Position numbers and translations under genes: made by a program
Sequence record: MN850645.1
Source of the DNA: Escherichia phage outra
Direction: 5' to 3' (one strand)
DNA length: 64,000 nt
Part shown: piece by piece, positions 1 to 64,000 of the stretch
How the letters are laid out: the number at the start of each line of letters is the position of its first letter
Numbering within the stretch: the first letter of the stretch is position 1
Notes under the pieces: generated by a model
Database searches by the model: none
Seen by the model: only the letters and a program-made list of their open reading frames with translations
What the model was told of the DNA's origin: nothing

Positions 1-1
1 T

Positions 2-208
2 ATGATGATACCTGGTTGTACTTCTGGTAGAGGTGTAACGAGTAAAGTATTAGTTGGTGGTGTTGATGCTCGTGAAATTGATCGTGTCAACAGTGATCCT
101 AATTCAGTAAATGGTTTAGGTGGTGTTGGTAGTGTAGATCGACACACGAGAAATATCAAGTATGCCAGAAACTATGGCCCCATTGGTTACTACAGAAGGG
201 ATAAATAA
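2..208 (+). CDS. 3' end of a gene that starts upstream of the window (probably virion-related); partial
   Basis: Open frame from the window edge to TAA at 206-208; the stop overlaps the next ATG (TAATG), indicating coupling with the structural operon. Confidence 0.35.
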   Translation: MMIPGCTSGRGVTSKVLVGGVDAREIDRVNSDPNSVNGLGGVGSVDRHTRNIKYARNYGPIGYYRRDK

Positions 209-696
209 TGAAATGTGAGATCACACGTGGCGATGATATGTCGTTAGATGAATACTTTAGTAAAATGCTGGCTCTAGATAATATAGAAATAGATGCTGGT
301 TTTCTTACTGCTGTTCGCCATCCAGAATCAGATCTCACTATCCCTGCAATTGCTGCCATACAACAGTTTGGTAATGAAACAAACAATACTCCTGCACGTC
401 CGTTTTTAACGGACGGTGCAGTCCACGCCAGTAAAGAAATACCTAAGCATTTTGATGAAGTGTTTAGAAATTATTTACTTCGTGGAAGGGGTTTAGCTGC
501 CTTTGAACCTATTGCAAAAGTTTCACGAGAATCTATTGCTAAAGCGATTGCTCTGCAACGTTATAGACCGCTATCTCCTGTGACTATTAAAATCCGTAGA
601 GATAAAGGTAACTACTCTTCTCATATTCTTATTGATACTGGACACTTAATTAACAGTATTGAATCAGAAATCAAGAAGGGTCGTTCTAAAAAATAA
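208..696 (+). CDS. hypothetical virion morphogenesis protein (head-tail joining region)
   Basis: 162 aa ORF coupled to the upstream gene, located just before neck/sheath genes; no motif recognised. Confidence 0.45.
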   Translation: MKCEITRGDDMSLDEYFSKMLALDNIEIDAGFLTAVRHPESDLTIPAIAAIQQFGNETNNTPARPFLTDGAVHASKEIPKHFDEVFRNYLLRGRGLAAFEPIAKVSRESIAKAIALQRYRPLSPVTIKIRRDKGNYSSHILIDTGHLINSIESEIKKGRSKK

Positions 697-697
697 C

Positions 698-726
698 TTG
701 CAATAAGTCTGTTTTTGATGTATACT
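698..726 (+). promoter_or_regulatory. candidate sigma70-like promoter (TTGCAA-17 nt-TATACT)
   Basis: Hexamers at 698-703 and 721-726, immediately upstream of the RBS of the gene at 741. Confidence 0.4.
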
Positions 727-740
727 AAAAAGGAGATACA

Positions 741-1157
741 ATGCTATTAGACCAATTTACTCTCCTTGATCTAACAACGTATCAGGGTCGTAAAAGAACC
801 TATGTTCAAGATCCTGATTCGCCAATTTCCAATATGGGTAATACAGTAGCATACGAAGACTTTACAATAGAGGCTGCAAGTTTGCAACCAATATCAGGTA
901 GAACACTTCAAGCACTGCCAGAAGGATACAGATCTAAGGCACAATATAGCTTCTGGACAAAAACAGAAATCAGAGGCATCCAGCAAGGATCAGATCAATT
1001 ATCTGACCAAATACTAATAGATGGACAATGGTTTTCCATTTATTCTTTGAAAGACTGGACAAGAACATCTTTCTTAAGACACACACATTGTGTTGCTATT
1101 CTAGATGACCAGAATAACACCTATTCATATTCTGAGGAGGGTGGTAATTTTGGCTAA
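741..1157 (+). CDS. hypothetical structural protein (neck / tail completion candidate)
   Basis: 138 aa ORF with RBS AAAAGGAGA 7 nt before the ATG; position upstream of the sheath gene. Confidence 0.45.
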   Translation: MLLDQFTLLDLTTYQGRKRTYVQDPDSPISNMGNTVAYEDFTIEAASLQPISGRTLQALPEGYRSKAQYSFWTKTEIRGIQQGSDQLSDQILIDGQWFSIYSLKDWTRTSFLRHTHCVAILDDQNNTYSYSEEGGNFG

Positions 1158-1806
1158 TATCTATGAACAAATTGAATTGTATGAAAATACGATATTATTA
1201 AATATCGCTAAGTTCTTACAAAGACTAGTGGGGCTTCCGGTTTATGTTATGGATAAACCATTTGTTAAACCAACAACCCCATATCTGACATTACGTATTG
1301 TATCATCTGATGATTCAGGTGGTTGGTCACAAAAATATTCTTTTAGTGAAGATGCGTTTTCATATCTAATGGACAATAAGTATGAAATAGAACTTATGGC
1401 TTTTAGAGGAAGACCAATGACACTTTTAAGTTATGTTCTTGCGGCACTTCGTGGTGCAGATGAATTAAAATACCAGTATCTTTATTCCAAAGGTATTAGC
1501 TTTCTATCTGCAACAAATGTTGCACAAGCTAACACTGTTCTGGATGGAGATAAAACTGAACAAAGAGCGAGAATATTTCTTACATTCAATACTACGATGG
1601 TTATTGAGGATTTAGTAACTACCGAAATTGAAGCAATTAATATGAACATTCATTCGTTCAGAGATGATTACGATGATCCTACTCCAATAGATCTTCCTTT
1701 GGATAAGATTTACATTGTTGCTCACAGAAGTAAAACTTATTACTTTACGACGACTGATGATGGATCATTAATTAAGTATATCCCAACGGATAATTCATTG
1801 GAATAA
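1150..1806 (+). CDS. hypothetical structural protein (tail completion / sheath-proximal candidate); probable TTG start
   Basis: The ORF track starts at ATG 1105 with no RBS; an in-frame TTG at 1150 sits 9 nt after a strong GAGGAGG (1134-1140). Overlaps the end of the previous gene. Confidence 0.4.
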   Translation: MANIYEQIELYENTILLNIAKFLQRLVGLPVYVMDKPFVKPTTPYLTLRIVSSDDSGGWSQKYSFSEDAFSYLMDNKYEIELMAFRGRPMTLLSYVLAALRGADELKYQYLYSKGISFLSATNVAQANTVLDGDKTEQRARIFLTFNTTMVIEDLVTTEIEAINMNIHSFRDDYDDPTPIDLPLDKIYIVAHRSKTYYFTTTDDGSLIKYIPTDNSLE

Positions 1807-1826
1807 AGTTTCTAACAGGAGCATAA

Positions 1827-3233
1827 ATGGCAACTTTTCGTGATAAGGTAGTTTCCGTAACCCTTACCTACGGTGCTACTTCAATTAGTGAAACACAGTT
1901 TGATATCCCTCTAATTCTTACAGGGCATAACGTTACTGGCAATCTTGTAGATTATTTCACTTCTTCAGACGCACTTCTGCAAGCAGGTTTTGGCACTGCC
2001 GATCCAGCTTATAAAATGGCAAAACTACTATTTGACGGTCTGTTCGCACCAGAACAAGTTATCGTCGGTAAGCGTGATGTTTCTAAAACAACTCTAACTC
2101 CAGTAGTTGAAGATAGTGCAACTTACGTTATCACTATTAAAGCAAATTCAAAAAGCAAGGACTTCAAGTTTGTTGCCGATGATACTGCAACTGCTCAAGA
2201 GATTGTTGTTGGTTTAACAGAAATGATCAACGCAGACGTAGTGTATAAAGAATTTTTCACTGTGTCAAACGATGGTAGTGTTATCACTGTAACCCCAGTT
2301 GCAGGTAAATACGCTACTATGGATAGTTCAGGATTCACAACTAACGTAGAATATGCAAATGATATCTTAGAAGATATTGCTAAAATTGCAGACTATGAAA
2401 ACAGTTGGTTCTGGTTACTATCTGATTCTCACGCAGAACAAGATATTATCGATCTAGCAGGTTATGTAGAAGAGCACGATAAAGTGTATTTCTTCTCTAC
2501 CTCACAACCAGGTGTTCTAACTAAAGAAGAAGATAACATTCTAGAACGCTTAGGTGATATGGGCTACAATAACACTTGTATGGCATTGTGGATGACTAAC
2601 GCTGACACAGTGTTCCCAGAGGCTGCTGTAGTTGGTTCTATCTGCTCTGCAACACCAGGTACTACTACCCTGCATGGTAAAACCCTTGTTGGTATCGAGA
2701 TTGAAAAACTTGGTCAGACAGCAGAAAACTTTATCGTTCAACAGAATGGTAATATTTACCGTAAAGAACACGGTGTTCTGTTCTACCGTGATGGCTTCAT
2801 GGTTAGTGGTTTCTATGTTGACTATGTGGTACACGCTCTGTGGTTCAAAGCTCGCGTAGAAGAATCTCTGTTCGCTCTATTCAAACAGCAATCTATGCTT
2901 GGTAGTGGTGTTAGAGCAACTTCTGCTGGTCTTGCTTTGATTCGTCAAGCTGTTACTGCAAACCCAATCCAAGTAGGTATTAACAATGGTTCTATTGCCA
3001 ATGAGGTAGTAACTTCAGAGGAAACAGGACTTCTGGTAAGCCTTAAACCTACTATCTATATCCCATCTCGTGCAGATATGACTGATGCTCAAATCAATGC
3101 ACGTTTGGTTGATGGTATGGTTATTGAATACGTATATGCTGGATTCTTCCACTATGTTAAAGTGCAGGTAAACGTTCTGACGAACCGCACTGCAAATAGC
3201 CAGAATTCCAATAGCTCTACTGTATCTTCATAA
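1827..3233 (+). CDS. tail sheath protein
   Basis: 468 aa, RBS ACAGGAG; size, composition and position directly upstream of a ~160 aa tube gene are typical of contractile-tail sheath proteins; followed by a hairpin. Confidence 0.8.
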   Translation: MATFRDKVVSVTLTYGATSISETQFDIPLILTGHNVTGNLVDYFTSSDALLQAGFGTADPAYKMAKLLFDGLFAPEQVIVGKRDVSKTTLTPVVEDSATYVITIKANSKSKDFKFVADDTATAQEIVVGLTEMINADVVYKEFFTVSNDGSVITVTPVAGKYATMDSSGFTTNVEYANDILEDIAKIADYENSWFWLLSDSHAEQDIIDLAGYVEEHDKVYFFSTSQPGVLTKEEDNILERLGDMGYNNTCMALWMTNADTVFPEAAVVGSICSATPGTTTLHGKTLVGIEIEKLGQTAENFIVQQNGNIYRKEHGVLFYRDGFMVSGFYVDYVVHALWFKARVEESLFALFKQQSMLGSGVRATSAGLALIRQAVTANPIQVGINNGSIANEVVTSEETGLLVSLKPTIYIPSRADMTDAQINARLVDGMVIEYVYAGFFHYVKVQVNVLTNRTANSQNSNSSTVSS

Positions 3234-3241
3234 TTAAAAGC

Positions 3242-3259
3242 AGCGGGGGAAACCCCGCT
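3242..3259 (+). terminator. GC hairpin after the sheath gene (AGCGGGG-GAAA-CCCCGCT); weak terminator or attenuator
   Basis: 7 bp stem with GAAA loop 9 nt after the sheath stop; poor T-tract, so likely partial termination. Confidence 0.45.
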
Positions 3260-3291
3260 TATATGAAAAGTAGTATAAAAGGAGATCCACT

Positions 3292-3771
3292 TTGGATAAA
3301 ATGCTTACTGGCGTAATGGCCTATGATCCTTCTCAAGTAATCCTGTCTTTGGGTGGTTGGGAACCTTGGGGTTTCGCCGCAGATACCAAAATTGTTATTA
3401 ACAAAACTAACGATATCATCAACCCATATTCAGGTACTGATGGTGACGTTTCCTTGGCTCTTAGTCGTAACCGTTTAGGTACGCTAACAATGTCACTGCA
3501 ACGTACTTCCCCAGCAAACGAAGTTCTTGCTGCTTATGCACAAACGATGTATTCTACTCGTCAAGTAGCATTTAGCGTATATCTAGAAGACCCTCGCGGA
3601 TATTATATCAGCACAATTGGTTGGATTCAAAGCCAACCGGACGACACTATTGGTGAAACTATTCAAGAAAACCAATGGGTAATTGGTCTTAAAGATGCAA
3701 GCCTACTTCGTTCTACTGTAGGTGTTGGTGTTAACGCACTTAACTCTATTAGTGCTCTAACTATTCAGTAA
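3292..3771 (+). CDS. tail tube protein
   Basis: 159 aa ORF immediately after the sheath gene; TTG start 7 nt after AAAAGGAGA; followed by a strong rho-independent terminator. Confidence 0.65.
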   Translation: MDKMLTGVMAYDPSQVILSLGGWEPWGFAADTKIVINKTNDIINPYSGTDGDVSLALSRNRLGTLTMSLQRTSPANEVLAAYAQTMYSTRQVAFSVYLEDPRGYYISTIGWIQSQPDDTIGETIQENQWVIGLKDASLLRSTVGVGVNALNSISALTIQ

Positions 3772-3774
3772 TAA

Positions 3775-3800
3775 AAAGGGCAGAAATGCCCTTTATTTTT
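3775..3800 (+). terminator. rho-independent terminator after the tail tube gene
   Basis: 8 bp stem AAAGGGCA-GAAA-TGCCCTTT followed by ATTTTT. Confidence 0.7.
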
Positions 3801-3814
3801 AAAGAGAGGAAATA

Positions 3815-4297
3815 ATGGAACAACAAAAAGATAATACTATTGCAAAATTTGCTCGTCCAGAAGTAATGGTTGAAATTGATCTGGATGAAGGACGCAGTGT
3901 AAAATTTAGAGTTCTCAAGTGGAGTCCAACTAAAGTTTTTGAAAGGATTCCAGAACTAGGTAGTGTACTAGCTGTTCCTATGACAATGTATAATACTGCT
4001 CTTATGTCAGCAGATGAAGATCTAGAAGCTCGTATTGCTATGGCGCTGATCCAGTTATTCAGTGGTCTGGAAGAAAAAAACTTAGCCGCATTCTTACGTA
4101 AAATTTTAGATGAAGTTTACACAGAAGCAGGTCATAGTGTTTCCGATAATTTTGATGAATTGTTTTTTGCTCACCCAGAATTAGTTGTTGATTTAGCTGC
4201 AAAAGTTCTTGAGGTGAACTATGCCCCTTTTTTCAAACGAGGTTTCGGAAAACTGTTGACCCAATTTCAAGGAATAGAGACTCTAGCGAAGAGTTAA
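3815..4297 (+). CDS. tail assembly chaperone (G-like, short product)
   Basis: 160 aa acidic protein between the tube and tape measure genes; RBS AGAGAGG; contains the slippery heptamer T_TTT_TTC at 4228-4234. Confidence 0.6.
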   Translation: MEQQKDNTIAKFARPEVMVEIDLDEGRSVKFRVLKWSPTKVFERIPELGSVLAVPMTMYNTALMSADEDLEARIAMALIQLFSGLEEKNLAAFLRKILDEVYTEAGHSVSDNFDELFFAHPELVVDLAAKVLEVNYAPFFKRGFGKLLTQFQGIETLAKS

Positions 4298-4572
4298 GTC
4301 CGGCAATTAAATCAGCAATTGAAATTGCCTCACAAACCCTTAGCTTGACATGGTATGAAGTAATTCTTTGTAAGGTAGTTAAGAATACCTCCGAAACCTT
4401 GTCCTCGTTAGATAATTACGGTGTAGATTATCTACTTAAAATTTATGAATATTTAACATTTGAAGACTATGTACAAGATCTTCACGTTAAAGATGCGGAT
4501 ATTAAACGTGGTCAACAGAGAACAATAAGAGAACTGGATACGGCTATGAAAAAATTAATTCCAGATTCATAA
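3815..4572 (+). CDS. tail assembly chaperone, predicted -1 frameshift fusion product (GT-like)
   Basis: The -1 frame is open from 4213 to 4572 and overlaps the end of the 0-frame ORF; slippery TTTTTTC at 4228-4234 lies in the overlap; conserved G/GT arrangement upstream of tape measure genes. Confidence 0.5.
4228..4234 (+). promoter_or_regulatory. putative -1 programmed ribosomal frameshift slippery site (T TTT TTC)
   Basis: X_XXY_YYZ heptamer in the 0 frame of the chaperone ORF, inside the window where the -1 frame is open. Confidence 0.5.
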
Positions 4573-4591
4573 GTAATACGGAGGATTACCC

Positions 4592-6571
4592 TTGTTAGAA
4601 ATTAACACTTCCAAGATTAAGAATACAGTAACGTTTACTGTAGATAAAGACAGTTTAAAAAATACTAAAGACGCAATTAAAAACCTTAAAACTTTTACAG
4701 AATCTATTGAACCATCTTTAAATATGACTAAAATGCGTCGTCAGTTTAAAAGTATGGAAGAGTATGCTAAAAGAATAAGGCAGCAAATGTCAGGTCTTGG
4801 CGGCGGTAATCCTCCACCAATCCCACCAACCGGAGGTTCAAGTGGTGGTGGAAAAGGAGGAAGTGGCAGAGGTGGTTCTGGATCTTCTGGAGGACGTAAG
4901 ACACCGGAGGAAAGAGCCGCAGAAGCCGCCGCTAAACGTGCAGCACTTGCTAATATGAAGCAAGACGATTTTAGTTTTAAAGCTATGCCTTTTACAAAAG
5001 CAGACAGTAGAATTCTAGAAAAATCTAAAAAGATTGTAGAAGAAACTGTTGAACTTTATCGTAAAGGCGTGATTACTAGCCAACAAATGAACAATACTTT
5101 GGCTAGACAGTTAGAAGAACTACGCAGATCTCATAGAGAGAAGAATGCACAACTTCTTGATGAAGAGAGAGCTAGACGTAGAATTGCCCGTCTGCAAGAA
5201 GCAGAAGATAAAAGAAGACAGCGTGTTCGAGAAAGAGAAAGAAAGGAGTTCGAACGTCAGCAAAGGAGGGAAAAAGAAGCAAGACAGCGAGATAGACAAC
5301 GTAAGTTATCTGGTGTAGGTAATGCTGCTATTGCTCTTAACCCTGCTATGTTTGGTGCTGCTCTTTTAGGTGCTGGTTTATATCAAGGCATAAGCAAAAT
5401 AGCTGAAAGCATCACAACTGCGGCAGAACGTATTAATATGGTTAGTAAAGGTGGTCAGAACGTACAGGTAAACCCTAATGCAATTTTAACAATGCGTACT
5501 TGGGGTGAGATGAACGGTGTAGACTCTGCCAGCATTATTAAAGCCATTGACAATATTAAAGACGTTCGTGAACGTTTAGGTAATACTGTACTCCACTCTG
5601 AATTTGATGAAAAATCAGGTAAATGGAAAGGTGGAGATAGTGGTATTAATGAAATCATGAACCAATTTGGTTGGTCGAAAGAAGATGTTGCTAAATTCCA
5701 GAACAGACCTTTAGACTTTGTTCAAGCACTTGTTAATGAAGGTCAAAAAAGAGGAATGAACTCCGCGCAAATTGGTCGTTTGATGGAAAACCTTGGTGAT
5801 GACTTAATGCACTACCAACGTATGTTTTTGGATAACGGTAAAGAGTACATGAAAGTCTTGGATATGTTAAAAAATTCAGGAGCCACTCTTAACGATGAAA
5901 ACATCAAAGCAGCACAAGATTTTGTTAAGCTAAGAGCACAAATTAGTGCAGCAGGAGAAGGTTTTACCAATAACTTACTTATAGGATTTATGGATGGTTT
6001 AAAATCTGCACCAGATTTTGCAGAGAATATGAAAACTTTCCAAGAAGCTGCTCGTGGTCTTGGTGAAATGTCTGGTAGTATTGTAAGTAGCCTTGCAAAA
6101 ATTGCGAAATATTTCCTTGATTTTTCAAATAAGGTTGGGCCAAAAAACAATACTAAAGAAGCTGTAAGAGATTATTATAATGGTACGCAGTATGGGTACG
6201 ATGCACAGGTTGGTGGTAATCCTTGGGCTTATTGGCCTATTGGAAGAGATCAACATCTGCCTGAAAATCAACCTTTAGGTAACTTTGATAGTAGTTTCTT
6301 AACTAGTGCCTTAAATCCAAGTGCTTCTAGTATTGGTTACAATAGACCTGATTTAACAGCATCTATGCTAACACCACGCCAAGGTGTTCCAGTACCGTTA
6401 AGTGTAGAGAATACGGTTGTTATCCCAGACAACGCATTCCAGATTAATGTTATTCCAGATGGCTATGGTTTTAGTAATTATCTAGATGCGACAATGAATA
6501 CCAGTTTTAGTAACTTCTCACAAGGTTTAACTCTTCAGTTAAGCAGTGGACAATCTTCTACTGGTGGTTAA
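4592..6571 (+). CDS. tail tape measure protein
   Basis: 659 aa; TTG start 6 nt after GGAGGA; Gly/Ser-rich low-complexity segment, long Arg/Glu-rich coiled coil, hydrophobic central segment; located after the chaperone frameshift pair. Confidence 0.7.
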   Translation: MLEINTSKIKNTVTFTVDKDSLKNTKDAIKNLKTFTESIEPSLNMTKMRRQFKSMEEYAKRIRQQMSGLGGGNPPPIPPTGGSSGGGKGGSGRGGSGSSGGRKTPEERAAEAAAKRAALANMKQDDFSFKAMPFTKADSRILEKSKKIVEETVELYRKGVITSQQMNNTLARQLEELRRSHREKNAQLLDEERARRRIARLQEAEDKRRQRVRERERKEFERQQRREKEARQRDRQRKLSGVGNAAIALNPAMFGAALLGAGLYQGISKIAESITTAAERINMVSKGGQNVQVNPNAILTMRTWGEMNGVDSASIIKAIDNIKDVRERLGNTVLHSEFDEKSGKWKGGDSGINEIMNQFGWSKEDVAKFQNRPLDFVQALVNEGQKRGMNSAQIGRLMENLGDDLMHYQRMFLDNGKEYMKVLDMLKNSGATLNDENIKAAQDFVKLRAQISAAGEGFTNNLLIGFMDGLKSAPDFAENMKTFQEAARGLGEMSGSIVSSLAKIAKYFLDFSNKVGPKNNTKEAVRDYYNGTQYGYDAQVGGNPWAYWPIGRDQHLPENQPLGNFDSSFLTSALNPSASSIGYNRPDLTASMLTPRQGVPVPLSVENTVVIPDNAFQINVIPDGYGFSNYLDATMNTSFSNFSQGLTLQLSSGQSSTGG

Positions 6572-6576
6572 TGCAT

Positions 6577-6606
6577 AAAGCCTCGCTTCGGCGGGGCTTT
6601 TTATTT
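6577..6606 (+). terminator. rho-independent terminator after the tape measure gene
   Basis: 10 bp stem (one G-U pair) AAAGCCTCGC-TTCG-GCGGGGCTTT followed by TTTTTATTT. Confidence 0.7.
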
Positions 6607-6609
6607 GTC

Positions 6610-6639
6610 TTGACAAAGAGTTGTTTTTCGTGATAAAAT
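6610..6639 (+). promoter_or_regulatory. sigma70-like promoter with extended -10 (TTGACA-18 nt-TGaTAAAAT)
   Basis: Perfect -35 TTGACA at 6610-6615; TGa plus TAAAAT at 6631-6639; about 45 nt upstream of the gene at 6687. Confidence 0.6.
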
Positions 6640-6686
6640 GAGTGATAAGGGAGAATGTTTCTTATCACATTAAGAGGTAAAATTAT

Positions 6687-7397
6687 ATGGCAGCAAACAC
6701 TCCAGAACAACACGTTCAAGCGGTTTATAAAGCGGAACAAGATATAAATTCTACAAAAAACACAAATAACTCTGCCTCTACTGTGAAAGGGGAGAATGGT
6801 TTTTGTATTTTAGCAAGTGTTTACAATAGTGCAAGTGATCAATATATTCAAAACTACCAAGCTATAGTTTTTGATGCTGTTCCAAATATCGGTGTAAAAC
6901 GTCAAGCAGATGTTACTAGCTATCCTGTAGAAAATGGTGCTAATGTATCGGATCACGTTCAAGTTAAGAATAATACTTTCTCTTTATCAGGAATGATTAC
7001 AGAGACACCTGTAAGATTGATGCGAGATATGCTATATAGTGCTGGTGTTAACGGTACTCGTATCAGTCAAGCAATTACTTATTTAGATAAAATATTTGAT
7101 GAAAGACAGCCTATCATCTTAATAACAGAACATAAAGTTTATGAGAATGTTATTTTGAAAGGTATTTCTTATGAATATCAAACAGAATATGCAATGCAAT
7201 TTGACTTGGAATTTGAACAAGTAAGATTAGTTTCTTACGGGGAAACAAATGCTATTGCACTTAAGACAAAACCAAATAAGAATACAGGTGTTAAAAACAA
7301 GAAAGGTACTAGTCCAGATGCTGATTTGGATGCAAGAACAGGGAAAGCAACTGGTACAGAACATCTTAGTGATCACAGTGCAGATGGTAAAAAATAA
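6687..7397 (+). CDS. hypothetical tail/baseplate protein (first gene after tape measure)
   Basis: 236 aa; RBS AAGAGG; preceded by a terminator and a sigma70-like promoter (6610-6639). Confidence 0.4.
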   Translation: MAANTPEQHVQAVYKAEQDINSTKNTNNSASTVKGENGFCILASVYNSASDQYIQNYQAIVFDAVPNIGVKRQADVTSYPVENGANVSDHVQVKNNTFSLSGMITETPVRLMRDMLYSAGVNGTRISQAITYLDKIFDERQPIILITEHKVYENVILKGISYEYQTEYAMQFDLEFEQVRLVSYGETNAIALKTKPNKNTGVKNKKGTSPDADLDARTGKATGTEHLSDHSADGKK

Positions 7398-7408
7398 GGA
7401 GAAAATTT

Positions 7409-7828
7409 TTGGCTATTTCATCTTATTCAAAGATCAGTAGAAGCACATCTAATAGTGGCTACAATGCAGTATTTATTGATCGAAATTTAGGTTATTATTC
7501 TTGGTACTTACCTACAGAACAGTACCCAGACCAAACATATACAGTAACTCTCGATGGAGTAGATTATGATATACGTTTGAGATGGAATACAAGAGATCAA
7601 GCGTGGCAAATGCAATTAGGGTTATCAGGAGACAACCCTAGTGTAACTTTTAAAGTAACCAATGGTTTAGATCTTCTAGAACCATATAAGTATATAGAAT
7701 CTGTGCCGGATGGTCAACTTTATTTGGTAGATACTGTTAAAATAAATGGTAGACCTAATTACTATGACACAGGTGTAGATAAAAGATTTGCTTTGGTTTA
7801 TATCGACGCTCTTCCATATCAAGCATGA
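7409..7828 (+). CDS. hypothetical baseplate protein
   Basis: 139 aa; TTG start 6 nt after AAGGAGAAA; within the baseplate gene run. Confidence 0.4.
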   Translation: MAISSYSKISRSTSNSGYNAVFIDRNLGYYSWYLPTEQYPDQTYTVTLDGVDYDIRLRWNTRDQAWQMQLGLSGDNPSVTFKVTNGLDLLEPYKYIESVPDGQLYLVDTVKINGRPNYYDTGVDKRFALVYIDALPYQA

Positions 7829-7844
7829 TAAAAGGAGTTTTTAA

Positions 7845-8855
7845 ATGGCAGAAGAAAGAAATTACACAAAAGCTCCTGCACCCAATCTAAACAGAGCATA
7901 CAAACTGTTAATAGGTACAGCTACTAATACTAAAGAAAAAAGGACAAAAAATTCCTCTTTCAAATCTACAGTAGACTTAGATACTAAACTAGGGGATGCT
8001 AAAAAATCAACCCCTAATTTGTATGTTATTACGGAGCACCAAATATCTTTCACAATAAGAAAAGATAATAATAAAGATCCTAATCAAGCCGAGATAACTA
8101 TTTATAACCTAAGTGATGATACTGTTAATTATATTAACAAAGGTATTCGTAACAACTTGGCTGTTGCTTTGGCAGTAGGTTATGAAGGTCAAGAGTTAAT
8201 TATGATCTTTAAGGGAACGGTGCAATGGGTGAGTGATACTTTTAACAATACAGACAGACGTACAGTGTTACATTGTCTGGATGGTGGTATTAACATCTCC
8301 GAAGCAAGGACAAGCAGAAGTTATCCGAAAGGTACAAAAGTAAGTAAGGTTGTTAAAGATTTAGTTAAAGATTTAGGTACTACAGAAGGTAATATTCACG
8401 TAGACACAGAGAAAACTTTATCATCTGCAACAGCTATGTGTGGTAACACATCACATTACTTAGAAAGTATCTGTAAAGGTATTGATCATAATGTGTCAAT
8501 ACAAGATGGATCTGTTTACGTAACACCAAGATCACAAATGTCTAGTGCAAGATGCGCATATATTAGTGCAGAAACAGGTTTAATTGGTAGTCCAGAACCT
8601 TTCCACAACGATATTAAACCGACACAAAAAGTAACTAAATCTTCTAAGAAAGCTAAAAAGCCTACTGATGGTGTTAAGTTCAGATGTGAAATGAACGGTG
8701 CTATCTTACCAGAAAAAACTGTTTGGCTCAAGAGTCATAACTATGATGGTGGTTTTAAGGTGGTGTCTGTTGTTCATACAGGAGATAGGGAAGGTAAAGA
8801 CTGGACAACTGAAGTAGAGTCTGTATCTGTATCTGCAATTATTAAGAAGGGCTAG
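7845..8855 (+). CDS. baseplate hub protein candidate (gpD / Mu gp44-like position)
   Basis: 336 aa; RBS AAAAGGAG; lies immediately upstream of the spike gene as in Mu/P2-type baseplate operons; assignment by gene order only. Confidence 0.45.
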   Translation: MAEERNYTKAPAPNLNRAYKLLIGTATNTKEKRTKNSSFKSTVDLDTKLGDAKKSTPNLYVITEHQISFTIRKDNNKDPNQAEITIYNLSDDTVNYINKGIRNNLAVALAVGYEGQELIMIFKGTVQWVSDTFNNTDRRTVLHCLDGGINISEARTSRSYPKGTKVSKVVKDLVKDLGTTEGNIHVDTEKTLSSATAMCGNTSHYLESICKGIDHNVSIQDGSVYVTPRSQMSSARCAYISAETGLIGSPEPFHNDIKPTQKVTKSSKKAKKPTDGVKFRCEMNGAILPEKTVWLKSHNYDGGFKVVSVVHTGDREGKDWTTEVESVSVSAIIKKG

Positions 8856-8857
8856 AA

Positions 8858-9595
8858 ATGGATGCTTTAAATTTTGTAACAGCAATCCGTGGATTAATCA
8901 ACGAACAAGTTGCGGAAGTACATACATCTTTACCTGTAAGGGTAATTGGTGTAGATTATGGATCTAAGACAGTAACTTTAGAATCTATCGTAAAAAATAC
9001 CAGATCTACTGAAGATGAAATAGATTACCCAACATTCCACGATGTTCCTTTTATGGTAAATGGTGGTGGTACAGGTAGAATTTCATTTCCAATTAAAGCA
9101 GGAGATATTGGTGTTGTTGTCTTTTCAGAAAGAGATCCGTCGAATGCTTTCCAGACAGACGGAGATACAGCCAGCAGCGGAACATTAATTCAACCTTGTG
9201 GTTTGTATCCAGCCTGTTTTATTCCTAAGATAGCAACAGCTACAGATTCTTCTGAAGAAGTAGACTCTGAAAAAGTTGTTATCTCAAATAATAAGCAAAC
9301 TTACGCTTCGTTTGATCCTAACGGTAATATATCTGTGTACAACACACAAGGTATGAAAATAGATATGACACCAAACAGTATCGTTCTTACTGATGCAGGA
9401 GGAGGAAAACTTACACTGCAAGGTGGGACTATGACATATAAAGGTGGTACTGTAAATTTAAACGGTTTAACAATCACACCTGACGGTCGTATGAAAGATA
9501 GTGGTGGCATTGGTTTACACACACATACACACCCTGTACGCGGTGTTGAAACTGGTGGTAGCACTGTTACTTCCGACAAACCAAATGGAGGTTAA
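8858..9595 (+). CDS. baseplate central spike protein (gpV / gp5-like)
   Basis: 245 aa; Gly-rich beta-repeat C-terminal half ending in GLHTHTHPV, an HxH metal-binding apex motif known from phage spike tips. Confidence 0.6.
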   Translation: MDALNFVTAIRGLINEQVAEVHTSLPVRVIGVDYGSKTVTLESIVKNTRSTEDEIDYPTFHDVPFMVNGGGTGRISFPIKAGDIGVVVFSERDPSNAFQTDGDTASSGTLIQPCGLYPACFIPKIATATDSSEEVDSEKVVISNNKQTYASFDPNGNISVYNTQGMKIDMTPNSIVLTDAGGGKLTLQGGTMTYKGGTVNLNGLTITPDGRMKDSGGIGLHTHTHPVRGVETGGSTVTSDKPNGG

Positions 9596-9598
9596 CAG

Positions 9599-10234
9599 AT
9601 GGGAATACCATTTGATTTAAAACTTGATGGTTCTAACGATTTAGTAATGGTGGATGGTGATTTAACACTAACCACAACTAAAAGTGAAATTGCAGCACAG
9701 ACGCTTGGAATAACACTTAGAACTTTCCGTGGAGAATGGTTCCTCAACTCTAATTTTGGGGTTCCATATCTGCAAGAGATTATTGGTGTTGCCAAGAAGA
9801 AAGAGATTGTTGATCGCATTTTCTTATCAACTATCGCAAGTAATGTTTATATAGATAATATCAATTCCTACACATCCTCTTATGATAGAGATGATAGGTA
9901 TTACTCAATGAATGTTACTGTTACAGTTGGTGAACAAGTTGTTAGTGCTCTATTCAGTACACAGCCGTCTGAAGAATATATCTATCCAGAAGCTGGTGAT
10001 GATAATGCAGCAATCACTTGTGAAGCATTTGAAATTGTTGAATCTGCAAATAGACTCTATCGCTTTATTAACATTGTTGGTCTTCCTAAAGATACTTATT
10101 CTACTTGGTGGAATGAGTGGTCTAACGAGGCATTGATTGAAAAATACCTTGTTAACGAAGCCAATAAAGGTCTTGCAACCAATTACAACTATGCTATAAC
10201 AGCAACAATGGGAGCTACAAATAATAATGGCTGA
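9599..10234 (+). CDS. baseplate wedge protein, gp25 / GPW-like N-terminal domain
   Basis: N-terminal region (DGDLTLTTTKSEIAAQTLGITLRTFRGEWFLNSNFGVPY) resembles the conserved gp25/W core; carries a ~90 aa C-terminal extension. Confidence 0.55.
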   Translation: MGIPFDLKLDGSNDLVMVDGDLTLTTTKSEIAAQTLGITLRTFRGEWFLNSNFGVPYLQEIIGVAKKKEIVDRIFLSTIASNVYIDNINSYTSSYDRDDRYYSMNVTVTVGEQVVSALFSTQPSEEYIYPEAGDDNAAITCEAFEIVESANRLYRFINIVGLPKDTYSTWWNEWSNEALIEKYLVNEANKGLATNYNYAITATMGATNNNG

Positions 10235-10700
10235 TTTAACTACAATCAAGGTGTCTGATCTACCTGTAACAACATCTGTTTCAGACACAGATTATTTTGT
10301 AACAGATCAATCAGGCATCACTAAGAAAACATCCTTACGTGTTCTTCTTGCGGGTGCTGGTGTTACACGAAATCGTCTTTCTGCAAGGGGTACTGTTACA
10401 AATACCCTAGCTTTAGATATTAGCACGGCAGAGTATTTCTCTGCCACTTTATCTAGTCCAACTTGCAGTATTTCATTTAGTAATGTTCCAGTTACAACTA
10501 ACATTGTTCAAAACTTTACGCTATCCCTACGTCAAGGCAGTGGAGCAAATAAAGTAACGTGGCCTCAATCTGTTAAATGGAGTTTTGGTCGCGCTCCTGT
10601 TTTGAGTTATAAGCAGGGAGCTACAGATATTTTTGAATTTGTTAGTTATGATAATGGAGCTACCTGGATAGGTAGTTTAGTGATGGCAGGAGTGATTTAA
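10227..10700 (+). CDS. hypothetical baseplate protein
   Basis: 157 aa ORF overlapping its neighbours by 8 nt and 1 nt. Confidence 0.4.
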   Translation: MADLTTIKVSDLPVTTSVSDTDYFVTDQSGITKKTSLRVLLAGAGVTRNRLSARGTVTNTLALDISTAEYFSATLSSPTCSISFSNVPVTTNIVQNFTLSLRQGSGANKVTWPQSVKWSFGRAPVLSYKQGATDIFEFVSYDNGATWIGSLVMAGVI

Positions 10701-13576
10701 TGTCAAGAATTAAGCACAGAATTGACAATGTTTTTCAACTGATCGATGGACATATTCAGTTCTTAGATCGTAATACAGGTTTAACTGTAGATCCTACAGT
10801 GCAACACTATGTATTAAACCCACAAAACGTTCTAGCTAATAACAGACACTTTATAAACTGGACTGCTCAAGAAGGGCAACCAAACGGGGATGCTACAACA
10901 GAAGGTCAATCCGTGCTTATTCTTGGTTGCGCTTATGCATACCTAGCTTCCGGCGATACAAAGTATTTAGACTCTGCTAAAAAATATTGGCAAGCCTATA
11001 TAGATTACTTCTTTGGTGGTCAACCTATCCCAGATCCGCCAGCAAAGTATCGCCCTAACTGGATTATTAACGGTAAAGAACCACGTCTTGCACATTATCC
11101 TCTTACAGATGATGGCTACCCTACACACGGAGGTTTTAAGGGTAGCTTAATGACGTGGACTAACGGTAGAACAGTTATTCCTCATGGTGCTCCACATTGG
11201 GGAGAATACCTTGATAAAGCATGGTTTGCTTTTAATGGTAATCTAGGATGGAACTCTGTAAACGCTACAGTATATGCTGTTAATGCAGATGGTACAACAG
11301 ATTGGTCTAAGAAGGGAGATCAATGGGATGTTGATTGGATCATTGATCGTCTAGGACGTAAAGTTGATTGGGATGGAAATATCTTAGAAGAAGGTTTTCC
11401 AACATCTCAATACGGAACAGTTCAACTAAAAAATACTTCTGTAAATGGTACATATAAATTTAACTATGCGACTTGTAACCCTGTTGAACACGGTGGTTAT
11501 TTAATGGAGCGTAACACTATGTGGCATAACAGACCAGTTAACGTTCCGGTAGAAATGGGCTTTCAGGATAATGCGTCAGATGCCGAAACTTGGTGGTGTG
11601 ATGCTAATTACCTGATGTACCAAATTACAGGAGAAAGAAAATATTGGCTATGCTGGCAGTCTTCACTGTTAGTGTGTCAAGATTATTCAAACATTGATAT
11701 GTTTGATAAATTCTTCCGTAAGTCTACATATGCAACTATCCCGTTTACAGATGGCATCTCTTACGATTATTCGTATCCATCTACAGCAATACCTAAATAT
11801 TCAAGAGATACTTTAGGTTATATTGTTATTAGACAAGATGTTGCTGCTCAAACAACATTAGAACAGCAATCTATTTGGTTTAAAGTTGATCAGAACTCTA
11901 AGTTACGAGTTCAGTTCCAAGGCGTAGATGACGCAGGACATGGTATTCTTTTCCGTCCAGAATTGGAGCTAAGTAAGACCAAAGATGAAAATAACACAGT
12001 AACTTACCGTTGTGGCTTACCATTAGGTACAGCTAATATGACAAGCATGGATATTCCATTATCCAGCTTTATGAGAAGTACCCCTCCGAATGGTGGAACA
12101 TATATTATCGCAGATCCGCGAATTATTGTTGACTGGGGTGACAATACTGTGGTACAATTTAAGTATGTAACAGGTATTGCTGGAACTAATAATGACCAGA
12201 TTGTTACTGCATCAATGGATACGGATGGTGGTGTCACTGTTGGTTTTTGGTTAACTCCTACATCAAAAGCTAATGTTAAGTCTATTACATATAGAACATA
12301 TGAAGATGACTTTAACATGACTATCACGGATGCTCAAGGTTGGAGATGGTGGGCTATGCTGCCTAAAACGCAAGGAGCATGGAGTACGAAGACTTTATCA
12401 GCTTCTGATTTTCAGTTAAGTGCTTACCAGCCTAATCATCCAGATACAGATCCTAAACCTTCAGCAATAAATCTTACTGCGGTAGATCAGGTAAATTTAG
12501 TTCTTGATACGGCTCCTGTCAATGGTTTAACAGGAACAATAGATTTCTATTGTATTAATGATGTACCTGAAAGATATTCGTCATCTTCTGGTGATGATTA
12601 TACCATGTACTTCCGTATTACTGTACAGGCTTCAAGTCCTCATACTGCTAAGTTAGGTGATTGTACTATTATTGACTATAAGTTAAATAGTCTTAATTAC
12701 ACACCAGGAATAATTCCATTCTCTAATATCAGTGACCCAAACACTGCATTATACGATGGATGGCGTGGTATTCCATACCCAGGATACCAGTATCCTTCCT
12801 TATACTGCTTCGCAGGTAGGGATATTGATTGGACACGTTTAAACAACAGTATTGATTTCTTGTATGATGCTCAAATGTGGTTTTATAACACGTTTGATCC
12901 TGTGATGCCTGGGCCTATGGCACAAGCATATGTGTGGGATCGTTGGGATGCAAGAAAATACGGTGAACCTAATACGTTTACAATGAAACACTGGAATGAA
13001 AAAGCGTGGGATGGTTATGAAGCTCGTGCATTCTACTGTGCTTGTCATGCTGTATACGAACTTGTACAAAGAGGAGAAACACCTCCTGAAAAACTAGTAA
13101 CTGTTTGTAAAAATTGGATCAACTACCTTAAATGGTTCCAAGACAATAATGATGGAAGAACACCAACTATCTTTAACCCAGATGGTACAGTTCTTGCGCC
13201 TATAGATGACTTTACTAGTCATATGTCTGCACTGTTTATGGCGGGTTGTTCAATCATGGGCTTGGCAGGTTATGATTCACAAATTCCAAACATTGGTATT
13301 GTAGCAGACAGATGTTTTGATCTGATTCAGCAAAACTATATTGTGCTCTCCCCTAACCATCCAATGAATGGTTGCTGGAGTGTTGCACCGCGTCCAGATT
13401 CAGATAACGGAATGTTCTTTGGTTTCCATGCTGGAGAACTATTACGTGGTTTTGGTTTATATGCTTTATATCGTAAACTAAATCCTCAAAACGCCTTACC
13501 AATTTTGGACAATAGTAACATACCGACACTAACTGTTCTAACTATGAATGATATTAGTGTTGATGTAACCAAATAA
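10700..13576 (+). CDS. large baseplate wedge / tail structural protein (958 aa), possibly carbohydrate-interacting
   Basis: Start coupled to the previous stop (TAATG); Trp/Tyr-rich; inserted between the W-like and J-like genes; function not recognisable by eye. Confidence 0.45.
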   Translation: MSRIKHRIDNVFQLIDGHIQFLDRNTGLTVDPTVQHYVLNPQNVLANNRHFINWTAQEGQPNGDATTEGQSVLILGCAYAYLASGDTKYLDSAKKYWQAYIDYFFGGQPIPDPPAKYRPNWIINGKEPRLAHYPLTDDGYPTHGGFKGSLMTWTNGRTVIPHGAPHWGEYLDKAWFAFNGNLGWNSVNATVYAVNADGTTDWSKKGDQWDVDWIIDRLGRKVDWDGNILEEGFPTSQYGTVQLKNTSVNGTYKFNYATCNPVEHGGYLMERNTMWHNRPVNVPVEMGFQDNASDAETWWCDANYLMYQITGERKYWLCWQSSLLVCQDYSNIDMFDKFFRKSTYATIPFTDGISYDYSYPSTAIPKYSRDTLGYIVIRQDVAAQTTLEQQSIWFKVDQNSKLRVQFQGVDDAGHGILFRPELELSKTKDENNTVTYRCGLPLGTANMTSMDIPLSSFMRSTPPNGGTYIIADPRIIVDWGDNTVVQFKYVTGIAGTNNDQIVTASMDTDGGVTVGFWLTPTSKANVKSITYRTYEDDFNMTITDAQGWRWWAMLPKTQGAWSTKTLSASDFQLSAYQPNHPDTDPKPSAINLTAVDQVNLVLDTAPVNGLTGTIDFYCINDVPERYSSSSGDDYTMYFRITVQASSPHTAKLGDCTIIDYKLNSLNYTPGIIPFSNISDPNTALYDGWRGIPYPGYQYPSLYCFAGRDIDWTRLNNSIDFLYDAQMWFYNTFDPVMPGPMAQAYVWDRWDARKYGEPNTFTMKHWNEKAWDGYEARAFYCACHAVYELVQRGETPPEKLVTVCKNWINYLKWFQDNNDGRTPTIFNPDGTVLAPIDDFTSHMSALFMAGCSIMGLAGYDSQIPNIGIVADRCFDLIQQNYIVLSPNHPMNGCWSVAPRPDSDNGMFFGFHAGELLRGFGLYALYRKLNPQNALPILDNSNIPTLTVLTMNDISVDVTK

Positions 13577-13584
13577 GGAAAATA

Positions 13585-15660
13585 ATGAAACAGGCTATTT
13601 TTACTGTAACTCGAAATACGAGAGTAAATGCCAGTTCATTCAGCTATAAGACCGTCGATGGAACGGCGGTCGCTGGTAGAGATTATGTAGCTAAACAGGG
13701 AACAGTAACGTTCCCTTCTGATGCAGATTCTGCTACTGTAGTGGTTGATGTATATGAACGTCCGGCAAACTCTTTAGATCTTTATTTTACTCTTGAGATT
13801 ACTAGCATAAGTCAAAATAACATGATGATCAACGAAGAAATTCGTTGTGTTATTACGACTGATCAATCGAATACAACCCCGCTAACTTGGCCTGTTGTGA
13901 AGTCTAGAATGTTTGATCCTAAGTTTTGGACAATAGATTCTCAAGCAACAGAAAGTTGTTCTATTATCTCTAATGGTGATTCTTTCACAGCAAGAATGGT
14001 TAATAGGACAGTGGCTGGTCTTGCTGGGATTATTTGGTCAACTTACGATAAATATGATCACAAAGGATTAGGCTACCAAGAACATTCTGACTTAAGTAAA
14101 GAGAAACTTTGGTTTAAAATGGAACTTAGTCAAGGTGTTCCTGGATTAAAAGAAGAAAAATTAATGCCATCCTTAACAGTGACACTGAAGGATGAAACAG
14201 TTCATTATGTATCTCTAAACTTTTATGCAGAAGAAGTTTCAGAGGACGGTAAAACAGCAATAATCAAATTAGATTTCTCAAATTTAAAATCTGGGCCAGA
14301 AAATGATATTGTTGTTGACACTACACAGATAGATAACATGTTCTTCTCCTTGATTTCCGCAAGGTATCAAGAAATTGAAGATGTTATACCAGTAGACAAT
14401 ATAGATCTTTCCTTTAAGTTTACCATACTAGAGCCTGATACTGGTTACAGTATGATGAATATGGGTAATTTAAATGTTCCGGCGCACACCATAAGAATGT
14501 GTACATCTTATGATGATATGTATAACCTAACACCAGAGCGAGTTATTTCTAACACCTATAGATTAGGTTATAGAGATATGATTAACCATTATAATGGTAT
14601 GTCACACTATTATCAATTTAGTTGGGATGCCGGATCTAATAAATGGGCTTTGAATAGAACAGAATATTTAAACCCAGCAACAGAAGCCTGGTTTGATAAT
14701 TTCCACGCTAATGCAAAAGCTATGGGCTACACAGTAATGAACTCCTTAAGTTTTGAACTTATGAGTACAGTGTGTCCTGTAGAATGGGTACAACATACTT
14801 GGAATGATGATCTGGCTGCTACAGGTTATGAGCCACCAAGTTATGTTTTATCTCCTTCAATTGATGAAGGGATGAATTATTTACAAGGTGTAATAAATAA
14901 GATAGCTTCTATATCCGCTGCCAATGATCTTCCTGTTATTATTCAGGTTGGTGAACCGTGGTGGTGGTATAACACAGCTACCAATCTACCGTGTATCTAT
15001 GATTATACAACCAAAGTTGCATTTAATAATGAAACTGGGTTATATGCACAAGATGTTGGTACAGTTAAGAATTATAAAACTGGTACACCATATGATGAAT
15101 ATTATGCATTCCTATCTAAAACATTAGGACTGCGTGTTGCTAAATTTGCAACAGATACTAAATTAGCCTATCCTGGAGCTAAAGTTACATTATTACCATT
15201 TGTGCCATCCATTTTAGGTAACGGTATGATGGAGTTTGTTAACTTCCCTAAAGATCATTATATCCCAGAAAACTTTGACTTTTATTGTTCAGAATGTTAT
15301 GACTGGTTGTTGGAAGGTCAGATGGAAAGATCTTTCGACGCTATCAAAATACCTAATGAGCAACTAGGTTTTAGTTATGATAAGATACATTATCTTGCAG
15401 GGTTTGTTCCAGATGCAACTCTAGCACCATTATATGGCTTTGATCCTGAATCAGACTACAGAACATATTTGTGGAAAATGATTATAGGTAATATTGTATT
15501 GAATGACCAGAAGTTTGTTGGTTTGTATCAATACATATGGGCTTATCCACAAATTATGGCAGATTCATTAACTGTTCTTAATTCAAAATCCCAAGTTTTT
15601 TATATGGGTAACGTACCTCTGAATGTCTTTTTACAAGATACAGTATATGTTTCTTCTTAA
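13585..15660 (+). CDS. large baseplate / tail structural protein (691 aa)
   Basis: RBS AAGGAAAA; long ORF in the baseplate operon; no motif recognised. Confidence 0.45.
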   Translation: MKQAIFTVTRNTRVNASSFSYKTVDGTAVAGRDYVAKQGTVTFPSDADSATVVVDVYERPANSLDLYFTLEITSISQNNMMINEEIRCVITTDQSNTTPLTWPVVKSRMFDPKFWTIDSQATESCSIISNGDSFTARMVNRTVAGLAGIIWSTYDKYDHKGLGYQEHSDLSKEKLWFKMELSQGVPGLKEEKLMPSLTVTLKDETVHYVSLNFYAEEVSEDGKTAIIKLDFSNLKSGPENDIVVDTTQIDNMFFSLISARYQEIEDVIPVDNIDLSFKFTILEPDTGYSMMNMGNLNVPAHTIRMCTSYDDMYNLTPERVISNTYRLGYRDMINHYNGMSHYYQFSWDAGSNKWALNRTEYLNPATEAWFDNFHANAKAMGYTVMNSLSFELMSTVCPVEWVQHTWNDDLAATGYEPPSYVLSPSIDEGMNYLQGVINKIASISAANDLPVIIQVGEPWWWYNTATNLPCIYDYTTKVAFNNETGLYAQDVGTVKNYKTGTPYDEYYAFLSKTLGLRVAKFATDTKLAYPGAKVTLLPFVPSILGNGMMEFVNFPKDHYIPENFDFYCSECYDWLLEGQMERSFDAIKIPNEQLGFSYDKIHYLAGFVPDATLAPLYGFDPESDYRTYLWKMIIGNIVLNDQKFVGLYQYIWAYPQIMADSLTVLNSKSQVFYMGNVPLNVFLQDTVYVSS

Positions 15661-15671
15661 GGATCTCTAGT

Positions 15672-15917
15672 ATGAGAAAATTTTTAATAGGTATGTTTTG
15701 TACATATCCTGATAATAAAGTCAGTTCTACTAAAGTTTGGAATGCTATTGGTATGATTGTTATGTCCAGTATGTTTATTTATTTGGGAATTGATAAAGAA
15801 ATTCCTGAATGGATGGGCTGGGCTTTTGTTTTTATGATCACACCATCCAGACTAATGAAGAATTTAATAGATTTACGTTGGGGCAGATCACCTGCCCCTG
15901 ATAAGGAGGATAACTAA
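15672..15917 (+). CDS. small membrane protein (two predicted TM helices)
   Basis: 81 aa with two hydrophobic stretches (IGMIVMSSMFIYLGI and WMGWAFVFMITP); its stop overlaps the J-like start (TAATG). Confidence 0.4.
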   Translation: MRKFLIGMFCTYPDNKVSSTKVWNAIGMIVMSSMFIYLGIDKEIPEWMGWAFVFMITPSRLMKNLIDLRWGRSPAPDKEDN

Positions 15918-17404
15918 TGGCAGATTATGGTTTAACAGATGCTGGTTTTGTCATTCCAACGTTTGATGATATTCTAAATAATTATATGACAGCATTGAAA
16001 AACACTTTCGGTGCAGATACAGCTACATCTGAAGATACTGTCTTTGGTCAACTGTTTCGTATTATTGCATATACAGATTACACCCTTTGGGAAGGTATGC
16101 AAGGTGTTTACAATACCCAAACCTTAGATGGTGCAGAAGGTATTTACCTTGATGAAATTTTCTCTAAGAGAGGTTTTTATCGTAAGGCAGCTTCTGCTGG
16201 TAGTGGTTATGCTTATGTTAAATCTAACAATAAGGCAGCTTGGACTTATGAACTAAGCACCGATGTTTATTTTAATGCCGATAACGATTTGACATATTAT
16301 GTCAGTGCACCAACAATGTTGAATGCTAAGATTGGAGCATATACCATTTCTAAAGCAAACGCAACAGCTTCTGGTGAAACTTCTATTACTTTCTACATTC
16401 AAAGTGCTATTGATGGTGGTCTTAACAGTAAAACACTAAGTCCTAGCAATACAAACTTTATTTTAGATCTCACGAATTTCATTAAAGCTAACGTATCAAC
16501 AACAGATCGTGCTTTAGTATGGAATGATGCCAGTAATGTTTACATGGGTTATAATCCAGAAGATAATGTTAACCCAATAGGTCTAGTAACACCAGTGAAA
16601 TTTTACGCATCTATTGCAATTGGTACAAAATGGAGTGAAATCCCAGTTACGTGTTCAGACGTTGGTTATAATCCAGTAGGTACAGAAAGTATTACAGGTA
16701 TTTCTTCAACGTTTACAGGCTTTTTAGATACAGGTAACTTCTATCCATTCTCTCCAGGTACGGATGTTGAAACAGATGCAGAATTCCGTTCTCGTTTCAA
16801 TGATAATATGGATGAAGCTAATGCTGCTACTCGTGCTGCTATTGTTAAAGCTCTGCTACTGACAGATGGTGTGACAAAGGTTAAGATTTATGATAACCCT
16901 ACACTACATGATCAGGAACATGCTCCAGCTATGACATTCCAGACTATTGTGTATGGCGGTACAGCAGAAGAAGTTGCACAGGTTATTTATAATACTAAGC
17001 CTATTAACACCTTAACCTATGGTACAACAGCAATTACTATCGTAACAGAAGATGGCGGTCAAGAAGTAATTCGTTTTTCTCCTGGTGACAATGCTGAATA
17101 TTCACTTAAACTAGTATATCAAACTGGCAATGGTAGTGTATTAAGTACAACAGAAAGAGAAAATATTGTTTCTGCTCTTTCAAATCTACAGGCTTATTTT
17201 GAGTTAGGTTCAACAGTAACTAACGATCAGATAAAAGGTGTAATTTATTCTGCACTTGCGTTCGGACGCTTGACTTCTCTCCGTGTTTATGTTAAACTTA
17301 ATACTGAGGATGACAGTAAATATAATGAGGGAGATATCACTCCAGCGTACAATGTTGTACCATCCTTTGACCTTGATAATATTTCCTACGAGTACGGAGT
17401 CTAA
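15917..17404 (+). CDS. baseplate J-like protein
   Basis: 495 aa; RBS AAGGAGGA; size and N-terminal region resemble the baseplate J (gpJ / Mu gp47 / T4 gp6-like) family; followed by I-like, fiber and assembly genes. Confidence 0.7.
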   Translation: MADYGLTDAGFVIPTFDDILNNYMTALKNTFGADTATSEDTVFGQLFRIIAYTDYTLWEGMQGVYNTQTLDGAEGIYLDEIFSKRGFYRKAASAGSGYAYVKSNNKAAWTYELSTDVYFNADNDLTYYVSAPTMLNAKIGAYTISKANATASGETSITFYIQSAIDGGLNSKTLSPSNTNFILDLTNFIKANVSTTDRALVWNDASNVYMGYNPEDNVNPIGLVTPVKFYASIAIGTKWSEIPVTCSDVGYNPVGTESITGISSTFTGFLDTGNFYPFSPGTDVETDAEFRSRFNDNMDEANAATRAAIVKALLLTDGVTKVKIYDNPTLHDQEHAPAMTFQTIVYGGTAEEVAQVIYNTKPINTLTYGTTAITIVTEDGGQEVIRFSPGDNAEYSLKLVYQTGNGSVLSTTERENIVSALSNLQAYFELGSTVTNDQIKGVIYSALAFGRLTSLRVYVKLNTEDDSKYNEGDITPAYNVVPSFDLDNISYEYGV

Positions 17405-17406
17405 AA

Positions 17407-18036
17407 ATGGCAGTGAGTGTTGACCATGTGACAACGTGGGATAGTATCAATGAAGATGTTAAAGACCTACTGATTGAAGATTTTAAATCTTCTCCGAACA
17501 TTGTCAAACTACTCTATATCATTTCTAGCGAAAAACAAAAGATAGATCAGGCAATGATCTATCTTGCCAAACACCGCTTAATCTCTACTGCAACTGGTAA
17601 GTATTTAGATCTTATTGGTGAAGAGATGGGGATGGAAAGAAATGGTGCTACAGATGAAGAGTATCGTACAATATTAAAAATCAGGGCTTATCGTGTTGCG
17701 TCTTCTGGTACGCGAGATGATATCATTGATATGTTCGCTCGTTTTACAGGAACAGAAAAAGAAACGATTAATACATACGTTGGATTAAATAAAACATTCG
17801 ACGTATTCTTTTATAATTTGTGTCTACAATCCGATCAGGCAGTAGCACAGTTACTTAACGTTTTCCCGATCCTAAGTAGTTATCGCTTAGGTGCGAAAGC
17901 GGGTGCAGCCTTTGGTTTCACTTCCTATTATGCCACAACTCCACCTCATGGTATAGGTGGTTTAGGTTCTCTTTACACAGAGGCTGAAGGAGATGATACA
18001 GGGCGAATGACTATGCTGATAGCTCAAATAGAATAA
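17407..18036 (+). CDS. baseplate / tail protein I-like
   Basis: 209 aa gene directly after the J-like gene and before the tail fiber, as in P2/Mu operons. Confidence 0.5.
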   Translation: MAVSVDHVTTWDSINEDVKDLLIEDFKSSPNIVKLLYIISSEKQKIDQAMIYLAKHRLISTATGKYLDLIGEEMGMERNGATDEEYRTILKIRAYRVASSGTRDDIIDMFARFTGTEKETINTYVGLNKTFDVFFYNLCLQSDQAVAQLLNVFPILSSYRLGAKAGAAFGFTSYYATTPPHGIGGLGSLYTEAEGDDTGRMTMLIAQIE

Positions 18037-18049
18037 GGAGTTACTCTTA

Positions 18050-19033
18050 ATGGCAAAGCCACAATACTACCCTGACTGGGCGACACAAACAGTAACCCTC
18101 CCAGGAACGGGAAACACAAACAAGATTAGACCAAAAGAAACCATCCGTAATGTTGGTATGGACTTTGGTCAGATTATGACTTGTGAAGAAATGAACTGGA
18201 TCTTAAACAATATTGGGTCTTGGATTCGCTATATGCAAGATGAATTCTTCCCAACATTGCCTACTACATATCTTCCTATAGTCGGTACTAAAATTACAAT
18301 GGCAGGTGATGCTACAGGTGAAGTCACATGGAATGGTAATGCTGCTGTAACATTATCTATTCAAGTAGTAGATAACAGCCATAATCACTTATCAGCTAAC
18401 ATTACAGACGCAACATCAAACCAAGTTGTAGGGAATGTCCTTGTTAAGCGTGATAATGGTGGTGCTATCTATGCAGGTGATATTTACACTTGTGGTACAG
18501 GTGCTACAGATCCTGCAACATTATTTTTTAGAAACTACAACGGACAAACAGTAGGTAATATGTCCTCTGAACCAGGTGCAGGTGGTCAACTCTATATTTA
18601 TAGAATGAACCCATCAACTGGAGGAACATCTTGTGCAGTCCGTTTATATGATGCAGGTTATGTTTTAATAGACAACCCTCGTTCTAATTCTGGTCAAGAT
18701 ACTGGTAATGGTAATGCTCTTGTAAGATTAGACTATCTTAACTCCAGACTAAACTCATTGCAAAGCACACTGCAAAATAATATTAACAACGTTAATAGTA
18801 ACTTGCAAGGCCAAATTAATAGCATTAACAATAGAGTTTCTTCTGTTGTGTCTGCTATCCGTCTTGGAACACGTATCCAAGCTGGTGTATCTGAGTCTCG
18901 TTTCTATGCTGGTCACGTGATCACAGGTTGGGGTTTTGGTGACAAGAAAGAACTTCGTGGTGCTTGGTATTGGTCAGCCCCGCTACAATATTATATTAAT
19001 GGTAGCTGGATAACAGTAACCAACGTTTCGTAA
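18050..19033 (+). CDS. tail fiber protein
   Basis: 327 aa; RBS AAGGAG; Gly/Asn/Thr-rich beta-type sequence; followed by a tail fiber assembly gene. Confidence 0.6.
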   Translation: MAKPQYYPDWATQTVTLPGTGNTNKIRPKETIRNVGMDFGQIMTCEEMNWILNNIGSWIRYMQDEFFPTLPTTYLPIVGTKITMAGDATGEVTWNGNAAVTLSIQVVDNSHNHLSANITDATSNQVVGNVLVKRDNGGAIYAGDIYTCGTGATDPATLFFRNYNGQTVGNMSSEPGAGGQLYIYRMNPSTGGTSCAVRLYDAGYVLIDNPRSNSGQDTGNGNALVRLDYLNSRLNSLQSTLQNNINNVNSNLQGQINSINNRVSSVVSAIRLGTRIQAGVSESRFYAGHVITGWGFGDKKELRGAWYWSAPLQYYINGSWITVTNVS

Positions 19034-19042
19034 GGAGAGTCT

Positions 19043-19594
19043 ATGAAAAAAGACGTTATTTTTACAGGTTTTGAATTGTATGAACCAGAATTAACAGAAG
19101 AAAATATTCTTTATCTTTCTGTTGGTGGTGGTTTTTTGCAAGACAAAGATGGTAACGACTGGTATCAGCTTCAAAAAACTTTGATGGTAGAATATCCCGA
19201 CGCTTATTTTATTACCTTAGATGATAATAATATTGTACGTGGTGCTACTAAAGATGTTACTACCTATTTCCCTGCCGGACAATCTATTTTAGTTACATAT
19301 AATGTACCAGATAAAATAGAAGATGAAAGTAACATTGGCTCTTGGCAATATGTTGAAGGTAAGTTTGTTCCTCACAATAATCTTGCTATTGAAGATGCTA
19401 CTCTTAAGTTAGAAAAGGAGCTAACTTGGGCTACGAATCAAGTGTCTGCGATTCAAGATTTAGAGGAATTACAAGGTTTATCTGAAGAACAAAAAGATTG
19501 GTTAGGAAAAGTTAAACTCTATCGTGCAACATTAATTCAAATTAACGTTGAAGATGCACCTAATATAACTTGGCCTACAAGACCTAAGAAATAG
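19043..19594 (+). CDS. tail fiber assembly protein (Tfa / gpG-like)
   Basis: 183 aa; C-terminal LYRATLIQINVEDAPNITWPTRP resembles the conserved Tfa-family C-terminal signature; located after the fiber gene. Confidence 0.7.
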   Translation: MKKDVIFTGFELYEPELTEENILYLSVGGGFLQDKDGNDWYQLQKTLMVEYPDAYFITLDDNNIVRGATKDVTTYFPAGQSILVTYNVPDKIEDESNIGSWQYVEGKFVPHNNLAIEDATLKLEKELTWATNQVSAIQDLEELQGLSEEQKDWLGKVKLYRATLIQINVEDAPNITWPTRPKK

Positions 19595-19603
19595 GGGCAA
19601 TGT

Positions 19604-19945
19604 ATGGAGCTAACAGAAGTATGGGATATCGCTAAAGAGGCGATTATCCCTCTTATTGGCGTAATCTGGGTGGTCTTCAAACAGAAGATAGATGATATGG
19701 CAAGTGATTTGGATAAAATGGAAGACAAATACCGCGAACTAGAAAAGAAGTTGGTGTTTGTTGAATCCACTTATGCTACCAAAGCAGAACTTGCTCAAAT
19801 GCTTAACCAGATCAACTCTACATTAATGGCAAATAATACTGCCTTAGAACAGAAGATTGAAAAAATAATGGATTTAAAAAATGCTCCTGTTCAATTAATG
19901 CTAGAGGAGATTACAAAGCGCACACAAAGTAAGGACAAAAATTAA
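19604..19945 (+). CDS. hypothetical protein with N-terminal TM segment and coiled coil
   Basis: 113 aa; hydrophobic IIPLIGVIWVVF then a heptad-rich charged region; stop overlaps the tailspike start (TAATG). Confidence 0.4.
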   Translation: MELTEVWDIAKEAIIPLIGVIWVVFKQKIDDMASDLDKMEDKYRELEKKLVFVESTYATKAELAQMLNQINSTLMANNTALEQKIEKIMDLKNAPVQLMLEEITKRTQSKDKN

Positions 19946-22359
19946 TGGCGAATTTTCCAACATATCCTGCTACGACACTAGAACAAGGTGTTGATCTGGT
20001 TATATTCTCGTCTAACCAGATGCATGATGTTATTAATGGAGATGCTACAGCAACTGTAGAAACCGAAACAGGTTTAATACCTACACTGCGTAAAGCACTT
20101 GTTGATAACTTCTTCTTTAAGAGTCCTGTTGCTTGGTCAGCAGGATCAACTGAAACTGTATTTAACCAGTTACGTTATTTTGAAAACGGTATCTTGAGTG
20201 GGTACTATTATGCCCCATCTGCCACTACTGCTAACCCTGTACCTATGCAGGGCACACCTGTAGGGGATAGTAACTGGACTCTGTACGCTCTTAAAACTGA
20301 ACAGTTAGCTTCAGATGTGTATCCTTGGTATTTTAAAGGTGCTACAGGATATGAAACAGAAATCAGTCCTCCTTATATCTTTGATAATGCTATTGTCACC
20401 ATTAACGGTGTAATTCAGATTCAAGGTGAAGCATTTACTATCAAAGATAGTAAAATTATTCTGGCAGAACCATTAGGTTTAGATCCGTCTACTGGTCTAC
20501 CTAACAAATTGTTTGCTTTTATTGGTAAAACAACAGCCTCTACTTCTTACGTAGAGAAAAACCTTTTGTCATCCACCACTGGTGCAGCAATGGTTGGTCT
20601 TCCATCTGGAGGCAACCTGTTACAAGCTCAATACTTTGTAACGCCTGAGCAGTTTGGTGCAATTGGTGATGGAGTTACCGATGATACTCAAGCAATTTTA
20701 AAAACCATTACTTTCGCTAACACGAATAACATTCAAGTACGTGCAGATAAGAATTATAGATTCACAAGCTCAATTGCTATGTCTGGTATTCGTTGGTATG
20801 GTGGTACATTCACTGGTAACGGTGGAACAATGATTTCTACTGTGTCCTGTTGGATGGAAAACGTTCGCTTTGAAAAATGTTATGTTAAGATGTTAGGTGG
20901 TGATTGCCGATTCTATCGTAATATCTTCTCCAACGCAACATCTACAGCAGCATTCTTAATGCAAGCAATGACAAGTGAAGGTACGTTGGACTTCAGTTAC
21001 AACGAAATGTATGGTTGTAAATATGCGATCCTGCAACAAGGTACTGGAGAAGTAATGACCTACGGGCGTTACTCTAACAACTATATTCACGATATTAAAG
21101 GTGATGCTATTGAACTTAACGTAGTTCAAAAACACTACACTGAAGGTTTGATTATCGAGAATAACCACATTGCTAACGTAGATGCTTCTGGACAAGGGGC
21201 AAACTGGGGTATTGGTATTGGTGTAGCAGGTAGTGGCCCATATGGTGTTGATGTTCCTGACTCACAATATGTACGTAATTTCAGTATCGTTGGGAATAGG
21301 GTTTACAATTGCCGTCAATGTCTACACGTTGAAATGGGTAAAAACTTCACAATACGTGATAACGAAGTTTATCCTAACACAGCAGTTTCAACAGGTACAG
21401 GTTTAACTACTTGTGGTGTTGCATTATACGGATGCCAAGATTTTGAAGTTGATGGTTTAACTGGTTATCTGCTTAATGATCCGTCTGTTTCAACACGCAT
21501 GGTCTTTATTGACTGGGGTGTTAACAGTGGAAGATATGCGGGGCCACCAATTAACTTTACAATTAAGAATTTGGATATTCCAGAATCTTCAATTGAGATT
21601 GCAACGGCTGGATCAGATGCCTGGGAAAACTCTACAATTGTTAGTAACATCAATTGTAATGTTTTTAAATGGCGTGGGCTACCATCTAGCTCTACCTTTA
21701 ATAATATTCGTTGCCGTAGTATTGACTTTATTGGTCAACACGGAAGCGGAGAAGGAAGTGGTGGCGGTTTCTATACTCGCAGCCAATTCACGTATATGAA
21801 GTGGGTAGGATGTACAGCACTTAGCGGAGATGAAACAACAGTTTCTTTTGCTAAAATCTACACTGATCGTTGCGATCAGGTTGGAAATAACTTTGGTGTT
21901 CCAACTGCTGTTGATGGTACAGGTCATCGTGGGCCAGTTTTAACTACTATTTCTGAACAATATTTTACAGCTTATGATGAATTCCCAGGTGGGCGTGAAT
22001 TCCCTACTGGAACAGTTATTCATTGTGCAAGCGGTAAAAAACATGTTGTTACAGTAGGTGGTGCTTTCTTTAGTGCCAACGAGAAAATAAAAGCAACTGT
22101 TACAGGTCAAACCTATCTACAGTCTAATGCTTTAAACTGGGCTAGTAATGGCTACGCTAAAGCAGCAGGTACTAAGATTGTTATTCCAGGTGCAGGTGCA
22201 AATGGCGGCGATCTTGTGACAACTATAGCACGTGCTACATACGTGACAAATAGTTTGTACACAATAGATATTGCAGATCCAATTGTAACACCTACAGCAG
22301 AGAATACACAAATTAAAGCTCTGAATCCTGTTACTTTTGTTACTGTCAATAATGCTTAA
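19945..22359 (+). CDS. tailspike protein with pectate-lyase-like beta-helix (putative polysaccharide depolymerase)
   Basis: 804 aa; PEQFGAIGDGVTDDTQAILKTI matches the N-terminal signature of pectate-lyase-fold depolymerases; Gly/Asn-rich parallel beta-helix-type sequence. Confidence 0.65.
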   Translation: MANFPTYPATTLEQGVDLVIFSSNQMHDVINGDATATVETETGLIPTLRKALVDNFFFKSPVAWSAGSTETVFNQLRYFENGILSGYYYAPSATTANPVPMQGTPVGDSNWTLYALKTEQLASDVYPWYFKGATGYETEISPPYIFDNAIVTINGVIQIQGEAFTIKDSKIILAEPLGLDPSTGLPNKLFAFIGKTTASTSYVEKNLLSSTTGAAMVGLPSGGNLLQAQYFVTPEQFGAIGDGVTDDTQAILKTITFANTNNIQVRADKNYRFTSSIAMSGIRWYGGTFTGNGGTMISTVSCWMENVRFEKCYVKMLGGDCRFYRNIFSNATSTAAFLMQAMTSEGTLDFSYNEMYGCKYAILQQGTGEVMTYGRYSNNYIHDIKGDAIELNVVQKHYTEGLIIENNHIANVDASGQGANWGIGIGVAGSGPYGVDVPDSQYVRNFSIVGNRVYNCRQCLHVEMGKNFTIRDNEVYPNTAVSTGTGLTTCGVALYGCQDFEVDGLTGYLLNDPSVSTRMVFIDWGVNSGRYAGPPINFTIKNLDIPESSIEIATAGSDAWENSTIVSNINCNVFKWRGLPSSSTFNNIRCRSIDFIGQHGSGEGSGGGFYTRSQFTYMKWVGCTALSGDETTVSFAKIYTDRCDQVGNNFGVPTAVDGTGHRGPVLTTISEQYFTAYDEFPGGREFPTGTVIHCASGKKHVVTVGGAFFSANEKIKATVTGQTYLQSNALNWASNGYAKAAGTKIVIPGAGANGGDLVTTIARATYVTNSLYTIDIADPIVTPTAENTQIKALNPVTFVTVNNA

Positions 22360-22363
22360 TTAA

Positions 22364-22383
22364 AAAGGGGCGAAAGCCCCTTT
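22364..22383 (+). terminator. terminator hairpin after the tailspike gene
   Basis: 8 bp stem AAAGGGGC-GAAA-GCCCCTTT, 5 nt after the stop; short U-tract. Confidence 0.5.
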
Positions 22384-22400
22384 ATAAAAGGAGTAGTAAA

Positions 22401-24362
22401 GTGATTTTAACACGTCCAAATAGTGCCATTGCAGACATGGTAGAGTCTCGCTATAGAAAGCGTAGAAGTTTTGCAAGTGGTTTTACCTTAAGAGATGCTC
22501 GTGAAGCATTGCTCTTTGAAACTGACGGTAACTACTATCAGTGGAAAGGTTCTCTACCTAAAGTTGTACCTGCTAACTCTACTCCTACATCTACTGGAGG
22601 TATTTCAGATACAGCTTGGAAAAATGTGGGTAATGCAGATGACATTGCTCAAATAGAATCAGAATTAGATGCTATTGAAGCTGAAATTGAAGATCTTAGA
22701 GAATCCATTCCAGAAGCTGGTAAATCAGCTTACCAGATTGCCGTAGACAATGGTTTCCAAGGTACTGAGACAGAGTGGTTGGCTTCTTTAAAAGGTGATC
22801 CAGGTGCTCCATTAAAGCTGCTAGGGACGCTATCTAATACCAACCAATTACCTACAACTGGAAACAATGCAGGAGATGCATGGATTGTAGGCGAGAATAT
22901 GTATGCTTGGGATGGTACTGCTTGGAGAAAAGTAAACTCACAGGGGCCAGAAGGTAAATCAGCTTATCAAGTTTGGCTTGCAGCAGGAAACCAAGGTACA
23001 GAACTAGATTATCTTGCTTCAATTAAAGGTGATAAAGGGGAGCCTGGCCCAGAGGGGCCACAAGGTGTACCAGGTAACAATGCTAATGGTTTTGATTACC
23101 AAGGTGCAGCTAATTCCGTTTCAGATCTTCCTTCTGCATCTCCTGGAAACACATCTCAAGCATGGAGTATTGGTACATATCTATACGTGTCAAACGGTGT
23201 AGAATGGATCAATATGGGTGCTATAGTGGGGCCAAAAGGAGATAAAGGCGACAAAGGAGATAAGGGTAACACTGGTGATTCAGCTTATCAAGTCTGGTTA
23301 AACGCTGGTAACGTTGGTACTATTGACGAATATATTGCCTCTCTGAAAGGAGAAAAAGGTGATAAGGGAGACAAGGGTGATCAAGGTGAGCAGGGTATAC
23401 AAGGCTTGACGGGGCCAACTGGTGCAGGGTTGACCATTATTGATATTCTGACTGACACTTCTGAACTACCACAAACTGGAGAAGATGGTGATGGTTATCT
23501 GATCAATAATGAACTTTGGGTTTGGTTGCAAGGAGCCACACAGTGGACAAATGTTGGTCGTTTAGCTGGTACTCCAATCACTGCAAAAGGACACGTTGCG
23601 TCTGCAAGTGCACTTCCTCCTACATCCAATTACGGTGATGCTTATCTAACGGAAGACACAGGTCATCTTTACATTTACACCTATGATGAACAAACTCAAA
23701 CTGCTGAATATGTAGATATGGGCAGTTTGAAAGGTGATAAGGGTGAGAAAGGTGACGCTGGTACTAACGGTACAGACGGTGCAACTTGGATTGTTAAAAC
23801 AACAGATCCAATCTCTAGTGATGGTAAACAAGGGGATTATGCCTTTAATATCTCCACTGGCGAGGTGTTCTTAAAAACATCTGCAACTGTCTGGACTTCT
23901 CAAGGTACACTACCTAGCATTACAGATGCACCTAGTGACGGTAAGATCTATGCTCGTAAAGATGGAGCATGGGAAGAACTCACCAGTTCTGTAGATGGTC
24001 AAGATATAGTTCCAACAAAAGTAACAACTAATTTTATAGAGGTTACAGCATATACCAACAACTCTGTTACAGGTGACTGGACACCTCCAGGAACACATAA
24101 CATGAATGTGTTGAATCTTACTGGTAACTCTACTATAAAAGCATGGCCTGGTGTCGAAGATAGCACAAAACCTAAACCATTCTCTGCAATAGTTTATCTT
24201 ATCCAAGATGCCACTGGAGGTCGTACTGTTACTTTAGATCCATCTTATAAAGTAATTGGTTCTAGTGATATTAATACAGATCCTAACGGAGTAACAATAC
24301 TACAACTAACATATTGTGGTGTTGGTGATTACGTGGATGCTATTGTTGCTAAACGCACATAA
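22401..24362 (+). CDS. tail fiber protein with phage-fibre repeats and collagen-like Gly-X-Y repeats
   Basis: 653 aa; GTG start after AAAGGAG; three copies of a SAYQ...GxQGTE...(W/Y)LASLKG repeat; several GDKGDKGDKG-type collagen-like runs. Confidence 0.7.
   Translation: MILTRPNSAIADMVESRYRKRRSFASGFTLRDAREALLFETDGNYYQWKGSLPKVVPANSTPTSTGGISDTAWKNVGNADDIAQIESELDAIEAEIEDLRESIPEAGKSAYQIAVDNGFQGTETEWLASLKGDPGAPLKLLGTLSNTNQLPTTGNNAGDAWIVGENMYAWDGTAWRKVNSQGPEGKSAYQVWLAAGNQGTELDYLASIKGDKGEPGPEGPQGVPGNNANGFDYQGAANSVSDLPSASPGNTSQAWSIGTYLYVSNGVEWINMGAIVGPKGDKGDKGDKGNTGDSAYQVWLNAGNVGTIDEYIASLKGEKGDKGDKGDQGEQGIQGLTGPTGAGLTIIDILTDTSELPQTGEDGDGYLINNELWVWLQGATQWTNVGRLAGTPITAKGHVASASALPPTSNYGDAYLTEDTGHLYIYTYDEQTQTAEYVDMGSLKGDKGEKGDAGTNGTDGATWIVKTTDPISSDGKQGDYAFNISTGEVFLKTSATVWTSQGTLPSITDAPSDGKIYARKDGAWEELTSSVDGQDIVPTKVTTNFIEVTAYTNNSVTGDWTPPGTHNMNVLNLTGNSTIKAWPGVEDSTKPKPFSAIVYLIQDATGGRTVTLDPSYKVIGSSDINTDPNGVTILQLTYCGVGDYVDAIVAKRT
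22700..23800 (+). repeat. intragenic tandem repeat region (three phage-fibre repeats and three collagen-like Gly-X-Y blocks)
   Basis: Protein repeats at about aa 108-135, 187-215 and 293-320; Gly-X-Y runs near nt 23230-23280, 23350-23410 and 23730-23780. Confidence 0.6.
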
Positions 24363-24365
24363 TCA

Positions 24366-24390
24366 AAGCCCCTTCGGGGGCTTATTGTTT
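24366..24390 (+). terminator. rho-independent terminator after the collagen-like fiber gene
   Basis: Stem AAGCCCC-TTCG-GGGGCTT followed by ATTGTTT. Confidence 0.6.
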
Positions 24391-24401
24391 AAGGAGATTA
24401 A

Positions 24402-26288
24402 ATGTATCCTATTCCTTTATTTATGTCAACAACATCAGCTTCAGTAGTAACAGCTACATCTATAACCACTTCCTCTATTGGCATTGCAATAGTTGGTAGT
24501 AAAAAACAACTGACATATACAGTTACACCCGAAGATGGTGCGTTATTTGATATAGCTTTTTCATCTTCAGATAATACCAAAATGGTTATAGATAATAATG
24601 GTATGATGGAGTTTGTTGCTGAAGGTGGTTTTGATGCAATAATGACAGCTAAAAATAATTTAGGTGCTGTCTTAACTGATCAATCTGGTGGTTATGCTTC
24701 AGAATTAAGTGTGTACACTGAAAGTCTATCGGCTATGGATGTAGGCACTACTCAACAGTTGGTTGCTACAATCAGTCCAGAAGGTGCTAAAGACCTTCCA
24801 GATATGGTAATTACATACACCACAACAGATCCAGAAGTAGCTACTGTAAGCCCTACAGGATTAATAACTGCTCTTAAAGATGGCAATTGCCGTATAGGTT
24901 GTACTGCAACGTATCAAGGAACAGTTGTGGCCTCTGATAGTTCTTATTTAGGTGTTAATGCTATTCCTGTTATTTCTAATGTAACAGCCGTGGCAAACAG
25001 TTATGGAGACGTTCGTGTTGCTTGGGATGTAACTGATCCACTAGACGGTGATACTTATACTGTAGAAGTATTAGATTTAAGTGATAATAGTGTTCAGTGG
25101 ACTACAACAACCACGAATACTTACGCTTACTTTGATATCTCTGACTCTATTCCTCTTTATGGGTTTGCTCCAACATACCTTAAAATTAGCGTTAAGAGCA
25201 CCAAAGCAGCAGCCGTTATCTTTAATAACTCAATAGCTACAGATGATTCGTTCATTAAAGAAGTTATTGTCTTTGCTGGACAAGATAACGTAAATGCACA
25301 CTTTACAGAATTATCTGGTGCAAATAAAGCAGTAATGAGTAGCACAACAACCCGTAATGCATATGCTACGCAACGTGGTTTAGCAAATGCTGAAGTTCTT
25401 CCGTTAAATACAGCTTCTGGATCATCAGCAGCAGATAAATATGCTGACGATAAAGCTGGAACAGGTACACCAGACAACTACTGGTATGATCTGGATAACA
25501 CAGCAGATGGGCCATGCTTAACTAACTTTATCACTAAAGTCACACCTTATGCAAGTAAGGTTAAAGCAATTATTTGGGGACAAGGTGAAAATGATGCTGT
25601 ATCAGCATCTTCGACTGTTGCAGGTAGGTACAGTAACACTACACGTTACCATGATGCTACGATAGCTATCTTTGATAAGATGCGTACAATAGTTCCTGCT
25701 TCTCAAGCAAAAATTGTTTGGCAGATCCTAGGACGTTCTTATTTATATGGTGTAGAAGTTAATGGTGTGGATTGGCAGAAGTACAGAAATGTACAAAGAA
25801 CCATCTCTACAGCACGTGATGATGTTATCATTGGTTCTTGGGTAGATGGTGCTGAACGTTACAGTGGTTATGTTTATGAAGAAGGTATTGATGGTCGTAT
25901 CCATTATATTTCTTCTGTATATCAAACAGCAGCTACAAAACTTGCTAAATCAGCAGCAGACGGTACAGATTTAACATCAACACCACCTGTTTGGGTTGAT
26001 ATGTCTGTTCCAACAGGAGGAGCCGCTGTAAGACAAGCTAACCAAGATGCAATTATTTCTTGGGAACCAGCAGGATATACCAAACATTACTTCCGAAATG
26101 TAAACGTCCTCACAGCAGCAATTCTTACAGAACAAACTCTTGATACTAACACTTACACATTTACTTATGCAGATCAGGTTGAACAATACGGGTTTGCAGC
26201 AGGTACAGCAGTGTTTGATGTTGCACACTATGATGCTGATAATGACGTGTTATCACCTCTTGTCAGATTTACAGTCAATGTTACATAA
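24402..26288 (+). CDS. tail fiber/spike with SGNH/SASA-type carbohydrate esterase domain
   Basis: 628 aa; RBS AAGGAGA; motifs VIVFAGQDNV, IIWGQGENDA and DGRIHY resemble the GQSN / QGExD / His blocks of sialate-O-acetylesterase-type esterases. Confidence 0.6.
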   Translation: MYPIPLFMSTTSASVVTATSITTSSIGIAIVGSKKQLTYTVTPEDGALFDIAFSSSDNTKMVIDNNGMMEFVAEGGFDAIMTAKNNLGAVLTDQSGGYASELSVYTESLSAMDVGTTQQLVATISPEGAKDLPDMVITYTTTDPEVATVSPTGLITALKDGNCRIGCTATYQGTVVASDSSYLGVNAIPVISNVTAVANSYGDVRVAWDVTDPLDGDTYTVEVLDLSDNSVQWTTTTTNTYAYFDISDSIPLYGFAPTYLKISVKSTKAAAVIFNNSIATDDSFIKEVIVFAGQDNVNAHFTELSGANKAVMSSTTTRNAYATQRGLANAEVLPLNTASGSSAADKYADDKAGTGTPDNYWYDLDNTADGPCLTNFITKVTPYASKVKAIIWGQGENDAVSASSTVAGRYSNTTRYHDATIAIFDKMRTIVPASQAKIVWQILGRSYLYGVEVNGVDWQKYRNVQRTISTARDDVIIGSWVDGAERYSGYVYEEGIDGRIHYISSVYQTAATKLAKSAADGTDLTSTPPVWVDMSVPTGGAAVRQANQDAIISWEPAGYTKHYFRNVNVLTAAILTEQTLDTNTYTFTYADQVEQYGFAAGTAVFDVAHYDADNDVLSPLVRFTVNVT

Positions 26289-26291
26289 ACA

Positions 26292-26313
26292 AAAAGGAGC
26301 CAATAGGCTCCTT
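26292..26313. terminator. bidirectional rho-independent terminator between convergent modules
   Basis: Hairpin AAAGGAGCC-AAT-AGGCTCCTTT with T-rich flanks on both strands; lies between the last + gene (ends 26288) and the last - gene (ends 26324). Confidence 0.65.
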
Positions 26314-26323
26314 TTCTTTTATC

Positions 26324-26755
26324 TTAATCAGTGAAAATTACGCTCACATCTTCTTTAGAGAAGAGTTTATGATCTTCACCTTTTGTCTCAAGAGTTTCAT
26401 ACAGGTTAAGAAGTTCTGAAACATCTTTCTCTACTAGTTTCTTCAATGTTGCAATTTTCTGTTTGCGATTTTTAATACGTTCAGCTACAACCTTACGTTG
26501 GTATCCGGCAGTACGATAACCTGAGAAAGTTACACCAGTGAGACTTGCAGTTACAGGATCGTAATGACGTTCAATCTGAAATTTATTAAAAGGTACAGCG
26601 TCATCACGAATAATCTTACCGCCATTACTTACTTGACGAAGACCAGTAACTTGTTCTAGTCGTGCCATAGAAATCTTTGGAGACAGACCAGAGTCCAGGT
26701 TCATACCGTTGTTAATCAGTGCTTTCAGGGTGATTTTGCTGTTCAGTGTACTCAT
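26324..26755 (-). CDS. hypothetical protein co-transcribed downstream of the DNA methyltransferase
   Basis: 143 aa; GGAGGA 9 nt upstream; start lies 44 nt inside the 3' end of the MTase gene; no motif recognised. Confidence 0.4.
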   Translation of the reverse strand: MSTLNSKITLKALINNGMNLDSGLSPKISMARLEQVTGLRQVSNGGKIIRDDAVPFNKFQIERHYDPVTASLTGVTFSGYRTAGYQRKVVAERIKNRKQKIATLKKLVEKDVSELLNLYETLETKGEDHKLFSKEDVSVIFTD

Positions 26756-27443
26756 TTAGTCGTTCCTCCGCTTGCTTAAAAATATTTACATCGGCTTCAC
26801 AGCCTAAGTATTCTCTACCTGTTAAAAGTGCCGCAACTTGTGTTGTTGCACTTCCAGAGAAGAAGTCTAAGACTACATCTCCTTCGTTGGTATGTATATT
26901 AATAAGGTCACAAAACAAAGTCAAGTGTTTTTGTGTCGGATGAAAACGATCTGCTCCTTGATAGATAGGATACTCAAACACACCCTTGTGGTAGGAGGCA
27001 TTGAAGGTTGGCTTAGAACCTTTAACACAAACAATAGCCATCTCTTTAGCGTTACTAAGGTAGTTAACACCACTGTTGATGGGTACAGGGTTTGTTTTAA
27101 TCCATTCAATAGTACGGAACATACGAAAACCAAGCGGTTCAAGGATTTCACGTAGCTCCTGGATCTTCCAGATATCATACCAAACTATGCAAGTACCACC
27201 TTTTCTAAGCACCCTATAGGCTTCTTTGAATACTTCTTTAAAGTAAGGAATATCTACAACATCCCAATCCCCAAAGTTGTAAGATACACGGAATCTATCT
27301 GTATCTTTTCCAGTAGGCTCTCCAGATTGAAAATTTGTGTCACGAGAAATAGCATATGGTGGGTCAGTAAGAATCAAATCTACACTATTGCTTTCGAGGG
27401 TTTGCAGGTAGTTTAACGCGGTGTTGTTTACAAATTCGCTCAT
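26712..27443 (-). CDS. DNA methyltransferase (amino-MTase, beta-class; N6-adenine or N4-cytosine)
   Basis: 243 aa; DPPY (motif IV) near the N-terminus and FFSGSATT (motif I, AdoMet binding) near the C-terminus; RBS GAAGGAG. Confidence 0.8.
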   Translation of the reverse strand: MSEFVNNTALNYLQTLESNSVDLILTDPPYAISRDTNFQSGEPTGKDTDRFRVSYNFGDWDVVDIPYFKEVFKEAYRVLRKGGTCIVWYDIWKIQELREILEPLGFRMFRTIEWIKTNPVPINSGVNYLSNAKEMAIVCVKGSKPTFNASYHKGVFEYPIYQGADRFHPTQKHLTLFCDLINIHTNEGDVVLDFFSGSATTQVAALLTGREYLGCEADVNIFKQAEERLNEYTEQQNHPESTD

Positions 27444-27455
27444 TATATCTCCTTC

Positions 27456-27481
27456 AAAGAAAAGGAGCCGTTAGGCTCCTT
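27456..27481 (-). terminator. rho-independent terminator after the SSB-like gene
   Basis: Hairpin AAGGAGCC-TAAC-GGCTCCTT followed on the minus strand by TTTCTTT; about 90% identical to the hairpin at 26292-26313. Confidence 0.6.
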
Positions 27482-27503
27482 ATATTTACACAATATTTAA
27501 CTA

Positions 27504-28451
27504 TTAGAAACAGTGCAGGAAGTTTCGACCATACTGCAAACCAATAGGAGCAAATGGGATATCATCATCGAAATCTTGAACAACAGGTTCTGGTTCTTTC
27601 GGTGCTGGCTCTTTCTTCTCTACTTTTTTAGTTTCTTTCTTAACTTCTTGTACTGGGGTAGACATTCCACGGATAGCAGCAGCTACTTTATCAGACAAAG
27701 CAAGAACTTCACGAGCAGCTTCAATAATCTCTTCTGCCGTTACAGTTTTACCTGTATGATCACGACAAGCGTTAAGAATTGCGTGTCCAACTGAAGCACC
27801 AAGATCATAGTCAGTCACATCAACGCCACGATCTTTAGCAATTTCTGCTTTCAGAGTAACAGTTGCAGATTGTACCACACCAGCCAAGTCGAAAGCATCA
27901 CCTTTCACACCAGCACGTAGAAGCTCCAGAGCGCCGTTTACAGCGTGTCCTGTTTCAATCCCTACGGTATCACGTTTTTTGTAGTTAGGCTTGCTACCTT
28001 CGTTATTAGATGGCTTATTTCCACCTTTTGAAGAAGATTGTGCTTGCTGAACACCTTCTGTTGAAAGAATAGTGATTTTACCTTTAGAGGAATTGTAGTA
28101 TGTTTTGCCATTCCATTCAGAAGGTTTAACATCCATAGTTAGTTCTACACCTTTTTCGATAGTAACCCACTTGTCACCATCTTTAACTTGCAGGTTTTCA
28201 TGTTCTGGATGCAGTTTAACTTCACCTAGGCTAACCCAAACACCTTTATCATCAGCACTAGCACCTTTCTCTTTAATAAGCAGAGATGCTTTGTGAGTTG
28301 ATTCAATTTTCTTATCTGGCTGACCTGCAACCTTAATATAAGAGACTTTCATTTCATCAAACTTATCCAGTTTGACATATTCAACGATACCTTCAGCCCA
28401 GAATGCTTCTTTTTTAGTACGACGGTCGATTTCAGAATTAATTACTGGCAT
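27504..28451 (-). CDS. single-stranded DNA-binding protein-like
   Basis: 315 aa; beta-rich N-terminal region; Lys/Glu/Pro linker and acidic DFDDDIPF motif (SSB tail signature) 15 aa before a C-terminal Phe; RBS GAGGAG. Confidence 0.55.
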   Translation of the reverse strand: MPVINSEIDRRTKKEAFWAEGIVEYVKLDKFDEMKVSYIKVAGQPDKKIESTHKASLLIKEKGASADDKGVWVSLGEVKLHPEHENLQVKDGDKWVTIEKGVELTMDVKPSEWNGKTYYNSSKGKITILSTEGVQQAQSSSKGGNKPSNNEGSKPNYKKRDTVGIETGHAVNGALELLRAGVKGDAFDLAGVVQSATVTLKAEIAKDRGVDVTDYDLGASVGHAILNACRDHTGKTVTAEEIIEAAREVLALSDKVAAAIRGMSTPVQEVKKETKKVEKKEPAPKEPEPVVQDFDDDIPFAPIGLQYGRNFLHCF

Positions 28452-28467
28452 AAATTCTCCTCTATAA

Positions 28468-28866
28468 TTACATTACTTTAACACAAAACTCTCGTAAAAG
28501 AGTAGCGTCAGTTTCTTCCAACAGGTATTTACCAAGACCAATACCAAATCCTATTTCACCACTTTCGAAATGGAGGATTTGTATCTTTTCTCCACCAAGG
28601 TTAATTACTTTTGCTTTTCCAGGATTATCCAAAACATCTCGTATTGTATCCTGTAGTAACATAAGCTCACGTTTTGTGATAGTGGTTTCAGATATCTCTT
28701 TGTTTTCTACCCGCACTGTTAAACGGTTGTATCCACCAAAGAGACATAGTATTTGAATAAAAAAGGTATTATCTTGAGGTTCAACATCTTTTTTAGTTAG
28801 CTCAAGACGGTTAGTTTCCCTACTGTAGAACGTCTCGACTAAGATTTTAGAACGATTATCTGTCAT
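28468..28866 (-). CDS. hypothetical protein
   Basis: 132 aa ORF with GAGGA RBS. Confidence 0.4.
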   Translation of the reverse strand: MTDNRSKILVETFYSRETNRLELTKKDVEPQDNTFFIQILCLFGGYNRLTVRVENKEISETTITKRELMLLQDTIRDVLDNPGKAKVINLGGEKIQILHFESGEIGFGIGLGKYLLEETDATLLREFCVKVM

Positions 28867-28909
28867 TCAAGTCCTCATAATAACACATAATTATAATGTT
28901 TGTCAACAC

Positions 28910-29503
28910 TTAAATCTTAAATTCTTCGTTGTTAAATGAATCCAGTGTACGTACTTCTGGTTCTTTGGGAATGAAAACGTCTTTTACAAAGCGGAACATA
29001 GGGAAACGTTCTGCCATTTTACGGACGTGTGCTTCCTTACCTGTGTATCGGTGATTAATAGTACAAATATTAGTTTTCAGTGCAAATTCAAAGTCTGGAT
29101 GATATACATAATTTTGACCATCCCAGTAACACAGGCAAATAGCCACATCAAAGTTCCATACGATTTCACTGCGTACACCCTCTTCCATGATCATAAAGTT
29201 AAACTTAAGATCTTTATAGTATGCTTCAAATACCCATTTCAAATGTGGTAGTTCGGCATAAGTGTGTTCTGTTTGCTTAGTAAGTTGTTTAACATTACGT
29301 GCACCAACACCCAACATCAAAAATTTCTCTACTAGTACGAGTGTATTGTGGTTAGGCATACGCAAGTAAATGTCAATATCTTGCGCAGGTTTCTCTAATC
29401 GCCAATCACGTACAGCGCCGCCAGCTACAATTGCAAACGGATCTACCAGTTGGCACATACGTAATACTTCTAAAGCTCGTACTTTTTGATCTTCAATATT
29501 CAT
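28910..29503 (-). CDS. nucleotidyltransferase, CCA-adding / poly(A) polymerase head-domain type (Pol-beta superfamily)
   Basis: IVAGGAVRDWRL...DIDIYL matches the GGAVRD-DxD catalytic signature of class II CCA/PAP enzymes; only ~197 aa. Start revised to the ATG at 29503 (AGGAGA 5 nt upstream); the track's start at 29524 is a GTG within that RBS. Confidence 0.55.
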   Translation of the reverse strand: MNIEDQKVRALEVLRMCQLVDPFAIVAGGAVRDWRLEKPAQDIDIYLRMPNHNTLVLVEKFLMLGVGARNVKQLTKQTEHTYAELPHLKWVFEAYYKDLKFNFMIMEEGVRSEIVWNFDVAICLCYWDGQNYVYHPDFEFALKTNICTINHRYTGKEAHVRKMAERFPMFRFVKDVFIPKEPEVRTLDSFNNEEFKI

Positions 29504-29537
29504 ATTTTCTCCTATCGTGTCCACTCTTTGTGTTGTT

Positions 29538-29660
29538 CTACATACTCAAGCATTTCATTATATAGTGCTTTTTCATATAATGCGGCGTTAGTTTCTTACT
29601 ACCAGGTAGCGTACTCTCGCCTTCCAAATCATTAATACCTTCACCATATACGGTAAGCAT
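29538..29660 (-). CDS. possible small ORF (40 aa) in an apparent intergenic gap
   Basis: ATG at 29660 with AAGGAG 5 nt upstream, TAG at 29540-29538; below the ORF-track size cut-off. Confidence 0.25.
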   Translation of the reverse strand: MLTVYGEGINDLEGESTLPGSKKLTPHYMKKHYIMKCLSM

Positions 29661-29687
29661 AAAAACTCCTTTAAAATCAAAGAGATG

Positions 29688-32267
29688 TCAGTGACAAGAC
29701 GCCCATGAGTTACCAACATCGTAACCAGCAGTGAGAGGTACATTAAGATTGTAATACTCACCAGCTTTATTAACAGCGATAGATGCTAATTCTCCAGCAC
29801 GACTGTAGGCTGTAAACCAACCACCTTTCGGAGATTCATGTACGTTAGCCCAAATCTTGCCAGTACGTTTCTCTTCCTCTTCTTTCCAGGCATTAACTTT
29901 ATCCAAACATTCTTTATCAATTTTCTTTTGTTCTTCTGGATCATCAACTTGAGTCCAACCTAAAGATTCTTTAGAGAACCATTTAAAATGCACCAGATCA
30001 CGAGTTACTTCAAGCTGTGCTTCATCGTGATATGCAATCATTTGTTGAACGAATGACTTATTTTTCCAGTCATCAACAAAAAAGTCAACAGCTAATCCTT
30101 CTTCTTCGATAAGATCGTCGTAGATAACCATTGCTCTTTTTGCACAAATAACACCACCACTCTGGAACAGAGAGTTAAGTATTGCGTGTGCAGATCGTGT
30201 AGGTACTTTCCTACCATCAATACCCAGAATGTATTTCTTACCTGTTTTAACCCAAAAGTCATGCAGACGTTCTTTAAGAAGCGCAAGAGGTTTTGCAGCT
30301 TCCCAGAAAGCATCGTATACAAGCTGTCCTGTATACATATCACTACCTATAGTTTTTGCTACTTTTGCAGCTTGAGCACCATAAGTAATACCATACTTAA
30401 CAGATTTAGCAGGGCTTCGTTCAAACTTACGACCAATAGTGTCAGAAATACGTCGAGCCATCATTGTATGAACGTCATTAGGTTTTTCCAATAACAGAGC
30501 ATTACAATATTCGTGTGGTTCCTGCTCGTACCGCCAACAGTAGTGTGATTCTATTTTTGCCTCAAGAGAATCAAAGTCATAACCAATTTGGAAGTATTTT
30601 GGAACTTCTACACCAAATAAGTTACGCATTTCATATCCGTACAGAGATGTTACACGTGGGATATTTGCTACTAGCCTATGTTTCATACGAGACGTAGCTG
30701 CATCACACGTTGCAGCAGGAGTTGGTATACGACCATCAGCCCTTACTGCTGCCAGATAACCTTTATCGTAATCCTCTTCATCTTCTTCCCAATCAGCACC
30801 ACCCCCTAGAATAGAGTTCCTACGGTGTTTATACGTAAGATACTGCACAATCTGCGTAGCATAAGGAAACTTTTCACCTAGTGCTTCCAAGTTAGGACAA
30901 ATATCTTTCTCTTGCCCTTTTGTAAAGGAAGGGTTCGTAAGCACTTTAACACCACGACCTTTAGCTTTAGCAATACGATCTCTTAGTTTCCATTCCAAAG
31001 TTTCTGGTGTGCACTCCAGATGATCACATCTGTCCTGGCAGAAGTTAGATGCTAATGTTTGATCAACATAGTCACGAATAGCTTTCTCCATTTGTGCTTC
31101 ATCTTTCTTAATCTTAGTGCCAGATTTAAGAGTGATATCTTTATCTTTATATTCAGATGGACTCCAACCTAAACCAACTAACCAGTTTTTAATATGTGTA
31201 GTGTCGTCTAAAGTAGCAGGTACTGTAGGATCACAAATAGGTTCTTCTGCTGGAATAGGTAGTTTAAACTCTTTACCTAATGCAAATAGCCACCAACCAT
31301 CTTCTTTTTGTACAAGTTCACCAGAATGTTTCTCTGCAAACTTTATCATGTTACTTGAAGGTTCACCATTCTTTTTAAACTGTAGTTTAGGTGGAATGAA
31401 TGATTTCAAATAACCTTTAGTAGCAGGTTTAGGAGGTAGCACAGGTTCTGCCTCTAAACGACATGCTTCCATTCGAGCATCCAGATCACGAATATTATCT
31501 TCTGCTTGTTTCATATTGAAAGCAAAGCCACGGTGCTCTTGACGTGTAATAATATCAGCTACACGTTGTTCTAAGTTAAATGGTTCAGACCACTTGTTAT
31601 AATCACCCCACTCTTCCATCAAATAACGGAACACTGCGGTGTTAGCTTTGTTATCGTAAATACAGTAATACAGCATATCTGCTGCAAATGTTTTAAATCT
31701 TTCAGTTTCAGGAATGTTTTTTCTAAAATCAATTTTAACATCCCCTCCAGCTTTCTTAGATAACTCTGCCAGACTATGACCACCGAAGCGATCAGGGTTT
31801 AGTGTCTTACTTAAGATCATAGTATCACAAATTTCAATGTTACTATTACCCCAAGTATTGTACTTAATACTGTAGTTGAGTTTAAAAAATAATTTAATTG
31901 CCAGTAAGTCAAAGTTAATGATGTTATGTCCAACTACTTTGGTAATTTTATAGTTTGAATTACCTTTAAATTTACCTGTTCCATTTACAAAATCAGGAAA
32001 ATCTTTAAGAGGGAAATGGGTATATTCTAAATGCTCATATTCCTCCAGTCGGTATTCATACTTTCCGTCAGTCTCAACATACGGACGACCATCGAAAAGA
32101 TATTTATCACCATCATGGAAAGCAATAATCTCTCCAGTATCATGACTTTCGCACACAATACAGTGCATTGCAAAACTATCTTTTAAACGATATGGACTTG
32201 CCAAGTAATCTACACTTTCGTCATTAAGCAAGTTGTTACTTTCAATGTCGAAAGTAAAAGCTCCCAT
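29688..32267 (-). CDS. DNA polymerase, family A, with 3'-5' exonuclease domain
   Basis: 859 aa; N-terminal FTFDIESNNL (Exo I DxE); motif A DFDSLEAKI, motif B RSPAKSVKYGITYG, motif C AYHDEAQLEV; RBS AAGGAGGG. Confidence 0.85.
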   Translation of the reverse strand: MGAFTFDIESNNLLNDESVDYLASPYRLKDSFAMHCIVCESHDTGEIIAFHDGDKYLFDGRPYVETDGKYEYRLEEYEHLEYTHFPLKDFPDFVNGTGKFKGNSNYKITKVVGHNIINFDLLAIKLFFKLNYSIKYNTWGNSNIEICDTMILSKTLNPDRFGGHSLAELSKKAGGDVKIDFRKNIPETERFKTFAADMLYYCIYDNKANTAVFRYLMEEWGDYNKWSEPFNLEQRVADIITRQEHRGFAFNMKQAEDNIRDLDARMEACRLEAEPVLPPKPATKGYLKSFIPPKLQFKKNGEPSSNMIKFAEKHSGELVQKEDGWWLFALGKEFKLPIPAEEPICDPTVPATLDDTTHIKNWLVGLGWSPSEYKDKDITLKSGTKIKKDEAQMEKAIRDYVDQTLASNFCQDRCDHLECTPETLEWKLRDRIAKAKGRGVKVLTNPSFTKGQEKDICPNLEALGEKFPYATQIVQYLTYKHRRNSILGGGADWEEDEEDYDKGYLAAVRADGRIPTPAATCDAATSRMKHRLVANIPRVTSLYGYEMRNLFGVEVPKYFQIGYDFDSLEAKIESHYCWRYEQEPHEYCNALLLEKPNDVHTMMARRISDTIGRKFERSPAKSVKYGITYGAQAAKVAKTIGSDMYTGQLVYDAFWEAAKPLALLKERLHDFWVKTGKKYILGIDGRKVPTRSAHAILNSLFQSGGVICAKRAMVIYDDLIEEEGLAVDFFVDDWKNKSFVQQMIAYHDEAQLEVTRDLVHFKWFSKESLGWTQVDDPEEQKKIDKECLDKVNAWKEEEEKRTGKIWANVHESPKGGWFTAYSRAGELASIAVNKAGEYYNLNVPLTAGYDVGNSWASCH

Positions 32268-32335
32268 TCTCCCTCCTTAAAATATTTCTAAAGTCTTAAT
32301 TTGTTAATACTGTACCACAAATTAATTGTTTTGTA

Positions 32336-32353
32336 AAGGGGCTTTCGCCCCTT
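32336..32353. terminator. GC-rich hairpin AAGGGGC-TTTC-GCCCCTT between two minus-strand genes
   Basis: 7 bp G/C stem; same element as the hairpin at 22364-22383 in inverted orientation; the downstream U-tract is weak on the minus strand and better on the plus strand. Confidence 0.45.
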
Positions 32354-32357
32354 CTTG

Positions 32358-32753
32358 TTATTTATTGTCAGCACTTAGTTGTACTTTAATAAGGCAATTA
32401 GGGACACCATTGGTATTTCTCAAGCCTACACGTTCAATTTTAACAGTGCCTGTCAAACCATTAAAAGTGGAAACAATGTTATTAATGTTTTCATCCTTAC
32501 TAGTGATATCAAGAATAACTTTATCACTGACATTTTTCAACATACGATCTACAAGCTCTCCCACAAAACCACTGGTAGTTTGAATGAGAAGGTATAGACA
32601 ACCATCCTCAAACCACAAATGTTCACCATAAGCATAACCGTATGGTTCTAATTCTGATCCGTCTTGAAATTTAAACTTAGCAATAGTTTTCGTATAATCA
32701 TACGCTAAAGCAGAAGGGCATACCCCATAGAGGATGTTTTCGTTGTCTTTCAT
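32358..32753 (-). CDS. hypothetical protein (start revised to internal ATG)
   Basis: The ATG at 32753 has AAGGAG 6 nt upstream and sits right after the primase-helicase stop; the longer track ORF (to 32882) would overlap that gene by 119 nt. Confidence 0.45.
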   Translation of the reverse strand: MKDNENILYGVCPSALAYDYTKTIAKFKFQDGSELEPYGYAYGEHLWFEDGCLYLLIQTTSGFVGELVDRMLKNVSDKVILDITSKDENINNIVSTFNGLTGTVKIERVGLRNTNGVPNCLIKVQLSADNK

Positions 32754-32763
32754 ATTTTTCTCC

Positions 32764-34536
32764 TTAATAAGAACCAGCAGAGATGTTCTCTGGGTTACTT
32801 GTGTATTGATCGTAATCGTGAAGTGTAGCTGTTTTAATCTCATAGAAGAAACTACCTGCTGCACCAGTCTCTGAGAACTCACGGTTCTTTAGAATGTAGC
32901 AATATGTGCGGTTACGTTCCATAGGATCTTCAGCTTGTTTATCACGCTCCAGCGCAATTGTGATACCAGCACCTTTAGCAAGGAAGCTACTACCCATTGC
33001 ATCATCTTCTACAATATGTTCATTACTATTGTTAGAAGACTTTTTAACGTGTGAAATTACAACAATGGTTATTGCATACTCTTTCATAATGCGTTTCAGC
33101 CACGTCGCAAGTTCCTCTTGTTGTGACACGTCCATACCAGAAAGCAAATCAGAATAAGGGTCGATAACAAGAATGGTTACTCCGAAATAAATAATCATTT
33201 CCAGAACCTTCTCTTTAATCACATCTACGTTAGCTCCACGATCATCACAAACATAGAAACGTGGTGTTCCATCTTCTCGTTCGTAAAAATCACGAATCTT
33301 TTCTTCATTATCTTTTAAAATCTTTTCCTTCTCTTCTTTCGTTTTACGGTGAAGAGGGATATGCAAGAATGAAGACAGTAAGTTACGAGAATACTTCTTA
33401 TACGTTGCCTCCAAAGATAAAATACCAAGAGTATGTTCTGGATGTGCAAGAATAATGTGCTTTGTAATCTCGTTAACCAACAGTGTCTTACCAATACTTG
33501 TTTTTGCAAGTATAACAGTAATTTCTTCTTCTACCAAGCCTCCACCTAACATATTAGAAGCAACACGCATGAATGGAGGAAGGGTGATCATTTTAGCTTC
33601 CAGGCATTCCAAGGCTGCTTCATACAGTACGTTAGAAGCGTAAACACCAGCAGGTGTGTACAATTTAGCTTTGAAAAAGCGATCAATAAAATGATCAATT
33701 TTTCCTTCTACTAGTGCCTGGTTAGGATCTTTAACATCCGTTAGTTCCATCACGTAAACTTTATTACGTGGTAAGATTTTAACACATTTCTCAACTGCTG
33801 CACGTCCAGCTTCATCATTATCCATACATAGAACAATCTTTTTAAATTGATCTAAGAATTTATAACGATGTTGAAGCTGCTTATGCAGAGATGTTTCGCC
33901 ACAAGTACCAGATACTACAGCAGGAACAGGATATTTACCACCCTTGTTATAATCTTTTAGCATCTGTGTTGCAGCCAGCATATCGTGTTCACCACCAACG
34001 ATTAGAATAGTACCGCTGTGGTTACGATATTTAAACTCCCCAAAAAGATCACAATCCTTTCCTGTTTCACCGATAGGATGCGAGAAATCTTTTGGATCGA
34101 TACGTTGTTTATACCCAGCAATATTGTAATCTTTAGTTGTAGGGTATAGTGTTGAAATTACTTCGCCAGTAGCTTCATCGTACATATAACGTACACCGAA
34201 AGGCTTAGAGATATCTTCACGAATACCGCGATAACCTTTTGGATTAGTTCCAGTGCTGGCTTTTAGTTTATCATGTACTTCTGGATTAAACTCACTACCC
34301 AAGATATCCTCCTCTTCAATTTCTTCGCCGTGTGCATTTAACCATTTTTGATCAGGGATAGTAAAGCCACAAGAAAAACAATGTGCGCCTCGATGGTCTT
34401 CATCGGCATCTAAGCCATATACCATCAAATTGTTTTGTGATCGATCACGCCCTCCTTTCATACAACGAGGACACCCAGTATGTCCTTCTTGACTTAGATC
34501 AATGTTATACCCATATTTATTTACAACATAAGACAC
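32764..34536 (-). CDS. DNA primase / helicase (T7 gp4-like)
   Basis: 590 aa; N-terminal zinc ribbon (CPRCMKGG...CFSCGF), central TOPRIM-like region, C-terminal DnaB-type helicase with Walker A (AKTSIGKT); GTG start after AGGAG. Confidence 0.8.
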   Translation of the reverse strand: MSYVVNKYGYNIDLSQEGHTGCPRCMKGGRDRSQNNLMVYGLDADEDHRGAHCFSCGFTIPDQKWLNAHGEEIEEEDILGSEFNPEVHDKLKASTGTNPKGYRGIREDISKPFGVRYMYDEATGEVISTLYPTTKDYNIAGYKQRIDPKDFSHPIGETGKDCDLFGEFKYRNHSGTILIVGGEHDMLAATQMLKDYNKGGKYPVPAVVSGTCGETSLHKQLQHRYKFLDQFKKIVLCMDNDEAGRAAVEKCVKILPRNKVYVMELTDVKDPNQALVEGKIDHFIDRFFKAKLYTPAGVYASNVLYEAALECLEAKMITLPPFMRVASNMLGGGLVEEEITVILAKTSIGKTLLVNEITKHIILAHPEHTLGILSLEATYKKYSRNLLSSFLHIPLHRKTKEEKEKILKDNEEKIRDFYEREDGTPRFYVCDDRGANVDVIKEKVLEMIIYFGVTILVIDPYSDLLSGMDVSQQEELATWLKRIMKEYAITIVVISHVKKSSNNSNEHIVEDDAMGSSFLAKGAGITIALERDKQAEDPMERNRTYCYILKNREFSETGAAGSFFYEIKTATLHDYDQYTSNPENISAGSY

Positions 34537-34548
34537 AGGATTCTCCTA

Positions 34549-34818
34549 CTAAAATGATTCGTTTGTCTCCATAATATATTGCATTTCCAAATCTTCCATA
34601 TGTTTCTTAAATTGGTAAACAATTTCCGATGGGGAAATATCTATATCAAAAAGTTCTTTTGTACCAGAATAAAACCTAATACCATCAACAATAAGACCAC
34701 CATAATAATCCCAATCACTTTCTCGTGAGAAAGGGTTAGGTTCTTCATAATAGTAATCTACTTCAACAATAATAGGTTCTTTATTATCTTGTTTATACTC
34801 AAAATCAAAAGTGTTCAT
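34549..34818 (-). CDS. hypothetical protein
   Basis: 89 aa acidic ORF coupled to the upstream gene (TAATG overlap). Confidence 0.4.
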   Translation of the reverse strand: MNTFDFEYKQDNKEPIIVEVDYYYEEPNPFSRESDWDYYGGLIVDGIRFYSGTKELFDIDISPSEIVYQFKKHMEDLEMQYIMETNESF

Positions 34819-35762
34819 TATAAATCCTCGATAAGCAGTCTGCGGGTTTCATTTAAATCATCAATATTGTAGTTATCTCTTACATACTTAGCAAGAGCCA
34901 ATCCTTTCTCAATACAAACATCAGGAGATTCGATTAAGTATTCTACAATATCTTTCCACTCTTTAACTGAATCAGCAAAGAAGATTAGATCTTTAAATTC
35001 TTCAGTATAATAGTTCTCTCGTGGCGAACAAACGAGTGGCAAACCTTTAGCACCAGCTTCAAGAATTTTTAAATTACTTTTGGCATTATTAAAATGATTA
35101 TTTACTAATGGAGCTATGGAGATTTGATGACCATCGTATGCTTCCATATAACACTCATAAGGACGAATACCTTCATAAACACAATCTGGTTGAATATCTT
35201 CTTTAATTTGCAACCATTGAGCACTACTTAACTCTTCGTGATCTCTACGAAATCCACATAAAGTTAAATCTTTACCAAAATCAGGAAGAATTGCTAAATC
35301 ATGTTTATGGGTTTCACTTCCCGCCCAAACCAGTGGACTTTTAGAATAACGATCTTTAGTAAGAACAAACTGTCCTTCATCAAAAGGTAGTCCGTTAGGC
35401 ACAATATGTACATTATCATTGTATTGGCTTAATTCAACCTTTAATGCCGGAGTTGTTGTAGTTACAAGATCGCTTCTTTCAAGAAACCATTTTAGGTCAT
35501 CTCGGATTTGATTTTCAAATAGTCCTTCAAGCATATGTCCTTCAGGAATAATTAAAGAATCATCCAGATCCATTACCAATTTAAACCCAAGTTGTTTAAG
35601 AGCCAGGAAACCTGGCTTTCCACGTGTTGGTACACCATTGAACACAAAAATATTATGCTTAGGATTAATGGTCAGTTTGCGTTTATATGGCAAAATGATT
35701 CTATGAAAATCACATACACTATACTTTTCATTTCCGCGTGTGTCAAGAATAATATTAGGCAT
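34818..35762 (-). CDS. glycosyltransferase-like protein, GT-B fold candidate (paralog 1)
   Basis: 314 aa; clear paralog of the next gene (shared blocks VDLDD, PxDEGQFxLTKDR, YDGHxIxIAPLVxNxFNNxKSNLKILEAGAKGLP); the last block resembles the GT-B donor-binding motif. Confidence 0.45.
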   Translation of the reverse strand: MPNIILDTRGNEKYSVCDFHRIILPYKRKLTINPKHNIFVFNGVPTRGKPGFLALKQLGFKLVMDLDDSLIIPEGHMLEGLFENQIRDDLKWFLERSDLVTTTTPALKVELSQYNDNVHIVPNGLPFDEGQFVLTKDRYSKSPLVWAGSETHKHDLAILPDFGKDLTLCGFRRDHEELSSAQWLQIKEDIQPDCVYEGIRPYECYMEAYDGHQISIAPLVNNHFNNAKSNLKILEAGAKGLPLVCSPRENYYTEEFKDLIFFADSVKEWKDIVEYLIESPDVCIEKGLALAKYVRDNYNIDDLNETRRLLIEDL

Positions 35763-35773
35763 ATAACTCCTTG

Positions 35774-36787
35774 TTAAAGACTTTCAATAACTTGACGACG
35801 CAGTTCATTGGCATCTGCAAGATTATAATTAAGACGAACGTGTTCTGCAAGCATCATACCACGATCTTCTGTGTATCTAGGGTTCCTCATTAGCTTGACA
35901 ACTTCATAATGCCAAGATGCTTTAGAGTCTGCATAGATAACAGCCTTTGCATCTACCGGATTGAAGTACGGCAGCACAGGAGAACAGATAATAGGAAGAC
36001 CCTTTGCACCTGCTTCCAAAATCTTCAAATTGCTTTTACAGTTGTTGAAGTCATTATCTACCAGGGGAGCAATTGCAATGCTGTGACCGTCATACACAGA
36101 CATATACTCACCTAAATTTTTAATAGCTGGTTTATACTGTGCATTTGGAATTTTACGTTTTATTTTAACCCACTCCGCAGTAGTTAGATACTGACTGTTA
36201 TTTCCAACAGGTGCAGAAGGATACACTTCATACCCTGCAATTGTCAATAGTGTATCATCAAATGTATTAGCTACAAGAGATAAATCAGGCTCGTGGCTTG
36301 CTCCTCCAGCCCAGATAATAGGCGTGTCAGAATTACGGTCTTTTGTCAAAGTAAATTGACCTTCGTCGTAAGGTAGTGCGTTTCTAATTACGACAACATT
36401 ACGATTTAAATGACGAATTTTGTAAGCTAGGTATTCTGTTGTTACAGTAACAACATCTGCTAACTTAACCATCTCTACAATAGTCTTTGAATGATTAGTA
36501 AATACGCCAGCCATATAATGTTCAGGATTAAGTGAATAAAAGTCATCTAAATCAACAATAATCTTAACACCTTGTGCCTTCAGGCGTTTAACCTCGTCTG
36601 CTCCACGAGAATACACTCTATTAAAAACTAAAACGTCTTTCTTAGGTTTAAACGTATTTCCAGCAAATGGCATTACAATACGATGGTAATCACAACCACT
36701 GCCTAACTTATTATCACACTTAAGTACAGGAGTATTAGGATTTACCATATTTTTGAGCCTCCTCATAAGAGATAAAAGTTTTACCAT
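35774..36787 (-). CDS. glycosyltransferase-like protein, GT-B fold candidate (paralog 2)
   Basis: 337 aa; tandem paralog of 34818-35762. Alternative in-frame starts at 36766 and 36748, the latter with a GAGGAGG RBS. Confidence 0.45.
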   Translation of the reverse strand: MVKLLSLMRRLKNMVNPNTPVLKCDNKLGSGCDYHRIVMPFAGNTFKPKKDVLVFNRVYSRGADEVKRLKAQGVKIIVDLDDFYSLNPEHYMAGVFTNHSKTIVEMVKLADVVTVTTEYLAYKIRHLNRNVVVIRNALPYDEGQFTLTKDRNSDTPIIWAGGASHEPDLSLVANTFDDTLLTIAGYEVYPSAPVGNNSQYLTTAEWVKIKRKIPNAQYKPAIKNLGEYMSVYDGHSIAIAPLVDNDFNNCKSNLKILEAGAKGLPIICSPVLPYFNPVDAKAVIYADSKASWHYEVVKLMRNPRYTEDRGMMLAEHVRLNYNLADANELRRQVIESL

Positions 36788-37421
36788 TGCGAAGATCCTC
36801 CAAGGATTGTTTATATTGTTCCCAGTTTACACCAATCCCCTGTTCTTTCTCTTCTTTTGACAGATTCGCAAAAGGTAAAGGATTGTCTCCAAATACATCA
36901 TCAGGATGGATAAACGCCATAATTCGAATAGGACATGGCACGCCTTGAATACCTCGGTTCAAACCTGCCAGTGGAACGCGATGAATCCACTCTGCATCTT
37001 CATATCCATAACCGTGGGTGTATGAGCGGAAATAGCCAGCTTTCTCAATAACTGCACGGGAATACATACCAAACTGGCACATACCTAGTTCCCAAATAAC
37101 CACTTCCCCTTCAATACCTTTTACTTTATCTTTAAAGTATTCAGGCATACCAAAGAAATCCCAACCATTTTCCTTCGCCTGTTTTACAAAATATGTTTCC
37201 CAACCTTGAACAACAGGATAGCAATCATCATCAAAAATAAACCAGTAATCATACCCTTCATCATAAAACTTTTTCATCAGTTCATTACGAGCATATGCAA
37301 CACCTTTTCGCTCCCGATCATACTGTACAACAAAAGTAGCATTAGGATCAGTCACAAGATAATCTTTAAGAGGACGCTTACCTACAGTAATAACACCAAC
37401 ACCAATTTTTGTATTTTCCAA
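36735..37421 (-). CDS. glycosyltransferase, family 2-like (GT-A fold)
   Basis: 228 aa; TTG start after AAGGAG; N-terminal IGVGVITVGKR, then RKGVAYARNELMK and DxD motif FIFDDDCYP, as in GT2 enzymes. Confidence 0.65.
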   Translation of the reverse strand: MENTKIGVGVITVGKRPLKDYLVTDPNATFVVQYDRERKGVAYARNELMKKFYDEGYDYWFIFDDDCYPVVQGWETYFVKQAKENGWDFFGMPEYFKDKVKGIEGEVVIWELGMCQFGMYSRAVIEKAGYFRSYTHGYGYEDAEWIHRVPLAGLNRGIQGVPCPIRIMAFIHPDDVFGDNPLPFANLSKEEKEQGIGVNWEQYKQSLEDLRNGKTFISYEEAQKYGKS

Positions 37422-37430
37422 AATAACTCC

Positions 37431-37994
37431 TTAAATAATTTTATTCATGTCTTGACAATGTAAAAGGTGTGAAATAGCTTTTCTAGGATCATCATTACCT
37501 AAACGGTATGTGTGAAATAAATATAACCCACGTAGTAAACCTAGCCTTTTATTGTTAGCGTGCAATGCTTTAGAGAAAATTATATCAAACTGTATTGATC
37601 TTTCCTCAAAAGGGATTTCATTCCACAGACTCTTACGAAAGAGAAGAAAGAATCCTGCTAAGATAGCATCTGTAGGTACTTCCTCTATTGAGTTTCCCCA
37701 TTCTAGATGTGCTCTTTTTGCAATCTCAATGTGGTGTAGTATATTCGGATCTTCACTTCTTTCATTATTAAATAATTGATATGTTGATCCCAATCTATTA
37801 CAAGATGCACCAAGAACATCAAAATCAGGATTTGAACGGACTATTGATTCCAGCCAAGCAGGTTGTTCTGGAAGAAGAAACATTGTATCAATGTCTCTTA
37901 GGCAAATCCAACTATCTTCTGGTAAGACACTTATTGTGTCATTGATACCTTTTCCAATATCTCCAGAAAGATAGGGAGTTATGTGAAATATCAT
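37431..37994 (-). CDS. putative glycosyltransferase (DxD-containing), first gene of the GT block
   Basis: 187 aa; contains ICLRDIDTMF; GGAGGG RBS; assignment is weak and rests mainly on context. Confidence 0.3.
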   Translation of the reverse strand: MIFHITPYLSGDIGKGINDTISVLPEDSWICLRDIDTMFLLPEQPAWLESIVRSNPDFDVLGASCNRLGSTYQLFNNERSEDPNILHHIEIAKRAHLEWGNSIEEVPTDAILAGFFLLFRKSLWNEIPFEERSIQFDIIFSKALHANNKRLGLLRGLYLFHTYRLGNDDPRKAISHLLHCQDMNKII

Positions 37995-38022
37995 ACTCCC
38001 TCCGTATTATTACTTTAGCATT

Positions 38023-38042
38023 TTTAGACTAAAAAGTCTAAA
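38023..38042. promoter_or_regulatory. 20 bp perfect palindrome TTTAGACT-AAAA-AGTCTAAA (operator or weak terminator candidate)
   Basis: Lies in the 57 nt gap between the gene ending at 38052 and the first GT-block gene starting at 37994. Confidence 0.3.
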
Positions 38043-38051
38043 TGGTTTTAC

Positions 38052-38246
38052 CTATTGATTACGTTTTGCGAGTTCCATTTGGATAGCTAAACTGTGATCT
38101 CGTGCTTCCATATACTCTTTATACGTTTCATTAAGATGATCACGACAAACATCACGCAGTTTAATCAATTTATCTGTAGGGATACCACTAAGATCATCCC
38201 AAGATTTTACAACTTCGCCAGTATCATTGATCCCAATGGTTTTCAT
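38052..38246 (-). CDS. hypothetical small protein
   Basis: 64 aa; AAGGAGG 6 nt upstream of the ATG. Confidence 0.4.
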   Translation of the reverse strand: MKTIGINDTGEVVKSWDDLSGIPTDKLIKLRDVCRDHLNETYKEYMEARDHSLAIQMELAKRNQ

Positions 38247-38454
38247 CTACAACCTCCTTAATTGCTACAGCACAGTTTTTGCAGATACACTGCCCTTTAC
38301 CTTTAGAAATCTGGATGTAAGGTTCATTTTCATTTTCGCCCTTACGTGAGTCATATATTACAGAATTGAAGCACACAACGCAAATATTTTTTAAGATTGT
38401 ATACTTATCAACTTTCTTTTTTGTTTTAAAGTTAACTTCAATAACATCAGCCAT
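38224..38454 (-). CDS. small zinc-ribbon protein (start revised)
   Basis: Two Cys pairs (CVVC ... CICKNC); the ATG at 38454 overlaps the upstream stop (ATGA), so it is preferred over the RBS-less ATG at 38502. Confidence 0.4.
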   Translation of the reverse strand: MADVIEVNFKTKKKVDKYTILKNICVVCFNSVIYDSRKGENENEPYIQISKGKGQCICKNCAVAIKEVVDENHWDQ

Positions 38455-38732
38455 CAGTGTAACACTCCCAGTATGTTGCTTTGTGACATAACCATAGAAC
38501 ATTCAACATTATCGTGACTACGTGAAAAACGTTCCCAAACATCTTCATCGACTCGTAAAGCTATACAAGGATAGACGTTATCATTGATCATTTCAATTGA
38601 ATAAACATCCATATTGTCTTCGTCTTCGATGAACATCATTGCAAACTGTTCTAAATGTTTCCTAATGTAATGTACATCCTCTTCTGTAAGACCAATAACA
38701 AGATAACTTGCAACGATAACGCCATCTTTCAT
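38454..38732 (-). CDS. hypothetical protein
   Basis: 92 aa; AAGGAGA 6 nt upstream. Confidence 0.4.
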   Translation of the reverse strand: MKDGVIVASYLVIGLTEEDVHYIRKHLEQFAMMFIEDEDNMDVYSIEMINDNVYPCIALRVDEDVWERFSRSHDNVECSMVMSQSNILGVLH

Positions 38733-38742
38733 CTATATCTCC

Positions 38743-39252
38743 TTAGCGATAGAATTGATGTTCTTTGTAGCGGTACACTAGAACCATATCTTTTTCCCAG
38801 TGTGCTCTTATTGTAGATTTTTTAAAGTATAATGCTCCTTTTGTAATATCTAATGCAATTCGTAATTCTGGAAAATGCGTATCGAGATAAAGTAGACGTT
38901 CTGCTATAGTCTTAGCTTCCTTCCACTTATCACGTTCCATAACGTTGAATGTCTTTGTGTAAGAGAATTGTCCTTTTTGAAACAAAACTTCTTTTATAGT
39001 ATCAGGGAAATATGAATCTCTAGCCCTATTCAATACTACATTACCAACAGCAGACATACCTCGCTTTCCTTGATTACGACTTTCTGCATAGATTGCACAA
39101 GCTAATAGATTTTCTTTACTATCACGCTTTGTACACTTGTGAACTACTTTAGCAGTTTTTACGTTTGCAGCTTCGGCTTGCGCCACAACAGGTGTAAATG
39201 TAAAAGCAGTTAAGGATAGTAACGCAATTGCGACAAAGGTTTTTATTGACAA
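38743..39252 (-). CDS. secreted cell-wall hydrolase, SleB / Hydrolase_2-like
   Basis: N-terminal signal peptide (FVAIALLSLTAFTFTPVVAQA); core CAIYAESRNQGKRGMSAVGNVVLNRA resembles the SleB-type hydrolase signature; TTG start after TAGGAGG. Confidence 0.55.
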   Translation of the reverse strand: MSIKTFVAIALLSLTAFTFTPVVAQAEAANVKTAKVVHKCTKRDSKENLLACAIYAESRNQGKRGMSAVGNVVLNRARDSYFPDTIKEVLFQKGQFSYTKTFNVMERDKWKEAKTIAERLLYLDTHFPELRIALDITKGALYFKKSTIRAHWEKDMVLVYRYKEHQFYR

Positions 39253-39315
39253 ACTTGCCTCCTATTTTGTTAAACGAACTTTTATTGTAACACAGAAGAG
39301 GCTGTTTTGCAAGTG

Positions 39316-39334
39316 GAGGGGGATTATCCCCCTC
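39316..39334 (-). terminator. GC-rich hairpin (GAGGGGG-ATAAT-CCCCCTC); weak terminator or processing site
   Basis: Perfect 7 bp G/C stem between minus-strand genes; no clear U-tract. Confidence 0.35.
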
Positions 39335-39344
39335 TTACACCCTG

Positions 39345-39947
39345 TTAGATGTTGTAAACCTTTGTATGAGTTACTACACCATCTTCTACAAAATCAATAC
39401 GTTCTTGATCCGTAACTAGTGCAGACAATACTTTAAATTTAATTGTTACACGTTCAAAAGCTGGTTGACCATCTTTAAGATAATTATGTTCAGTTGTTAC
39501 TGTCTTGTTTACAAAATCAACTTTTGCTTTACCGTTTTCACGCAAGTGGAATGTTTTTCCTGCTTTATACACAATTTCAACATTACCTTCGAGAGTAATT
39601 CCTTCAAAAAGTTCACCCTCTTCTTCATTTTCTTCACTTTTGAACAGACGACGAAACTCTTCCATATCAAGATAAACAACATCTTCAGAATAACTATCAG
39701 TAAGGTATGTCTTACCATCCATTAACCCGAAATATTGCCAGATCGCAGAATAAACATCACTAGTTGATCCAAGGGTTTCTCTGAGTTTAGTTCCACGGAT
39801 TACTTCATAAACTTCAAAATTGAAACCAGACTGCAAAGCATTAAACAGTACATCACTAACTTCTAAAGCATAATCTTCATTGTTGTCAATATCCACAAGA
39901 AAATTACCGCTGCGAATAAGTTTTTGACCTTCTAAAGTAATACCCAT
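39345..39947 (-). CDS. hypothetical protein
   Basis: 200 aa acidic ORF; GAGGAGA 5 nt upstream; preceded by the terminator of terD. Confidence 0.4.
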   Translation of the reverse strand: MGITLEGQKLIRSGNFLVDIDNNEDYALEVSDVLFNALQSGFNFEVYEVIRGTKLRETLGSTSDVYSAIWQYFGLMDGKTYLTDSYSEDVVYLDMEEFRRLFKSEENEEEGELFEGITLEGNVEIVYKAGKTFHLRENGKAKVDFVNKTVTTEHNYLKDGQPAFERVTIKFKVLSALVTDQERIDFVEDGVVTHTKVYNI

Positions 39948-39960
39948 TGTTTTCTCCTCT

Positions 39961-39990
39961 TCTATTTAAAATATGCGCCCCGAAGGGCGC
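39961..39990 (-). terminator. rho-independent terminator after terD
   Basis: Hairpin GCGCCC-TTCG-GGGCGC followed on the minus strand by ATATTTTAAAT. Confidence 0.6.
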
Positions 39991-39999
39991 TATGATTTA

Positions 40000-40596
40000 T
40001 TACTCGAACCAATCGTCGCCAGCGCCAAACGCTTTAACTACATCATAAATGTCAAGTCCAGCTTTACCTACACCATATGCTTTCAGTTTCCATTCGCTAT
40101 CTTCCCGCACCAGGGAGGCAACGTGGCAAATGGTATTACCTGCAAGTTCTGGAGCCAAGAAGTCAAAATCCAGCAGTTCAACGTTACGTTCATCATCGAA
40201 GATTTTAAGGAAACCTTCGGTAGCGTGACCAAGGCGTTTCTTACCCGTTTCGTCATCAATAGTGATTACGAATGCAATTTCCTGTGCTTCAGCAGAGATA
40301 TTATCCAGTGTAACATCAATCTGCTCCATTTGTCCTACACCGTCACGAACATCTTCACCTGCAAAAGTAGAACGTTCAGGATCAAATTTCTGTGCGTAGC
40401 ATACCAGGTGGCGAGGAGACAACAGTTCCGGCAGACCAGATGCATTGTGTCGGCAAATCAGAGCACTAACATCCAGATCCAGTTTTTCGTTAGATTTCCA
40501 AGAGAATTCCAGACGAATGCGTTTCAGTGCTGGTGCAATCTTTTTCAGAGAAACTTTTTCGCTAGAACCTTTTTTCAGGGAAATTTTCTGAGTCAT
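40000..40596 (-). CDS. terD: TerD-domain protein (tellurite resistance / stress protein family)
   Basis: 198 aa; alignable by eye along its length to bacterial TerD (KISLKKGSSEKVSLKK / DLDVSALI / GEDVRDGVGQMEQIDVTLDNI / SEWKLKAYGVGKAGL), including the Ca-binding-type acidic motifs; RBS AAAGGAGA. Confidence 0.8.
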   Translation of the reverse strand: MTQKISLKKGSSEKVSLKKIAPALKRIRLEFSWKSNEKLDLDVSALICRHNASGLPELLSPRHLVCYAQKFDPERSTFAGEDVRDGVGQMEQIDVTLDNISAEAQEIAFVITIDDETGKKRLGHATEGFLKIFDDERNVELLDFDFLAPELAGNTICHVASLVREDSEWKLKAYGVGKAGLDIYDVVKAFGAGDDWFE

Positions 40597-40633
40597 AATT
40601 TATTATCTCCTTTGTTGTTAATTTACGTTGTCT

Positions 40634-40661
40634 ATTTTACTAATCTTTTCTACAAAGTCAA
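40634..40661 (-). promoter_or_regulatory. sigma70-like promoter upstream of terD (TTGACT-16 nt-TAAAAT)
   Basis: On the minus strand, -35 TTGACT (40661-40656) and -10 TAAAAT (40639-40634), about 35 nt upstream of the terD start. Confidence 0.5.
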
Positions 40662-40668
40662 GCGTTTT

Positions 40669-41463
40669 TTACGCTTTTGCTCCAAATTTTTTAACCCACT
40701 CGCCAAACTCTTCGGATAGCAGTTTATCGTAAAGTTCTTCGTCAGACAAGGACAAATCTGCAATACCGATAAAATCAACGTTATCGTATTCTTTTGCCAA
40801 GTCTTTCAGGAATTTAAAGTTTGCATTACCTACACCAACCATAAACCAGTAAACAGGAGTGTTGCGGTGTTTGTTCAGCAAACTACGTACTGCTGAAGTA
40901 TCCATGTTCTCCCCGTCAGTTTGGAAGAAAATCATTGCAGGAGTACGATCAACTTGTGCATCAGTATCTACAACCTGTTCTACAACAGTACGTGTAACTT
41001 CTACACGTTCTTTTTTACCAGTTAGTTTAGCAAGGAAACCCTTAGCCGGAACTTCTTCATACTCAACGACTTCGCGTGTAATATTTTTCATAGGTACACT
41101 ACCGAAGTATGTATCATAGATCTCTTGCATTACTGGAGCATAAGCTGTACCACCATTGATGCAAACATTAGACATACAAGAGCCGACATAATCATCATAT
41201 ACATCAGCCGTTGCAGGAGGCAGTTCAAAAGAAGAACTATTGAAAGCCCACATGTCAATCTGTGCATTATCATCAAACTTCATACCAAACGGCAGTAGCT
41301 TACCTACAAAATCACTAACAGTGCCATCACGATACAGCTCACACATACTACCCGAAATATCTAAGGCGCTACCGACACGAAGAACAACATCGTTAATCTT
41401 TTTCTTACGCAGAGATACGGTAAGAGTTTCTTGACGTTTTTTAAGACTGATTTTATTGGACAT
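40669..41463 (-). CDS. vWA-domain protein (TerY-like)
   Basis: 264 aa; MIDAS motif DISGSM near the N-terminus and later FQTDGEN; basic N-terminal KISLKKRQ; adjacent to terD and telA. Confidence 0.55.
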   Translation of the reverse strand: MSNKISLKKRQETLTVSLRKKKINDVVLRVGSALDISGSMCELYRDGTVSDFVGKLLPFGMKFDDNAQIDMWAFNSSSFELPPATADVYDDYVGSCMSNVCINGGTAYAPVMQEIYDTYFGSVPMKNITREVVEYEEVPAKGFLAKLTGKKERVEVTRTVVEQVVDTDAQVDRTPAMIFFQTDGENMDTSAVRSLLNKHRNTPVYWFMVGVGNANFKFLKDLAKEYDNVDFIGIADLSLSDEELYDKLLSEEFGEWVKKFGAKA

Positions 41464-41464
41464 A

Positions 41465-41734
41465 TTATTTCTCCTTTCTGAGTGTAATGTTAGTAACTTC
41501 TAAATCCACTTCTACCATTTCTGTATCATACGAAATACAGCTAAGTTGACCTCTTTGCGAACCGTTCAGACACATTGCTTGGTTTGTATTAACTTTAATA
41601 AACACTAAGTTTCTGAACGTATCTAAACCAGAATCTTGATAGGCAACATAATATACAAATGTATCACCTACGTCAAGTTCTCCAAAACATTTAGGTTCAT
41701 CTGATTTGTCGTCTTTGATATTAAATTTAAGCAC
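41465..41734 (-). CDS. hypothetical protein (GTG start)
   Basis: 89 aa; GTG at 41734 after AAGGAGGAG; overlaps the upstream gene by 8 nt. Confidence 0.35.
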   Translation of the reverse strand: MLKFNIKDDKSDEPKCFGELDVGDTFVYYVAYQDSGLDTFRNLVFIKVNTNQAMCLNGSQRGQLSCISYDTEMVEVDLEVTNITLRKEK

Positions 41735-42290
41735 TATCTCCTCCTTTACCTACTTTCCAACCTAAATAGAAAGCCTCTCTAGTGATTTTTTGCAACTCGT
41801 TTAAAGAGATAGTTACAACTAAATCATCTTCAATTTCTAGCTTTGAGTCTTCTTCTGTCTCAATGCAAGTATTATGCACTTTGTGGTAAGGATTGTCAAC
41901 ACGTTTAAATTTATTATTTTCAGTGTTGAAGAAGCAATCTGGATCTTCTTCTCCATCACCCCAACCCTGGTTAGGATCTTCTTCAGATCTTTCTGTTGGG
42001 ATCTCACCTGTAAAGTGCTCTTCTAATACCAGAGCAATCCCATCTCCAAGATCGGAAGAGAACATCAAATTACAAACTTCTTCCCAAGGCATAGACCACT
42101 TAAATCTTTTACGATTGCCATGTTTATCTTCTTCGTTAGAGAAAACACTACCATAGCTATCATAATTCCCATACATCTCTTCGACAACCTTACCACCTTT
42201 CAAAAGAAATAGGTAGCAAGGAGAGCCATCAAAAGAGGTAGAAAGAGCAGCATTACCAGACTCTTTGCACAAGAAACTAAAACACCCCAT
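41727..42290 (-). CDS. hypothetical acidic protein
   Basis: 187 aa; start coupled to the upstream stop. Confidence 0.4.
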   Translation of the reverse strand: MGCFSFLCKESGNAALSTSFDGSPCYLFLLKGGKVVEEMYGNYDSYGSVFSNEEDKHGNRKRFKWSMPWEEVCNLMFSSDLGDGIALVLEEHFTGEIPTERSEEDPNQGWGDGEEDPDCFFNTENNKFKRVDNPYHKVHNTCIETEEDSKLEIEDDLVVTISLNELQKITREAFYLGWKVGKGGDSA

Positions 42291-42490
42291 TATACACCAG
42301 CCTTAAGATCAATTAAAGCCAAAGTTGTTTCAGAGTGTGTTTGCTCGTCTACAGGTGCAGTCATATGATAATACAAAAAATCTTCGGCATCATACCAATC
42401 TGATTCTTGACCTTGTTTCCAACCATCAATGAAAGCATCTTCCATAATGGTTTGCAATTCTTCACGAGTTAAGTGAATATCTTTACTCAT
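42290..42490 (-). CDS. hypothetical small protein
   Basis: 66 aa; translationally coupled on both sides. Confidence 0.4.
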   Translation of the reverse strand: MSKDIHLTREELQTIMEDAFIDGWKQGQESDWYDAEDFLYYHMTAPVDEQTHSETTLALIDLKAGV

Positions 42491-42696
42491 TACACATTCT
42501 CCTCTTTTACCAATTCCATCGTTGAATTGTCAAAACCATCTTTAGAAGAATAGGTATAGACAGAACGTAGTTCTCGCAGGACAGTGAATACATTAGGATC
42601 ATCTAACCAAGCATCCTGGAGGAGAACATAACGATCTTCATTATCATACTGAACAGCAATCATAGAACCAGACAGTTTGTAAATTTTAATATTCAT
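42490..42696 (-). CDS. hypothetical small protein (start revised)
   Basis: The ATG at 42696 has AAGGAGA 8 nt upstream and lies after the telA stop; the track start at 42723 is a GTG inside that RBS. Confidence 0.4.
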   Translation of the reverse strand: MNIKIYKLSGSMIAVQYDNEDRYVLLQDAWLDDPNVFTVLRELRSVYTYSSKDGFDNSTMELVKEENV

Positions 42697-42709
42697 AATA
42701 TATTTCTCC

Positions 42710-43813
42710 TTAAAGTAGACCACGTTTAACAGTTTGAATCATACCATCTTCAAGAGATTGCACTTCTTGAATGTAATCAATACGAGCAGCACGGGCTTCA
42801 GTGTTGATTCGGTTAGTTTCTTCCAACATTTTAACCAAGTTTTCTTGATCACGACGTAATGTTTCAATATCCAATACTTGACGATTAGCAAGTTGTGTAG
42901 CTTCAATTTGGTTTTGTGCAGCCAAATCACTACCCATTGCAATCGCAGCATTAAATTCATTTAGTACATTGTTCTGTGTATCGGCTGCTTTCTTCTGGCG
43001 TAGACTTTCAATATACATAGAAAAGTTTGCAGAGTAAGCAGGGATAACATTATTCACAATATTACGGGCTGATCGCATCAAACTTGCAGATACTTTCTGC
43101 ATACTTTGTACACGTGGCCCCATCTGAACACATAGTAAGCGTAAGGCTTTCAGGTCTGCAATACGAATTTCAAGCAGATCCATAGTATCACGAGTACGTT
43201 GACGCTCTTCTACCTCATTTTCAGGCAGTGTATTAAGGCGAATTTCTTCTTTTTCATAAGTAGCTGTTAGAAGCTCTATATCCCTGTTTAAACTAAGGGC
43301 ATATTTTGCAATAGCCTCTTCTAAACGTTGCAGATATCGTAAAGAATCTTCTTCTTTTTTCAAGTCTGTTTGGAGTGTCTTTACCAAACCTTCAATACGG
43401 TTATTGATGGTGTCAAATTCTCCAAACAAATCTTCTTTCATACCTAAAACTTTCTTAACTAGTTTACCTAAACCTTTAGATTGTTTAATAGAGTTAGGAT
43501 CAAGTTGCTTTGCTTGCTTAATAAGCGCAGTTAAACGTTCACTCATTTCATCTCCCTGAGATGAACGCTGGTGTTTAAGCACTTCAGCATTAAGGTTACG
43601 AAGAGTAAGTCCTGCATCAGCACCAACCTGTTCAATCTCTTCACGAGACATTGGAGGCAGCATTTGTACAGGTCGTGCAACAGCAGGGGCATATACAGGA
43701 CTTGCATCCATAGCAGTTGGAGCAAACAAAGACTTACTTTTTTCTGTTGTTGCCGTGAATACACTCATTTCAGACGGTTTGCTTTTTACGGCACTGATAA
43801 AAGGACTGGACAT
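42710..43813 (-). CDS. telA: TelA-like toxic-anion-resistance protein
   Basis: 367 aa, predominantly helical coiled-coil with the size and architecture of TelA/KlaB/YaaN-family proteins; GGAGGAAA RBS; flanked by terD/vWA and terC. Confidence 0.5.
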   Translation of the reverse strand: MSSPFISAVKSKPSEMSVFTATTEKSKSLFAPTAMDASPVYAPAVARPVQMLPPMSREEIEQVGADAGLTLRNLNAEVLKHQRSSQGDEMSERLTALIKQAKQLDPNSIKQSKGLGKLVKKVLGMKEDLFGEFDTINNRIEGLVKTLQTDLKKEEDSLRYLQRLEEAIAKYALSLNRDIELLTATYEKEEIRLNTLPENEVEERQRTRDTMDLLEIRIADLKALRLLCVQMGPRVQSMQKVSASLMRSARNIVNNVIPAYSANFSMYIESLRQKKAADTQNNVLNEFNAAIAMGSDLAAQNQIEATQLANRQVLDIETLRRDQENLVKMLEETNRINTEARAARIDYIQEVQSLEDGMIQTVKRGLL

Positions 43814-43861
43814 TCAATTTCCTCCATATTCTTTAGTAGATGGTGATACTTCTATACCACC

Positions 43862-43889
43862 ATCATAACACAAGTTAAGTATTAAACAA
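43862..43889 (-). promoter_or_regulatory. candidate sigma70-like promoter upstream of telA (TTGTTT-16 nt-TATGAT)
   Basis: -35 at 43889-43884 and -10 at 43867-43862 on the minus strand, about 45 nt upstream of the telA ATG. Confidence 0.35.
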
Positions 43890-44733
43890 ACATATCTAAA
43901 TAATTTGTAGTAATAAATGCTCCATCTGCTTCCAGATTAACATAACCCGTGGTATTAGCAGTTAAGAAATCCAGATCGAAGGACTCTTTAACACCCCGTA
44001 CCTCAACACGAGAGATATCGAATACAGGTAGTGTAACAGCCTCTTCGTGCAATACCGTACCTTTGTAGGTTGCCTTAATGATAAACTTGATATTACCCGT
44101 TCCAGCATCATACAAAACACTTTCAAACCCTTTGAGAGTATATTTATCACCAGAAGTGAAGTGCAAAGTTGCTTTGTTTACAGTACGTTTTTTACGAGGA
44201 GTTCCTTTCACACGTTTATGATCACTACGTTTTTTGTATTTAGGAATGAATACAAACGATACACTCTCAAGAAAGGTATCAACATCAAGGATTTTAATAT
44301 CCTCTGTTGCAGCAAATTTTGAAGTCGTTGCATCAAAATGCTTTTCCCTGCGATCATACATAAAGATATCAAACCGATCTTCTAAATCAAACAAATTATG
44401 TATTTTAATTTCAGAATGCTTGCGCATTGCAGCAACCTTGAACTCTTCAAAACGTGGGTGTTCTACAAGTTCTTCAAGTTTTACACCAAAGACAGTATAT
44501 TGCTTCGAAGTCTTTTCTGGTGTTGGCATTACAGAAGCATAATCACCGATTGCGCTCTTAAAGCAAAATTGTTCTTGACCTGTATTTTTACCAACGAATT
44601 TACAGTATTCGTCATTGTGCATACTTTCCTTGGTAGTACCAACAAACTCAAAACCATCTTTATTCTTCTCAAGAATTTCTTGATTAAAGATCCAACCTTC
44701 CAGGCGATACACTTTACCAACTTCTAGTTTCAT
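43882..44733 (-). CDS. hypothetical protein
   Basis: 283 aa; AAGGAGA 5 nt upstream; no motif recognised. Confidence 0.4.
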   Translation of the reverse strand: MKLEVGKVYRLEGWIFNQEILEKNKDGFEFVGTTKESMHNDEYCKFVGKNTGQEQFCFKSAIGDYASVMPTPEKTSKQYTVFGVKLEELVEHPRFEEFKVAAMRKHSEIKIHNLFDLEDRFDIFMYDRREKHFDATTSKFAATEDIKILDVDTFLESVSFVFIPKYKKRSDHKRVKGTPRKKRTVNKATLHFTSGDKYTLKGFESVLYDAGTGNIKFIIKATYKGTVLHEEAVTLPVFDISRVEVRGVKESFDLDFLTANTTGYVNLEADGAFITTNYLDMFV

Positions 44734-44768
44734 CTGTTTCTCCTTCTTATTTAATCTGTATTAAATTA

Positions 44769-45359
44769 TTAACGACGACGTGAGCTACTAAAACTACGTT
44801 TCGACGAAGAATAACTTTTCGAAGACTTACTATAAGAGCTAATAGGACTTGAGTAAGACTTACGAGCAGAGTAATCACTATTCACTTTTGTTGTTGATGG
44901 GCGTGAATACGTTTGTACACTTTGCTGCTTAATTGTGTTTTGTTTAGTGGTTGTATATGTATTCCCTTGTTTATCATAAAACCTATGCTTTTGTGTTGTA
45001 TATGCTTTACTATTAGTTGTAGGAGCAGCGTTGTTATTGATAATTGTTGTATTGCTACCGCCATCTCTATAACCACCACCGCCACTATTACCACTCAACA
45101 TATGACCAAGAAGCATACCTGTAGCAAACTCACCTACGCCAGAAGAACCACTGCCGCCTCCTTGCACAACAACTGTTGAAGGTTGTGCAGGTGCTGCTTG
45201 AACAACTTGAGGTGCAGGCTGATTTACATATTGTTCATCTACCATCTGATTTGGTGTTTGTTGGTAACGTTGATTTTGTACATTTTCAGAATCATCACAA
45301 CCTACCAGCAATGCACTACCTAAAACAACTGCAACAATAAAAGATTTAATGTTTTTCAT
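44769..45359 (-). CDS. lipoprotein with glycine-zipper motif and Ser/Tyr/Lys-rich basic C-terminus
   Basis: Start revised to the ATG at 45359 (GAGAGGG 7 nt upstream); signal peptide with lipobox LLVGC; GGGSGSSGVGEFATGMLLGHMLSGNSGGGG resembles glycine-zipper outer-membrane lipoproteins. Confidence 0.5.
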   Translation of the reverse strand: MKNIKSFIVAVVLGSALLVGCDDSENVQNQRYQQTPNQMVDEQYVNQPAPQVVQAAPAQPSTVVVQGGGSGSSGVGEFATGMLLGHMLSGNSGGGGYRDGGSNTTIINNNAAPTTNSKAYTTQKHRFYDKQGNTYTTTKQNTIKQQSVQTYSRPSTTKVNSDYSARKSYSSPISSYSKSSKSYSSSKRSFSSSRRR

Positions 45360-45552
45360 TTGTAACCCTCTCATTTAAAATCTCAACACAATTTTTAAAA
45401 TCCCTAGAGAAACAATACATCTGTTCTCCGTTCCTGTTGATAGTAATTGTATGGTTATCAATATATGTTGTCAAGATAAAAATCAAACAAAACAAACCTA
45501 GAGCAAAACAAATATTTTCAAACAGAATCCAAAGAACACGTAAAACCACCAT
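45346..45552 (-). CDS. small membrane protein
   Basis: 68 aa; one strongly hydrophobic N-terminal helix; GAGGTG RBS just downstream of the terC terminator. Confidence 0.35.
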   Translation of the reverse strand: MVVLRVLWILFENICFALGLFCLIFILTTYIDNHTITINRNGEQMYCFSRDFKNCVEILNERVTNEKH

Positions 45553-45561
45553 CAGATCACC

Positions 45562-45583
45562 TCAATAAAGCCCCCGAAGGGGC
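45562..45583 (-). terminator. rho-independent terminator after terC
   Basis: Hairpin GCCCC-TTCG-GGGGC followed on the minus strand by TTTATTG. Confidence 0.55.
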
Positions 45584-45591
45584 TTAATGAA

Positions 45592-46569
45592 TTAAGCAAC
45601 AGCCTGGTCTTCTTTTTCAGGGAAGATTAAACTTGCAAGAACACCCAGCCCAAGAGTACCTAACACAATATACATACTGATCGTCGGGTCAATGTGTGCT
45701 GGCAGGAAACTCACTTTTGCGTGCAGAGTTTCTGCAAACGGGTGATACATCAGTTTTACACCCACAAACACCAGGACTACGATAACTGCTTTCTCCAGAT
45801 GAACCAAATACTTCAGTGCAACACTAAGAACAAAGAACAGAGCACGTAAACCTAAGATTGCACAGAGCATCGAAGAGAACACCAGCAGAGGTTCTTGTGT
45901 CACTGCAATTACTGCTGGAACAGAGTCTACTGCAAAGATTACGTCAACCATTTCCATTACAAACACACAAACCAGAGCCGGAGTTGCTACACGAACACCA
46001 TTTTTGATTGTGAAGAACTTCTCACCATCCATCTGATCAGATACAGGGAACAGCTTACGAACAATGCGAGTAGCCCAGTGTTTAGAGTAATCAACTTCTG
46101 CATCATTATCTCCAGCGAATACCATTTTAGCCGCACAGAAAAGGATGACAGCACCGAAGAAGATATTAACATACCAGCCCAAACTCAACAAGTAAGTACC
46201 TACTGCTACAAACACACCTCGGAAGACAATCGCACCTGCAATACCCCAAAGTAGAATCTTGTGCTGCAAGTGTGTGCTTTTAATACCAAAACTTGCGAAT
46301 ACTGCTACAAATACTACTAAGTTATCTACAGAAAGAGATTTCTCCAACACATACCCACTCAAGAACAAGCTCGCAAAATCAGCACCGTGTTGGAAGTATA
46401 CAAAACCATAGTAGGCTAATGATACCCCAATCCAGAAAATTGACCAGCCAATTGCAGATTTAAATGAAATTTCTTTGTTTTCTCTGTGTCCAAAGAAGTC
46501 AATACAAATCGACAAGACTAAAATACCCACTAAAACAACCACATCAATAATTGGGAAACCCAGTTGCAT
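45592..46569 (-). CDS. terC: TerC-family integral membrane protein
   Basis: 325 aa; multiple TM helices; EKSLSVDNLVVFVAVF matches the TerC-family signature; RBS AAAGAGGAG. Confidence 0.75.
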   Translation of the reverse strand: MQLGFPIIDVVVLVGILVLSICIDFFGHRENKEISFKSAIGWSIFWIGVSLAYYGFVYFQHGADFASLFLSGYVLEKSLSVDNLVVFVAVFASFGIKSTHLQHKILLWGIAGAIVFRGVFVAVGTYLLSLGWYVNIFFGAVILFCAAKMVFAGDNDAEVDYSKHWATRIVRKLFPVSDQMDGEKFFTIKNGVRVATPALVCVFVMEMVDVIFAVDSVPAVIAVTQEPLLVFSSMLCAILGLRALFFVLSVALKYLVHLEKAVIVVLVFVGVKLMYHPFAETLHAKVSFLPAHIDPTISMYIVLGTLGLGVLASLIFPEKEDQAVA

Positions 46570-46587
46570 TCTTTTCTCCTCTTTAAT

Positions 46588-46606
46588 GCGGAGGACAATC
46601 CTCCGC
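46588..46606 (-). promoter_or_regulatory. stem-loop in the terC 5' leader (GCGGAGG-ATTGT-CCTCCGC)
   Basis: Perfect 7 bp G/C stem between a predicted promoter and the terC RBS; no U-tract. Confidence 0.4.
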
Positions 46607-46618
46607 TCTATGTCTTAT

Positions 46619-46646
46619 ACTATAAACTGTTTTTAAAGAAAGTCAA
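46619..46646 (-). promoter_or_regulatory. sigma70-like promoter upstream of terC (TTGACT-16 nt-TATAGT)
   Basis: -35 at 46646-46641 and -10 at 46624-46619 on the minus strand. Confidence 0.45.
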
Positions 46647-46895
46647 CTAGTTCAGTTCTGTAATTTTAAGTTTATCTTCTTTGTTAATGACAGGGAAAGC
46701 TACAGCATCACCTACGTCATCAATAAAGCAAATAGCAAGACCACCTTCCACTTTGCTGATTTGACCATTAAAGGCGTGATACGGGGCAGGAACTTGATCT
46801 CCATCTTCAAGGAGAATAGCCTCGTAAACCTTGCCGATAGTACAATCACGAGTGTTTCTAAATTTTTCAAGCACTTCAACATTTACTTTACGCAT
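46647..46895 (-). CDS. hypothetical protein
   Basis: 82 aa; GAGAGGA 8 nt upstream. Confidence 0.4.
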   Translation of the reverse strand: MRKVNVEVLEKFRNTRDCTIGKVYEAILLEDGDQVPAPYHAFNGQISKVEGGLAICFIDDVGDAVAFPVINKEDKLKITELN

Positions 46896-46909
46896 ATAAA
46901 AATCCTCTC

Positions 46910-47116
46910 TTATTTGTTAGATTGAAAGATACCACGAAGTACCGCAAGAATGAACGTCACACAGACTACACTCCAAAACGTTACAGGAACATGATGCCAG
47001 TCTAAGCCGATAATGTCAATCATATAGTTGTATGCTAAAAGCAGTAGCCAACTAGGGATTAACACAATCAAAAACACAACAATAAAACAACCTAATACTG
47101 CTAAAACACCTGCCAT
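46910..47116 (-). CDS. small membrane protein (two TM helices)
   Basis: 68 aa; AAGGAGA 5 nt upstream; two hydrophobic helices. Confidence 0.45.
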   Translation of the reverse strand: MAGVLAVLGCFIVVFLIVLIPSWLLLLAYNYMIDIIGLDWHHVPVTFWSVVCVTFILAVLRGIFQSNK

Positions 47117-47125
47117 ACTTTCTCC

Positions 47126-47842
47126 TTATTTCAGTTTGTAAACAATTACATTTAAACCTTTGTTTACTAGAGTTTCTTCGATCATAAGTTTTACAATACT
47201 CCAAGAACCTCCAGCCAAACCACAACCAAGCATTGGTAAACCTACAATTTTACCGCCTGAAGATACAACATCGTCTCCCATACTATCTAACGCATTGTAG
47301 ATAGCTTCATAATTCAGGTCACGCTTACCTTCCTCACGACGACTATAACCATATTGTCCATATAAATTATAAATTGTCAAATTGTTTTCTATATATTTGG
47401 TAAACGTACCTAATTTTTTATAATCACCATGTTTAGTGGCACAATCTGCTTTAAACGCACCAGGCCACTTGCTTTTAATTTTTGGTGCAATACCACTACC
47501 CATAGTGCAAAAACAGTTACAGCAGTGTGCTATAGCGTCTATATCGCCTCTCTCGGCTGCTGCTAAAAGATCACCGTATACCTCAATGATACCTGCCGGA
47601 TAACTTGTTACAATTTCATCTTCCCAATACATTTTCTCTACACCACCGATCAGTGCAAAGTTTTGTGTAATGCGATCATCAATATAGTTAAGACCTGAAA
47701 CATACACAGCATATTCATCCTGTGCTGTAATACCTTGTACACGAATTCTTAAGACACCATCTTTATCTGTTGCTACACGCCCAAAATCTTTTTCTGTAAT
47801 ATTGGTGATAGGATCTCCGAAAGTCATTACTTTATTAGACAT
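47126..47842 (-). CDS. macrodomain protein, TARG1/DarG-type ADP-ribosyl hydrolase candidate, with extra N-terminal domain
   Basis: C-terminal ~150 aa match TARG1-type macrodomains (GDLL...AIAHCCNCFCTMGSGIAPKIKSKWP ... LGCGLAGGSWSIVKLMIEE ... VIVYKL). Start revised to the ATG at 47842 (AAAGGGG 6 nt upstream, overlapping the upstream stop). Confidence 0.7.
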   Translation of the reverse strand: MSNKVMTFGDPITNITEKDFGRVATDKDGVLRIRVQGITAQDEYAVYVSGLNYIDDRITQNFALIGGVEKMYWEDEIVTSYPAGIIEVYGDLLAAAERGDIDAIAHCCNCFCTMGSGIAPKIKSKWPGAFKADCATKHGDYKKLGTFTKYIENNLTIYNLYGQYGYSRREEGKRDLNYEAIYNALDSMGDDVVSSGGKIVGLPMLGCGLAGGSWSIVKLMIEETLVNKGLNVIVYKLK

Positions 47843-48692
47843 AATAATCCCCTTTAACATTAGATTTGTTGATAATGTTGCTTTCAAAAAATTGACGTAG
47901 GAAATCAAAGTTCTCTTTATATTTTTCAATGTTATTGTAGCCTTCTGCAAGGCAACCAAAGAACAGTTGTTCTACATAATACAAAGGAAGCTGTGAAAGT
48001 GCAATTTTAAAATCAACTTCGCTTTGACTCATTAGATACTTAATAGGACGAACCAAACATTTAGCATCAGTTTCTTGTTTAATCATTTTAATAAAAGCTG
48101 CCAGGTTATTGATATAGTTGAAGTTAAGTGCAGCTTCGGTATTGGCTTCTGTACCTTCATACTTTGCAAAGTACAGGAAAAACGTATCGTTTTCAACACC
48201 TTCTTTGTCTAAAATTTCAATAAGTTTTTCTTCGTGCGTTCCTGTAATATTAACATCATCAATGAAAATCAGAGTTTTATTACCCCAGAAATCACGATTG
48301 ATAGAGAAAGTGTCACCATCGATCAAAGCCTTACGATCTTCTTTGCTAAGAAATCCATAATCATTGATATAGCTCACTTTACGATGAACGATATCCCACT
48401 CCACTGCTTTACCTCCTTTGATAGAGATTAGGTAGTTGAGGTGATCTACAAAATGTTCAGATAACACTGTAGCTGCATTTTTCACATAGTTATATGGAGA
48501 TGGAATAACAACAAAACTTTCATTTACCAGTCGTTCTTCATACTTGGAAAAGAAACTTTCAGCCAGAATGCGCCCCATTCTTTTTGCTGCCTGGTTACTA
48601 CCAAACTTTAGCTTGGAATAATCTGCAATGTTAAATTTTGCTTCCTTCAGGTTAGTAAAAGTATTAGCAAAATGTTGAATTTGATTACGCAT
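47835..48692 (-). CDS. phosphoribosyltransferase (PRTase type I fold) protein with C-terminal extension
   Basis: 285 aa; PRPP-binding-loop-like motif LIFIDDVNITGTHE; AAGAGGAA RBS; start overlaps the HAD gene by 8 nt. Confidence 0.55.
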   Translation of the reverse strand: MRNQIQHFANTFTNLKEAKFNIADYSKLKFGSNQAAKRMGRILAESFFSKYEERLVNESFVVIPSPYNYVKNAATVLSEHFVDHLNYLISIKGGKAVEWDIVHRKVSYINDYGFLSKEDRKALIDGDTFSINRDFWGNKTLIFIDDVNITGTHEEKLIEILDKEGVENDTFFLYFAKYEGTEANTEAALNFNYINNLAAFIKMIKQETDAKCLVRPIKYLMSQSEVDFKIALSQLPLYYVEQLFFGCLAEGYNNIEKYKENFDFLRQFFESNIINKSNVKGDYYV

Positions 48693-49341
48693 TAATAAGT
48701 TCCTCTTTTTTAAGTTTAGCCAACAAGTCTTCTGGATTAATAATATGACAGAACTTCATCCCTATGTCAACAGCTTTTCCATCATAGATCAAACTATCTC
48801 CAACGTGTAAGATCTCCTCTGGTGCGAGATCAAACGTTACCATTTCATCAAAAGAGAGTTTAAAAAACCTAGGATCTGGTTTACACAAGCAAAACTCGTC
48901 AGAAAAATGCATAAAGTCGAATGGTAATTTTGTCAAGCCAGAATATACAGCTAAAAAACTACCAGGTACAAAATTAGTATTGCTTTTAATACTCAAAGAA
49001 TAGGTTGAACTTAGCTCTTCCAACTTCTTGCAAAGTTCAGGGTTTAATGTTGGAGGATGTTTTATAAACATTGCTAAACAGTCTCTTTTTAACCCATCTA
49101 CTTTATCAAGATCAATGTTCAAACGAGCAGAAAGTGTTTCCCAAGCATTTCTAGATGTTCCACAAATGCCTTTTTCTGCTTTTAAATCCAGGAGAGTTTT
49201 TACCTCTTTATATACGGTAGCTGCTTCTACCTCAGAACAAGAGGCATACTCGGCAATAACCTTGTTGCGTTCTTCTGCATACAAAGGATTAGCAGTAATA
49301 AGAGTATTCCATACATCAAAAGAAATATGCTTAACAGTCAT
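48685..49341 (-). CDS. HAD-superfamily hydrolase (phosphatase / nucleotidase-like)
   Basis: Start revised to the ATG at 49341 (GGAGGA 6 nt upstream); motif I FDVWNTL (Asp+2 replaced by Trp) and motif IV HVGDSLIYDGKAVDIGM. Confidence 0.5.
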   Translation of the reverse strand: MTVKHISFDVWNTLITANPLYAEERNKVIAEYASCSEVEAATVYKEVKTLLDLKAEKGICGTSRNAWETLSARLNIDLDKVDGLKRDCLAMFIKHPPTLNPELCKKLEELSSTYSLSIKSNTNFVPGSFLAVYSGLTKLPFDFMHFSDEFCLCKPDPRFFKLSFDEMVTFDLAPEEILHVGDSLIYDGKAVDIGMKFCHIINPEDLLAKLKKEELINA

Positions 49342-49510
49342 TTTTAATCCTCCGTCCAAAAGAATATCATCTGCTTAATTTTATTGATCTCTTGATGTAG
49401 TAACTTTCCAGCATGTGATTGATCTTTAATATTGACAGCAAGAATTTCAAGTTCCGTTAGTTTTTCTTGGATAGCTTTATATTCATCATCTGTAAGCATT
49501 TTCTTCCCCT

Positions 49511-49702
49511 TTAGAATGGTAATCTTTGTATGTCACTTATCCCCACACCAAGAAGTCTAGCAATATCCTTATCTAAAAGCAACTCTTTTTGTTCTAAAAT
49601 GTTAATCAGATCTCCTAATACTTCTTTAATGTCACGATCATTTTTAGCAACGTGACCACCTGCGGTATCAACTTTATCTTTAAAAACAAAATAATGATCC
49701 AT
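49511..49702 (-). CDS. hypothetical small protein
   Basis: GGAGGG RBS 4-5 nt before the ATG at 49702; preceded by a terminator hairpin. Confidence 0.35.
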   Translation of the reverse strand: MDHYFVFKDKVDTAGGHVAKNDRDIKEVLGDLINILEQKELLLDKDIARLLGVGISDIQRLPF

Positions 49703-49711
49703 AATACCCTC

Positions 49712-49743
49712 CATACAAATAAAGGAGGCTTTCGCCTCCTTTT
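49712..49743 (-). terminator. rho-independent terminator after the AAA+ ATPase gene
   Basis: Hairpin AAAGGAGGC-GAAA-GCCTCCTTT followed on the minus strand by ATTTGTAT. Confidence 0.55.
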
Positions 49744-49748
49744 ATCAC

Positions 49749-50909
49749 TTAGTAAGAACGACCACCAAACACATACTCTGTGTAGTTTTTACGTTCTTTG
49801 TTTTTAATAACAACTTCAATGTTGTTACCTTTATCATCGGTGAACATAAAGTGATAACCGTCACCGCCCATTGTACGGATGTGTTTTTCATCATACGTCA
49901 GCAAGATACGGTCTACACCCCAGTAGTAGTCACCTTCTTCGTCTTTATCTTCTACGGTAACGACTCCTTCCATTTCAGGAAGATGCTCTTCTCCTAGCTT
50001 ATGGTCTACAGCTACAACATAACGATTACCGCTAAACAAACCCTGTGCTGTCATACCGTCAATATCGGTATCTGCCGAAACATCTCCTGTACGATCTACA
50101 CCGTTAACTTTCAGAAGTTTAACTTCTTTTGCAGCATAGCGGTGTTCAGTAATACTGATACCCATTAATGCAAGTGCATCAGAGAATTTGTCATTAGGGT
50201 AACGGTTAAGTTCTTCTACTAATGACTGAACAATATCAAAGTTCAAGTCCACGGACAGATTATAAAGCGTTTCAAAATCTGGTAAAAAGGCTTTGTTCTC
50301 CAGATTTTTAGCCAGATAATCATCCATAGTAGCTTTAGGTAGTTTCTTATAGCTAAAGCTGTAGAAAATACGGCTAGGGCGATTACGCAAAAATTCTGAT
50401 ACATAACCATCATTTTTAGTCAATACAAACAGCTTGTCATAGCCACCAACACCATCCAGCAGGGTAAGCAAACCATCCTGTGCATCTTTTTCAGCATACA
50501 GTTTATCAAATTCATCGATCATAATCATCACAGGTTGTGTGATTTTAGACATAAAATTGATAAAGCCTTCACCATTAAAAGCACTACCGATAGAAATAGT
50601 AGGAATACCCATTTCACGAAGAGCAGAAGACAGCATTTTAGCTTGCAAAGTTTTACCGCTACCCTTCGTACCCTCAAGGAGAACACCTGTGTTTTTACCT
50701 TTGCGGCTAAGGAACGTCTTGATAATACGTTCTGATTTATCATCAGTATCACCGTATGTTACTGAAGGGACTTCCATATCGTTTTTAGGATACAGGAAGA
50801 ACTCGCCACTTTGAGTAACACCTACACCAAAAGTTCCTGCTGGAATTTCTTCAATATCTGTACCAGACTTCTGACGCAGGAAGATTTGATTGCCGAATAC
50901 TGTAAACAT
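49749..50909 (-). CDS. AAA+ ATPase
   Basis: 386 aa; Walker A LLEGTKGSGKT and Walker B VMIMIDEFDK; GAGGAG RBS. Confidence 0.6.
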   Translation of the reverse strand: MFTVFGNQIFLRQKSGTDIEEIPAGTFGVGVTQSGEFFLYPKNDMEVPSVTYGDTDDKSERIIKTFLSRKGKNTGVLLEGTKGSGKTLQAKMLSSALREMGIPTISIGSAFNGEGFINFMSKITQPVMIMIDEFDKLYAEKDAQDGLLTLLDGVGGYDKLFVLTKNDGYVSEFLRNRPSRIFYSFSYKKLPKATMDDYLAKNLENKAFLPDFETLYNLSVDLNFDIVQSLVEELNRYPNDKFSDALALMGISITEHRYAAKEVKLLKVNGVDRTGDVSADTDIDGMTAQGLFSGNRYVVAVDHKLGEEHLPEMEGVVTVEDKDEEGDYYWGVDRILLTYDEKHIRTMGGDGYHFMFTDDKGNNIEVVIKNKERKNYTEYVFGGRSY

Positions 50910-50929
50910 AGTTTTCTCCTCTATTTAAT

Positions 50930-51400
50930 TTAGTCAGATTCCCAAATGTTGTCTTTCTTAACCCACATTCGTTGATTATCTGAACCTCTATAACGTTTCG
51001 TTGTTGGTTGAGTCATATCATACTTACCATCTATTACTATGTCAACCAGTTTTTTAATTTTCTCTGGAATTTCTTCAAAAAGATATCCTGTATATAAGAC
51101 AATATCTTTTTTGTTTCTAAAACAATCTCTTACCTTCTCAAGAACATACTCTACAGTGTCAATGTTCTCTTTGTCAAGAGGTTCACCACCTAAAACTGTT
51201 AATCCTTTAATGAAAGGTCGAGATAAATCTTTCAAGATAAGATCTAATGTTTCAGTAGTGAACTCTTGTCCGTAGTTATACGACCAGGCTTTCTGGTTAA
51301 AGCAGCCACGGCAACCGTGGCTACAACCGCTCACCCACAAAGAGCATCTTACACCATCACCGTTGAGCATGTCAACAGGTTCATATCCGGCGTAATTCAA
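50930..51400 (-). CDS. nrdG: anaerobic ribonucleotide reductase activating protein (radical SAM)
   Basis: 156 aa; CSHGCRGC radical-SAM cluster motif; N-terminus MNYAGYEPVDMLNGDGVRCSL matches T4 NrdG; TTG start overlapping the nrdD stop. Confidence 0.8.
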   Translation of the reverse strand: MNYAGYEPVDMLNGDGVRCSLWVSGCSHGCRGCFNQKAWSYNYGQEFTTETLDLILKDLSRPFIKGLTVLGGEPLDKENIDTVEYVLEKVRDCFRNKKDIVLYTGYLFEEIPEKIKKLVDIVIDGKYDMTQPTTKRYRGSDNQRMWVKKDNIWESD

Positions 51401-53196
51401 AAATGTTTCTCCCTTTCTAATACCTCTTGCATTTTACCTTTATTATAAGGGCGAGAGTTAGGGGCAGACAGGTATCCTGACACTCTTCTGATTACAGATA
51501 TAGATTCTTCCTCATGATTGCCACAACTTGGACACTCGAAGCCTTTAGCTGTTGCCTTAAATTCACCATGAAAACCACATTTGAAACACTGATCTACAGG
51601 TTGGTTCACGCCAAAATAAGGAATTTTGTTGTAGGCATAATCTACAAGGGTTTCCAGTGCTTGCAAGTTATTTTTAAGGTTTGGTGTTTCTACATAGCCT
51701 ATGTTCCCACCATTACTGATTTGTGCAAAACCTTCCTCATAATCCCACTTTTGGAACGGGGTAGTGTGCATCCACACAGGTTGATGGAAAGAGTTTGTCA
51801 AGTAGTCACGATCAATAGAACCAGGATAGCGATCATTTAATGCTTTGGCAAATTTATAACACAAGGATTCTGCTGGTGTTCCATACAAACTAAAAGCTAA
51901 ACCAGAACGTTCTTTAAATGTGCCACAGATATCCTTCATATATTGAAGGATGTTTTTACCCATTGCTTTTGGATTGGTGTTACCTGGGTATAAAATCTCC
52001 ATAGCTTCTGCTAAACCTACATAACCGATACTAATAGAGGCATAACCACCTTCGAATAGCTTACCAATCTCTTCATTAGCTTCTAGTCGAGCTAAAGCCC
52101 CTTCCATAAACAATGTAGGGTTTTGAGATGCTTTGGTATGTCTAATACGGTTAACACGTAGCATATGTGCCTTATACGCCATCTCCATATGTTGTTCCAA
52201 CAGTTCAGTAAATAAGATGCCCTTTTCACGGGACTCTGCTGCAATGATAGGTAAGTTTAAAGAAACTACGCCTAAGTTGAAACGACCATCATATTTTTCA
52301 CCTTGCTCTGTTGCATAGTATGACAAGAAGCTACGGCAACCCATGCTTGTGACGCGACCATCTGAAGATCCTGTAACTTCTTTGTTTAAAGGTACAGAGA
52401 TAAAATCAGGATAAATGCGTTCAGCACAACACTCCATTGCCAGTTGCTTCAAATCATAATTTGGATCGCCAGCTTTCATGTTAACACCATCTTCCAAGAA
52501 GAAGATAACTTTAGGAAACACAGGAGTTACCCTATCTTTTCCCAATCCTTGTTTGTGCACCATTAGGTAGTTTTTAGTGATCATTCTACCAAAAGCAGAG
52601 GTATCCAAACCTAAACTAATTGTTATAAAAGGTGACTGACCATTTACACTCATTAGAGTGTTCACCTGGTAGATTAAAGTTTGCATTGCATCATAGACCT
52701 GTTTATCTACCATACGCATAGCAATATCATAATCGCCAACATCGGCATATATTTTATTAAAACTTGCTTTAACGTATTGACTAAGCCCAGTATCAACATG
52801 TGCACAAGTTTGTCCACCATATTGGCTAGAAGCTACTGCTTGAATAATTTGAGTTAGGACAGTAGTCGCTACACCGATAGATTTTGGTTTTTCAATATGT
52901 GCATTACCAATACGGAAACCGTTCTCAAGCATATCTTGGTAATTTACCAGGCAACAATTAGTTAAAGGTGAGAGTAAATAATCTAAATCGTGAATGTGAC
53001 CATACCCACTTTTATGCCATTCTGCCAGATCTTCCGGTAAAATATGGGTCATTGCCATGTGCTTGCTTAGGATACCTGCTAGTAAGTCTCGGTGAGTATT
53101 AACAATCATTGCAGGTTTGTTTGCATTTTCACGAGTAAATTCTTCGGATGTTTGTTCGAGGAATCCGATTACATCCTCATATAGTTTTTGGGTCAT
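51397..53196 (-). CDS. nrdD: anaerobic ribonucleoside-triphosphate reductase
   Basis: Near-collinear by eye with T4 NrdD (NCCLVNYQDMLENGFRIGNAHIEKPKSIGVAT; C-terminal zinc ribbon CFKCGF...CPSCGN; glycyl-radical motif RRVSGYL). Start revised to the ATG at 53196 (GGAGGA RBS), which matches the T4 N-terminus; the track start is 53226. Confidence 0.85.
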   Translation of the reverse strand: MTQKLYEDVIGFLEQTSEEFTRENANKPAMIVNTHRDLLAGILSKHMAMTHILPEDLAEWHKSGYGHIHDLDYLLSPLTNCCLVNYQDMLENGFRIGNAHIEKPKSIGVATTVLTQIIQAVASSQYGGQTCAHVDTGLSQYVKASFNKIYADVGDYDIAMRMVDKQVYDAMQTLIYQVNTLMSVNGQSPFITISLGLDTSAFGRMITKNYLMVHKQGLGKDRVTPVFPKVIFFLEDGVNMKAGDPNYDLKQLAMECCAERIYPDFISVPLNKEVTGSSDGRVTSMGCRSFLSYYATEQGEKYDGRFNLGVVSLNLPIIAAESREKGILFTELLEQHMEMAYKAHMLRVNRIRHTKASQNPTLFMEGALARLEANEEIGKLFEGGYASISIGYVGLAEAMEILYPGNTNPKAMGKNILQYMKDICGTFKERSGLAFSLYGTPAESLCYKFAKALNDRYPGSIDRDYLTNSFHQPVWMHTTPFQKWDYEEGFAQISNGGNIGYVETPNLKNNLQALETLVDYAYNKIPYFGVNQPVDQCFKCGFHGEFKATAKGFECPSCGNHEEESISVIRRVSGYLSAPNSRPYNKGKMQEVLEREKHF

Positions 53197-53206
53197 TAAT
53201 CCTCCG

Positions 53207-53238
53207 TGGAAAATAAAAGCCAGCATTAAGCTGGCTTT
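53207..53238 (-). terminator. hairpin (AAAGCCAGC-TTAAT-GCTGGCTTT) with U-tract immediately upstream of nrdD
   Basis: Perfect 9 bp stem followed on the minus strand by TATTTTCC, then the nrdD RBS; may terminate or attenuate read-through from the upstream gene. Confidence 0.45.
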
Positions 53239-53285
53239 AGGGTGGATCTTTATTTTAAATCTTTTTCGTAAGATTGTCCTTGATC

Positions 53286-54236
53286 TTAGTCAAGGTTTTT
53301 GGTAATACGTGTACAACCATCAGAAGTCAAACCGTCAACTTGAGTTTCCCAAGTGCCATGAATATTTCGGAACAATGTTGTTACACCTTTTGGTTCATTA
53401 ATAATGATTGCCATAACAAGTTTAGGATCGATAACAGACATAATCTTTTCCTCAATACCCTCTGTAATAACATTATTACGCACAATATTAATTACATCTT
53501 CTTGTACAGAAAGGGTACTTACGTTCTTAAGAGTATATACCTGCTGCGTAGTGTAAATGATACGAACATAACTTACAGAACGAGTAGGCACAGGTTTACG
53601 CGGTCGGCGAAAACGTGGTTTTGGTGAAGATTCAGTCTTACTTTCATTTTTTGAATAATACTCCTCAAACAGTTTAGTAAATGTTTTTACATCAACTACA
53701 AACCGATCTTTCCTATATGGAGAATTCTTATGTGCACCATTAATACCACTGTTTTCATCGAAGAAAGTAATGTTTTCTTCAGTTGAATATGTTAGATAAT
53801 GGTCTGCATCTTTCCAATGTGGTTGTGGACAATGCGGATTACAAACGGAAAGCAGATAACTAATATCTTCTTCCGTTGCACTAGTATCCAGGAAACACGT
53901 ATTGTGCACAGTCAGTTGTACTTTTGCAACCATATCCATTTCTTTATCCTCGTTGGCAAGATATTCAGTACGAATAATTTCCAGAAAACCTTCAGGTGTT
54001 ACTTCCATAAATGTGTATTCAGGGTGAAGTTCCATATATTCAAATCCACAACCATCTAATTGCTGTAGGAAGTTAGGATAGAAGAACAAGTCATTAACAC
54101 TATGAATCAGATCATTGATTTCTGCTTCAGATGTGTAACCAAAACTTTTGTGAATTGCTTCATTAAGAATATGCAGGATACCCATCTCTTCTGCTGCTTT
54201 TTTAACTTCCAGTTTATTAGCGTAAAATGCAATCAT
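53286..54236 (-). CDS. hypothetical protein
   Basis: 316 aa; GAAGGAGAA 5 nt upstream; no motif recognised. Confidence 0.45.
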   Translation of the reverse strand: MIAFYANKLEVKKAAEEMGILHILNEAIHKSFGYTSEAEINDLIHSVNDLFFYPNFLQQLDGCGFEYMELHPEYTFMEVTPEGFLEIIRTEYLANEDKEMDMVAKVQLTVHNTCFLDTSATEEDISYLLSVCNPHCPQPHWKDADHYLTYSTEENITFFDENSGINGAHKNSPYRKDRFVVDVKTFTKLFEEYYSKNESKTESSPKPRFRRPRKPVPTRSVSYVRIIYTTQQVYTLKNVSTLSVQEDVINIVRNNVITEGIEEKIMSVIDPKLVMAIIINEPKGVTTLFRNIHGTWETQVDGLTSDGCTRITKNLD

Positions 54237-54253
54237 TATGTTCTCCTTCTAAA

Positions 54254-54688
54254 TTAGTTTAAAATTTCTTTGGCAATGGTAGAAGCAAGTTTTCCATCAT
54301 ATTGATTAGGATACTCTGCTTTAAGGTGTTTCATCATATCTGGCATTTTCTTGCCTGTCAAGGCAAATTCTTCAGCAATCGCTCGAAGGTCATCTTCAGA
54401 TAGCATTTCTGGCAAATATTTTTCCAGAGTGGTGATATCACGCATAGCTCGCTCACATTTGCTAATGGAAGCATTAACTTTCTTAAGTGAGTCTAGCTCC
54501 TCTTTAGCGTGTGCAATACCAATCTTAACAATGTTAATCATAATATCATCTTCTGATTTATTTAGATTTGCCTTTTGAGTACGCGCAAGGTCAAACTCAC
54601 CAATAATATTAGTTAACAAAGCAAAAGCACCCTTATCGGTTGTACGTGCTAAGATACGATCTGCTTTCATTTGTGTCACAATAGACAT
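54254..54688 (-). CDS. GatB/YqeY-domain protein
   Basis: 144 aa; resembles stand-alone YqeY proteins (LEKYLPEMLSEDDLRAIAEEFALTG...MKHLKAEYPNQYDGKLASTIAKEIL); AAGAGGAGA RBS. Confidence 0.55.
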   Translation of the reverse strand: MSIVTQMKADRILARTTDKGAFALLTNIIGEFDLARTQKANLNKSEDDIMINIVKIGIAHAKEELDSLKKVNASISKCERAMRDITTLEKYLPEMLSEDDLRAIAEEFALTGKKMPDMMKHLKAEYPNQYDGKLASTIAKEILN

Positions 54689-54700
54689 TCTATTCTCCTC

Positions 54701-55273
54701 TTATTTGCTAATGCTTTGAGTCTTGTTTACAACACGGTTTATTGCCAGTGAAGCCCTAGGCTCTGCAATACCTGTTGCATAGATATAAGGATGACCTTTT
54801 GGAGACTCCCTCATACCGAATGAACCTAATTCTAAACCATATTCATCCTCTACGTCAACCCCAATATTAGTGGGTACTAAATATGTTTTAACTCCATAAT
54901 AAGTAGAGAAGAAACAGCGCATAGAGTTAGCATACTCTTCAATTGTAGCATCAGGGTAGAACTCAATCAACTCCAATTTCAAGAAAATATTAAAATGGGT
55001 ATCATCTAAATTTTCTTCTGTGCGGTAACATGGTGTTAGTGCCATATACGGATTACCTACTGCAAATTCAAAACCATCCTTCTCCATTTGCAGGAAAGAT
55101 TGTTCTGCACTAGCTACATAGTATTTACCGTTAGGATGCCCTAATGGGCGATCCTCTTTATTTTCTGGTAGTGTATACGCCAGTATATCAGCATCCACGA
55201 GATATGGAACTTCCAACATTTGTGCAAATCGACCATAGTAATCAATAGCTTGAGCTATTACTGCAACATTCAT
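54701..55273 (-). CDS. hypothetical protein with class II aminoacyl-tRNA-synthetase-like core motifs (tentative)
   Basis: 190 aa; motif-2-like CYRTEE and motif-3-like GIAEPRASLAI; GGAGG RBS; coupled (ATGA) to the next gene. Confidence 0.3.
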   Translation of the reverse strand: MNVAVIAQAIDYYGRFAQMLEVPYLVDADILAYTLPENKEDRPLGHPNGKYYVASAEQSFLQMEKDGFEFAVGNPYMALTPCYRTEENLDDTHFNIFLKLELIEFYPDATIEEYANSMRCFFSTYYGVKTYLVPTNIGVDVEDEYGLELGSFGMRESPKGHPYIYATGIAEPRASLAINRVVNKTQSISK

Positions 55274-55521
55274 GATCGACCTCCATTGCGGAATGCACGT
55301 TTAGTAATGTTTGACATAGTGATCAAATCTTGAAGCGTCATACCAGGAAAATGCTGTTCAAGAACACCTTCAACAGCGCCTACAATATCTGATAACTCAA
55401 TAAGTTGCATCAGCTTGCAATCTTGATCAATAGCATCTTGAAGTTCATAAAGCTCTTCTTGAATCTTAGCAACAGAACCATATTCCTCTTTGCTAATCTC
55501 CTTCAAATGATACCCTGCCAC
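55270..55521 (-). CDS. small all-alpha protein, MazG/HisE-like NTP pyrophosphohydrolase candidate (tentative)
   Basis: 83 aa; acidic helical pattern KIQEELYELQDAI...IELSDIVGAVEGVL; GTG start after AAGGGGGGG. Confidence 0.3.
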   Translation of the reverse strand: MAGYHLKEISKEEYGSVAKIQEELYELQDAIDQDCKLMQLIELSDIVGAVEGVLEQHFPGMTLQDLITMSNITKRAFRNGGRS

Positions 55522-55533
55522 TTTAACCCCCCC

Positions 55534-57270
55534 TTAGTTTACCAGTTTATTTATATCTGGTAAAAGATTTATTTCACCTAAGAAATCACCTTCACCTTCC
55601 TCTAGCCAACTCTCATATGCTTGTGCATGATTATAGTTACCATCAAAAGAATCTGCAACAAATTTTTCTACAGTTTTTCGAGATGTGCCAGCGCCAAATA
55701 CACCAAGTTTAATACCATTGATCGGTAAAGTGGTACTTGTGGGTACTTTCTCTGTTGCAACACGGTTGATATCTATAATCTCCTGTACGGTTGTGTTCCA
55801 TTGTAAGCATTTAACACAACGGGTATGCGCTACATACAGTAGGTTTCGCTCTGCCTCTTCCAGTCCTACCCATTCACCAGTCTTTTTATCATAGTTGGAA
55901 GGAAAATCATTAGCAACAATAACCTGATCCCACTCCAAACCTTTAGACTTGTGTGCTGTAGTCAGTGTGACTTTTGCTGTAGGAGAATTTCTATGCGTTC
56001 TAAGTGTATGTGCTATAGTGTTTGCCTTACCAGAAACTACGATGTTTAACAAGCGTTTAGCATCTGGATCAGCCTCTGCACACTCAACAAATTCATCCCA
56101 GTCTGCGTAAGGTAATACAGTTTCATGTTTTACTTTCTCAATATCTCCTCTCCGAAGAGCATTAACACTATCTACCATAGAGATAAAATCCCTGGTATCT
56201 ACGTTAATAATAATTTCTTCCCCATCTGCAATACGATCCATTGCCTCCATAAGCAAGGTTAAATTCTTGCGAAAGATGATAGTGTAAGGTTTTGTATAGT
56301 CTACAACATCTGATTTGTAGCTACCTACTACAGTATCAAAACCTTTACCAACCAAAGGATGACGCAAAGGTTCTTTATCGCTTAAAATCATATTGGCAAT
56401 GTTTGCCACTTTGGGGCCAAAACGGAAGCAAGCAGTTAATGGAAGCTCTGCCCCATATGTAGAGGTTTCCTTCATCATATTTTGGCTTCCACGGAACTGG
56501 TAGATGCTCTGATATTCGTCACCCACCACTACTACTTGTTTTGCAGATTTAGCATTTCGCAGAATAGACAAGAATGCAGGGTTAACATCCTGGAATTCAT
56601 CACCAAAAATAATATCATAACCAAGATCAGCACCAGATAATTCAAACAATTTTACATAGGTGTCATGCGTCATCAAAGTATCTGTGTTAGGATCGATGCG
56701 CTCTCGCCACAATTGTTTTGCATACTTAACTACTTCTGTAATTAGTTTGTGTTCGTTAATACCTTTTCTTTTAATATCTGCAAGATGTACACTAGGAAAA
56801 TGTTTACGGCTGATAAAAGGATCATCCGAAAATTCAAACTTACCTACGGTTTGCTTGATCATTAAACCGATCATAGCACGAGTTAAAAGTGTTTTCCCTC
56901 GTTTATCAATAAGATTATTAATCTTAAATTTCTTTGCTATCTCACTACCTGTACCTGCAACGTTAACATACTGTCCTTCTGGTCGTGACAGTTTTGCACG
57001 TAAACGATGATCCAGGAATTGATAGCAAATAGAATGCAATGTACGGCATTCTACATTTAGTGGCATCTTACGTCGTGCTTCTTCTGCCATGCTTTTATTG
57101 AAAGCTAAGTAAAGAATGCGATCTTCTGTACTGTTAGCCAGCAAATAAAGTGTTGACGTTTTGCCTGATCCAGATTTAGCTTGGATAGTTAAAAAGCGAT
57201 GGTCTGGAAAAGCCTCCTTAATAGCTGTCTGCTCTTCTGTTGGAGTGAAGCTCAACTCTTTCTTAGCCAT
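55534..57270 (-). CDS. superfamily 1 DNA helicase (UvrD/Rep-like)
   Basis: Walker A AKSGSGKT, motif II FGDEFQDV, motif III VVGDEYQSIYQFRG; start revised to the ATG at 57270 (GAGAGG upstream); the track start is 57309. Confidence 0.75.
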   Translation of the reverse strand: MAKKELSFTPTEEQTAIKEAFPDHRFLTIQAKSGSGKTSTLYLLANSTEDRILYLAFNKSMAEEARRKMPLNVECRTLHSICYQFLDHRLRAKLSRPEGQYVNVAGTGSEIAKKFKINNLIDKRGKTLLTRAMIGLMIKQTVGKFEFSDDPFISRKHFPSVHLADIKRKGINEHKLITEVVKYAKQLWRERIDPNTDTLMTHDTYVKLFELSGADLGYDIIFGDEFQDVNPAFLSILRNAKSAKQVVVVGDEYQSIYQFRGSQNMMKETSTYGAELPLTACFRFGPKVANIANMILSDKEPLRHPLVGKGFDTVVGSYKSDVVDYTKPYTIIFRKNLTLLMEAMDRIADGEEIIINVDTRDFISMVDSVNALRRGDIEKVKHETVLPYADWDEFVECAEADPDAKRLLNIVVSGKANTIAHTLRTHRNSPTAKVTLTTAHKSKGLEWDQVIVANDFPSNYDKKTGEWVGLEEAERNLLYVAHTRCVKCLQWNTTVQEIIDINRVATEKVPTSTTLPINGIKLGVFGAGTSRKTVEKFVADSFDGNYNHAQAYESWLEEGEGDFLGEINLLPDINKLVN

Positions 57271-57271
57271 T

Positions 57272-57748
57272 TCAACCTCTCTTAATTTGTTTAACAAGCA
57301 TAGGAACAAAATCTCGTTTTAAAATTTGTTCAATAATGTGATCAGGTAGCTGTTGGAAATTATAATTAAATGCTACTGTCTCACCTTTAGGTGTTTCTAC
57401 CCGCACATATAACATGTTACGAAGTTTATCCACTTGTGCTGTATATTCTAAACCATGTAATTGATGCATTGCAAACATCAAATCATCAGTTTCAGTTTGG
57501 AATCTATCATTTGCTTGCATCAAGGACAAGGTAAAAGGTAGATTTTCCCTAAGAGCCACCTTCTTAGGAACTAGTGAAGGAAAATACTCACCAATAACTT
57601 CCTGTGTAAGCTGGATACACTCTTTTTCAAGTTGGTTTTGTTCCTTGAGTTCACAAACACTTTTTTGTAAAGTGTTAACCTCTTTTTGCAAAGCTGCTAG
57701 TTGAGCACTTAACTTTCTTTTTTGATTACGACCAAAACGTTTAGACAT
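57272..57748 (-). CDS. hypothetical protein (basic N-terminus, coiled coil)
   Basis: 158 aa; AGGGGGGAA RBS. Confidence 0.4.
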   Translation of the reverse strand: MSKRFGRNQKRKLSAQLAALQKEVNTLQKSVCELKEQNQLEKECIQLTQEVIGEYFPSLVPKKVALRENLPFTLSLMQANDRFQTETDDLMFAMHQLHGLEYTAQVDKLRNMLYVRVETPKGETVAFNYNFQQLPDHIIEQILKRDFVPMLVKQIKRG

Positions 57749-57757
57749 ATTTCCCCC

Positions 57758-58273
57758 CTAGTAAAACCCTTTAACAATCTGTATTAACTCGGCACAACGG
57801 TTGACCAACTTTTCCTCATACAATACACGTTGTGGCATATGTTGTATAATATACTCCATTTGCTCATGCCATGTCCACTTCTCTTTTTTGTCTGGGATAA
57901 CATCACTAGCACGAGAATTATCTTTTAATGTTTGTATAATCCAATTGCTTGGAAAGTGCTCTCCACCTTTCTTAAATGGTTTATAGTGGCCTAGAGTAAA
58001 TTGAGAATCCCCTGTTAGAGCACCCAATTTATTTAGATGGATAATCAAACTACGAAACACGTAGTATTCATAGATGTTATCCACCGTATAGCAAGCATAA
58101 TATTTCAAGATGCCCTTATCTCGCGGATACTTACCAACATCCAGATTGCACCAGTTAACATTTTCTGGATCATAGTGGTGTTCCTTAAGCCATATTTCTC
58201 TTTCATCAAAGTCTGGATATATTACCGCCCTGCTTACAGAGTCAACAAGTGGAGATTGAGCATCAAAAAACAT
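57758..58273 (-). CDS. hypothetical protein
   Basis: 171 aa; AAGGAAA 6 nt upstream. Confidence 0.4.
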   Translation of the reverse strand: MFFDAQSPLVDSVSRAVIYPDFDEREIWLKEHHYDPENVNWCNLDVGKYPRDKGILKYYACYTVDNIYEYYVFRSLIIHLNKLGALTGDSQFTLGHYKPFKKGGEHFPSNWIIQTLKDNSRASDVIPDKKEKWTWHEQMEYIIQHMPQRVLYEEKLVNRCAELIQIVKGFY

Positions 58274-58294
58274 TATATTTTCCTTATTGGTTTG

Positions 58295-58657
58295 TTAAAC
58301 GTTTTCTAAATCTTTTAAGGCATTACCCAACGTTAGAACAATAACATCGTTTGCTGCCTCTTCCCCATTGATATTGGTGAAATTTGGTGTGACAAAAGTA
58401 ACCATATAAAACTCGTCCACCTGGAAGACAGCAATAACACCATCCATCTTAACATCTTGACGAAAGGAAAAACCAATCATCTTCTCTTGCAAAGGCATAT
58501 CCCCTTCCTTCATTACCGCCAGGGAGTTTTCAGGAATGTTATATTTATCTGATCCGATGTAGATGTACGTAATGTTATCTTTATCGTGATGATACAGGGT
58601 TGCTTTTTCCATATCTAAACCTGACAGATCAAATACGTTAATTTCTTGTGTAGTCTT
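58295..58657 (-). CDS. hypothetical protein (start revised)
   Basis: The ATG at 58657 has GGGAGGA 4-5 nt upstream; the longer track ORF (to 58735) would overlap the upstream gene by about 100 nt. Confidence 0.4.
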   Translation of the reverse strand, partial: KTTQEINVFDLSGLDMEKATLYHHDKDNITYIYIGSDKYNIPENSLAVMKEGDMPLQEKMIGFSFRQDVKMDGVIAVFQVDEFYMVTFVTPNFTNINGEEAANDVIVLTLGNALKDLENV

Positions 58658-59048
58658 CATAAATATCCTCCCAAATCCAATAATCATCTGTGTAAGTAGG
58701 ATGCCTTTTATCCCACTCTGCTCTAGCCCAAGCAACCGCTGCTACCAACACATCACCATGACAAGGTTGAGGTGCGCAGAAGCAAACTAAGTCTTTCCCT
58801 TCTAATTCTAACAAATCCTCAAGAGTGATTTTACCACAACGAATTTGTTCCCACAACCACTCTTTATATCTTTGTATAGTTGACCCTCGTGGTTCATCAT
58901 CCTTTAACTTAAAAGGATTTGCAAACTTTGAGGCTTTTAACCCCATATGAGGCATAGCTCTGCCAATGTAAACTGCACCTTCAGGTATTACTTTACCTAA
59001 GTGGTAAAAATTTAATACTTTCATATTAACCCAAACACATCTGTGCAA
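58638..59048 (-). CDS. DUF4326-like protein
   Basis: Conserved block GKDLVCFCAPQPCHGDVL; the track start is a TTG at 59048, and an ATG at 59024 directly after the upstream stop is an alternative. Confidence 0.45.
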   Translation of the reverse strand: MHRCVWVNMKVLNFYHLGKVIPEGAVYIGRAMPHMGLKASKFANPFKLKDDEPRGSTIQRYKEWLWEQIRCGKITLEDLLELEGKDLVCFCAPQPCHGDVLVAAVAWARAEWDKRHPTYTDDYWIWEDIYEDYTRN

Positions 59049-59376
59049 TCAAGCCCTGTATAAATTTATTAGCTTCTTTACTGTCGTAGTCAGTCTCTTC
59101 TGGATATCCATCTTCATCGTACACAACTGTACCTTCAATATACCCTGCCTCAATTAAGGCGCGGATCATATCAAATTGCCAGCATGAGTTACCAAATGGA
59201 CGTTTACCATTAAAACACTCTTCTTCTCTCCATAACGTAGAGAGTAGTTGTCGGAAATATTCCCGTACAGTGACAGTACCAAGATCTGAATCCTCAAACA
59301 TAACATCCAGGGCATCAGGATTGCTTTTCTCTACGTAAGGAATATATTTAACACCATTAATAGTTACATCAAGCAT
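59026..59376 (-). CDS. hypothetical protein
   Basis: 116 aa ORF, start adjacent to the upstream stop. Confidence 0.4.
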   Translation of the reverse strand: MLDVTINGVKYIPYVEKSNPDALDVMFEDSDLGTVTVREYFRQLLSTLWREEECFNGKRPFGNSCWQFDMIRALIEAGYIEGTVVYDEDGYPEETDYDSKEANKFIQGLIAQMCLG

Positions 59377-59739
59377 TTATTTCTCCTTATCATCATATTC
59401 TAGGAACATATCTGCACGATATGCTTTACGCTCTTCAAACTTAGCAGGATCTACAACAATAAGCAATACAAGGTTAACATCTAAATACTTTTTAACAAAT
59501 AGAAATAAATCTTTTCCACAGTTAAAACCTACACCAGTATAGGCATCCCCATATTGATCTACTGATTTAATCTTCTTACTAACCGTACATTCTATGCTAT
59601 TCTTTTCTTCTTGGTATAAGGCTTTCCCACCCCAATATGTAAAGAATTTAGTACCGTCAGCACCAAGTTTAAAACCTTCTGTTGCATGTCCAGCAAATGA
59701 AAGTAAACATAACCAAGTAATCATCAGGTACTTTAGCAT
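59377..59739 (-). CDS. secreted protein with signal peptide (start revised)
   Basis: The ATG at 59739 lies 1 nt after the upstream stop; N-terminus MLKYLMITWLCLLSFAGHA looks like a cleavable signal peptide. Confidence 0.4.
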   Translation of the reverse strand: MLKYLMITWLCLLSFAGHATEGFKLGADGTKFFTYWGGKALYQEEKNSIECTVSKKIKSVDQYGDAYTGVGFNCGKDLFLFVKKYLDVNLVLLIVVDPAKFEERKAYRADMFLEYDDKEK

Positions 59740-59740
59740 T

Positions 59741-60223
59741 TTAACCACCCAATTGCAAATGTTTAGAAAGAACAATATCCCACTGATCACCACAACCATT
59801 ATCTATGCGGAACATAATGTACGTATCATCTTCTTCTACGACATATAATACCTCATAGGAATTACAACAGCCTTCCCAATTTTTAACAGCCTCTGGTGTA
59901 TGATGTGTAAGGATTTCATTACCATCATATGACCAAAACAAAGGGGTAAGGTTTTCGAAGGTCAGTGAAGTAGGGTTTACTTCATCTTTAACTGCTTCCT
60001 CATATTCTTTATGCGTTTGTACTGCTTTAGTTAGTGTACTCATGTCTATCTCCTTTTCTCCTTCTTGACTATGGAGGATAGCGAACTCTCTAAACTCCAC
60101 CTCACGCCATGTTTTCAGGTAGTGCTTTATAATTTGATCAACATCTACCTGTTCAACGTTACTTTTCAAGCAATAGTAGTCATGGTCTTCACCCATTCTA
60201 CCCCATATGCTATACATTGTCAT
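59741..60223 (-). CDS. hypothetical protein
   Basis: 160 aa; GAAGGA 8 nt upstream. Confidence 0.4.
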   Translation of the reverse strand: MTMYSIWGRMGEDHDYYCLKSNVEQVDVDQIIKHYLKTWREVEFREFAILHSQEGEKEIDMSTLTKAVQTHKEYEEAVKDEVNPTSLTFENLTPLFWSYDGNEILTHHTPEAVKNWEGCCNSYEVLYVVEEDDTYIMFRIDNGCGDQWDIVLSKHLQLGG

Positions 60224-60491
60224 CTGATTGATCCTTCACATTGTTCTTGGCATACACAGGAATAACATCATGGTGATCTTTATTACTTTCGTCTGTTAAA
60301 GCCCAAAACAACTTACCTGCCGGATGTTTAAAGATGTAAGCAATAGGTTCCTCTTCCTGTGCTTCTTTGCTACGGATGCCATCCCGCCAGGCAAGCCAAG
60401 TGTAGATCATCATCTCTTGACGTTCTTCTTCATTAGGCCACAGATGGGGTAGAAAGTTTTTATCAAACCATTGCTTAAACTCTTCAGTCAT
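60210..60491 (-). CDS. hypothetical protein
   Basis: 93 aa; AAGGAG 7 nt upstream. Confidence 0.4.
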   Translation of the reverse strand: MTEEFKQWFDKNFLPHLWPNEEERQEMMIYTWLAWRDGIRSKEAQEEEPIAYIFKHPAGKLFWALTDESNKDHHDVIPVYAKNNVKDQSDDNV

Positions 60492-60501
60492 AATCTACTC
60501 C

Positions 60502-60666
60502 TTAGCGTACAAAGTTAACTTCTGCTTCTTTCAGCTTTGACACTTCTACATAACCACCATGATCATCTTTAATCCATTCTTTTCCTTTTCGGATGATAAC
60601 AGGGTAGGTAGAGTGAGTAAGTTTAGGTACAGATCTTTTTGTTTTAGTGATAGAAATGTTTTGCAT
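60502..60666 (-). CDS. small basic protein (54 aa), not in the ORF track
   Basis: ATG at 60666 with AAGGAGA 6 nt upstream; TAA at 60504-60502; Lys-rich; fills an otherwise 235 nt gap. Confidence 0.35.
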   Translation of the reverse strand: MQNISITKTKRSVPKLTHSTYPVIIRKGKEWIKDDHGGYVEVSKLKEAEVNFVR

Positions 60667-60694
60667 AGTAGTCTCCTTAGTAAATTTTACATAG

Positions 60695-60723
60695 AATCTA
60701 GATTATTTAGTAGGTAGAGTCAA
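60695..60723 (-). promoter_or_regulatory. candidate sigma70-like promoter (TTGACT-17 nt-TAGATT)
   Basis: -35 at 60723-60718 and -10 at 60700-60695 on the minus strand, upstream of the small ORF at 60502-60666. Confidence 0.35.
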
Positions 60724-60726
60724 TAA

Positions 60727-60993
60727 CTAATTACTGTTAGATCTGTACTCTGTCTTCCATTCACAATGGTAAACTTCAACAGGTTCTAACTTCCAGTGTT
60801 CAGGAACTAGTTCAGGACAATATCTACAAAAGAGAAATAGATAGATAACTAAGACAGGTATTAAATAGTAAAATGGTATACGATCATAACCATACTTACG
60901 AGATAACATGTAGACATATAGATAGGGTATAACAATTAATCCTATAACTATAAGTAAGAAGAGAAGTATAAACCTTAGTGTAGTAACATCCAT
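60727..60993 (-). CDS. small membrane protein (two TM helices)
   Basis: 88 aa; AGGAGA 5 nt upstream; hydrophobic LRFILLFLLIVIGLIVIPYLYVYM and LIPVLVIYLFLF. Confidence 0.45.
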   Translation of the reverse strand: MDVTTLRFILLFLLIVIGLIVIPYLYVYMLSRKYGYDRIPFYYLIPVLVIYLFLFCRYCPELVPEHWKLEPVEVYHCEWKTEYRSNSN

Positions 60994-61070
60994 AGTATTC
61001 TCCTATACAGTAATATACTCTGTTCCTGCCCCTCCATGAGTGACAGGAACAATATCTATAGAGAATACTA
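60994..61070 (-). promoter_or_regulatory. nested RNA secondary structure enclosing the RBS of the downstream membrane-protein gene
   Basis: 9 nt inverted repeat AGTATTCTC (60994-61002) / GAGAATACT (61062-61070) enclosing a 7 bp hairpin GTTCCTG...CAGGAAC (61011-61039); on the mRNA the 3' arm contains the Shine-Dalgarno region. Confidence 0.35.
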
Positions 61071-61157
61071 ACTCGCTTCGCTCGTCACCTTTCAGGTTTA
61101 GGGTAGCATGTTTTTCTGAAAAAGTCAATACTCTCCACAAAACTTTACAAAATACTT

Positions 61158-61430
61158 TTACATAGGTACAACAGAGTCTGTTTTGAAGTCGTACATATGA
61201 TTTACACCTGTGATTTTTGACATAGAGATTGCACGTTTAGCACCTGCAATTACCTGGTCTGTCTTCTTAATCTCTTCACGGAACTTACGTACAGTTAAAG
61301 AGAAGAAACGATGATCCATCCATTGACGATTCACACGATCACGCTTGAAGTGACGGAAATCTTCAATCTGCTTATTGCGCAATCGGCGCAGTACATGCAA
61401 TAGTTGATAGTAAGGGTGTTTATTTTTCAT
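61158..61430 (-). CDS. hypothetical basic protein (possible nucleic-acid binding)
   Basis: 90 aa, Arg/Lys-rich; GGAGAA 6 nt upstream. Confidence 0.4.
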   Translation of the reverse strand: MKNKHPYYQLLHVLRRLRNKQIEDFRHFKRDRVNRQWMDHRFFSLTVRKFREEIKKTDQVIAGAKRAISMSKITGVNHMYDFKTDSVVPM

Positions 61431-61433
61431 AAA

Positions 61434-61862
61434 TTATTCTCCAAATCGAAAATCGTCAATATCATCAAACCATACACAATGGCGAGTCCTTTCTTTTTCT
61501 GTTGCAGACATTGTTTCAACAGCTTTAGGACTAAGCACAACAGGAGTGTAACGAATAGGTCGTTCATAATAGTAGCCATACTTTTCTGTATTAGCTGCCT
61601 CAAAGACTTTACGGCGTTCTTCAAGATCTTCTATGGTGAATCCTACCATATAGCCATCATATTTGCTACCCCATCCTTCCTCGCTTTCAACAATCGGGAT
61701 ATAAAAGCCGTTACGCGTCCCTAACGCTGGTTTTTCTTGAGCCTGAAGGCAAGCCTCCCATCCTGCTTTAAAGACGTTATAGAGCGATTTACGCACGTTA
61801 TGAGTGCCGCTTTCGCTTGCTGGATAGAGTTCATTAAATTTATCTTGGATTTGTTGTGTCAT
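61434..61862 (-). CDS. hypothetical protein
   Basis: 142 aa; AAGGGG 6 nt upstream; start overlaps the stop of the upstream small ORF (ATGA). Confidence 0.4.
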   Translation of the reverse strand: MTQQIQDKFNELYPASESGTHNVRKSLYNVFKAGWEACLQAQEKPALGTRNGFYIPIVESEEGWGSKYDGYMVGFTIEDLEERRKVFEAANTEKYGYYYERPIRYTPVVLSPKAVETMSATEKERTRHCVWFDDIDDFRFGE

Positions 61863-62005
61863 ACTCGCCCCTTAGTGATTATTTGACCAGCTAAACAAAT
61901 AGCTTGTAGTACAATAAAGAAGTAGCCTAATTTTACACTACCCAATACCCAGAATGCAATGTTTGCAAACAAACAAAAAGCAATATTAAGTCTAAAGAAT
62001 AACAT
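61859..62005 (-). CDS. small hydrophobic membrane protein (48 aa), not in the ORF track
   Basis: ATG at 62005 after AAGGGG and right after the upstream stop; translation MLFFRLNIAFCLFANIAFWVLGSVKLGYFFIVLQAICLAGQIITKGRV; its stop overlaps the next ATG (ATGA). Confidence 0.45.
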   Translation of the reverse strand: MLFFRLNIAFCLFANIAFWVLGSVKLGYFFIVLQAICLAGQIITKGRV

Positions 62006-62206
62006 TTAATCCCCTTCATATTTAGGTAAAGGCATATATGCCACAATAGGAGGGTAATCAAAGTGAAAATGATGGTTCACCACAATAATCTTACCAGACA
62101 TACTTTTATGCACTTCACAATACCCTTTTTCACCATCTTCCATTACCACCACATACTCACCTAGTGGGATATCGTATGGATCTTCTACTTTTACCCATTC
62201 TGTCAT
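62006..62206 (-). CDS. hypothetical small protein
   Basis: 66 aa; 4 nt overlap (ATGA) with the upstream gene. Confidence 0.4.
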   Translation of the reverse strand: MTEWVKVEDPYDIPLGEYVVVMEDGEKGYCEVHKSMSGKIIVVNHHFHFDYPPIVAYMPLPKYEGD

Positions 62207-62472
62207 TTTGGAAATACCTCTTGTCCATCTTCATGCATTTGTAGTAAAGTTTCACAGATTTCATACACATCTTGGTATGTTACAACTGAGAGATCAGATT
62301 CTTGATCTTCGACAAGCATAGCACAAAGAGCTTTAATGTCAATACCTTTACAATGTTCCGTAGCTACACGGTACATTTCACCATCCTCCCAAACAATTGG
62401 TTGCGGGAGCAAAACATCTGTACCATCTTCACAAGTTACAATGTAGTCTGCAATATTATCACGAATTTTCAT
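62203..62472 (-). CDS. hypothetical small acidic protein
   Basis: 89 aa; 4 nt overlaps with both neighbours. Confidence 0.4.
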   Translation of the reverse strand: MKIRDNIADYIVTCEDGTDVLLPQPIVWEDGEMYRVATEHCKGIDIKALCAMLVEDQESDLSVVTYQDVYEICETLLQMHEDGQEVFPK

Positions 62473-62726
62473 TGTACTACCCCCTTAAATCCAGATGTAC
62501 TGCCAGTTTTAACTTTTGCTTTAAGAGGTTCCAACTCTACCATAGGTGTTGCTACTTGTATAGGATTTTCCTCAACCTCATAAATATAATATTCATAATA
62601 AGCATACTTACCAATAGAGTGCAGATACTTAATTGCATGTTCAGGTGAATCTGCTTCAACATACCCCAAATCTTTTGTAGTGCGGCCTTCACAGTCGCCT
62701 TCTGTAGTTACGTGATAAAGTGTCAT
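62469..62726 (-). CDS. hypothetical small protein
   Basis: 85 aa; 4 nt overlaps with both neighbours. Confidence 0.4.
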   Translation of the reverse strand: MTLYHVTTEGDCEGRTTKDLGYVEADSPEHAIKYLHSIGKYAYYEYYIYEVEENPIQVATPMVELEPLKAKVKTGSTSGFKGVVQ

Positions 62727-63046
62727 AAAACCTCCTTCTTGTTGGCTGCTTCAATCATAGCGTTAAGAGTCTCCATACCACTGTCAACTGCTTGAGCAAT
62801 CTCTTGGAACACCGTTTTCTTAAAGATGTATAAAGATCCTGCCTGTAAGCGTTGCACACAGCATAAGATGGTTTGGTGATCCATAACAAAATCACCATAA
62901 GCACAATCAATTTTCCCTGTGATTGGGTTGTCTCGTGAGCGAGGATCGTATTCTAATGTGATATGCGTTACACCAGGTAAAGTAACAAACTGACAACGGA
63001 TATTGACACGTGGTGCAATTGACACGCTAAACAGACTGTTTGACAT
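62723..63046 (-). CDS. hypothetical protein
   Basis: 107 aa; GAGGAGG 5 nt upstream; ATG directly after the stop of the small ORF at 63047-63193. Confidence 0.4.
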   Translation of the reverse strand: MSNSLFSVSIAPRVNIRCQFVTLPGVTHITLEYDPRSRDNPITGKIDCAYGDFVMDHQTILCCVQRLQAGSLYIFKKTVFQEIAQAVDSGMETLNAMIEAANKKEVL

Positions 63047-63193
63047 TTAAACCTCCTCATAGTAAGGTAAAGCCTTGATCAGTTGTTCTGAAGTGCCATT
63101 TTGCACCCACGTAACACCATTGTCAACAGAAACATACCCTTTTTTGTCAATAAATTTACGCAGACAGCCAGTGAACTTATTTTTGTAGATCAT
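63047..63193 (-). CDS. small ORF (48 aa), not in the ORF track
   Basis: ATG at 63193 overlaps the upstream TGA (ATGA); TAA at 63049-63047 abuts the next ATG; AAGGA about 9 nt upstream. Confidence 0.35.
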   Translation of the reverse strand: MIYKNKFTGCLRKFIDKKGYVSVDNGVTWVQNGTSEQLIKALPYYEEV

Positions 63194-63357
63194 TTCTTCT
63201 TTCCTTTTTGATTACACCCCCCATCACTCCCTTGCCAAACTTCCGATCTGAATTCCATCTCAAACCACTCACCACCGCAAAAACGGTTATGTTCAACACG
63301 TCTATCTTCCTTCATTGCTTCTTTAGCTTCGATAGAAGTTAGTTCGATGTTTTGCAT
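63190..63357 (-). CDS. small protein (55 aa); first gene of the leftward small-gene operon
   Basis: The ATG at 63357 has AGGAGA 8 nt upstream and lies just downstream of a TTGACA-type promoter; the 113 aa track ORF to 63531 would run into the divergent + gene. Confidence 0.35.
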   Translation of the reverse strand: MQNIELTSIEAKEAMKEDRRVEHNRFCGGEWFEMEFRSEVWQGSDGGCNQKGKKK

Positions 63358-63388
63358 TTGTTTTTCTCCTTTCATTTGGTATGCGCTA

Positions 63389-63416
63389 ATCTTAACAAAA
63401 TAAAAATGTATGTCAA
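63389..63416 (-). promoter_or_regulatory. sigma70-like promoter for the leftward operon (TTGACA-16 nt-TAAGAT)
   Basis: Perfect -35 TTGACA (63416-63411) and -10 TAAGAT (63394-63389) on the minus strand, about 30 nt upstream of the ATG at 63357. Confidence 0.5.
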
Positions 63417-63475
63417 TACTTGATTTGAAATTAGTTTCTGGTACTCTGTGGGTATCGTAACAAAAGAGGTTAGAT

Positions 63476-63766
63476 ATGAACATCACACTAGCAACTAAGA
63501 ATATTACAGAAACTTTTGATGGTTTTGGCATTATTATTGCTGTTCATGGGCATAACGAAAAATGGTTAGCCTCTTTTGAAGAGGACAAAGAACGCAATGT
63601 ACGTTTGAATGCACCAATCAAAGTTTTACACCAGGTAGGTGAGAATAAGAAACAATGGAGATCATACAAAGAGTGGAACATTACGAACGAGTTAATACAC
63701 AAACTTGACAAAGTGATAAACATGTTCGACAATGCACCAAGCAGTGCAAAACGTGTTTTACTATAA
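63476..63766 (+). CDS. hypothetical protein (first rightward gene after the divergent region)
   Basis: 96 aa; AAAGAGG 7 nt upstream of the ATG. Confidence 0.45.
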   Translation: MNITLATKNITETFDGFGIIIAVHGHNEKWLASFEEDKERNVRLNAPIKVLHQVGENKKQWRSYKEWNITNELIHKLDKVINMFDNAPSSAKRVLL

Positions 63767-63777
63767 AGGAGAGTGAT

Positions 63778-64000
63778 ATGAAAATTGTACACGATGAAAT
63801 TCAATTTGAAGAGAGTGATCTTCTTGATCTGGATGTGACACTAAGTAAACTGATCTACAACGCACTTTCTGCATATCGTGCAAAAGTGATAGCCACAAAC
63901 AATGTTAAAATTCCTAGCGGGTTACTTCGTCGGATGTACCCACACGCTAAAGGTGACTATCTACCTTATATGGAAGAACGAGCAGCAGAACACTGGTTAG
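63778..64000 (+). CDS. hypothetical protein, 5' partial (runs off the window end)
   Basis: ATG at 63778 preceded by AAGGAGAG; the frame is open to the end of the window. Confidence 0.4.
   Translation, partial: MKIVHDEIQFEESDLLDLDVTLSKLIYNALSAYRAKVIATNNVKIPSGLLRRMYPHAKGDYLPYMEERAAEHWL

What the first reader, a model, noticed from the sequence alone, without database searches (positions are those of the whole stretch)
47126..49341. Overlapping three-gene module: TARG1/DarG-type macrodomain, PRTase-fold protein and HAD hydrolase, adjacent to the Ter block
Three consecutive genes overlap by 8 nt each (HAD-PRTase and PRTase-macro), which implies tight co-translation. The macrodomain is of the TARG1/DarG type, enzymes that remove ADP-ribose from proteins and from DNA. 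Such a gene in a phage is a strong candidate anti-defence factor against ADP-ribosylating systems such as DarT, or part of an ADP-ribose/NAD salvage route together with the PRPP-binding-type enzyme and phosphatase. Alternatively the three genes are the PRTase/HAD biosynthetic arm predicted for Ter systems. The macrodomain also carries an unrecognised ~95 aa N-terminal domain.
Basis: partly seen in the sequence, partly recalled or inferred. Interest (0 to 1): 0.8.

Follow-up and report, generated by a model that had tools for sequence, protein, structure and literature searches.

The report
Phage macrodomain beside Ter-linked PRTase–HAD pair
Three overlapping genes of a phi92-like E. coli phage are real, but they look like two units: a likely enzyme that strips ADP-ribose from DNA to defeat the bacterial DarT toxin, and an uncharacterised enzyme pair that travels with tellurite-resistance (Ter) genes.

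Summary
On the minus strand lie HAD (48685-49341), a PRTase_3 phosphoribosyltransferase (47835-48692) and a macrodomain protein (47126-47842), with 8-nt ATGnnTAA overlaps, 557 nt from TerC. The window is a Justusliebigvirus (100% identical to phage ESCO8). BASEL GenBank records already name the three genes.

The evidence favours two units, not one pathway. HAD sits directly upstream of PRTase_3 in 39/39 loci examined (phages, rhizobial plasmids). Ter genes lie near the pair in about half of the loci, in varied arrangements. This fits the published, untested prediction of a Ter-linked "nucleoside-like metabolite" arm. The macrodomain adjoins the pair only in Stephanstirmvirinae-like phages, and its family occurs in 2,975 phage records.

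The macrodomain has a TARG1/DarG-class fold (TM 0.91 to TARG1) but lacks both catalytic residues (Q163, A210). It matches the Gln-type SCO6735, a proven thymidine-ADP-ribose DNA hydrolase. It is 31% identical to the RB27 orthologue of T4 Tk.4/AdfM, a genetically shown anti-DarTG2 factor. Anti-DarT is therefore the best-supported reading.

The N-terminal 88 aa are homologous to the N-domain of a MazG-like gene that separates PRTase and macro in sister phages, which points to a gene fusion.

Verdict: new member of known kinds, moderate interest.

The parts
48685..49341 (-). HAD-superfamily hydrolase, 218 aa. Motif I is FDVWNTL: the nucleophile Asp is present but Asp+2 is Trp. Motif II is SNTNF, motif III KP, motif IV HVGDSLIYD.
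   Evidence: Pfam PF00702 6.5e-6. NCBIfam HAD-IA subfamilies score far below their cutoffs. phrog_14393 2.5e-119. Motifs were read from a 19-sequence alignment. Closest solved chain is 2om6, which also has DVWNT.
47835..48692 (-). PRTase_3 (ComF-like) type I phosphoribosyltransferase, 285 aa. PRPP-binding loop is IFIDDVNITGTHE. A C-terminal helical domain (aa ~195-280) has no structural match.
   Evidence: PF15610 1.1e-41. 46 invariant columns across 31 homologues of 44-81% identity, including D145 D146 T150 G151 H153 E154. AF2 model pLDDT 91. Foldseek finds HGXPRT, ComF and PyrR at E ~1e-5, with TM only 0.3-0.5.
47126..47842 (-). Two-domain protein, 238 aa: N-terminal beta-rich domain (aa 1-~88) fused to an ALC1/TARG1-class macrodomain (aa ~85-238).
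47126..47590 (-). Macrodomain proper, of the Gln type. H106, N109, Q163, G165, G206 and G208 correspond to SCO6735 His24, Asn27, Gln85, Gly87, Gly126 and Gly128. A210 occupies the position of TARG1 Asp125.
   Evidence: pLDDT above 90. Foldseek TMt 0.91 to TARG1, 0.83 to BT1257, 0.80 to DarG. Alignments. N109 and Q163 are invariant in 62 homologues. Residue roles are from PMC9411070.
47578..47842 (-). N-terminal domain with motifs KDxGRxA, FxIIGG, MYWED and (D)YP. It is homologous to the N-domain of a MazG-like protein in sister phages.
   Evidence: BLASTP 28% identity, E 6e-7, to L003 5457-6011. Five-sequence alignment with 12 invariant columns. The sister protein is a MazG-like pyrophosphatase, phrog_1247 1.7e-23. 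The model has low confidence here, pLDDT 34-65.
45592..46569 (-). TerC membrane protein, the nearest member of the Ter block.
   Evidence: PF03741 1.2e-38. A TerC homologue lies within 7 kb of the HAD-PRTase pair in 13 of 24 loci.
42710..43813 (-). TelA
   Evidence: PF05816 7.9e-34.
40669..41463 (-). vWA-TerF-like protein
   Evidence: PF10138 7.2e-39.
40000..40596 (-). TerD
   Evidence: PF02342 5.1e-28.
49721..49742 (-). Terminator-like hairpin after the AAA ATPase gene. It is a possible upstream boundary of a seven-gene unit running 49714 to 46647.
   Evidence: Consensus scan only.
46588..46606 (.). GC-rich hairpin between the 82-aa ORF and TerC. A sigma70-like promoter (46646-46619, minus strand) overlaps this gap, just upstream of the hairpin in the minus-strand direction. 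This is a possible downstream boundary of the unit.
   Evidence: Consensus scan only.
46647..47116 (-). Two small ORFs packed downstream of the macro gene: 68 aa, hydrophobic by inspection of its sequence (GenBank: 'integral membrane protein'), and 82 aa. The 68-aa ORF is conserved in Stephanstirmvirinae-like loci.
49344..49714 (-). Two small ORFs (67 aa and 51 aa) packed upstream of the HAD gene.

Best explanation
The three genes are co-expressed neighbours that form two functional units.

Unit 1 is the macrodomain protein. It is most likely an orphan 'antitoxin-like' ADP-ribosyl glycohydrolase. It would remove ADP-ribose that DarT2-type toxins attach to thymidine in phage single-stranded DNA, and so restore replication. 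It belongs to the Gln-type subgroup typified by SCO6735 and T4 Tk.4/AdfM. In SCO6735 a glutamine (Q163 here), held in place by an asparagine (N109 here), positions the distal ribose, and no Lys/Asp catalysis is involved. Its extra N-terminal domain came from fusion with the N-domain of a MazG-like gene that still separates PRTase and macro in sister phages. The role of that domain is unknown; targeting or partner binding is an inference.

Unit 2 is the obligate HAD-PRTase_3 pair. The PRTase most likely joins an unknown base-like acceptor to PRPP. The HAD enzyme then processes the 5'-phosphoribosyl product. The result would be the ribosylated 'nucleoside-like' small molecule predicted for Ter systems, acting with the adjacent TerC, TelA, TerD and vWA proteins. 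Superinfection exclusion or envelope-stress management has been proposed for such systems.

Shown here: gene structure, folds, motifs, homology and gene-neighbourhood statistics. Inferred: every catalytic activity and every biological role.
For: Macrodomain:
- Pfam Macro and DarG models match aa 88-236.
- The AF2 model is confident over aa 85-238. It superposes on TARG1 (TMt 0.91), BT1257 (0.83) and DarG (0.80).
- The best sequence match in the PDB is SCO6735 (E 7.4e-16). SCO6735 cleaves dT-ADPr on DNA, protects against DarT, and is inactivated by Q85A or N27S (PMC9411070).
- The window keeps the equivalents H106, N109, Q163, G165, G206 and G208. N109 and Q163 are invariant in 62 homologues.
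- It is 31% identical (E 3e-17) to RB27 Tk.4. Knocking out T4 tk.4 (adfM) sensitises T4 to DarTG2 (preprint 10.1101/2025.11.20.689424). PhiKZ AdfM, also a macrodomain, removes DarT2 marks from DNA (PMC13309987).
- Bas60-62, phages of the same genus, carry a validated NADAR anti-DarTG1 factor (PMC11825919). This lineage is therefore under DarT pressure, as T4 is.

Two units rather than one:
- HAD lies directly upstream of PRTase_3 in 24/24 phage or metagenome loci and in 15/15 genome loci.
- A macro gene is adjacent only in Stephanstirmvirinae-like loci.
- The macro family occurs in 2,975 phage records, against 156 for PRTase_3.

Ter link:
- TerC lies within 7 kb in 13/24 loci, TerD in 10, vWA-TerF in 9 and TelA in 9, in different orders and positions.
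- Iyer et al. 2021 describe the same PRTase+HAD 'signal biosynthesis' arm in phage Ter systems (PMC7824862).

PRTase likely active:
- The PRPP loop DDVxITGTHE is invariant.
- The model has a type I PRTase core.

Fusion.
Against: - No activity has been measured for any of the three proteins.
- The window protein is only 31% identical to Tk.4, and the Tk.4 mechanism is itself inferred.
- SCO6735 Lys34 and Lys89, which position the DNA, are Ser116 and Ser167 here.
- The macrodomain class also contains protein-ADPr, O-acetyl-ADPr and Appr1p hydrolases, so substrate cannot be read from the fold.
- The HAD family lacks the Asp+2 general acid (Trp/Tyr in 19/19 sequences). A simple nucleotide phosphatase role is therefore uncertain.
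- The pair occurs without nearby Ter genes in about 8 phage loci and in rhizobial plasmids. Ter may not be required for its function.
- The macro-PRTase adjacency persists from 65% to 100% PRTase identity, and a MazG-like gene sits in the same cluster in sister phages. A functional link to the pair cannot be excluded.
Confidence: 0.6

Rival explanations
1. One three-enzyme pathway for ADP-ribose/NAD salvage. The macrodomain frees ADP-ribose, and the PRTase and HAD recycle ribose-phosphate species to counter NAD-depleting defences.
For: All three proteins act on ribose-phosphate chemistry. The genes are tightly packed. A distant macro homologue in a 368-kb phage contig sits beside NAMPT, NUDIX and SIR2 genes.
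Against: The macro gene joins the pair in one lineage only. PRTase_3 has a type I fold (HGXPRT/ComF-like), not the NAMPT/NAPRT type. No Pfam hit to NAMPT/NAPRTase, NMNAT or a Prs-like kinase was returned for the ORFs scanned in the window (one search listed only 25 of 50 families). The pair exists alone on rhizobial plasmids.
Confidence: 0.07
2. The macrodomain counters a different ADP-ribosylating defence, or regulates phage-made ADP-ribosylation. Targets could be RNA or protein ADP-ribosylation, or ADPR-derived immune signals, rather than DarT2 marks on DNA.
For: SCO6735 also removes protein ADP-ribose. TARG1 is the best structural match. The family is extremely widespread in virulent phages, which would fit a general role.
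Against: The only genetic data for a family member (T4 Tk.4) point to DarTG2 as the single significant hit. The Asn/Gln active site matches the dT-ADPr mechanism described for SCO6735.
Confidence: 0.15
3. The macrodomain is a small-molecule esterase or phosphatase (O-acetyl-ADP-ribose deacetylase or ADP-ribose-1''-phosphate phosphatase). This is what the GenBank and PHROG label 'phosphatase' implies.
For: phrog_335 is labelled 'phosphatase'. JGI names homologues O-acetyl-ADP-ribose deacetylase. The family profile matches Poa1p at E 6.7e-12.
Against: Poa1p scores about ten orders of magnitude worse than BT1257, TARG1 and SCO6735. These labels are inherited annotation, not tests. No functionally related partner was found in the scanned ORFs of the window: Pfam scans returned no sirtuin, and Tpt1-type enzymes were not specifically searched for.
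Confidence: 0.1
4. The HAD-PRTase_3 pair does not depend on Ter. It is a self-contained mobile-element cassette that manipulates nucleotide or PRPP pools, or makes an anti-defence molecule.
For: The pair occurs without Ter genes within 10 kb in XaC1-like, Caulobacter-phage and other loci. It stands alone next to repA on the conjugative plasmid pRL10. PRTase-like effectors that disturb purine metabolism are known in defence systems (ShosT, retron Eco11; abstracts).
Against: Ter genes accompany the pair in 13/24 loci in varied arrangements. Caulobacter jumbo phages carry Ter genes elsewhere in their genomes. No PADLOC defence model matches either protein.
Confidence: 0.2

Closest known systems
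T4 Tk.4 / AdfM (anti-DarT factor, macrodomain; HIDEN-SEQ preprint 10.1101/2025.11.20.689424)
   Same: Both are phage-encoded orphan macrodomains. The window protein is 31% identical over 135 aa (E 3e-17) to the RB27 orthologue. Both share the HxCNCFxTMGSG and NLYxQ motifs.
   Different: Tk.4 is a stand-alone protein of ~155 aa. The window protein has an extra 88-aa N-terminal domain and sits next to PRTase/HAD/Ter genes rather than tk/vs genes. Its function has not been tested.
SCO6735 of Streptomyces coelicolor (PDB 5e3b), a Gln-type ALC1-like macrodomain and dT-ADPr DNA hydrolase
   Same: It is the best single-sequence PDB match (E 7.4e-16). The His24, Asn27, Gln85, Gly87, Gly126 and Gly128 equivalents are conserved, as is the GCGLAGG loop.
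   Different: It is a bacterial chromosomal gene under a DNA-damage promoter. Its Lys34 and Lys89 are Ser here. It has no N-terminal domain.
DarG antitoxin (DarTG2) and PhiKZ AdfM
   Same: Same macrodomain class (Foldseek TMt 0.80; NCBIfam and PADLOC DarG models match the macro part). Same expected substrate.
   Different: DarG and PhiKZ AdfM use a catalytic Lys (K80 and K78); the window has Gln163. DarG has a C-terminal DarT-binding domain and a cognate darT gene, and both are absent here.
Human TARG1/OARD1
   Same: It is the best structural match (TMt 0.91, rmsd 2.1 A, 28% identity).
   Different: The TARG1 catalytic dyad Lys84/Asp125 is replaced by Gln163/Ala210.
Ter-associated PRTase + HAD 'nucleoside-like metabolite' module (Anantharaman, Iyer & Aravind 2012; phage versions in Iyer et al. 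2021, PMC7824862)
   Same: A member of Pfam PRTase_3 is paired with a HAD and lies next to TerC, TelA, TerD and vWA-TerF genes in a phage.
   Different: No ATP-grasp or TIM-barrel lyase partner was seen in the window. This clade is almost confined to phages and rhizobial replicons. The product and function remain unknown for the whole family.

Membership tests
Macrodomain, ALC1-like/TARG1-like class | Macro fold with closest similarity to TARG1, DarG, SCO6735 and BT1257 | tested here: met
   PF01661 at 29 bits against a cutoff of 22. Foldseek TMt 0.91 to TARG1, 0.83 to BT1257 and 0.80 to DarG. Profile against PDB: 1e-22 to 1e-19.
TARG1 | Catalytic dyad Lys84 / Asp125 | tested here: not met
   Gln163 and Ala210 occupy these positions. 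Q163 is invariant and A210 nearly invariant in 62 homologues.
DarG antitoxin (DarTG2) | Catalytic Lys80 in the macrodomain | tested here: not met
   Gln163 is at the position that PMC9411070 equates with DarG Lys80.
DarG antitoxin (DarTG2) | C-terminal DarT-binding domain and an adjacent darT gene | tested here: not met
   The NCBIfam DarG model is matched only at positions 4-147 of 338, at 48 bits against a cutoff of 250. PADLOC matches positions 6-144 of 329. The neighbours are the PRTase and small ORFs.
SCO6735-type (Gln) dT-ADPr hydrolases | Asn27, Gln85 and Gly128 equivalents, which are essential for activity | tested here: met
   N109, Q163 and G208 are present, as are H106, G165 and G206. 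The Lys34 and Lys89 equivalents are Ser.
AdfM (phage anti-DarTG2 macrodomain) | Sequence homology to T4 Tk.4 | tested here: met
   31% identity, E 3e-17, to the RB27 Tk.4 orthologue.
AdfM (phage anti-DarTG2 macrodomain) | Protects the phage from DarTG2 and removes dT-ADPr from DNA | not testable with these tools
   This needs plaque assays and a de-ADP-ribosylation assay.
Type I phosphoribosyltransferase / Pfam PRTase_3 | PRPP-binding loop (hydrophobic stretch, then DD-x-x-TG-T) and the PRTase core fold | tested here: met
   IFIDDVNITGTHE is invariant across homologues. PF15610 scores 143.5 bits. Foldseek matches HGXPRT, ComF and PyrR.
HAD phosphatases | Motifs I-IV, including both the nucleophile Asp and the Asp+2 general acid | tested here: not met
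   The nucleophile Asp and motifs II-IV are present. Asp+2 is Trp or Tyr in 19/19 family members. The protein is a HAD-fold member, but phosphatase chemistry is not assured.
Ter-associated biosynthetic module | PRTase and HAD genes linked to TerD, TerC, TelA and vWA-TerF genes | tested here: met
   Window layout. Census: TerC in 13/24 loci, TerD in 10, vWA in 9, TelA in 9.
Ter-associated biosynthetic module | Accompanying ATP-grasp amidoligase and TIM-barrel lyase (the full bacterial version, as I recall it from Anantharaman 2012, which could not be read) | tested here: not met
   Pfam scans of window ORFs returned no such domain. One search listed only 25 of 50 families, so this check is incomplete.
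Phage NAD reconstitution pathways (NARP1/NARP2; defining enzymes stated from my own knowledge) | Adps + Namat, or NAMPT + NMNAT enzymes | tested here: not met
   No NAMPT/NAPRTase or Prs-like hit in the module. PRTase_3 has a type I fold.

The most novel reading that the evidence does not exclude
The HAD-PRTase_3 pair could be a self-contained small-molecule synthase carried by mobile elements (virulent phages and conjugative rhizobial plasmids). It would make a so far unidentified ribosylated metabolite, using a HAD subfamily that lacks the usual general-acid Asp. In Stephanstirmvirinae this chemistry would be functionally coupled to the adjacent MazG-like and macrodomain enzymes through their shared N-terminal domain. 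That would make a nucleotide-centred counter-defence or exclusion operon that also feeds the Ter proteins.
Probability: 0.12. Interest if true: 0.75.

Novelty: new member of a known kind. Interest (0 to 1): 0.42.

Why it matters
If the macrodomain is an anti-DarT2 enzyme, phi92-like therapeutic phages would carry both arms of DarT counter-defence, as T4 does: a NADAR factor (AdfN, validated in Bas60-62) and a macrodomain. The Gln-type macrodomain would then be the common phage solution, since the family occurs in 2,975 phage records.

The HAD-PRTase_3 pair is a clean, compact and strictly conserved entry point to an old open question. What the Ter system's predicted "nucleoside-like metabolite" is remains unknown, and so does what Ter genes do in phages. 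Two small genes from a culturable E. coli phage could be expressed and their product identified.

The N-domain fusion gives a natural handle on how phage accessory enzymes are recombined.

Tried and rejected
1. Anantharaman et al. 2012 (PMC4104200), the source of the Ter PRTase/HAD prediction, is not held in the library. I relied on Iyer et al. 2021 instead.
2. A literature search for PF15610, PRTase_3 and 'PRTase ComF-like' found no papers. Searches on phi92, Stephanstirmvirinae and macrodomain found no functional work on this module.
3. A profile search with the N-domain alignment returned only fragments. An exhaustive phmmer search of 1.84 billion representatives found 6 clusters. This gave domain-shuffling examples but no functional clue, and Pfam finds nothing in the domain.
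4. The PRTase fold search gave only distant type I PRTases (TM 0.3-0.5). It gave no substrate inference and no match for the C-terminal helical domain. The PDB sequence search gave nothing.
5. I looked for the validated NADAR AdfN(Bas60) gene inside the window by motif regex and Pfam scans and did not find it. It may lie outside the 64-kb window. The DUF4326 protein at 58638-59048 has no PDB match, so a NADAR relationship could not be tested.
6. The single-pathway reading was considered and set aside on the co-occurrence census.
7. I considered that the overlaps are special and rejected it, because overlaps are common in this genome.
8. PADLOC has no model for the PRTase or the HAD.
Full report
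**What is there**

The window is a phi92-like E. coli myophage of the genus Justusliebigvirus (Stephanstirmvirinae). The 2.5-kb region is 100% identical to phage vB_EcoM_ESCO8 and 98-99.6% identical to dozens of others, including BASEL phage Bas62/JohannJBalmer.

Three minus-strand genes are packed head to tail:
- HAD, 48685-49341, 218 aa.
- PRTase, 47835-48692, 285 aa.
- Macrodomain protein, 47126-47842, 238 aa.

The junctions are ATGCGTAA and ATGTCTAA, and each start has an SD-like motif upstream. The Ter block follows: TerC 45592-46569, TelA 42710-43813, vWA-TerF-like 40669-41463 and TerD 40000-40596. An AAA ATPase and NrdG/NrdD lie on the other side.

- BASEL GenBank records already label the genes 'putative macrodomain protein', 'putative phosphoribosyltransferase' and 'putative HAD-like superfamily protein'.
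- An alternative in-frame ATG at 47860 (244 aa, used by BASEL) would change the 8-nt overlap to 26 nt.
- Short overlaps are routine in this genome, so they say little.

Terminator-like hairpins at 49742-49721 and 46588-46606 suggest a seven-gene unit running 49714 to 46647. This rests on consensus scans only.

**The macrodomain**

Pfam Macro matches aa 106-217. The NCBIfam and PADLOC DarG models match only the macro part and score far below the DarG cutoff.

An AF2 model built on 62 homologues is confident for aa 85-238, with pLDDT above 90. It superposes best on TARG1 (TMt 0.91), then BT1257 (0.83) and the DarG macrodomains (about 0.80).

By sequence, the nearest solved protein is SCO6735 (E 7.4e-16), followed by BT1257 and TARG1. 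The TARG1 catalytic residues are absent. Asp125 aligns with Ala210 in the GCGLAGG loop, and Lys84 (DarG Lys80) aligns with Gln163. Q163 and N109 are invariant across the 62 homologues.

This is exactly the SCO6735 arrangement. In that enzyme Gln85 sits at the lysine position, Q85A and N27S abolish activity, and the protein cleaves thymidine-linked ADP-ribose on DNA. It also protects cells from DarT and inhibits DarT by direct interaction (PMC9411070). The window keeps the equivalents of His24, Asn27, Gln85, Gly87, Gly126 and Gly128. It does not keep Lys34 or Lys89.

**Link to a characterised phage factor**

The family is very large among virulent phages. tblastn finds it in 2,975 phage records, including T4-like phages. 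The T4-like hit is gene tk.4, and RB27 Tk.4 is 31% identical to the window macrodomain (E 3e-17), with the same Asn and Gln.

A 2025 preprint found tk.4 to be the single T4 gene needed against DarTG2. It confirmed this with a clean knockout and named the gene adfM. Independently, PhiKZ gp104, a Lys-type macrodomain, was shown to remove DarT2 marks from DNA (PMC13309987). Bas60-62, members of the window's genus, also encode a NADAR protein validated against DarTG1 (PMC11825919). The lineage evidently faces DarT systems.

The protein is an orphan of the Gln type. It is not a DarG or TARG1 family member in the strict sense.

**The N-terminal domain**

Most homologues are macrodomains of about 150 aa. 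Sister phages show three layouts:
- In Phapecoctavirus-like contigs a separate 184-aa gene lies between PRTase and macro.
- One 153-kb contig has PRTase followed directly by a 160-aa macro gene (L017).
- A second fused version of 230 aa, 53% identical to the window protein, exists in L007. The fusion is therefore old and maintained.

The 184-aa protein's first ~85 residues are homologous to the window's aa 10-88 (E 6e-7; alignment with 12 invariant columns). Its C-terminal half is a MazG-like pyrophosphatase (phrog_1247 1.7e-23). The Justusliebigvirus gene is therefore most simply explained as a deletion fusion that kept the N-domain and lost MazG.

The domain is rare, with 6 clusters among 1.84 billion representatives. 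It also occurs alone and fused to another module that is shared with window ORF 53286-54236. Its function is unknown, and the model there has low confidence.

**The HAD-PRTase pair**

The PRTase is a clear PF15610 member. It is highly conserved, with 46 invariant columns across 31 sequences of 44-81% identity. These include the PRPP loop DDVxITGTHE.

Its model (pLDDT 91) has a type I PRTase core that resembles HGXPRT, ComF and PyrR only distantly. It also has an unmatched C-terminal helical domain.

The partner HAD has the nucleophile Asp and motifs II-IV. The Asp+2 general acid is Trp or Tyr in all 19 family members, a feature shared with the uncharacterised PDB entry 2om6. Calling it a phosphatase is therefore an assumption.

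**Co-occurrence census**

I collected 24 phage or metagenome loci and 15 bacterial-genome loci that encode a PRTase_3 relative.
- HAD is immediately upstream in all 39.
- Ter genes lie nearby in about half of the 24 loci compared (TerC 13/24, TerD 10, vWA-TerF 9, TelA 9), in differing orders and positions.
- They are absent within 10 kb in XaC1-like and some other phages, and on rhizobial plasmids such as pRL10, where the pair stands alone near repA.
- A macro gene is adjacent only in Stephanstirmvirinae-like loci.

So the invariant unit is HAD plus PRTase_3. The Ter association is frequent but facultative, and the macro association is lineage-specific. This matches the published comparative-genomic prediction of a PRTase+HAD arm that makes a nucleoside or nucleotide derivative for Ter systems, already noted in jumbo 'and certain other related smaller tailed phages' (PMC7824862). 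No experimental work on this family was found.

**Verdict**

The finding is real, and it is largely explained by known kinds:
- An AdfM/SCO6735-type macrodomain, with a new N-terminal fusion.
- The Ter-linked PRTase/HAD pair, which was predicted in 2012 and is still uncharacterised.

The single-pathway NAD/ADPR salvage reading is not supported. Nothing here is categorically new. Three results are useful additions: the strict HAD-PRTase_3 pairing on mobile elements, the unusual HAD motif, and the domain fusion. The pair offers a tractable route to the unresolved chemistry of Ter systems.

Noticed in passing
window 47578-47842; L003 5457-6011; window 53286-54236: The macro protein's N-domain is a rare, shuffled phage domain. 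It is fused to MazG-like in sister phages, and it occurs alone as a 71-aa protein (P0247). In P0245 it is fused to a module that is 32% identical (E 3e-16) to the C-terminal ~110 aa of window ORF 53286-54236.
   Followed up: partly
window 48685-49341: The HAD subfamily has motif I FDVWNTL. The Asp+2 general acid is Trp or Tyr in 19/19 relatives, and the same motif occurs in the uncharacterised PDB entry 2om6. This is atypical for a phosphatase.
   Followed up: partly
window 58638-59048 (minus strand): This is a DUF4326 protein (Pfam E 1.8e-21). In the ESCO8 GenBank record it is annotated as 'putative ribonucleoside-diphosphate reductase 1 alpha subunit', which is a likely misannotation.
   Followed up: partly
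window 55534-57309 (minus strand): The UvrD/Rep-type helicase has no intein here (591 aa by the ORF listing). The Bas62 orthologue carries a 1,041-nt intein.
   Followed up: no
window 34818-37994 (minus strand): Four consecutive genes are annotated in Bas62 as glycosyltransferases or disaccharide synthases. Pfam gave hits for two of them: 36735-37421 has a sub-threshold match to TET-associated glycosyltransferase (PF20691, 3.9e-5), and 34818-35762 matches Glyco_trans_1_2. The target (DNA, virion or host glycan) is unknown.
   Followed up: no
window 44769-45374 (minus strand): This protein looks like a lipoprotein (signal peptide ending LVGC) and has a Ser-rich C-terminal tail. It sits inside the Ter block. 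Homologues recur near the HAD-PRTase pair in 7 loci, including XaC1-like loci where no Ter genes were detected within the flanks.
   Followed up: partly
GenBank MG065645 and MG065650 (hits H27, H105, H146): Records named 'Campylobacter phage A145' and 'B15' match these E. coli phage proteins closely. A145 is 97-100% identical to the window proteins. B15 has a Phapecoctavirus-like PRTase (64.7% to the window). The host labels look doubtful.
   Followed up: no
L005 5998-6911 (368-kb phage contig): Two tandem macrodomain genes lie beside NAMPT, NUDIX, SIR2, dCMP deaminase and NT5C genes. This is a different, NAD-centred context for the same macro family.
   Followed up: no
L008 and L010 (XaC1-like jumbo phages), about 8900-10560: In these loci the HAD-PRTase_3 pair is followed by a DUF2828/DUF7788 protein. 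It lies among RNA ligase, CCA-adding enzyme and 2H-phosphoesterase genes, and no Ter genes are nearby.
   Followed up: no
L012 5114-7293: The NrdD gene appears as two ORFs (319 and 332 aa) in one close relative (IMG/VR 2974717474), whereas it is intact in the window and in L013. This could be an insertion, an intron or a sequencing frameshift.
   Followed up: no

Follow-up and report, generated by a model that had tools for sequence, protein, structure and literature searches.

A genus-specific helix predicted to mask a phage ribosome-binding site, and the conserved promoter-like hairpin cassette to which it belongs

Does the inverted repeat that lies immediately upstream of a small membrane-protein gene in a phi92-like coliphage hide the Shine–Dalgarno sequence (SD) of that gene, and what kind of control might follow if it does? 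The window (the whole stretch of DNA analysed, 64,000 nt of Escherichia phage outra, sequence record MN850645.1) derives from a phi92-like myovirus of the genus Justusliebigvirus, subfamily Stephanstirmvirinae. Over the 1.1 kb that surrounds the hairpin it is 100% identical to Escherichia phage vB_EcoM_ESCO8 and 95–99% identical to 54 other records. Four ‘Campylobacter phage’ records (A150, A145, C3 and A110a) are ~99% identical to phi92-like coliphages, and one ‘Acinetobacter’ and one ‘Pseudomonas’ phage record contain Phapecoctavirus sequence; mislabelling or contamination is the likely origin of these odd hosts.

Every gene around the hairpin locus is carried on the minus strand. The upstream gene ends at 61158, 164 nt before the start of the membrane-protein gene, and a promoter-like site lies within that gap; the next promoter-like site begins four bases past the stop codon of the membrane-protein gene. 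Bracketed by these two sites, with no terminator between, the gene can be regarded as a self-contained unit. A terminator search of the locus on both strands found none, the hairpin itself being without a U-tract, and read-through transcripts from upstream are therefore possible. The features of the locus are as follows.

60727..60993, minus strand: gene for an 88-aa protein with two hydrophobic helices and the conserved C-terminal motif PVEVYHCEWKT (open reading frame and alignment)
60695..60723, minus strand: next promoter-like site, TTGACT-17-TAGATT, with 9/12 consensus matches (scanner)
60993..61070, minus strand: nested structure, a long imperfect hairpin of about 32 pairs (fold of the 79-nt hairpin alone, −31.5 kcal/mol)
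60993..61003, minus strand: SD arm GGAGAAUACUA (sequence and fold; the phi92 record annotates AGGAG as ribosome-binding site)
61060..61070, minus strand: anti-SD arm UAGUAUUCUCU, the 5' strand of the basal helix (repeat finder and fold; lineage-specific helix)
61021..61051, minus strand: conserved central hairpin, a 10-bp stem UGUUCCUGUC/GGCAGGAACA with inner CUC-AUG-GAG (covariation in 11 leaders)
61069..61087, minus strand: GA hairpin, UGA-C-GA-GC-(GAA)-GC-GA-G-UUA (invariant core and flank covariation)
61093, minus strand: predicted transcription start, a G 7 nt after the −10 element (standard sigma-70 geometry)
61100..61108, minus strand: putative extended −10 element TGcTACCCT, TG at 61108-61107 and hexamer at 61105-61100 (conservation)
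61123..61128, minus strand: putative −35 element TTGACT of the cassette promoter, probably of sigma-70 type (sequence and conservation)

The 88-aa protein is assigned to phrog_18381, belongs to no Pfam family and has only 5 homologue clusters in a large protein database. Orthologous proteins are 46–56% identical to that of the window and retain the PVEVYHCEWKT tail. The gene is frameshifted to 68 aa in phi92, ESCO32, UAB_1 and cardinal (also at locus L001 1887-2093), phage inny matches the protein from residue 29 on only, and in Klebsiella phage KP13-16 the gene is largely deleted. Being frameshifted, truncated or deleted in several relatives, it is dispensable.

The inverted repeat and its fold are non-random and exceed what chance would give. 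An earlier note on this DNA had described a 9-nt inverted repeat (AGTATTCTC/GAGAATACT), which is real and which the repeat finder extends by one pair, giving 10-nt arms at 60993-61002 and 61061-61070 that are 100% complementary and separated by 58 nt. A second inverted repeat (61021-61034 / 61038-61051) is enclosed by these outer arms. The ‘7-bp GC hairpin’ placed there by the same note exists as an inner core, GTTCCTG/CAGGAAC, although only four of its seven pairs are G-C. When folded, the minus-strand RNA from 61075 to 60985 (91 nt) forms a single long imperfect hairpin of −32.1 kcal/mol, compared with −19.1 ± 3.2 kcal/mol for 200 dinucleotide shuffles (z −4.11), none of which is as stable. 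Ranked against every 90-nt segment of the 64-kb window, both strands included (mean −14.8, sd 4.8), it is approximately the eighth most stable distinct site; those folding as stably or more (−32.5 to −34.1 kcal/mol) lie at 51251-51340 (−), 39136-39225 (+) and 13646-13735 (+), and further at 23026-23115 (+), 4806-4945 (both strands) and 10381-10470 (−).

The base of the hairpin is a helix of 11 pairs in which UAGUAUUCUCU (61070..61060) is matched with GGAGAAUACUA (61003..60993). Paired within it are the GGAG of the SD AGGAGA (61004..60999), the spacer nucleotides and, at 60993, the first base of the AUG. The sequence, the minimum-energy fold and the ensemble thus agree with the earlier claim that the 3' arm overlaps the SD just before the ATG on the minus-strand mRNA.

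How strongly the site is masked was computed on the leader folded from the predicted transcription start to +33. The partition function gives an unpaired probability of about 0.14–0.19 from SD to AUG, and forcing the ribosome-binding site open costs about 10.5 kcal/mol, against a median of 5.0 kcal/mol for the 80 crudely called gene starts in the window, among which it ranks sixth by opening cost and has the third lowest accessibility. Five other gene starts in the window reach as high a cost, and the masking is high without being a unique outlier. SD and start codon are thus paired in a stable local structure of the 5' untranslated region (UTR), as expected of an SD-sequestering attenuator of the generic kind.

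The geometry had also been taken as typical of RNA thermometers or of coupling-dependent unmasking, and neither proposal survives. The computed unpaired probability of the SD is 0.19–0.20 at 20–60°C and 0.24 at 75°C, a level due largely to a single bulged A. As SD pairing does not change across 20–75°C, a thermometer is rejected; nor is there a match to ROSE, fourU or any other Rfam family, a permissive search of 60700-61300 against Rfam 15 yielding only spurious miRNA-type matches with E up to 10. The leader resembles ROSE and fourU elements in that its SD is paired with an upstream pyrimidine-rich arm, but differs from them in having 11 mostly Watson–Crick pairs stacked on ~21 more, and neither melts in this range nor contains their motifs. 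Coupling is contradicted by the distance to the upstream gene, by the promoter-like site between the two genes and by the lack of conservation of the sole open reading frame in the leader. This is a 20-codon frame, MEGQEQSILLYRRILWMLLH (window 60975-61037, minus strand), which opens at an AUG in the apical loop (61037) and crosses both the SD arm and the main start in a different reading frame. It lacks an SD, and its AUG is missing from every orthologous leader, the loop there being GUA, GUUA or GUCA. With geometry (the SD within a helix, a 20-codon frame from the loop) as the one point in their favour, thermometer control and coupling via this upstream frame are both scarcely credible. A 45-aa frame with a TTG start at 61003-61140, annotated in some records, was likewise rejected as coding: it spans the promoter and is interrupted by alignment gaps of 1–2 nt. 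These gaps, not being multiples of three, indicate that the leader is untranslated.

Within the genus the leader varies little. Its 100 nt are 100% identical in 43 of the 55 records, the surrounding 1.1 kb being 95–99% identical in 49 of the 55. Five variant leader events occur and all keep the structure. A98G produces a U.G pair; G91A turns a U.G into a U-A pair, weakening the SD; A78G falls in the inner stem, where a U.G wobble may persist; the remaining two are a change in a bulge and one additional G in the apical G-run. No double compensatory change in the leader is found among the 55 records, and the perfect conservation could stem from DNA-level constraints or recombination. The leader is retained in phi92 and those relatives in which the membrane-protein gene is broken, and its persistence beside a pseudogene suggests that it matters for something other than this protein.

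Comparison beyond the genus brought in the region upstream of the hairpin. By distant BLAST, 61132..61037 has counterparts in Phapecoctavirus genomes with ~79% conservation, two in each genome and both in unannotated gaps; the conserved stretch runs from the promoter-like region over the motif ACGAGCGAAGCGAG into the hairpin, of which it takes in the 5' half. By pattern and model searches the recurring unit, here called the cassette, consists of TTGAC(T/A), 17–19 nt, TG.TACCCTA, 8–18 nt, and then C-GA-GC-loop-GC-GA-G. Metagenome and genome scans raised the number of distinct versions to 42. In the window TTGACT (61128-61123) is separated by a 17-nt spacer from TGcTACCCT (61108-61100). Of 17 aligned cassettes, 15 have the TTGAC and two have TTTAC in its place, with the spacing to TACCCT fixed at 17–19 nt; the T, the G and TACCCTA are invariant columns in these 17 and in all 42 distinct cassettes. 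The consensus scanner gave no promoter call here, TACCCT matching TATAAT at 3/6 positions, the critical T, A and T, so that the site is read as a promoter on the strength of its conservation. A literature search returned nothing on transcription starts in Stephanstirmvirinae or on the motif string, the matches being plasmid-backbone sequence.

The GA hairpin that follows would begin about 7 nt from the RNA 5' end if transcription starts at 61093. It comprises two G-C pairs closing a GNA loop, tandem G.A/A.G pairs, a closing C-G pair and a covarying flank, and its core, CGAGCG-N(1-3)-GCGAG, is invariant across the aligned cassettes. In the 42 versions the loop is GAA (19), GAUA (13), GCA (5) or another sequence (5), that is, a GNA triloop or a GNRA/GNNA tetraloop. 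Covariation of the flank scores 0.335, against 0.183 ± 0.04 in shuffled alignments, and none of 500 shuffles reaches it. Of the 42 versions, 37 can form the first flank pair (C-G in 23, A-U in 13; shuffle mean 22, maximum 29) and 40 the third, mostly as U.G or U-A. An Rfam search with the window region and six related loci gave no credible match to the GA hairpin or to the sequence downstream of it. A further small hairpin between the −10 element and the GA hairpin was considered and dropped, its best stem (2.9, against 2.25 shuffled) being too weak and straddling the predicted start.

The window holds exactly one copy of the cassette (model R1) and phage ESCO13 holds three, the number per genome in Stephanstirmvirinae contigs of the phi92-like, Klebsiella-phage-like and Phapecoctavirus-like lineages. 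Cassette loci and the three types of setting are listed here.

Cassette loci: window 61069-61128 (minus strand); L003 805-870; L007 6244-6318; L008 29789-29864; L057 3268-3345; L078 3041-3115
Type A: opposes the surrounding genes in all three lineages, with no open reading frame of its own; L078 3041-3200; L045 8620-8760; L003 795-960 (ESCO13 record 16215-16420, minus strand); ESCO8 record 53302-53441
Type B (the window copy): within a same-strand run of genes, always after a homologue of gene 61158-61430
Type C: at a divergent junction, with a leader of about 250 nt
Integrase-linked: L176 3800-4130 (Citrobacter sp. OP27 chromosome); L175, L181 and L184; metagenome loci L198, L224, L228 and L229

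From its sequence and setting, type A looks like a small or antisense RNA gene and is treated as a candidate; it is at least 98.5% identical across all 55 Justusliebigvirus records, including ESCO8 53302-53441, which corresponds to DNA outside the window. Chromosomal copies, known from Citrobacter, Buttiauxella and Scandinavium, follow a tyrosine-integrase gene (Pfam PF00589) at a distance of ~30 nt. The integrase-linked copies are followed by 0.8–1 kb of conserved sequence with stable hairpins, in which there is no convincing open reading frame and no Rfam match.

The cassette scans supplied 11 distinct orthologous leader-plus-gene units, in which the parts of the nested structure could be compared. 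The position of the cassette downstream of the homologue of gene 61158-61430 is kept in three phage lineages. In the alignment of the 11 leaders the GA hairpin is paired in 100% of cells and the central hairpin (61051..61021) in 95.4%, with seven of the 19 central pairs changed on both sides. The covariation score of the central hairpin is 0.279, against 0.087 ± 0.019, and is reached by 0/500 shuffles, while slid controls pair at no more than 54%. Covariation in which G.U pairs are abundant or invariant implies that both hairpins act on the transcribed strand. The helix that pairs the SD behaves differently. Lack of covariation in related phages had been named by the earlier note as grounds for refutation, and this helix, in the register of the window, is paired in 70.7% of cells against 69.5% in shuffled alignments, with a covariation score of 0.124 against 0.106 that is reached by 108 of 500 shuffles. 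It is missing or weak in eight of the 11 leaders, where the SD is mostly open. The opening cost is 10.5 kcal/mol in the window and 9.2 kcal/mol in phi92, and 1.2–5.8 kcal/mol in the other nine, which is at or under the genome median. The metagenomic leader L201 has an intermediate, related arrangement; the RNAalifold consensus of an earlier alignment of six leaders (A1) leaves the SD unpaired; and the Seunavirus homologue (38% identity) has no leader whatever, its start overlapping the upstream stop. SD masking is thus genus-specific, and the helix fails conservation beyond the genus. It may be a neutral or a recent extension.

In orthologues outside the phi92 lineage the conserved central hairpin is 19–22 bp long. 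Its stem strands are nearly invariant there and its apical stem covaries. Its internal loop (L002 880-925, L132 640-685, L196 and L210), CCU-GA-C...G-GA-AGG, is a symmetric GA/GA one and gives the leader a second tandem G.A motif, resembling that of the GA hairpin.

On balance, the best reading of these results is that a genus-specific translational damper has probably been added onto a conserved leader hairpin. Transcription would start near 61093, from a conserved promoter of sigma-70 type (TTGACT, 17 nt, TGcTACCCT), and the nested hairpin would form the downstream two-thirds of a 5' UTR of ~100 nt on a monocistronic mRNA for the small two-helix membrane protein. The RNA would first fold the invariant, extra-stable GA hairpin and then the long hairpin, the apical half of which (61051..61021) appears to be an ancient leader element, common to the orthologous leaders of Klebsiella phages and metagenomes. 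In the phi92 lineage the base of the stem would have been lengthened by the 11-bp helix, in which the UCUCU-containing arm pairs with the GGAG of the SD, the spacer and the A of the AUG. With the anti-SD arm emerging ~60 nt ahead of the SD, the ribosome-binding site should close once it is transcribed, and 30S subunits would be left with ~10 kcal/mol to overcome. The predicted outcome is a static lock, that is, a constitutive and temperature-independent damping of translation of the membrane protein, which the earlier note took to be potentially toxic and for which low expression may be needed.

Other readings explain parts of the same evidence. The leader hairpins may serve RNA stability or protein binding, the GA hairpin as a protective 5' stem-loop and the central hairpin as an operator, the SD pairing of phi92-like phages being incidental; we consider this somewhat unlikely. 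It is consistent with the confinement of covariation to these two hairpins, with the extra-stable loops (GNA or GNRA closed by C-G) and tandem G.A pairs of the GA hairpin, with the second GA/GA internal loop in the central hairpin of most orthologues, and with a cassette that also seems to head non-coding and antisense transcripts and a leader that outlives its broken gene. Stem-loops at the 5' terminus stabilise bacterial and phage mRNAs, the ompA leader being an example, and the GA hairpin, very stable and within ~10 nt of the predicted 5' end, resembles them; unlike them, it has a sequence-invariant core with tandem G.A pairs that suggests specific recognition, and the invariance of the hairpin core exceeds the needs of stability alone. 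A helix of 10 kcal/mol over the SD would, moreover, still affect initiation, whatever its origin. It is also possible, if unlikely, that the hairpin of ~32 bp is cut by host RNase III, as are T7 early mRNAs, lambda cIII and E. coli adhE. Cleavage would part the anti-SD arm from the SD and either turn translation on or lead to decay, making the lock conditional rather than static. At ~32 pairs, the ribosome-binding site included, the stem is well above the ~20 bp required for an RNase III-activated leader, and it is interrupted by bulges like phage processing signals; the 19–22 bp of the orthologous central hairpins would explain hairpin conservation regardless of SD pairing. Relief of ribosome-binding site occlusion by RNase III cleavage is an established mechanism, the sites of E. 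coli adhE and lambda cIII remaining occluded until cleavage (PMC5371410). The present leader shares with these two a stable helix that pairs SD and start codon and an imperfect duplex of RNase III size, on a transcript of phage early type, but here the masking helix is limited to one genus and is built on an older hairpin. RNase III would not require the primary sequence of the stem strands, UUCGUUCCUGAC / GGAAGGGACGGAU, to be conserved, as it is. As roles of the conserved hairpins, or ways of opening the lock, RNase III processing, 5'-end stabilisation and a specific factor acting on the G.A helices remain candidates.

The lock might instead be opened in trans, by pairing of the type-A small RNA with the anti-SD arm to free the SD, after the model of anti-antisense activation or of type I toxin mRNA control. 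In the phi92-like type-A RNA the GA hairpin is followed at once by 5'-GUAGAGAAUAUU-3', with 12 nt of unbroken complementarity to the arm AGUAUUCUCUAU (P about 0.009 in 1000 shuffles, a post hoc figure), and the type-A cassette, nearly invariant in the genus, is convergent with its neighbours in three lineages. Against this, whole-RNA duplex energies between type-A RNAs and type-B leaders are no better than those of shuffles, and the Klebsiella-phage pair has no such complementarity. In type I toxin mRNAs such as hok, tisB and zorO the SD is sequestered, and the present gene is like them in encoding a small hydrophobic protein behind a leader that would lock the ribosome-binding site. It is unlike them in its 88 aa, two helices and conserved soluble tail and in having no cognate antisense RNA at the locus, antisense promoter-like sites being not above chance (3 found, 4.6 expected). 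A type I toxin–antitoxin system, with a toxin under ~60 aa, a single helix and an antisense RNA, was rejected on the same counts, and opening in trans is in our view improbable. Somewhat less so, though quite unlikely, is a role at the DNA level, in which the cassette would serve mainly in recombination, shuffling accessory genes, with the downstream hairpin as a passenger. The model for this is the promoter-early stem-loop (PeSL) of T4-type phages, of which there are about 50 copies (PMC2839356, PMC4122927). Cassettes and PeSLs are both repeated composites of a strong sigma-70-like promoter and a stable stem-loop, set beside small non-essential open reading frames where gene content differs between relatives. 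The cassette is syntenic while the gene behind it varies, from the membrane protein in the phi92 and Klebsiella lineages to other small frames in Phapecoctavirus, and two cassettes in one Klebsiella-phage genome are identical past the hairpin (GGGGAGATTCT), which suggests exchange. Unlike PeSLs, however, cassettes number three per genome rather than dozens in hyperplastic regions, and their stem-loop lies downstream of the start, transcribed and 5'-proximal, instead of terminating or attenuating transcription from a position at the promoter or upstream of it; they also have an invariant G.A core and an unusual, invariant −10 element (TACCCTA), and occur in three phage lineages and in integrase-linked chromosomal elements. 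Strand-specific covariation with G.U pairs argues further for function in the transcript. Combining several of these elements, the cassette, with or without the second hairpin, could be an undescribed family of cis-regulatory leaders and small RNAs read by a dedicated factor, with the type-A RNA unlocking the membrane protein in a two-cassette switch. A phage or host factor may then recognise the invariant C-GA-GC...GC-GA-G core, and the family may have members in enterobacterial phages and integrase-linked elements; this we hold to be very unlikely as a whole.

For the genus-specific damper that we prefer, the masked ribosome-binding site is of an ordinary, routine kind for an accessory gene. 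Masking by itself changes little, and the unannotated cassette of promoter and GA hairpin is the more notable result. It sits in widespread large coliphages and in Klebsiella phages, several of them therapy candidates, and its three copies in each genome would head an mRNA leader, a long leader at a divergent junction and a transcript that is antisense or non-coding. It gives a defined starting point for work on early transcription and RNA biology in these phages, and it marks sites of accessory-gene swapping.

Sequences resembling part of the cassette also occur elsewhere. A loose motif scan of viral contigs returned mostly chance matches, and unrelated lineages with TACCCTA...CGAGCGNAGCGAG were not counted as homologues. 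The same mini-hairpin core is seen in unrelated sequences at L023 2033-2161, L029 4980-5109 and in ~20 similar small viral contigs, as well as at L179, L183, L186 and L226. Some unrelated contigs have divergent pairs of TACCCTATCCCCCCC(A/T)ACGAGCG(A/G)AGCGAG, and Chloroflexota and other genomes contain GTCATTCCGAGCGNAGCGAGGAATC. In these unrelated contigs the core probably represents convergent use of an extra-stable hairpin.

Follow-up and report, generated by a model that had tools for sequence, protein, structure and literature searches.

The 64,000-nucleotide stretch of Escherichia phage outra (MN850645.1) analyzed here, referred to as the window, contains a leftward series of very small genes behind a promoter-like site. 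This raises the questions of whether all of these ORFs are genuine genes, how they are expressed, and whether they encode unrecognized proteins that take over the host or counteract its defences. The source is a phi92-like coliphage (Justusliebigvirus), and the block is 99.9% identical to the DNA of phage vB_EcoM_ESCO8.

Organization and annotation of the gene chain

Nine minus-strand genes, designated g1 to g9, form a packed chain running from 63357 to 61158. The sequence-only reading had proposed a chain of seven to eight short ORFs; the chain was confirmed, but its actual count is nine, and g9, which begins 3 nt past g8 and lies outside the coordinates given in that reading, had been missed. 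Among the junctions, five are ATGA overlaps, two are abutting stop and start codons, and one is a gap of 3 nt. The small overlaps previously described are thus present in the ATGA form, whereas the supposed TAATG overlap is in fact TAAATG, in which the two codons adjoin without overlapping. A Shine-Dalgarno (SD)-like motif precedes the start of every one of the nine genes, in agreement with the ribosome-binding sites that had been claimed, and a sequence scan detected no terminator-like site within 59000-64000. In strand, junctions, SD motifs and terminator-free interior, g1 to g9 show the layout of a coupled operon.

Upstream of g1, a predicted sigma-70-type promoter with an extended -10 element was identified on the minus strand at 63416-63389 (10/12 matches). 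It comprises TTGACA, a 16-nt spacer and tgTAAGAT, so that both hexamers and the TG of an extended -10 element are present, and the hexamers are conserved: the -35 and -10 elements are kept in Phapecoctavirus (the latter within tgTTAAGAT) and in phi92, with a variable spacer between them. Promoter-like matches were not enriched in this AT-rich region relative to shuffled sequences (12 found, 17.6 expected), and a lone promoter match is therefore weak evidence. Further 10/12 promoter-like matches lie inside g2 (63126-63098) and g5 (62342-62315), so that transcription may also start internally. The promoter is situated in a divergent intergenic region of 118 bp (63358-63475), between g1 on the minus strand and a DUF7325 gene on the plus strand (63476-63766). 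In relatives of rV5, bidirectional sigma-70 promoters have been reported at a comparable divergence point (PMC3606486). The promoter segment of phi92 is inverted relative to the window, and no convincing inverted repeats were found at the breakpoints of this inversion. Taken together, the gene chain, the promoter site and their conservation bear out the earlier description of a promoter-headed, leftward and packed operon of small genes.

The 3' boundary of the chain is formed by a structured non-coding spacer (61157-61003, minus strand), inside which lies a second promoter-like site (61128-61100, minus strand; TTGACT-N14-TGC-TACCCT). The conserved promoter-plus-hairpin element past g9 occurs as one copy in the window and as two in Phapecoctavirus genomes. 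Rfam and tRNA scans returned nothing relevant.

All nine genes are annotated as hypothetical proteins in ESCO8 (ESCO8_00172 to ESCO8_00180), with identical coordinates save for g1, and phi92 annotates homologues of g2 (gp213) and of g6, g7, g8 and g9 (gp212, gp211, gp210 and gp209, respectively). Eight of the nine genes match a PHROG, every one of unknown function, g5 being the sole exception. The nine genes are ordinary ones, already annotated in near-identical public phage genomes. The ORFs described as missing from the ORF track had simply fallen below its size cut-off, as the ESCO8 record carries a CDS for each of the nine; nor can they be regarded as unrecognized, given their public annotations and their PHROG or Pfam DUF membership.

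Conserved genes of the chain

Of the two 48-codon ORFs that had been proposed as genes, g2 (63193-63047, 48 aa; phi92 gp213) is clearly a real gene. It was found at full length in 224 phage records (coverage at least 94%, identity 51-100%) from several phage lineages, including Stephanstirmvirinae, Vequintavirinae and Asteriusvirus jumbo phages. Its pN/pS values range from 0.07 to 0.33, 21 of its residues are invariant, and among 120 spurious off-frame ORFs (40-70 codons) a single one equalled its gene-like codon usage. A profile match (E 1.8e-11) assigns it to phrog_2381. The product of g2 is a small soluble protein that is broadly conserved. The gene at 59741-60223 also belongs to phrog_2381, but BLASTP and hhalign showed no direct relationship between the two, and paralogy is therefore not claimed.

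The product of g3 (63046-62723, 107 aa) belongs to Pfam DUF7247 (PF23905), with an E-value of 5e-47 and a score of 159.3 bits (gathering threshold, 27), its residues 4-105 aligning to profile positions 2-103 of 106. The DUF7247 family of g3 comprises 493 phage records, and in Tevenvirinae the DUF7247 gene lies between gene 32 and frd, adjoining frd.1 where the latter is annotated. A word-indexed search yielded three clusters, and 73 relatives, every one carrying PF23905, were reached with a profile built from g3 and its T-even homologues. The AlphaFold2 model of g3, the only usable one of the set (pLDDT 90.4), contains four strands and a long helix. Structure prediction, which had been suggested as a check, thus gave a confident model for g3, but fold searches, including one against BFVD in which DUF7247 proteins were the only significant matches, returned no informative structural neighbour. 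A literature search on DUF7247 found nothing specific.

The following three genes, g4 to g6, encode small acidic proteins. The acidic hypothetical protein encoded by g4 (62726-62469, 85 aa; phrog_12401) was found in 96 phage records, mostly of Phapecoctavirus at 73-83% identity, with a pN/pS of about 0.2. PDB matches of g4 to AI-designed TIM barrels were not credible, no stretch of them passing on its own. The hypothetical protein encoded by g5 (62472-62203, 89 aa; pI 4.1) is represented in 21 records, namely 14 from Justusliebigvirus, six from Klebsiella phages (41-46% identity) and one from Citrobacter phage Tr1 (29%). The phi92 gp212 homologue g6 (62206-62006, 66 aa; phrog_7252) is found in 269 records, rV5-like phages among them.

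Downstream of g7, the phi92 gp210 homologue g8 (61862-61434, 142 aa; phrog_25627) represents a rare family, with 15 HMMER matches among 1.84 billion representatives and three clusters in a word-indexed homologue search. Two large g8 matches (4413 aa and 797 aa) were judged spurious, being cadherin/NHL and ACBP repeat proteins, and the single-sequence AlphaFold model of g8 was unusable (pLDDT 41.9). The changes observed in g8 are 17 synonymous and 11 non-synonymous (P<0.001). The chain is closed by g9 (61430-61158, 90 aa; phrog_14778), a homologue of phi92 gp209, which encodes a basic protein (pI 10.6), occurs in 135 records and shows 16 synonymous versus 5 non-synonymous changes.

Two questionable ORFs: g1 and g7

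Judging from its alignments, g1 (63357-63190, 55 aa) is the decayed N-terminal part left over from a larger gene, which encodes 144 aa in Phapecoctavirus and corresponds to the N-module of the 183-aa phi92 gp217. Only residues 1-36 of g1 match phrog_22208 and phrog_3474, and relative to the 144-aa Phapecoctavirus gene it has suffered a 15-codon internal deletion and a large 3' deletion, with about 90 codons lost. Across 12 close genomes, the tail of g1 terminates in each of the three frames: changes in the length of a G-run (G4 to G7) and an A-run (A4 to A6), which lie at about 63205-63225 in the window, give a g1 of 48, 55 or 59 aa or a fusion of g1 with g2. The junction between the two genes consequently has four outcomes, namely a stop lying 18 nt upstream, coupling through ATGA, an overlap of 17 nt and an in-frame fusion of 104 aa. 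Compared with ESCO8, in which g1 encodes 48 aa, the window has one G fewer in the G-run, which results in 55 aa and the ATGA overlap. Coupling of g1 and g2 through ATGA, one of the overlaps on which the sequence-only reading had relied, is hence not conserved. These four outcomes might be taken as a switch in which slippage at the G- and A-runs toggles g2 between separate, coupled and fused expression. We regard such a switch as highly improbable, because homopolymer length is the commonest sequencing or assembly error, a remnant decaying neutrally would show this pattern just as well, and g2 has an invariant SD motif and start codon, so that it does not depend on g1.

Another reading is that some of the small ORFs are non-functional, g1 being a pseudogene remnant and g7 a chance ORF in a spacer. 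For g1, the short family match, the deletions and the frame-variable tail all speak for loss of function, but its N-terminal 35 codons are conserved (pN/pS 0.2-0.45) and its strong SD (AAAGGAG) is retained. We propose that the g1 remnant survives because the promoter-proximal translation start sits on it. In the case of g7 (62005-61859, 48 aa; phi92 gp211), doubt arises from a codon-usage score of 0.03, a marginal value that lies below 98.6% of true-gene chunks and is matched by 5% of spurious ORFs, and from the confinement of its family to one genus, all 55 full-length records being from Justusliebigvirus at no less than 91.7% identity. However, none of these records contains a frameshift or a stop, g7 fits exactly between g6 (abutting TAAATG) and g8 (ATGA) with an SD of its own, and an undisputed 88-aa membrane protein in the neighbourhood has a codon usage score lower still. 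Furthermore, its changes (6 synonymous versus 5 non-synonymous; R5K, A9T, I16V, L26S and I31T) show a synonymous bias that peaks in the g7 frame (P=0.017), in a test based on 11 substitutions. A profile match over positions 1-48 of 48 (E 1.1e-35) places g7 in phrog_27111. We thus consider it rather unlikely that these small ORFs are non-functional, and g7 is probably a real gene. The unlisted ORFs were to be refuted if, among other things, related phages failed to keep their frames, but the frames of g2 and g7 proved to be conserved.

The hydrophobic nature previously noted for g7 was confirmed. Its GRAVY value is 1.45, and a pair of hydrophobic segments, spanning roughly residues 3-22 and 26-43, is compatible with a membrane hairpin, so that g7 is predicted to be a lineage-specific peptide that spans the membrane twice. 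In being small and having two hydrophobic segments with basic residues on their flanks, it resembles T4 Imm and holin-like peptides, a likeness meant purely as a possible functional analogy; g7 shows no sequence relationship to any annotated family, and a PDB search with it was empty.

Expression and possible functions of the block

From its position and gene content, the interval is very likely the promoter-proximal end of a leftward early transcription unit of a phi92-like coliphage. Host RNA polymerase with sigma-70 would most likely start at 63416-63389 soon after DNA entry, and one polycistronic mRNA probably spans the nine small genes from 63357 to 61158. Overlapping or abutting codons occur at seven of eight junctions, so that ribosomes may re-initiate from gene to gene, translational coupling being suggested by the geometry observed. 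The products would be small non-structural accessory proteins. Downstream on the same strand are genes for a UvrD-type helicase, NrdD, a primase-helicase and a family A DNA polymerase, which are typical early or middle functions. No transcript, protein or functional data specific to early genes of phi92-like or phAPEC8-like phages were found in the searched literature.

The sequence-only reading further suggested that small proteins encoded this close to the promoter act in host takeover or anti-defence, and that g7 could be a membrane effector; superinfection exclusion and membrane perturbation would be examples of such a role. Several features are consistent with this suggestion, including the promoter-proximal position, a variable, mosaic gene content in close relatives of the kind usual for accessory or counter-defence loci, the small size and strong acidity of g5, the two hydrophobic segments of g7, and the presence of the g3 family in the gene 32-frd interval of T-even phages, which is non-essential. 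On the other hand, none of the proteins matched an annotated PHROG function, a PADLOC or NCBIfam family or, by sequence, a solved structure. With E-values up to 1 allowed, PADLOC models matched none of the nine proteins, NCBIfam gave nothing relevant, and a PDB sequence search gave nothing credible for the eight proteins g2 to g9. Likewise, PDB sequences, PHROG and fold searches with the g3 model revealed no similarity to characterized inhibitors such as Ocr, ArdA, anti-CRISPRs and those of the Tad/Gad/Had type. The BASEL study reported exceptional susceptibility of phi92-like phages to restriction-modification systems (PMC8594841). Two of these phages, EmilieFrey (Bas61) and PaulScherrer, carry g2 and g4 to g9, which argues against an effective anti-restriction factor among these genes. 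Overall, an effector role for the promoter-proximal proteins as a group, with g7 at the membrane, is unlikely on this evidence. That at least one of the conserved small proteins is an unrecognized host-takeover or counter-defence factor is likewise a tentative proposal to which we give limited credence, the best candidates being g2, g5 and g7. If it were true, the mosaic turnover of the block would reflect an arms race.

As found, the block matters little, as it consists of annotated hypothetical proteins that are present in dozens to hundreds of phage genomes and give no indication of mechanism. What it offers in practice is a brief ranking of genes to put through functional screens, in phages that are used in therapy and have a very broad host range, yet are reportedly poorly protected against restriction. 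The candidates are g2 for the breadth of its conservation, g3 for its confident structural model and g7 as a candidate membrane peptide. It is better to regard g1 as what is left of a gene, and the homopolymer tracts in it call for caution in annotation and sequencing.

Mosaic composition and comparison with known systems

The block is a recombination mosaic, a "hyperplastic" accessory region. In type, g1 to g4 belong with Phapecoctavirus and g6 to g9 with phi92, while g3 to g5 are absent from most relatives, phi92 included, and IMG/VR contains just two related contigs. Such a composition is akin to that of the hyperplastic early regions of T4-type phages (for example, gene 32-frd), in which strings of small overlapping non-structural genes lie behind host-type promoters and show mosaic presence and absence among relatives. 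The DUF7247 gene g3 is literally common to the T-even gene 32-frd interval and this block, although the lineage here is Stephanstirmvirinae rather than that of the T4-type phages. In T4, repeated early promoter/stem-loop cassettes known as PeSL flank mobile small ORFs. The conserved promoter-hairpin element past g9, the one such element found, occurs once in the window.

A second parallel is found in rV5, which has consensus-like sigma-70 promoters, many of them with an extended -10 element, and in which a bidirectional promoter region lies between diverging units of small genes (PMC3606486). The rV5 units contain other genes, and the rV5 promoters are, like the one described here, only predicted. 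The likeness consists in the layout of sigma-70 promoters with extended -10 elements and in the homologues of g6 that rV5-like phages carry.

Architecture of the g1-g9 chain and its promoter

Nine small minus-strand genes, numbered g1-g9 from the promoter, occupy positions 63357 down to 61158: g1 (63357-63190, 55 aa), g2 (63193-63047, 48 aa), g3 (63046-62723, 107 aa), g4 (62726-62469, 85 aa), g5 (62472-62203, 89 aa), g6 (62206-62006, 66 aa), g7 (62005-61859, 48 aa), g8 (61862-61434, 142 aa) and g9 (61430-61158, 90 aa). Non-coding DNA is nearly absent between them, as five junctions are ATGA overlaps, two are abutting TAA and ATG codons and one is a 3-nt gap. A Shine-Dalgarno-like motif precedes all nine starts, and a sequence scan found no terminator-like sites in the chain. 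The sequence-only reading had described a leftward chain of seven to eight ORFs joined by ATGA or TAATG overlaps. The packed chain and the ATGA overlaps stand, but the reading ended at g8 and missed g9 of the same chain, and its TAATG overlaps are really the abutting codons; save for such minor details, the observation was accurate. Downstream on the same strand lie genes for a UvrD-type helicase, NrdD, a primase-helicase and a family A DNA polymerase, which puts g1-g9 at the start of the leftward genome arm devoted to replication and early functions.

The TTGACA-type promoter proposed for this chain is present at 63416-63389 on the minus strand, a sigma-70-type site with TTGACA, a 16-nt spacer and an extended -10 element (TG then TAAGAT). 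One such match carries little weight by itself, because this AT-rich stretch has no excess of promoter-like sites overall (12 observed against 17.6 expected from shuffles). Alignment to phi92 and two Phapecoctavirus genomes strengthens the case, however: the -35 box and the flank upstream of it are kept, as is tgTTAAGAT, while the spacer varies, the footprint that a working promoter would be expected to leave. The site lies in a 118-bp divergent intergenic region (63358-63475) with the g1 chain on one side and a DUF7325 gene first on the other; for rV5, the genome paper predicts sigma-70 and extended -10 promoters of a comparable kind, along with a bidirectional promoter region (PMC3606486). 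Two further minus-strand sigma-70-like matches, each 10/12, fall inside g2 (TTGACA-17-CAAAAT, 63126-63098) and g5 (TTGACA-16-tgTATGCT, 62342-62315) and may be internal promoters or simply chance matches. The window contains 19 copies of TATTGACW, where 8.9 would be expected.

Annotation and coding status of the small genes

The apparent novelty of the ORFs reported as unlisted comes from a size cut-off: they are absent only from the size-filtered track. All nine genes are annotated as hypothetical proteins in vB_EcoM_ESCO8 (ESCO8), which is 99.9% identical over the 3-kb region around g1-g9; dozens of other Justusliebigvirus (phi92-like, Stephanstirmvirinae) genomes are 96-99% identical, over part of its length only. 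In phi92, gp213 to gp209 are annotated homologues of g2, g6, g7, g8 and g9 with ribosome-binding sites, and EmilieFrey, PATM, muut, PaulScherrer and others likewise annotate these genes. PHROG families, none with a known function, are matched by eight of the nine genes, the exception being g5. Several records named as Campylobacter, Acinetobacter (ABPW7), Pseudomonas (PsgM04F) or Serratia phages share 86-99% identity with these coliphages here, and the Justusliebigvirus-like genome ZYD is filed under Vequintavirus; such host and taxon labels look unreliable.

Of the two 48-aa ORFs singled out earlier, g2 is a real gene, found full-length by tblastn in 224 phage records at 100% to about 51% identity, from Justusliebigvirus, Phapecoctavirus, Mydovirus and other Vequintavirinae to the 350-kb Asteriusvirus jumbo phages, with homologues annotated as CDSs of about 47-50 aa within similar small-gene strings. 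Its protein is 94% identical to that of Phapecoctavirus with synonymous sites half saturated (pN/pS 0.07-0.13; about 0.3 against distant homologues), its Shine-Dalgarno motif and start codon are invariant among 12 close genomes, and, of 120 spurious ORFs about as long, just one equals g2 in codon usage. The N-terminal 46 residues of the phi92 gp205 homologue (59741-60223, minus strand) match phrog_2381, the PHROG of g2 (E 3.8e-17); BLASTP and a shallow profile comparison found no direct similarity between the two products.

g7 is probably a real gene. It occurs in 55 records, exclusively Justusliebigvirus, at 91.7% identity or more and with zero stops or frameshifts. In a set of 16 sequences, synonymous changes account for 6 of the 11 variable positions against 22% expected (P=0.017, the lowest value among the three sense frames), and the five amino-acid changes are R5K, A9T, I16V, L26S and I31T. 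Its codon-usage score is marginal; that of the adjacent undisputed 88-aa membrane protein is lower still, and low scores are expected of very hydrophobic proteins. The claimed hydrophobicity is borne out by a hydropathy profile with two hydrophobic stretches, at about residues 3-22 and 26-43, with S-V-K between and a basic tail after. Such a profile is consistent with a hairpin that crosses the membrane twice, and g7 most likely sits in the inner membrane.

g3 belongs to Pfam DUF7247, common to Stephanstirmvirinae and many Tevenvirinae. Its family counts 493 phage records, and in Tevenvirinae always occupies the gene 32-frd interval, adjoining frd.1 where that gene is annotated. T4 appears to be without a DUF7247 gene, because its annotation shows just 72 nt between frd.1 and frd. 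R17, C18 and Q19 are invariant in a 7-sequence alignment, and C18 and Q19 still are in a 40-sequence one, from which a structure was predicted confidently (pLDDT 90.4, pTM 0.82), with four antiparallel strands, two short helices and a long C-terminal helix. One BFVD match carries a podovirus-style name (vB_EcoP_WFI101126).

Decay, mosaicism and the element after g9

g1 is a remnant of a larger gene. Its matches to two PHROG families, with profiles of 64 and 147 positions, cover residues 1-36 alone, and compared with the 144-147 aa Phapecoctavirus gene at its position it lacks 15 codons through an in-frame deletion, plus about 270 nt of the 3' part. In phi92 and PaulScherrer the g1-type N-terminal module is fused to a 112-residue C-terminal module as gp217 (183 aa), on the opposite strand; the window and Phapecoctavirus carry them as two distinct genes, one on each strand. 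The coupling geometry claimed for g1 and g2 is not conserved, since among 12 close genomes the g1 tail (63190-63230) ends in all three frames, with a G-run varying from G4 to G7 and an A-run from A4 to A6. ESCO8 has a 48-aa product with a stop 18 nt before g2; the product is 55 aa with the ATGA overlap in the window and three others, 59 aa with a 17-nt overlap of g2 in five genomes, and, in EmilieFrey and ZYD, an in-frame g1-g2 fusion of 104 aa. Therefore, either all frames are tolerated or some are sequencing errors; the run lengths may vary through real slippage, through neutral decay or through errors in homopolymer sequencing.

The chain is also mosaic: g1-g4 DNA matches Phapecoctavirus at about 88%, and g6-g9 is a phi92-type block. 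The commonest Justusliebigvirus order is g1-g2-g6-g7-g8-g9; g3-g4-g5 is inserted in ESCO8 and the window, and EmilieFrey, KMB37 and W22 have g4-g5 without g3. The promoter-bearing segment is in the opposite orientation in phi92, muut and PaulScherrer, and muut has an additional 332-aa gene. Judged from these genome comparisons, the block behaves as an accessory, recombination-prone early region. The inverted segment carries the divergent promoters and the DUF7325 and gp214-like genes (window 63358-64000; 3500-5400 of the phi92 locus L006), and no long inverted repeats were found at its breakpoints.

Directly after g9 lies a conserved non-coding element (61003-61157, minus strand; also at 1765-1950 and 1201-1297 of the public phage loci L007 and L029). 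It comprises TTGACT-N14-TGC-TACCCT, a short hairpin whose dyad symmetry is kept as its sequence varies between copies, and a conserved ACGAGCGA(A/TA)GCGAGT. About 65 nt are roughly 90% identical across genera, compared with just 40% for the flanking g9 protein, and the spacer has a folding energy of -51.2 kcal/mol (z = -4.1). Two copies are present in Phapecoctaviruses; in Schickermooser the second runs antisense into the gene for a 69-aa hydrophobic protein. A CDS of 41-45 aa is annotated across the element in some records, and no Rfam match was found.

Possible roles in early infection

We propose that host RNA polymerase would transcribe g1-g9 early as one mRNA, that ribosomes would re-initiate across the overlapping stops and starts, and that the products may be dispensable accessory proteins acting in the first minutes of infection. 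The structural part of this scheme, a conserved host-type promoter followed by nine packed small genes with Shine-Dalgarno motifs and without a terminator, is likely correct on the sequence evidence. The earlier proposal of host-takeover or anti-defence proteins, with g7 as a possible membrane effector, fares less well: it is rather unlikely that even one product truly serves takeover or counter-defence. Searches of PADLOC and NCBIfam, and PDB sequence searches with g2-g9, were negative, the literature searched yielded no transcriptome or functional study on g1-g9, and the g8 family is rare (15 relatives among 1.84 billion representatives). g2, broadly distributed and strongly constrained, is the product that most plausibly has a conserved interaction partner in the host. 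Phi92-like BASEL phages are reported to be 'exceptionally susceptible' to restriction-modification systems (PMC8594841), which counts against an effective anti-restriction factor; two of them carry g2 and g4-g9. As a feature, g1-g9 are ordinary for a large lytic coliphage and already annotated.
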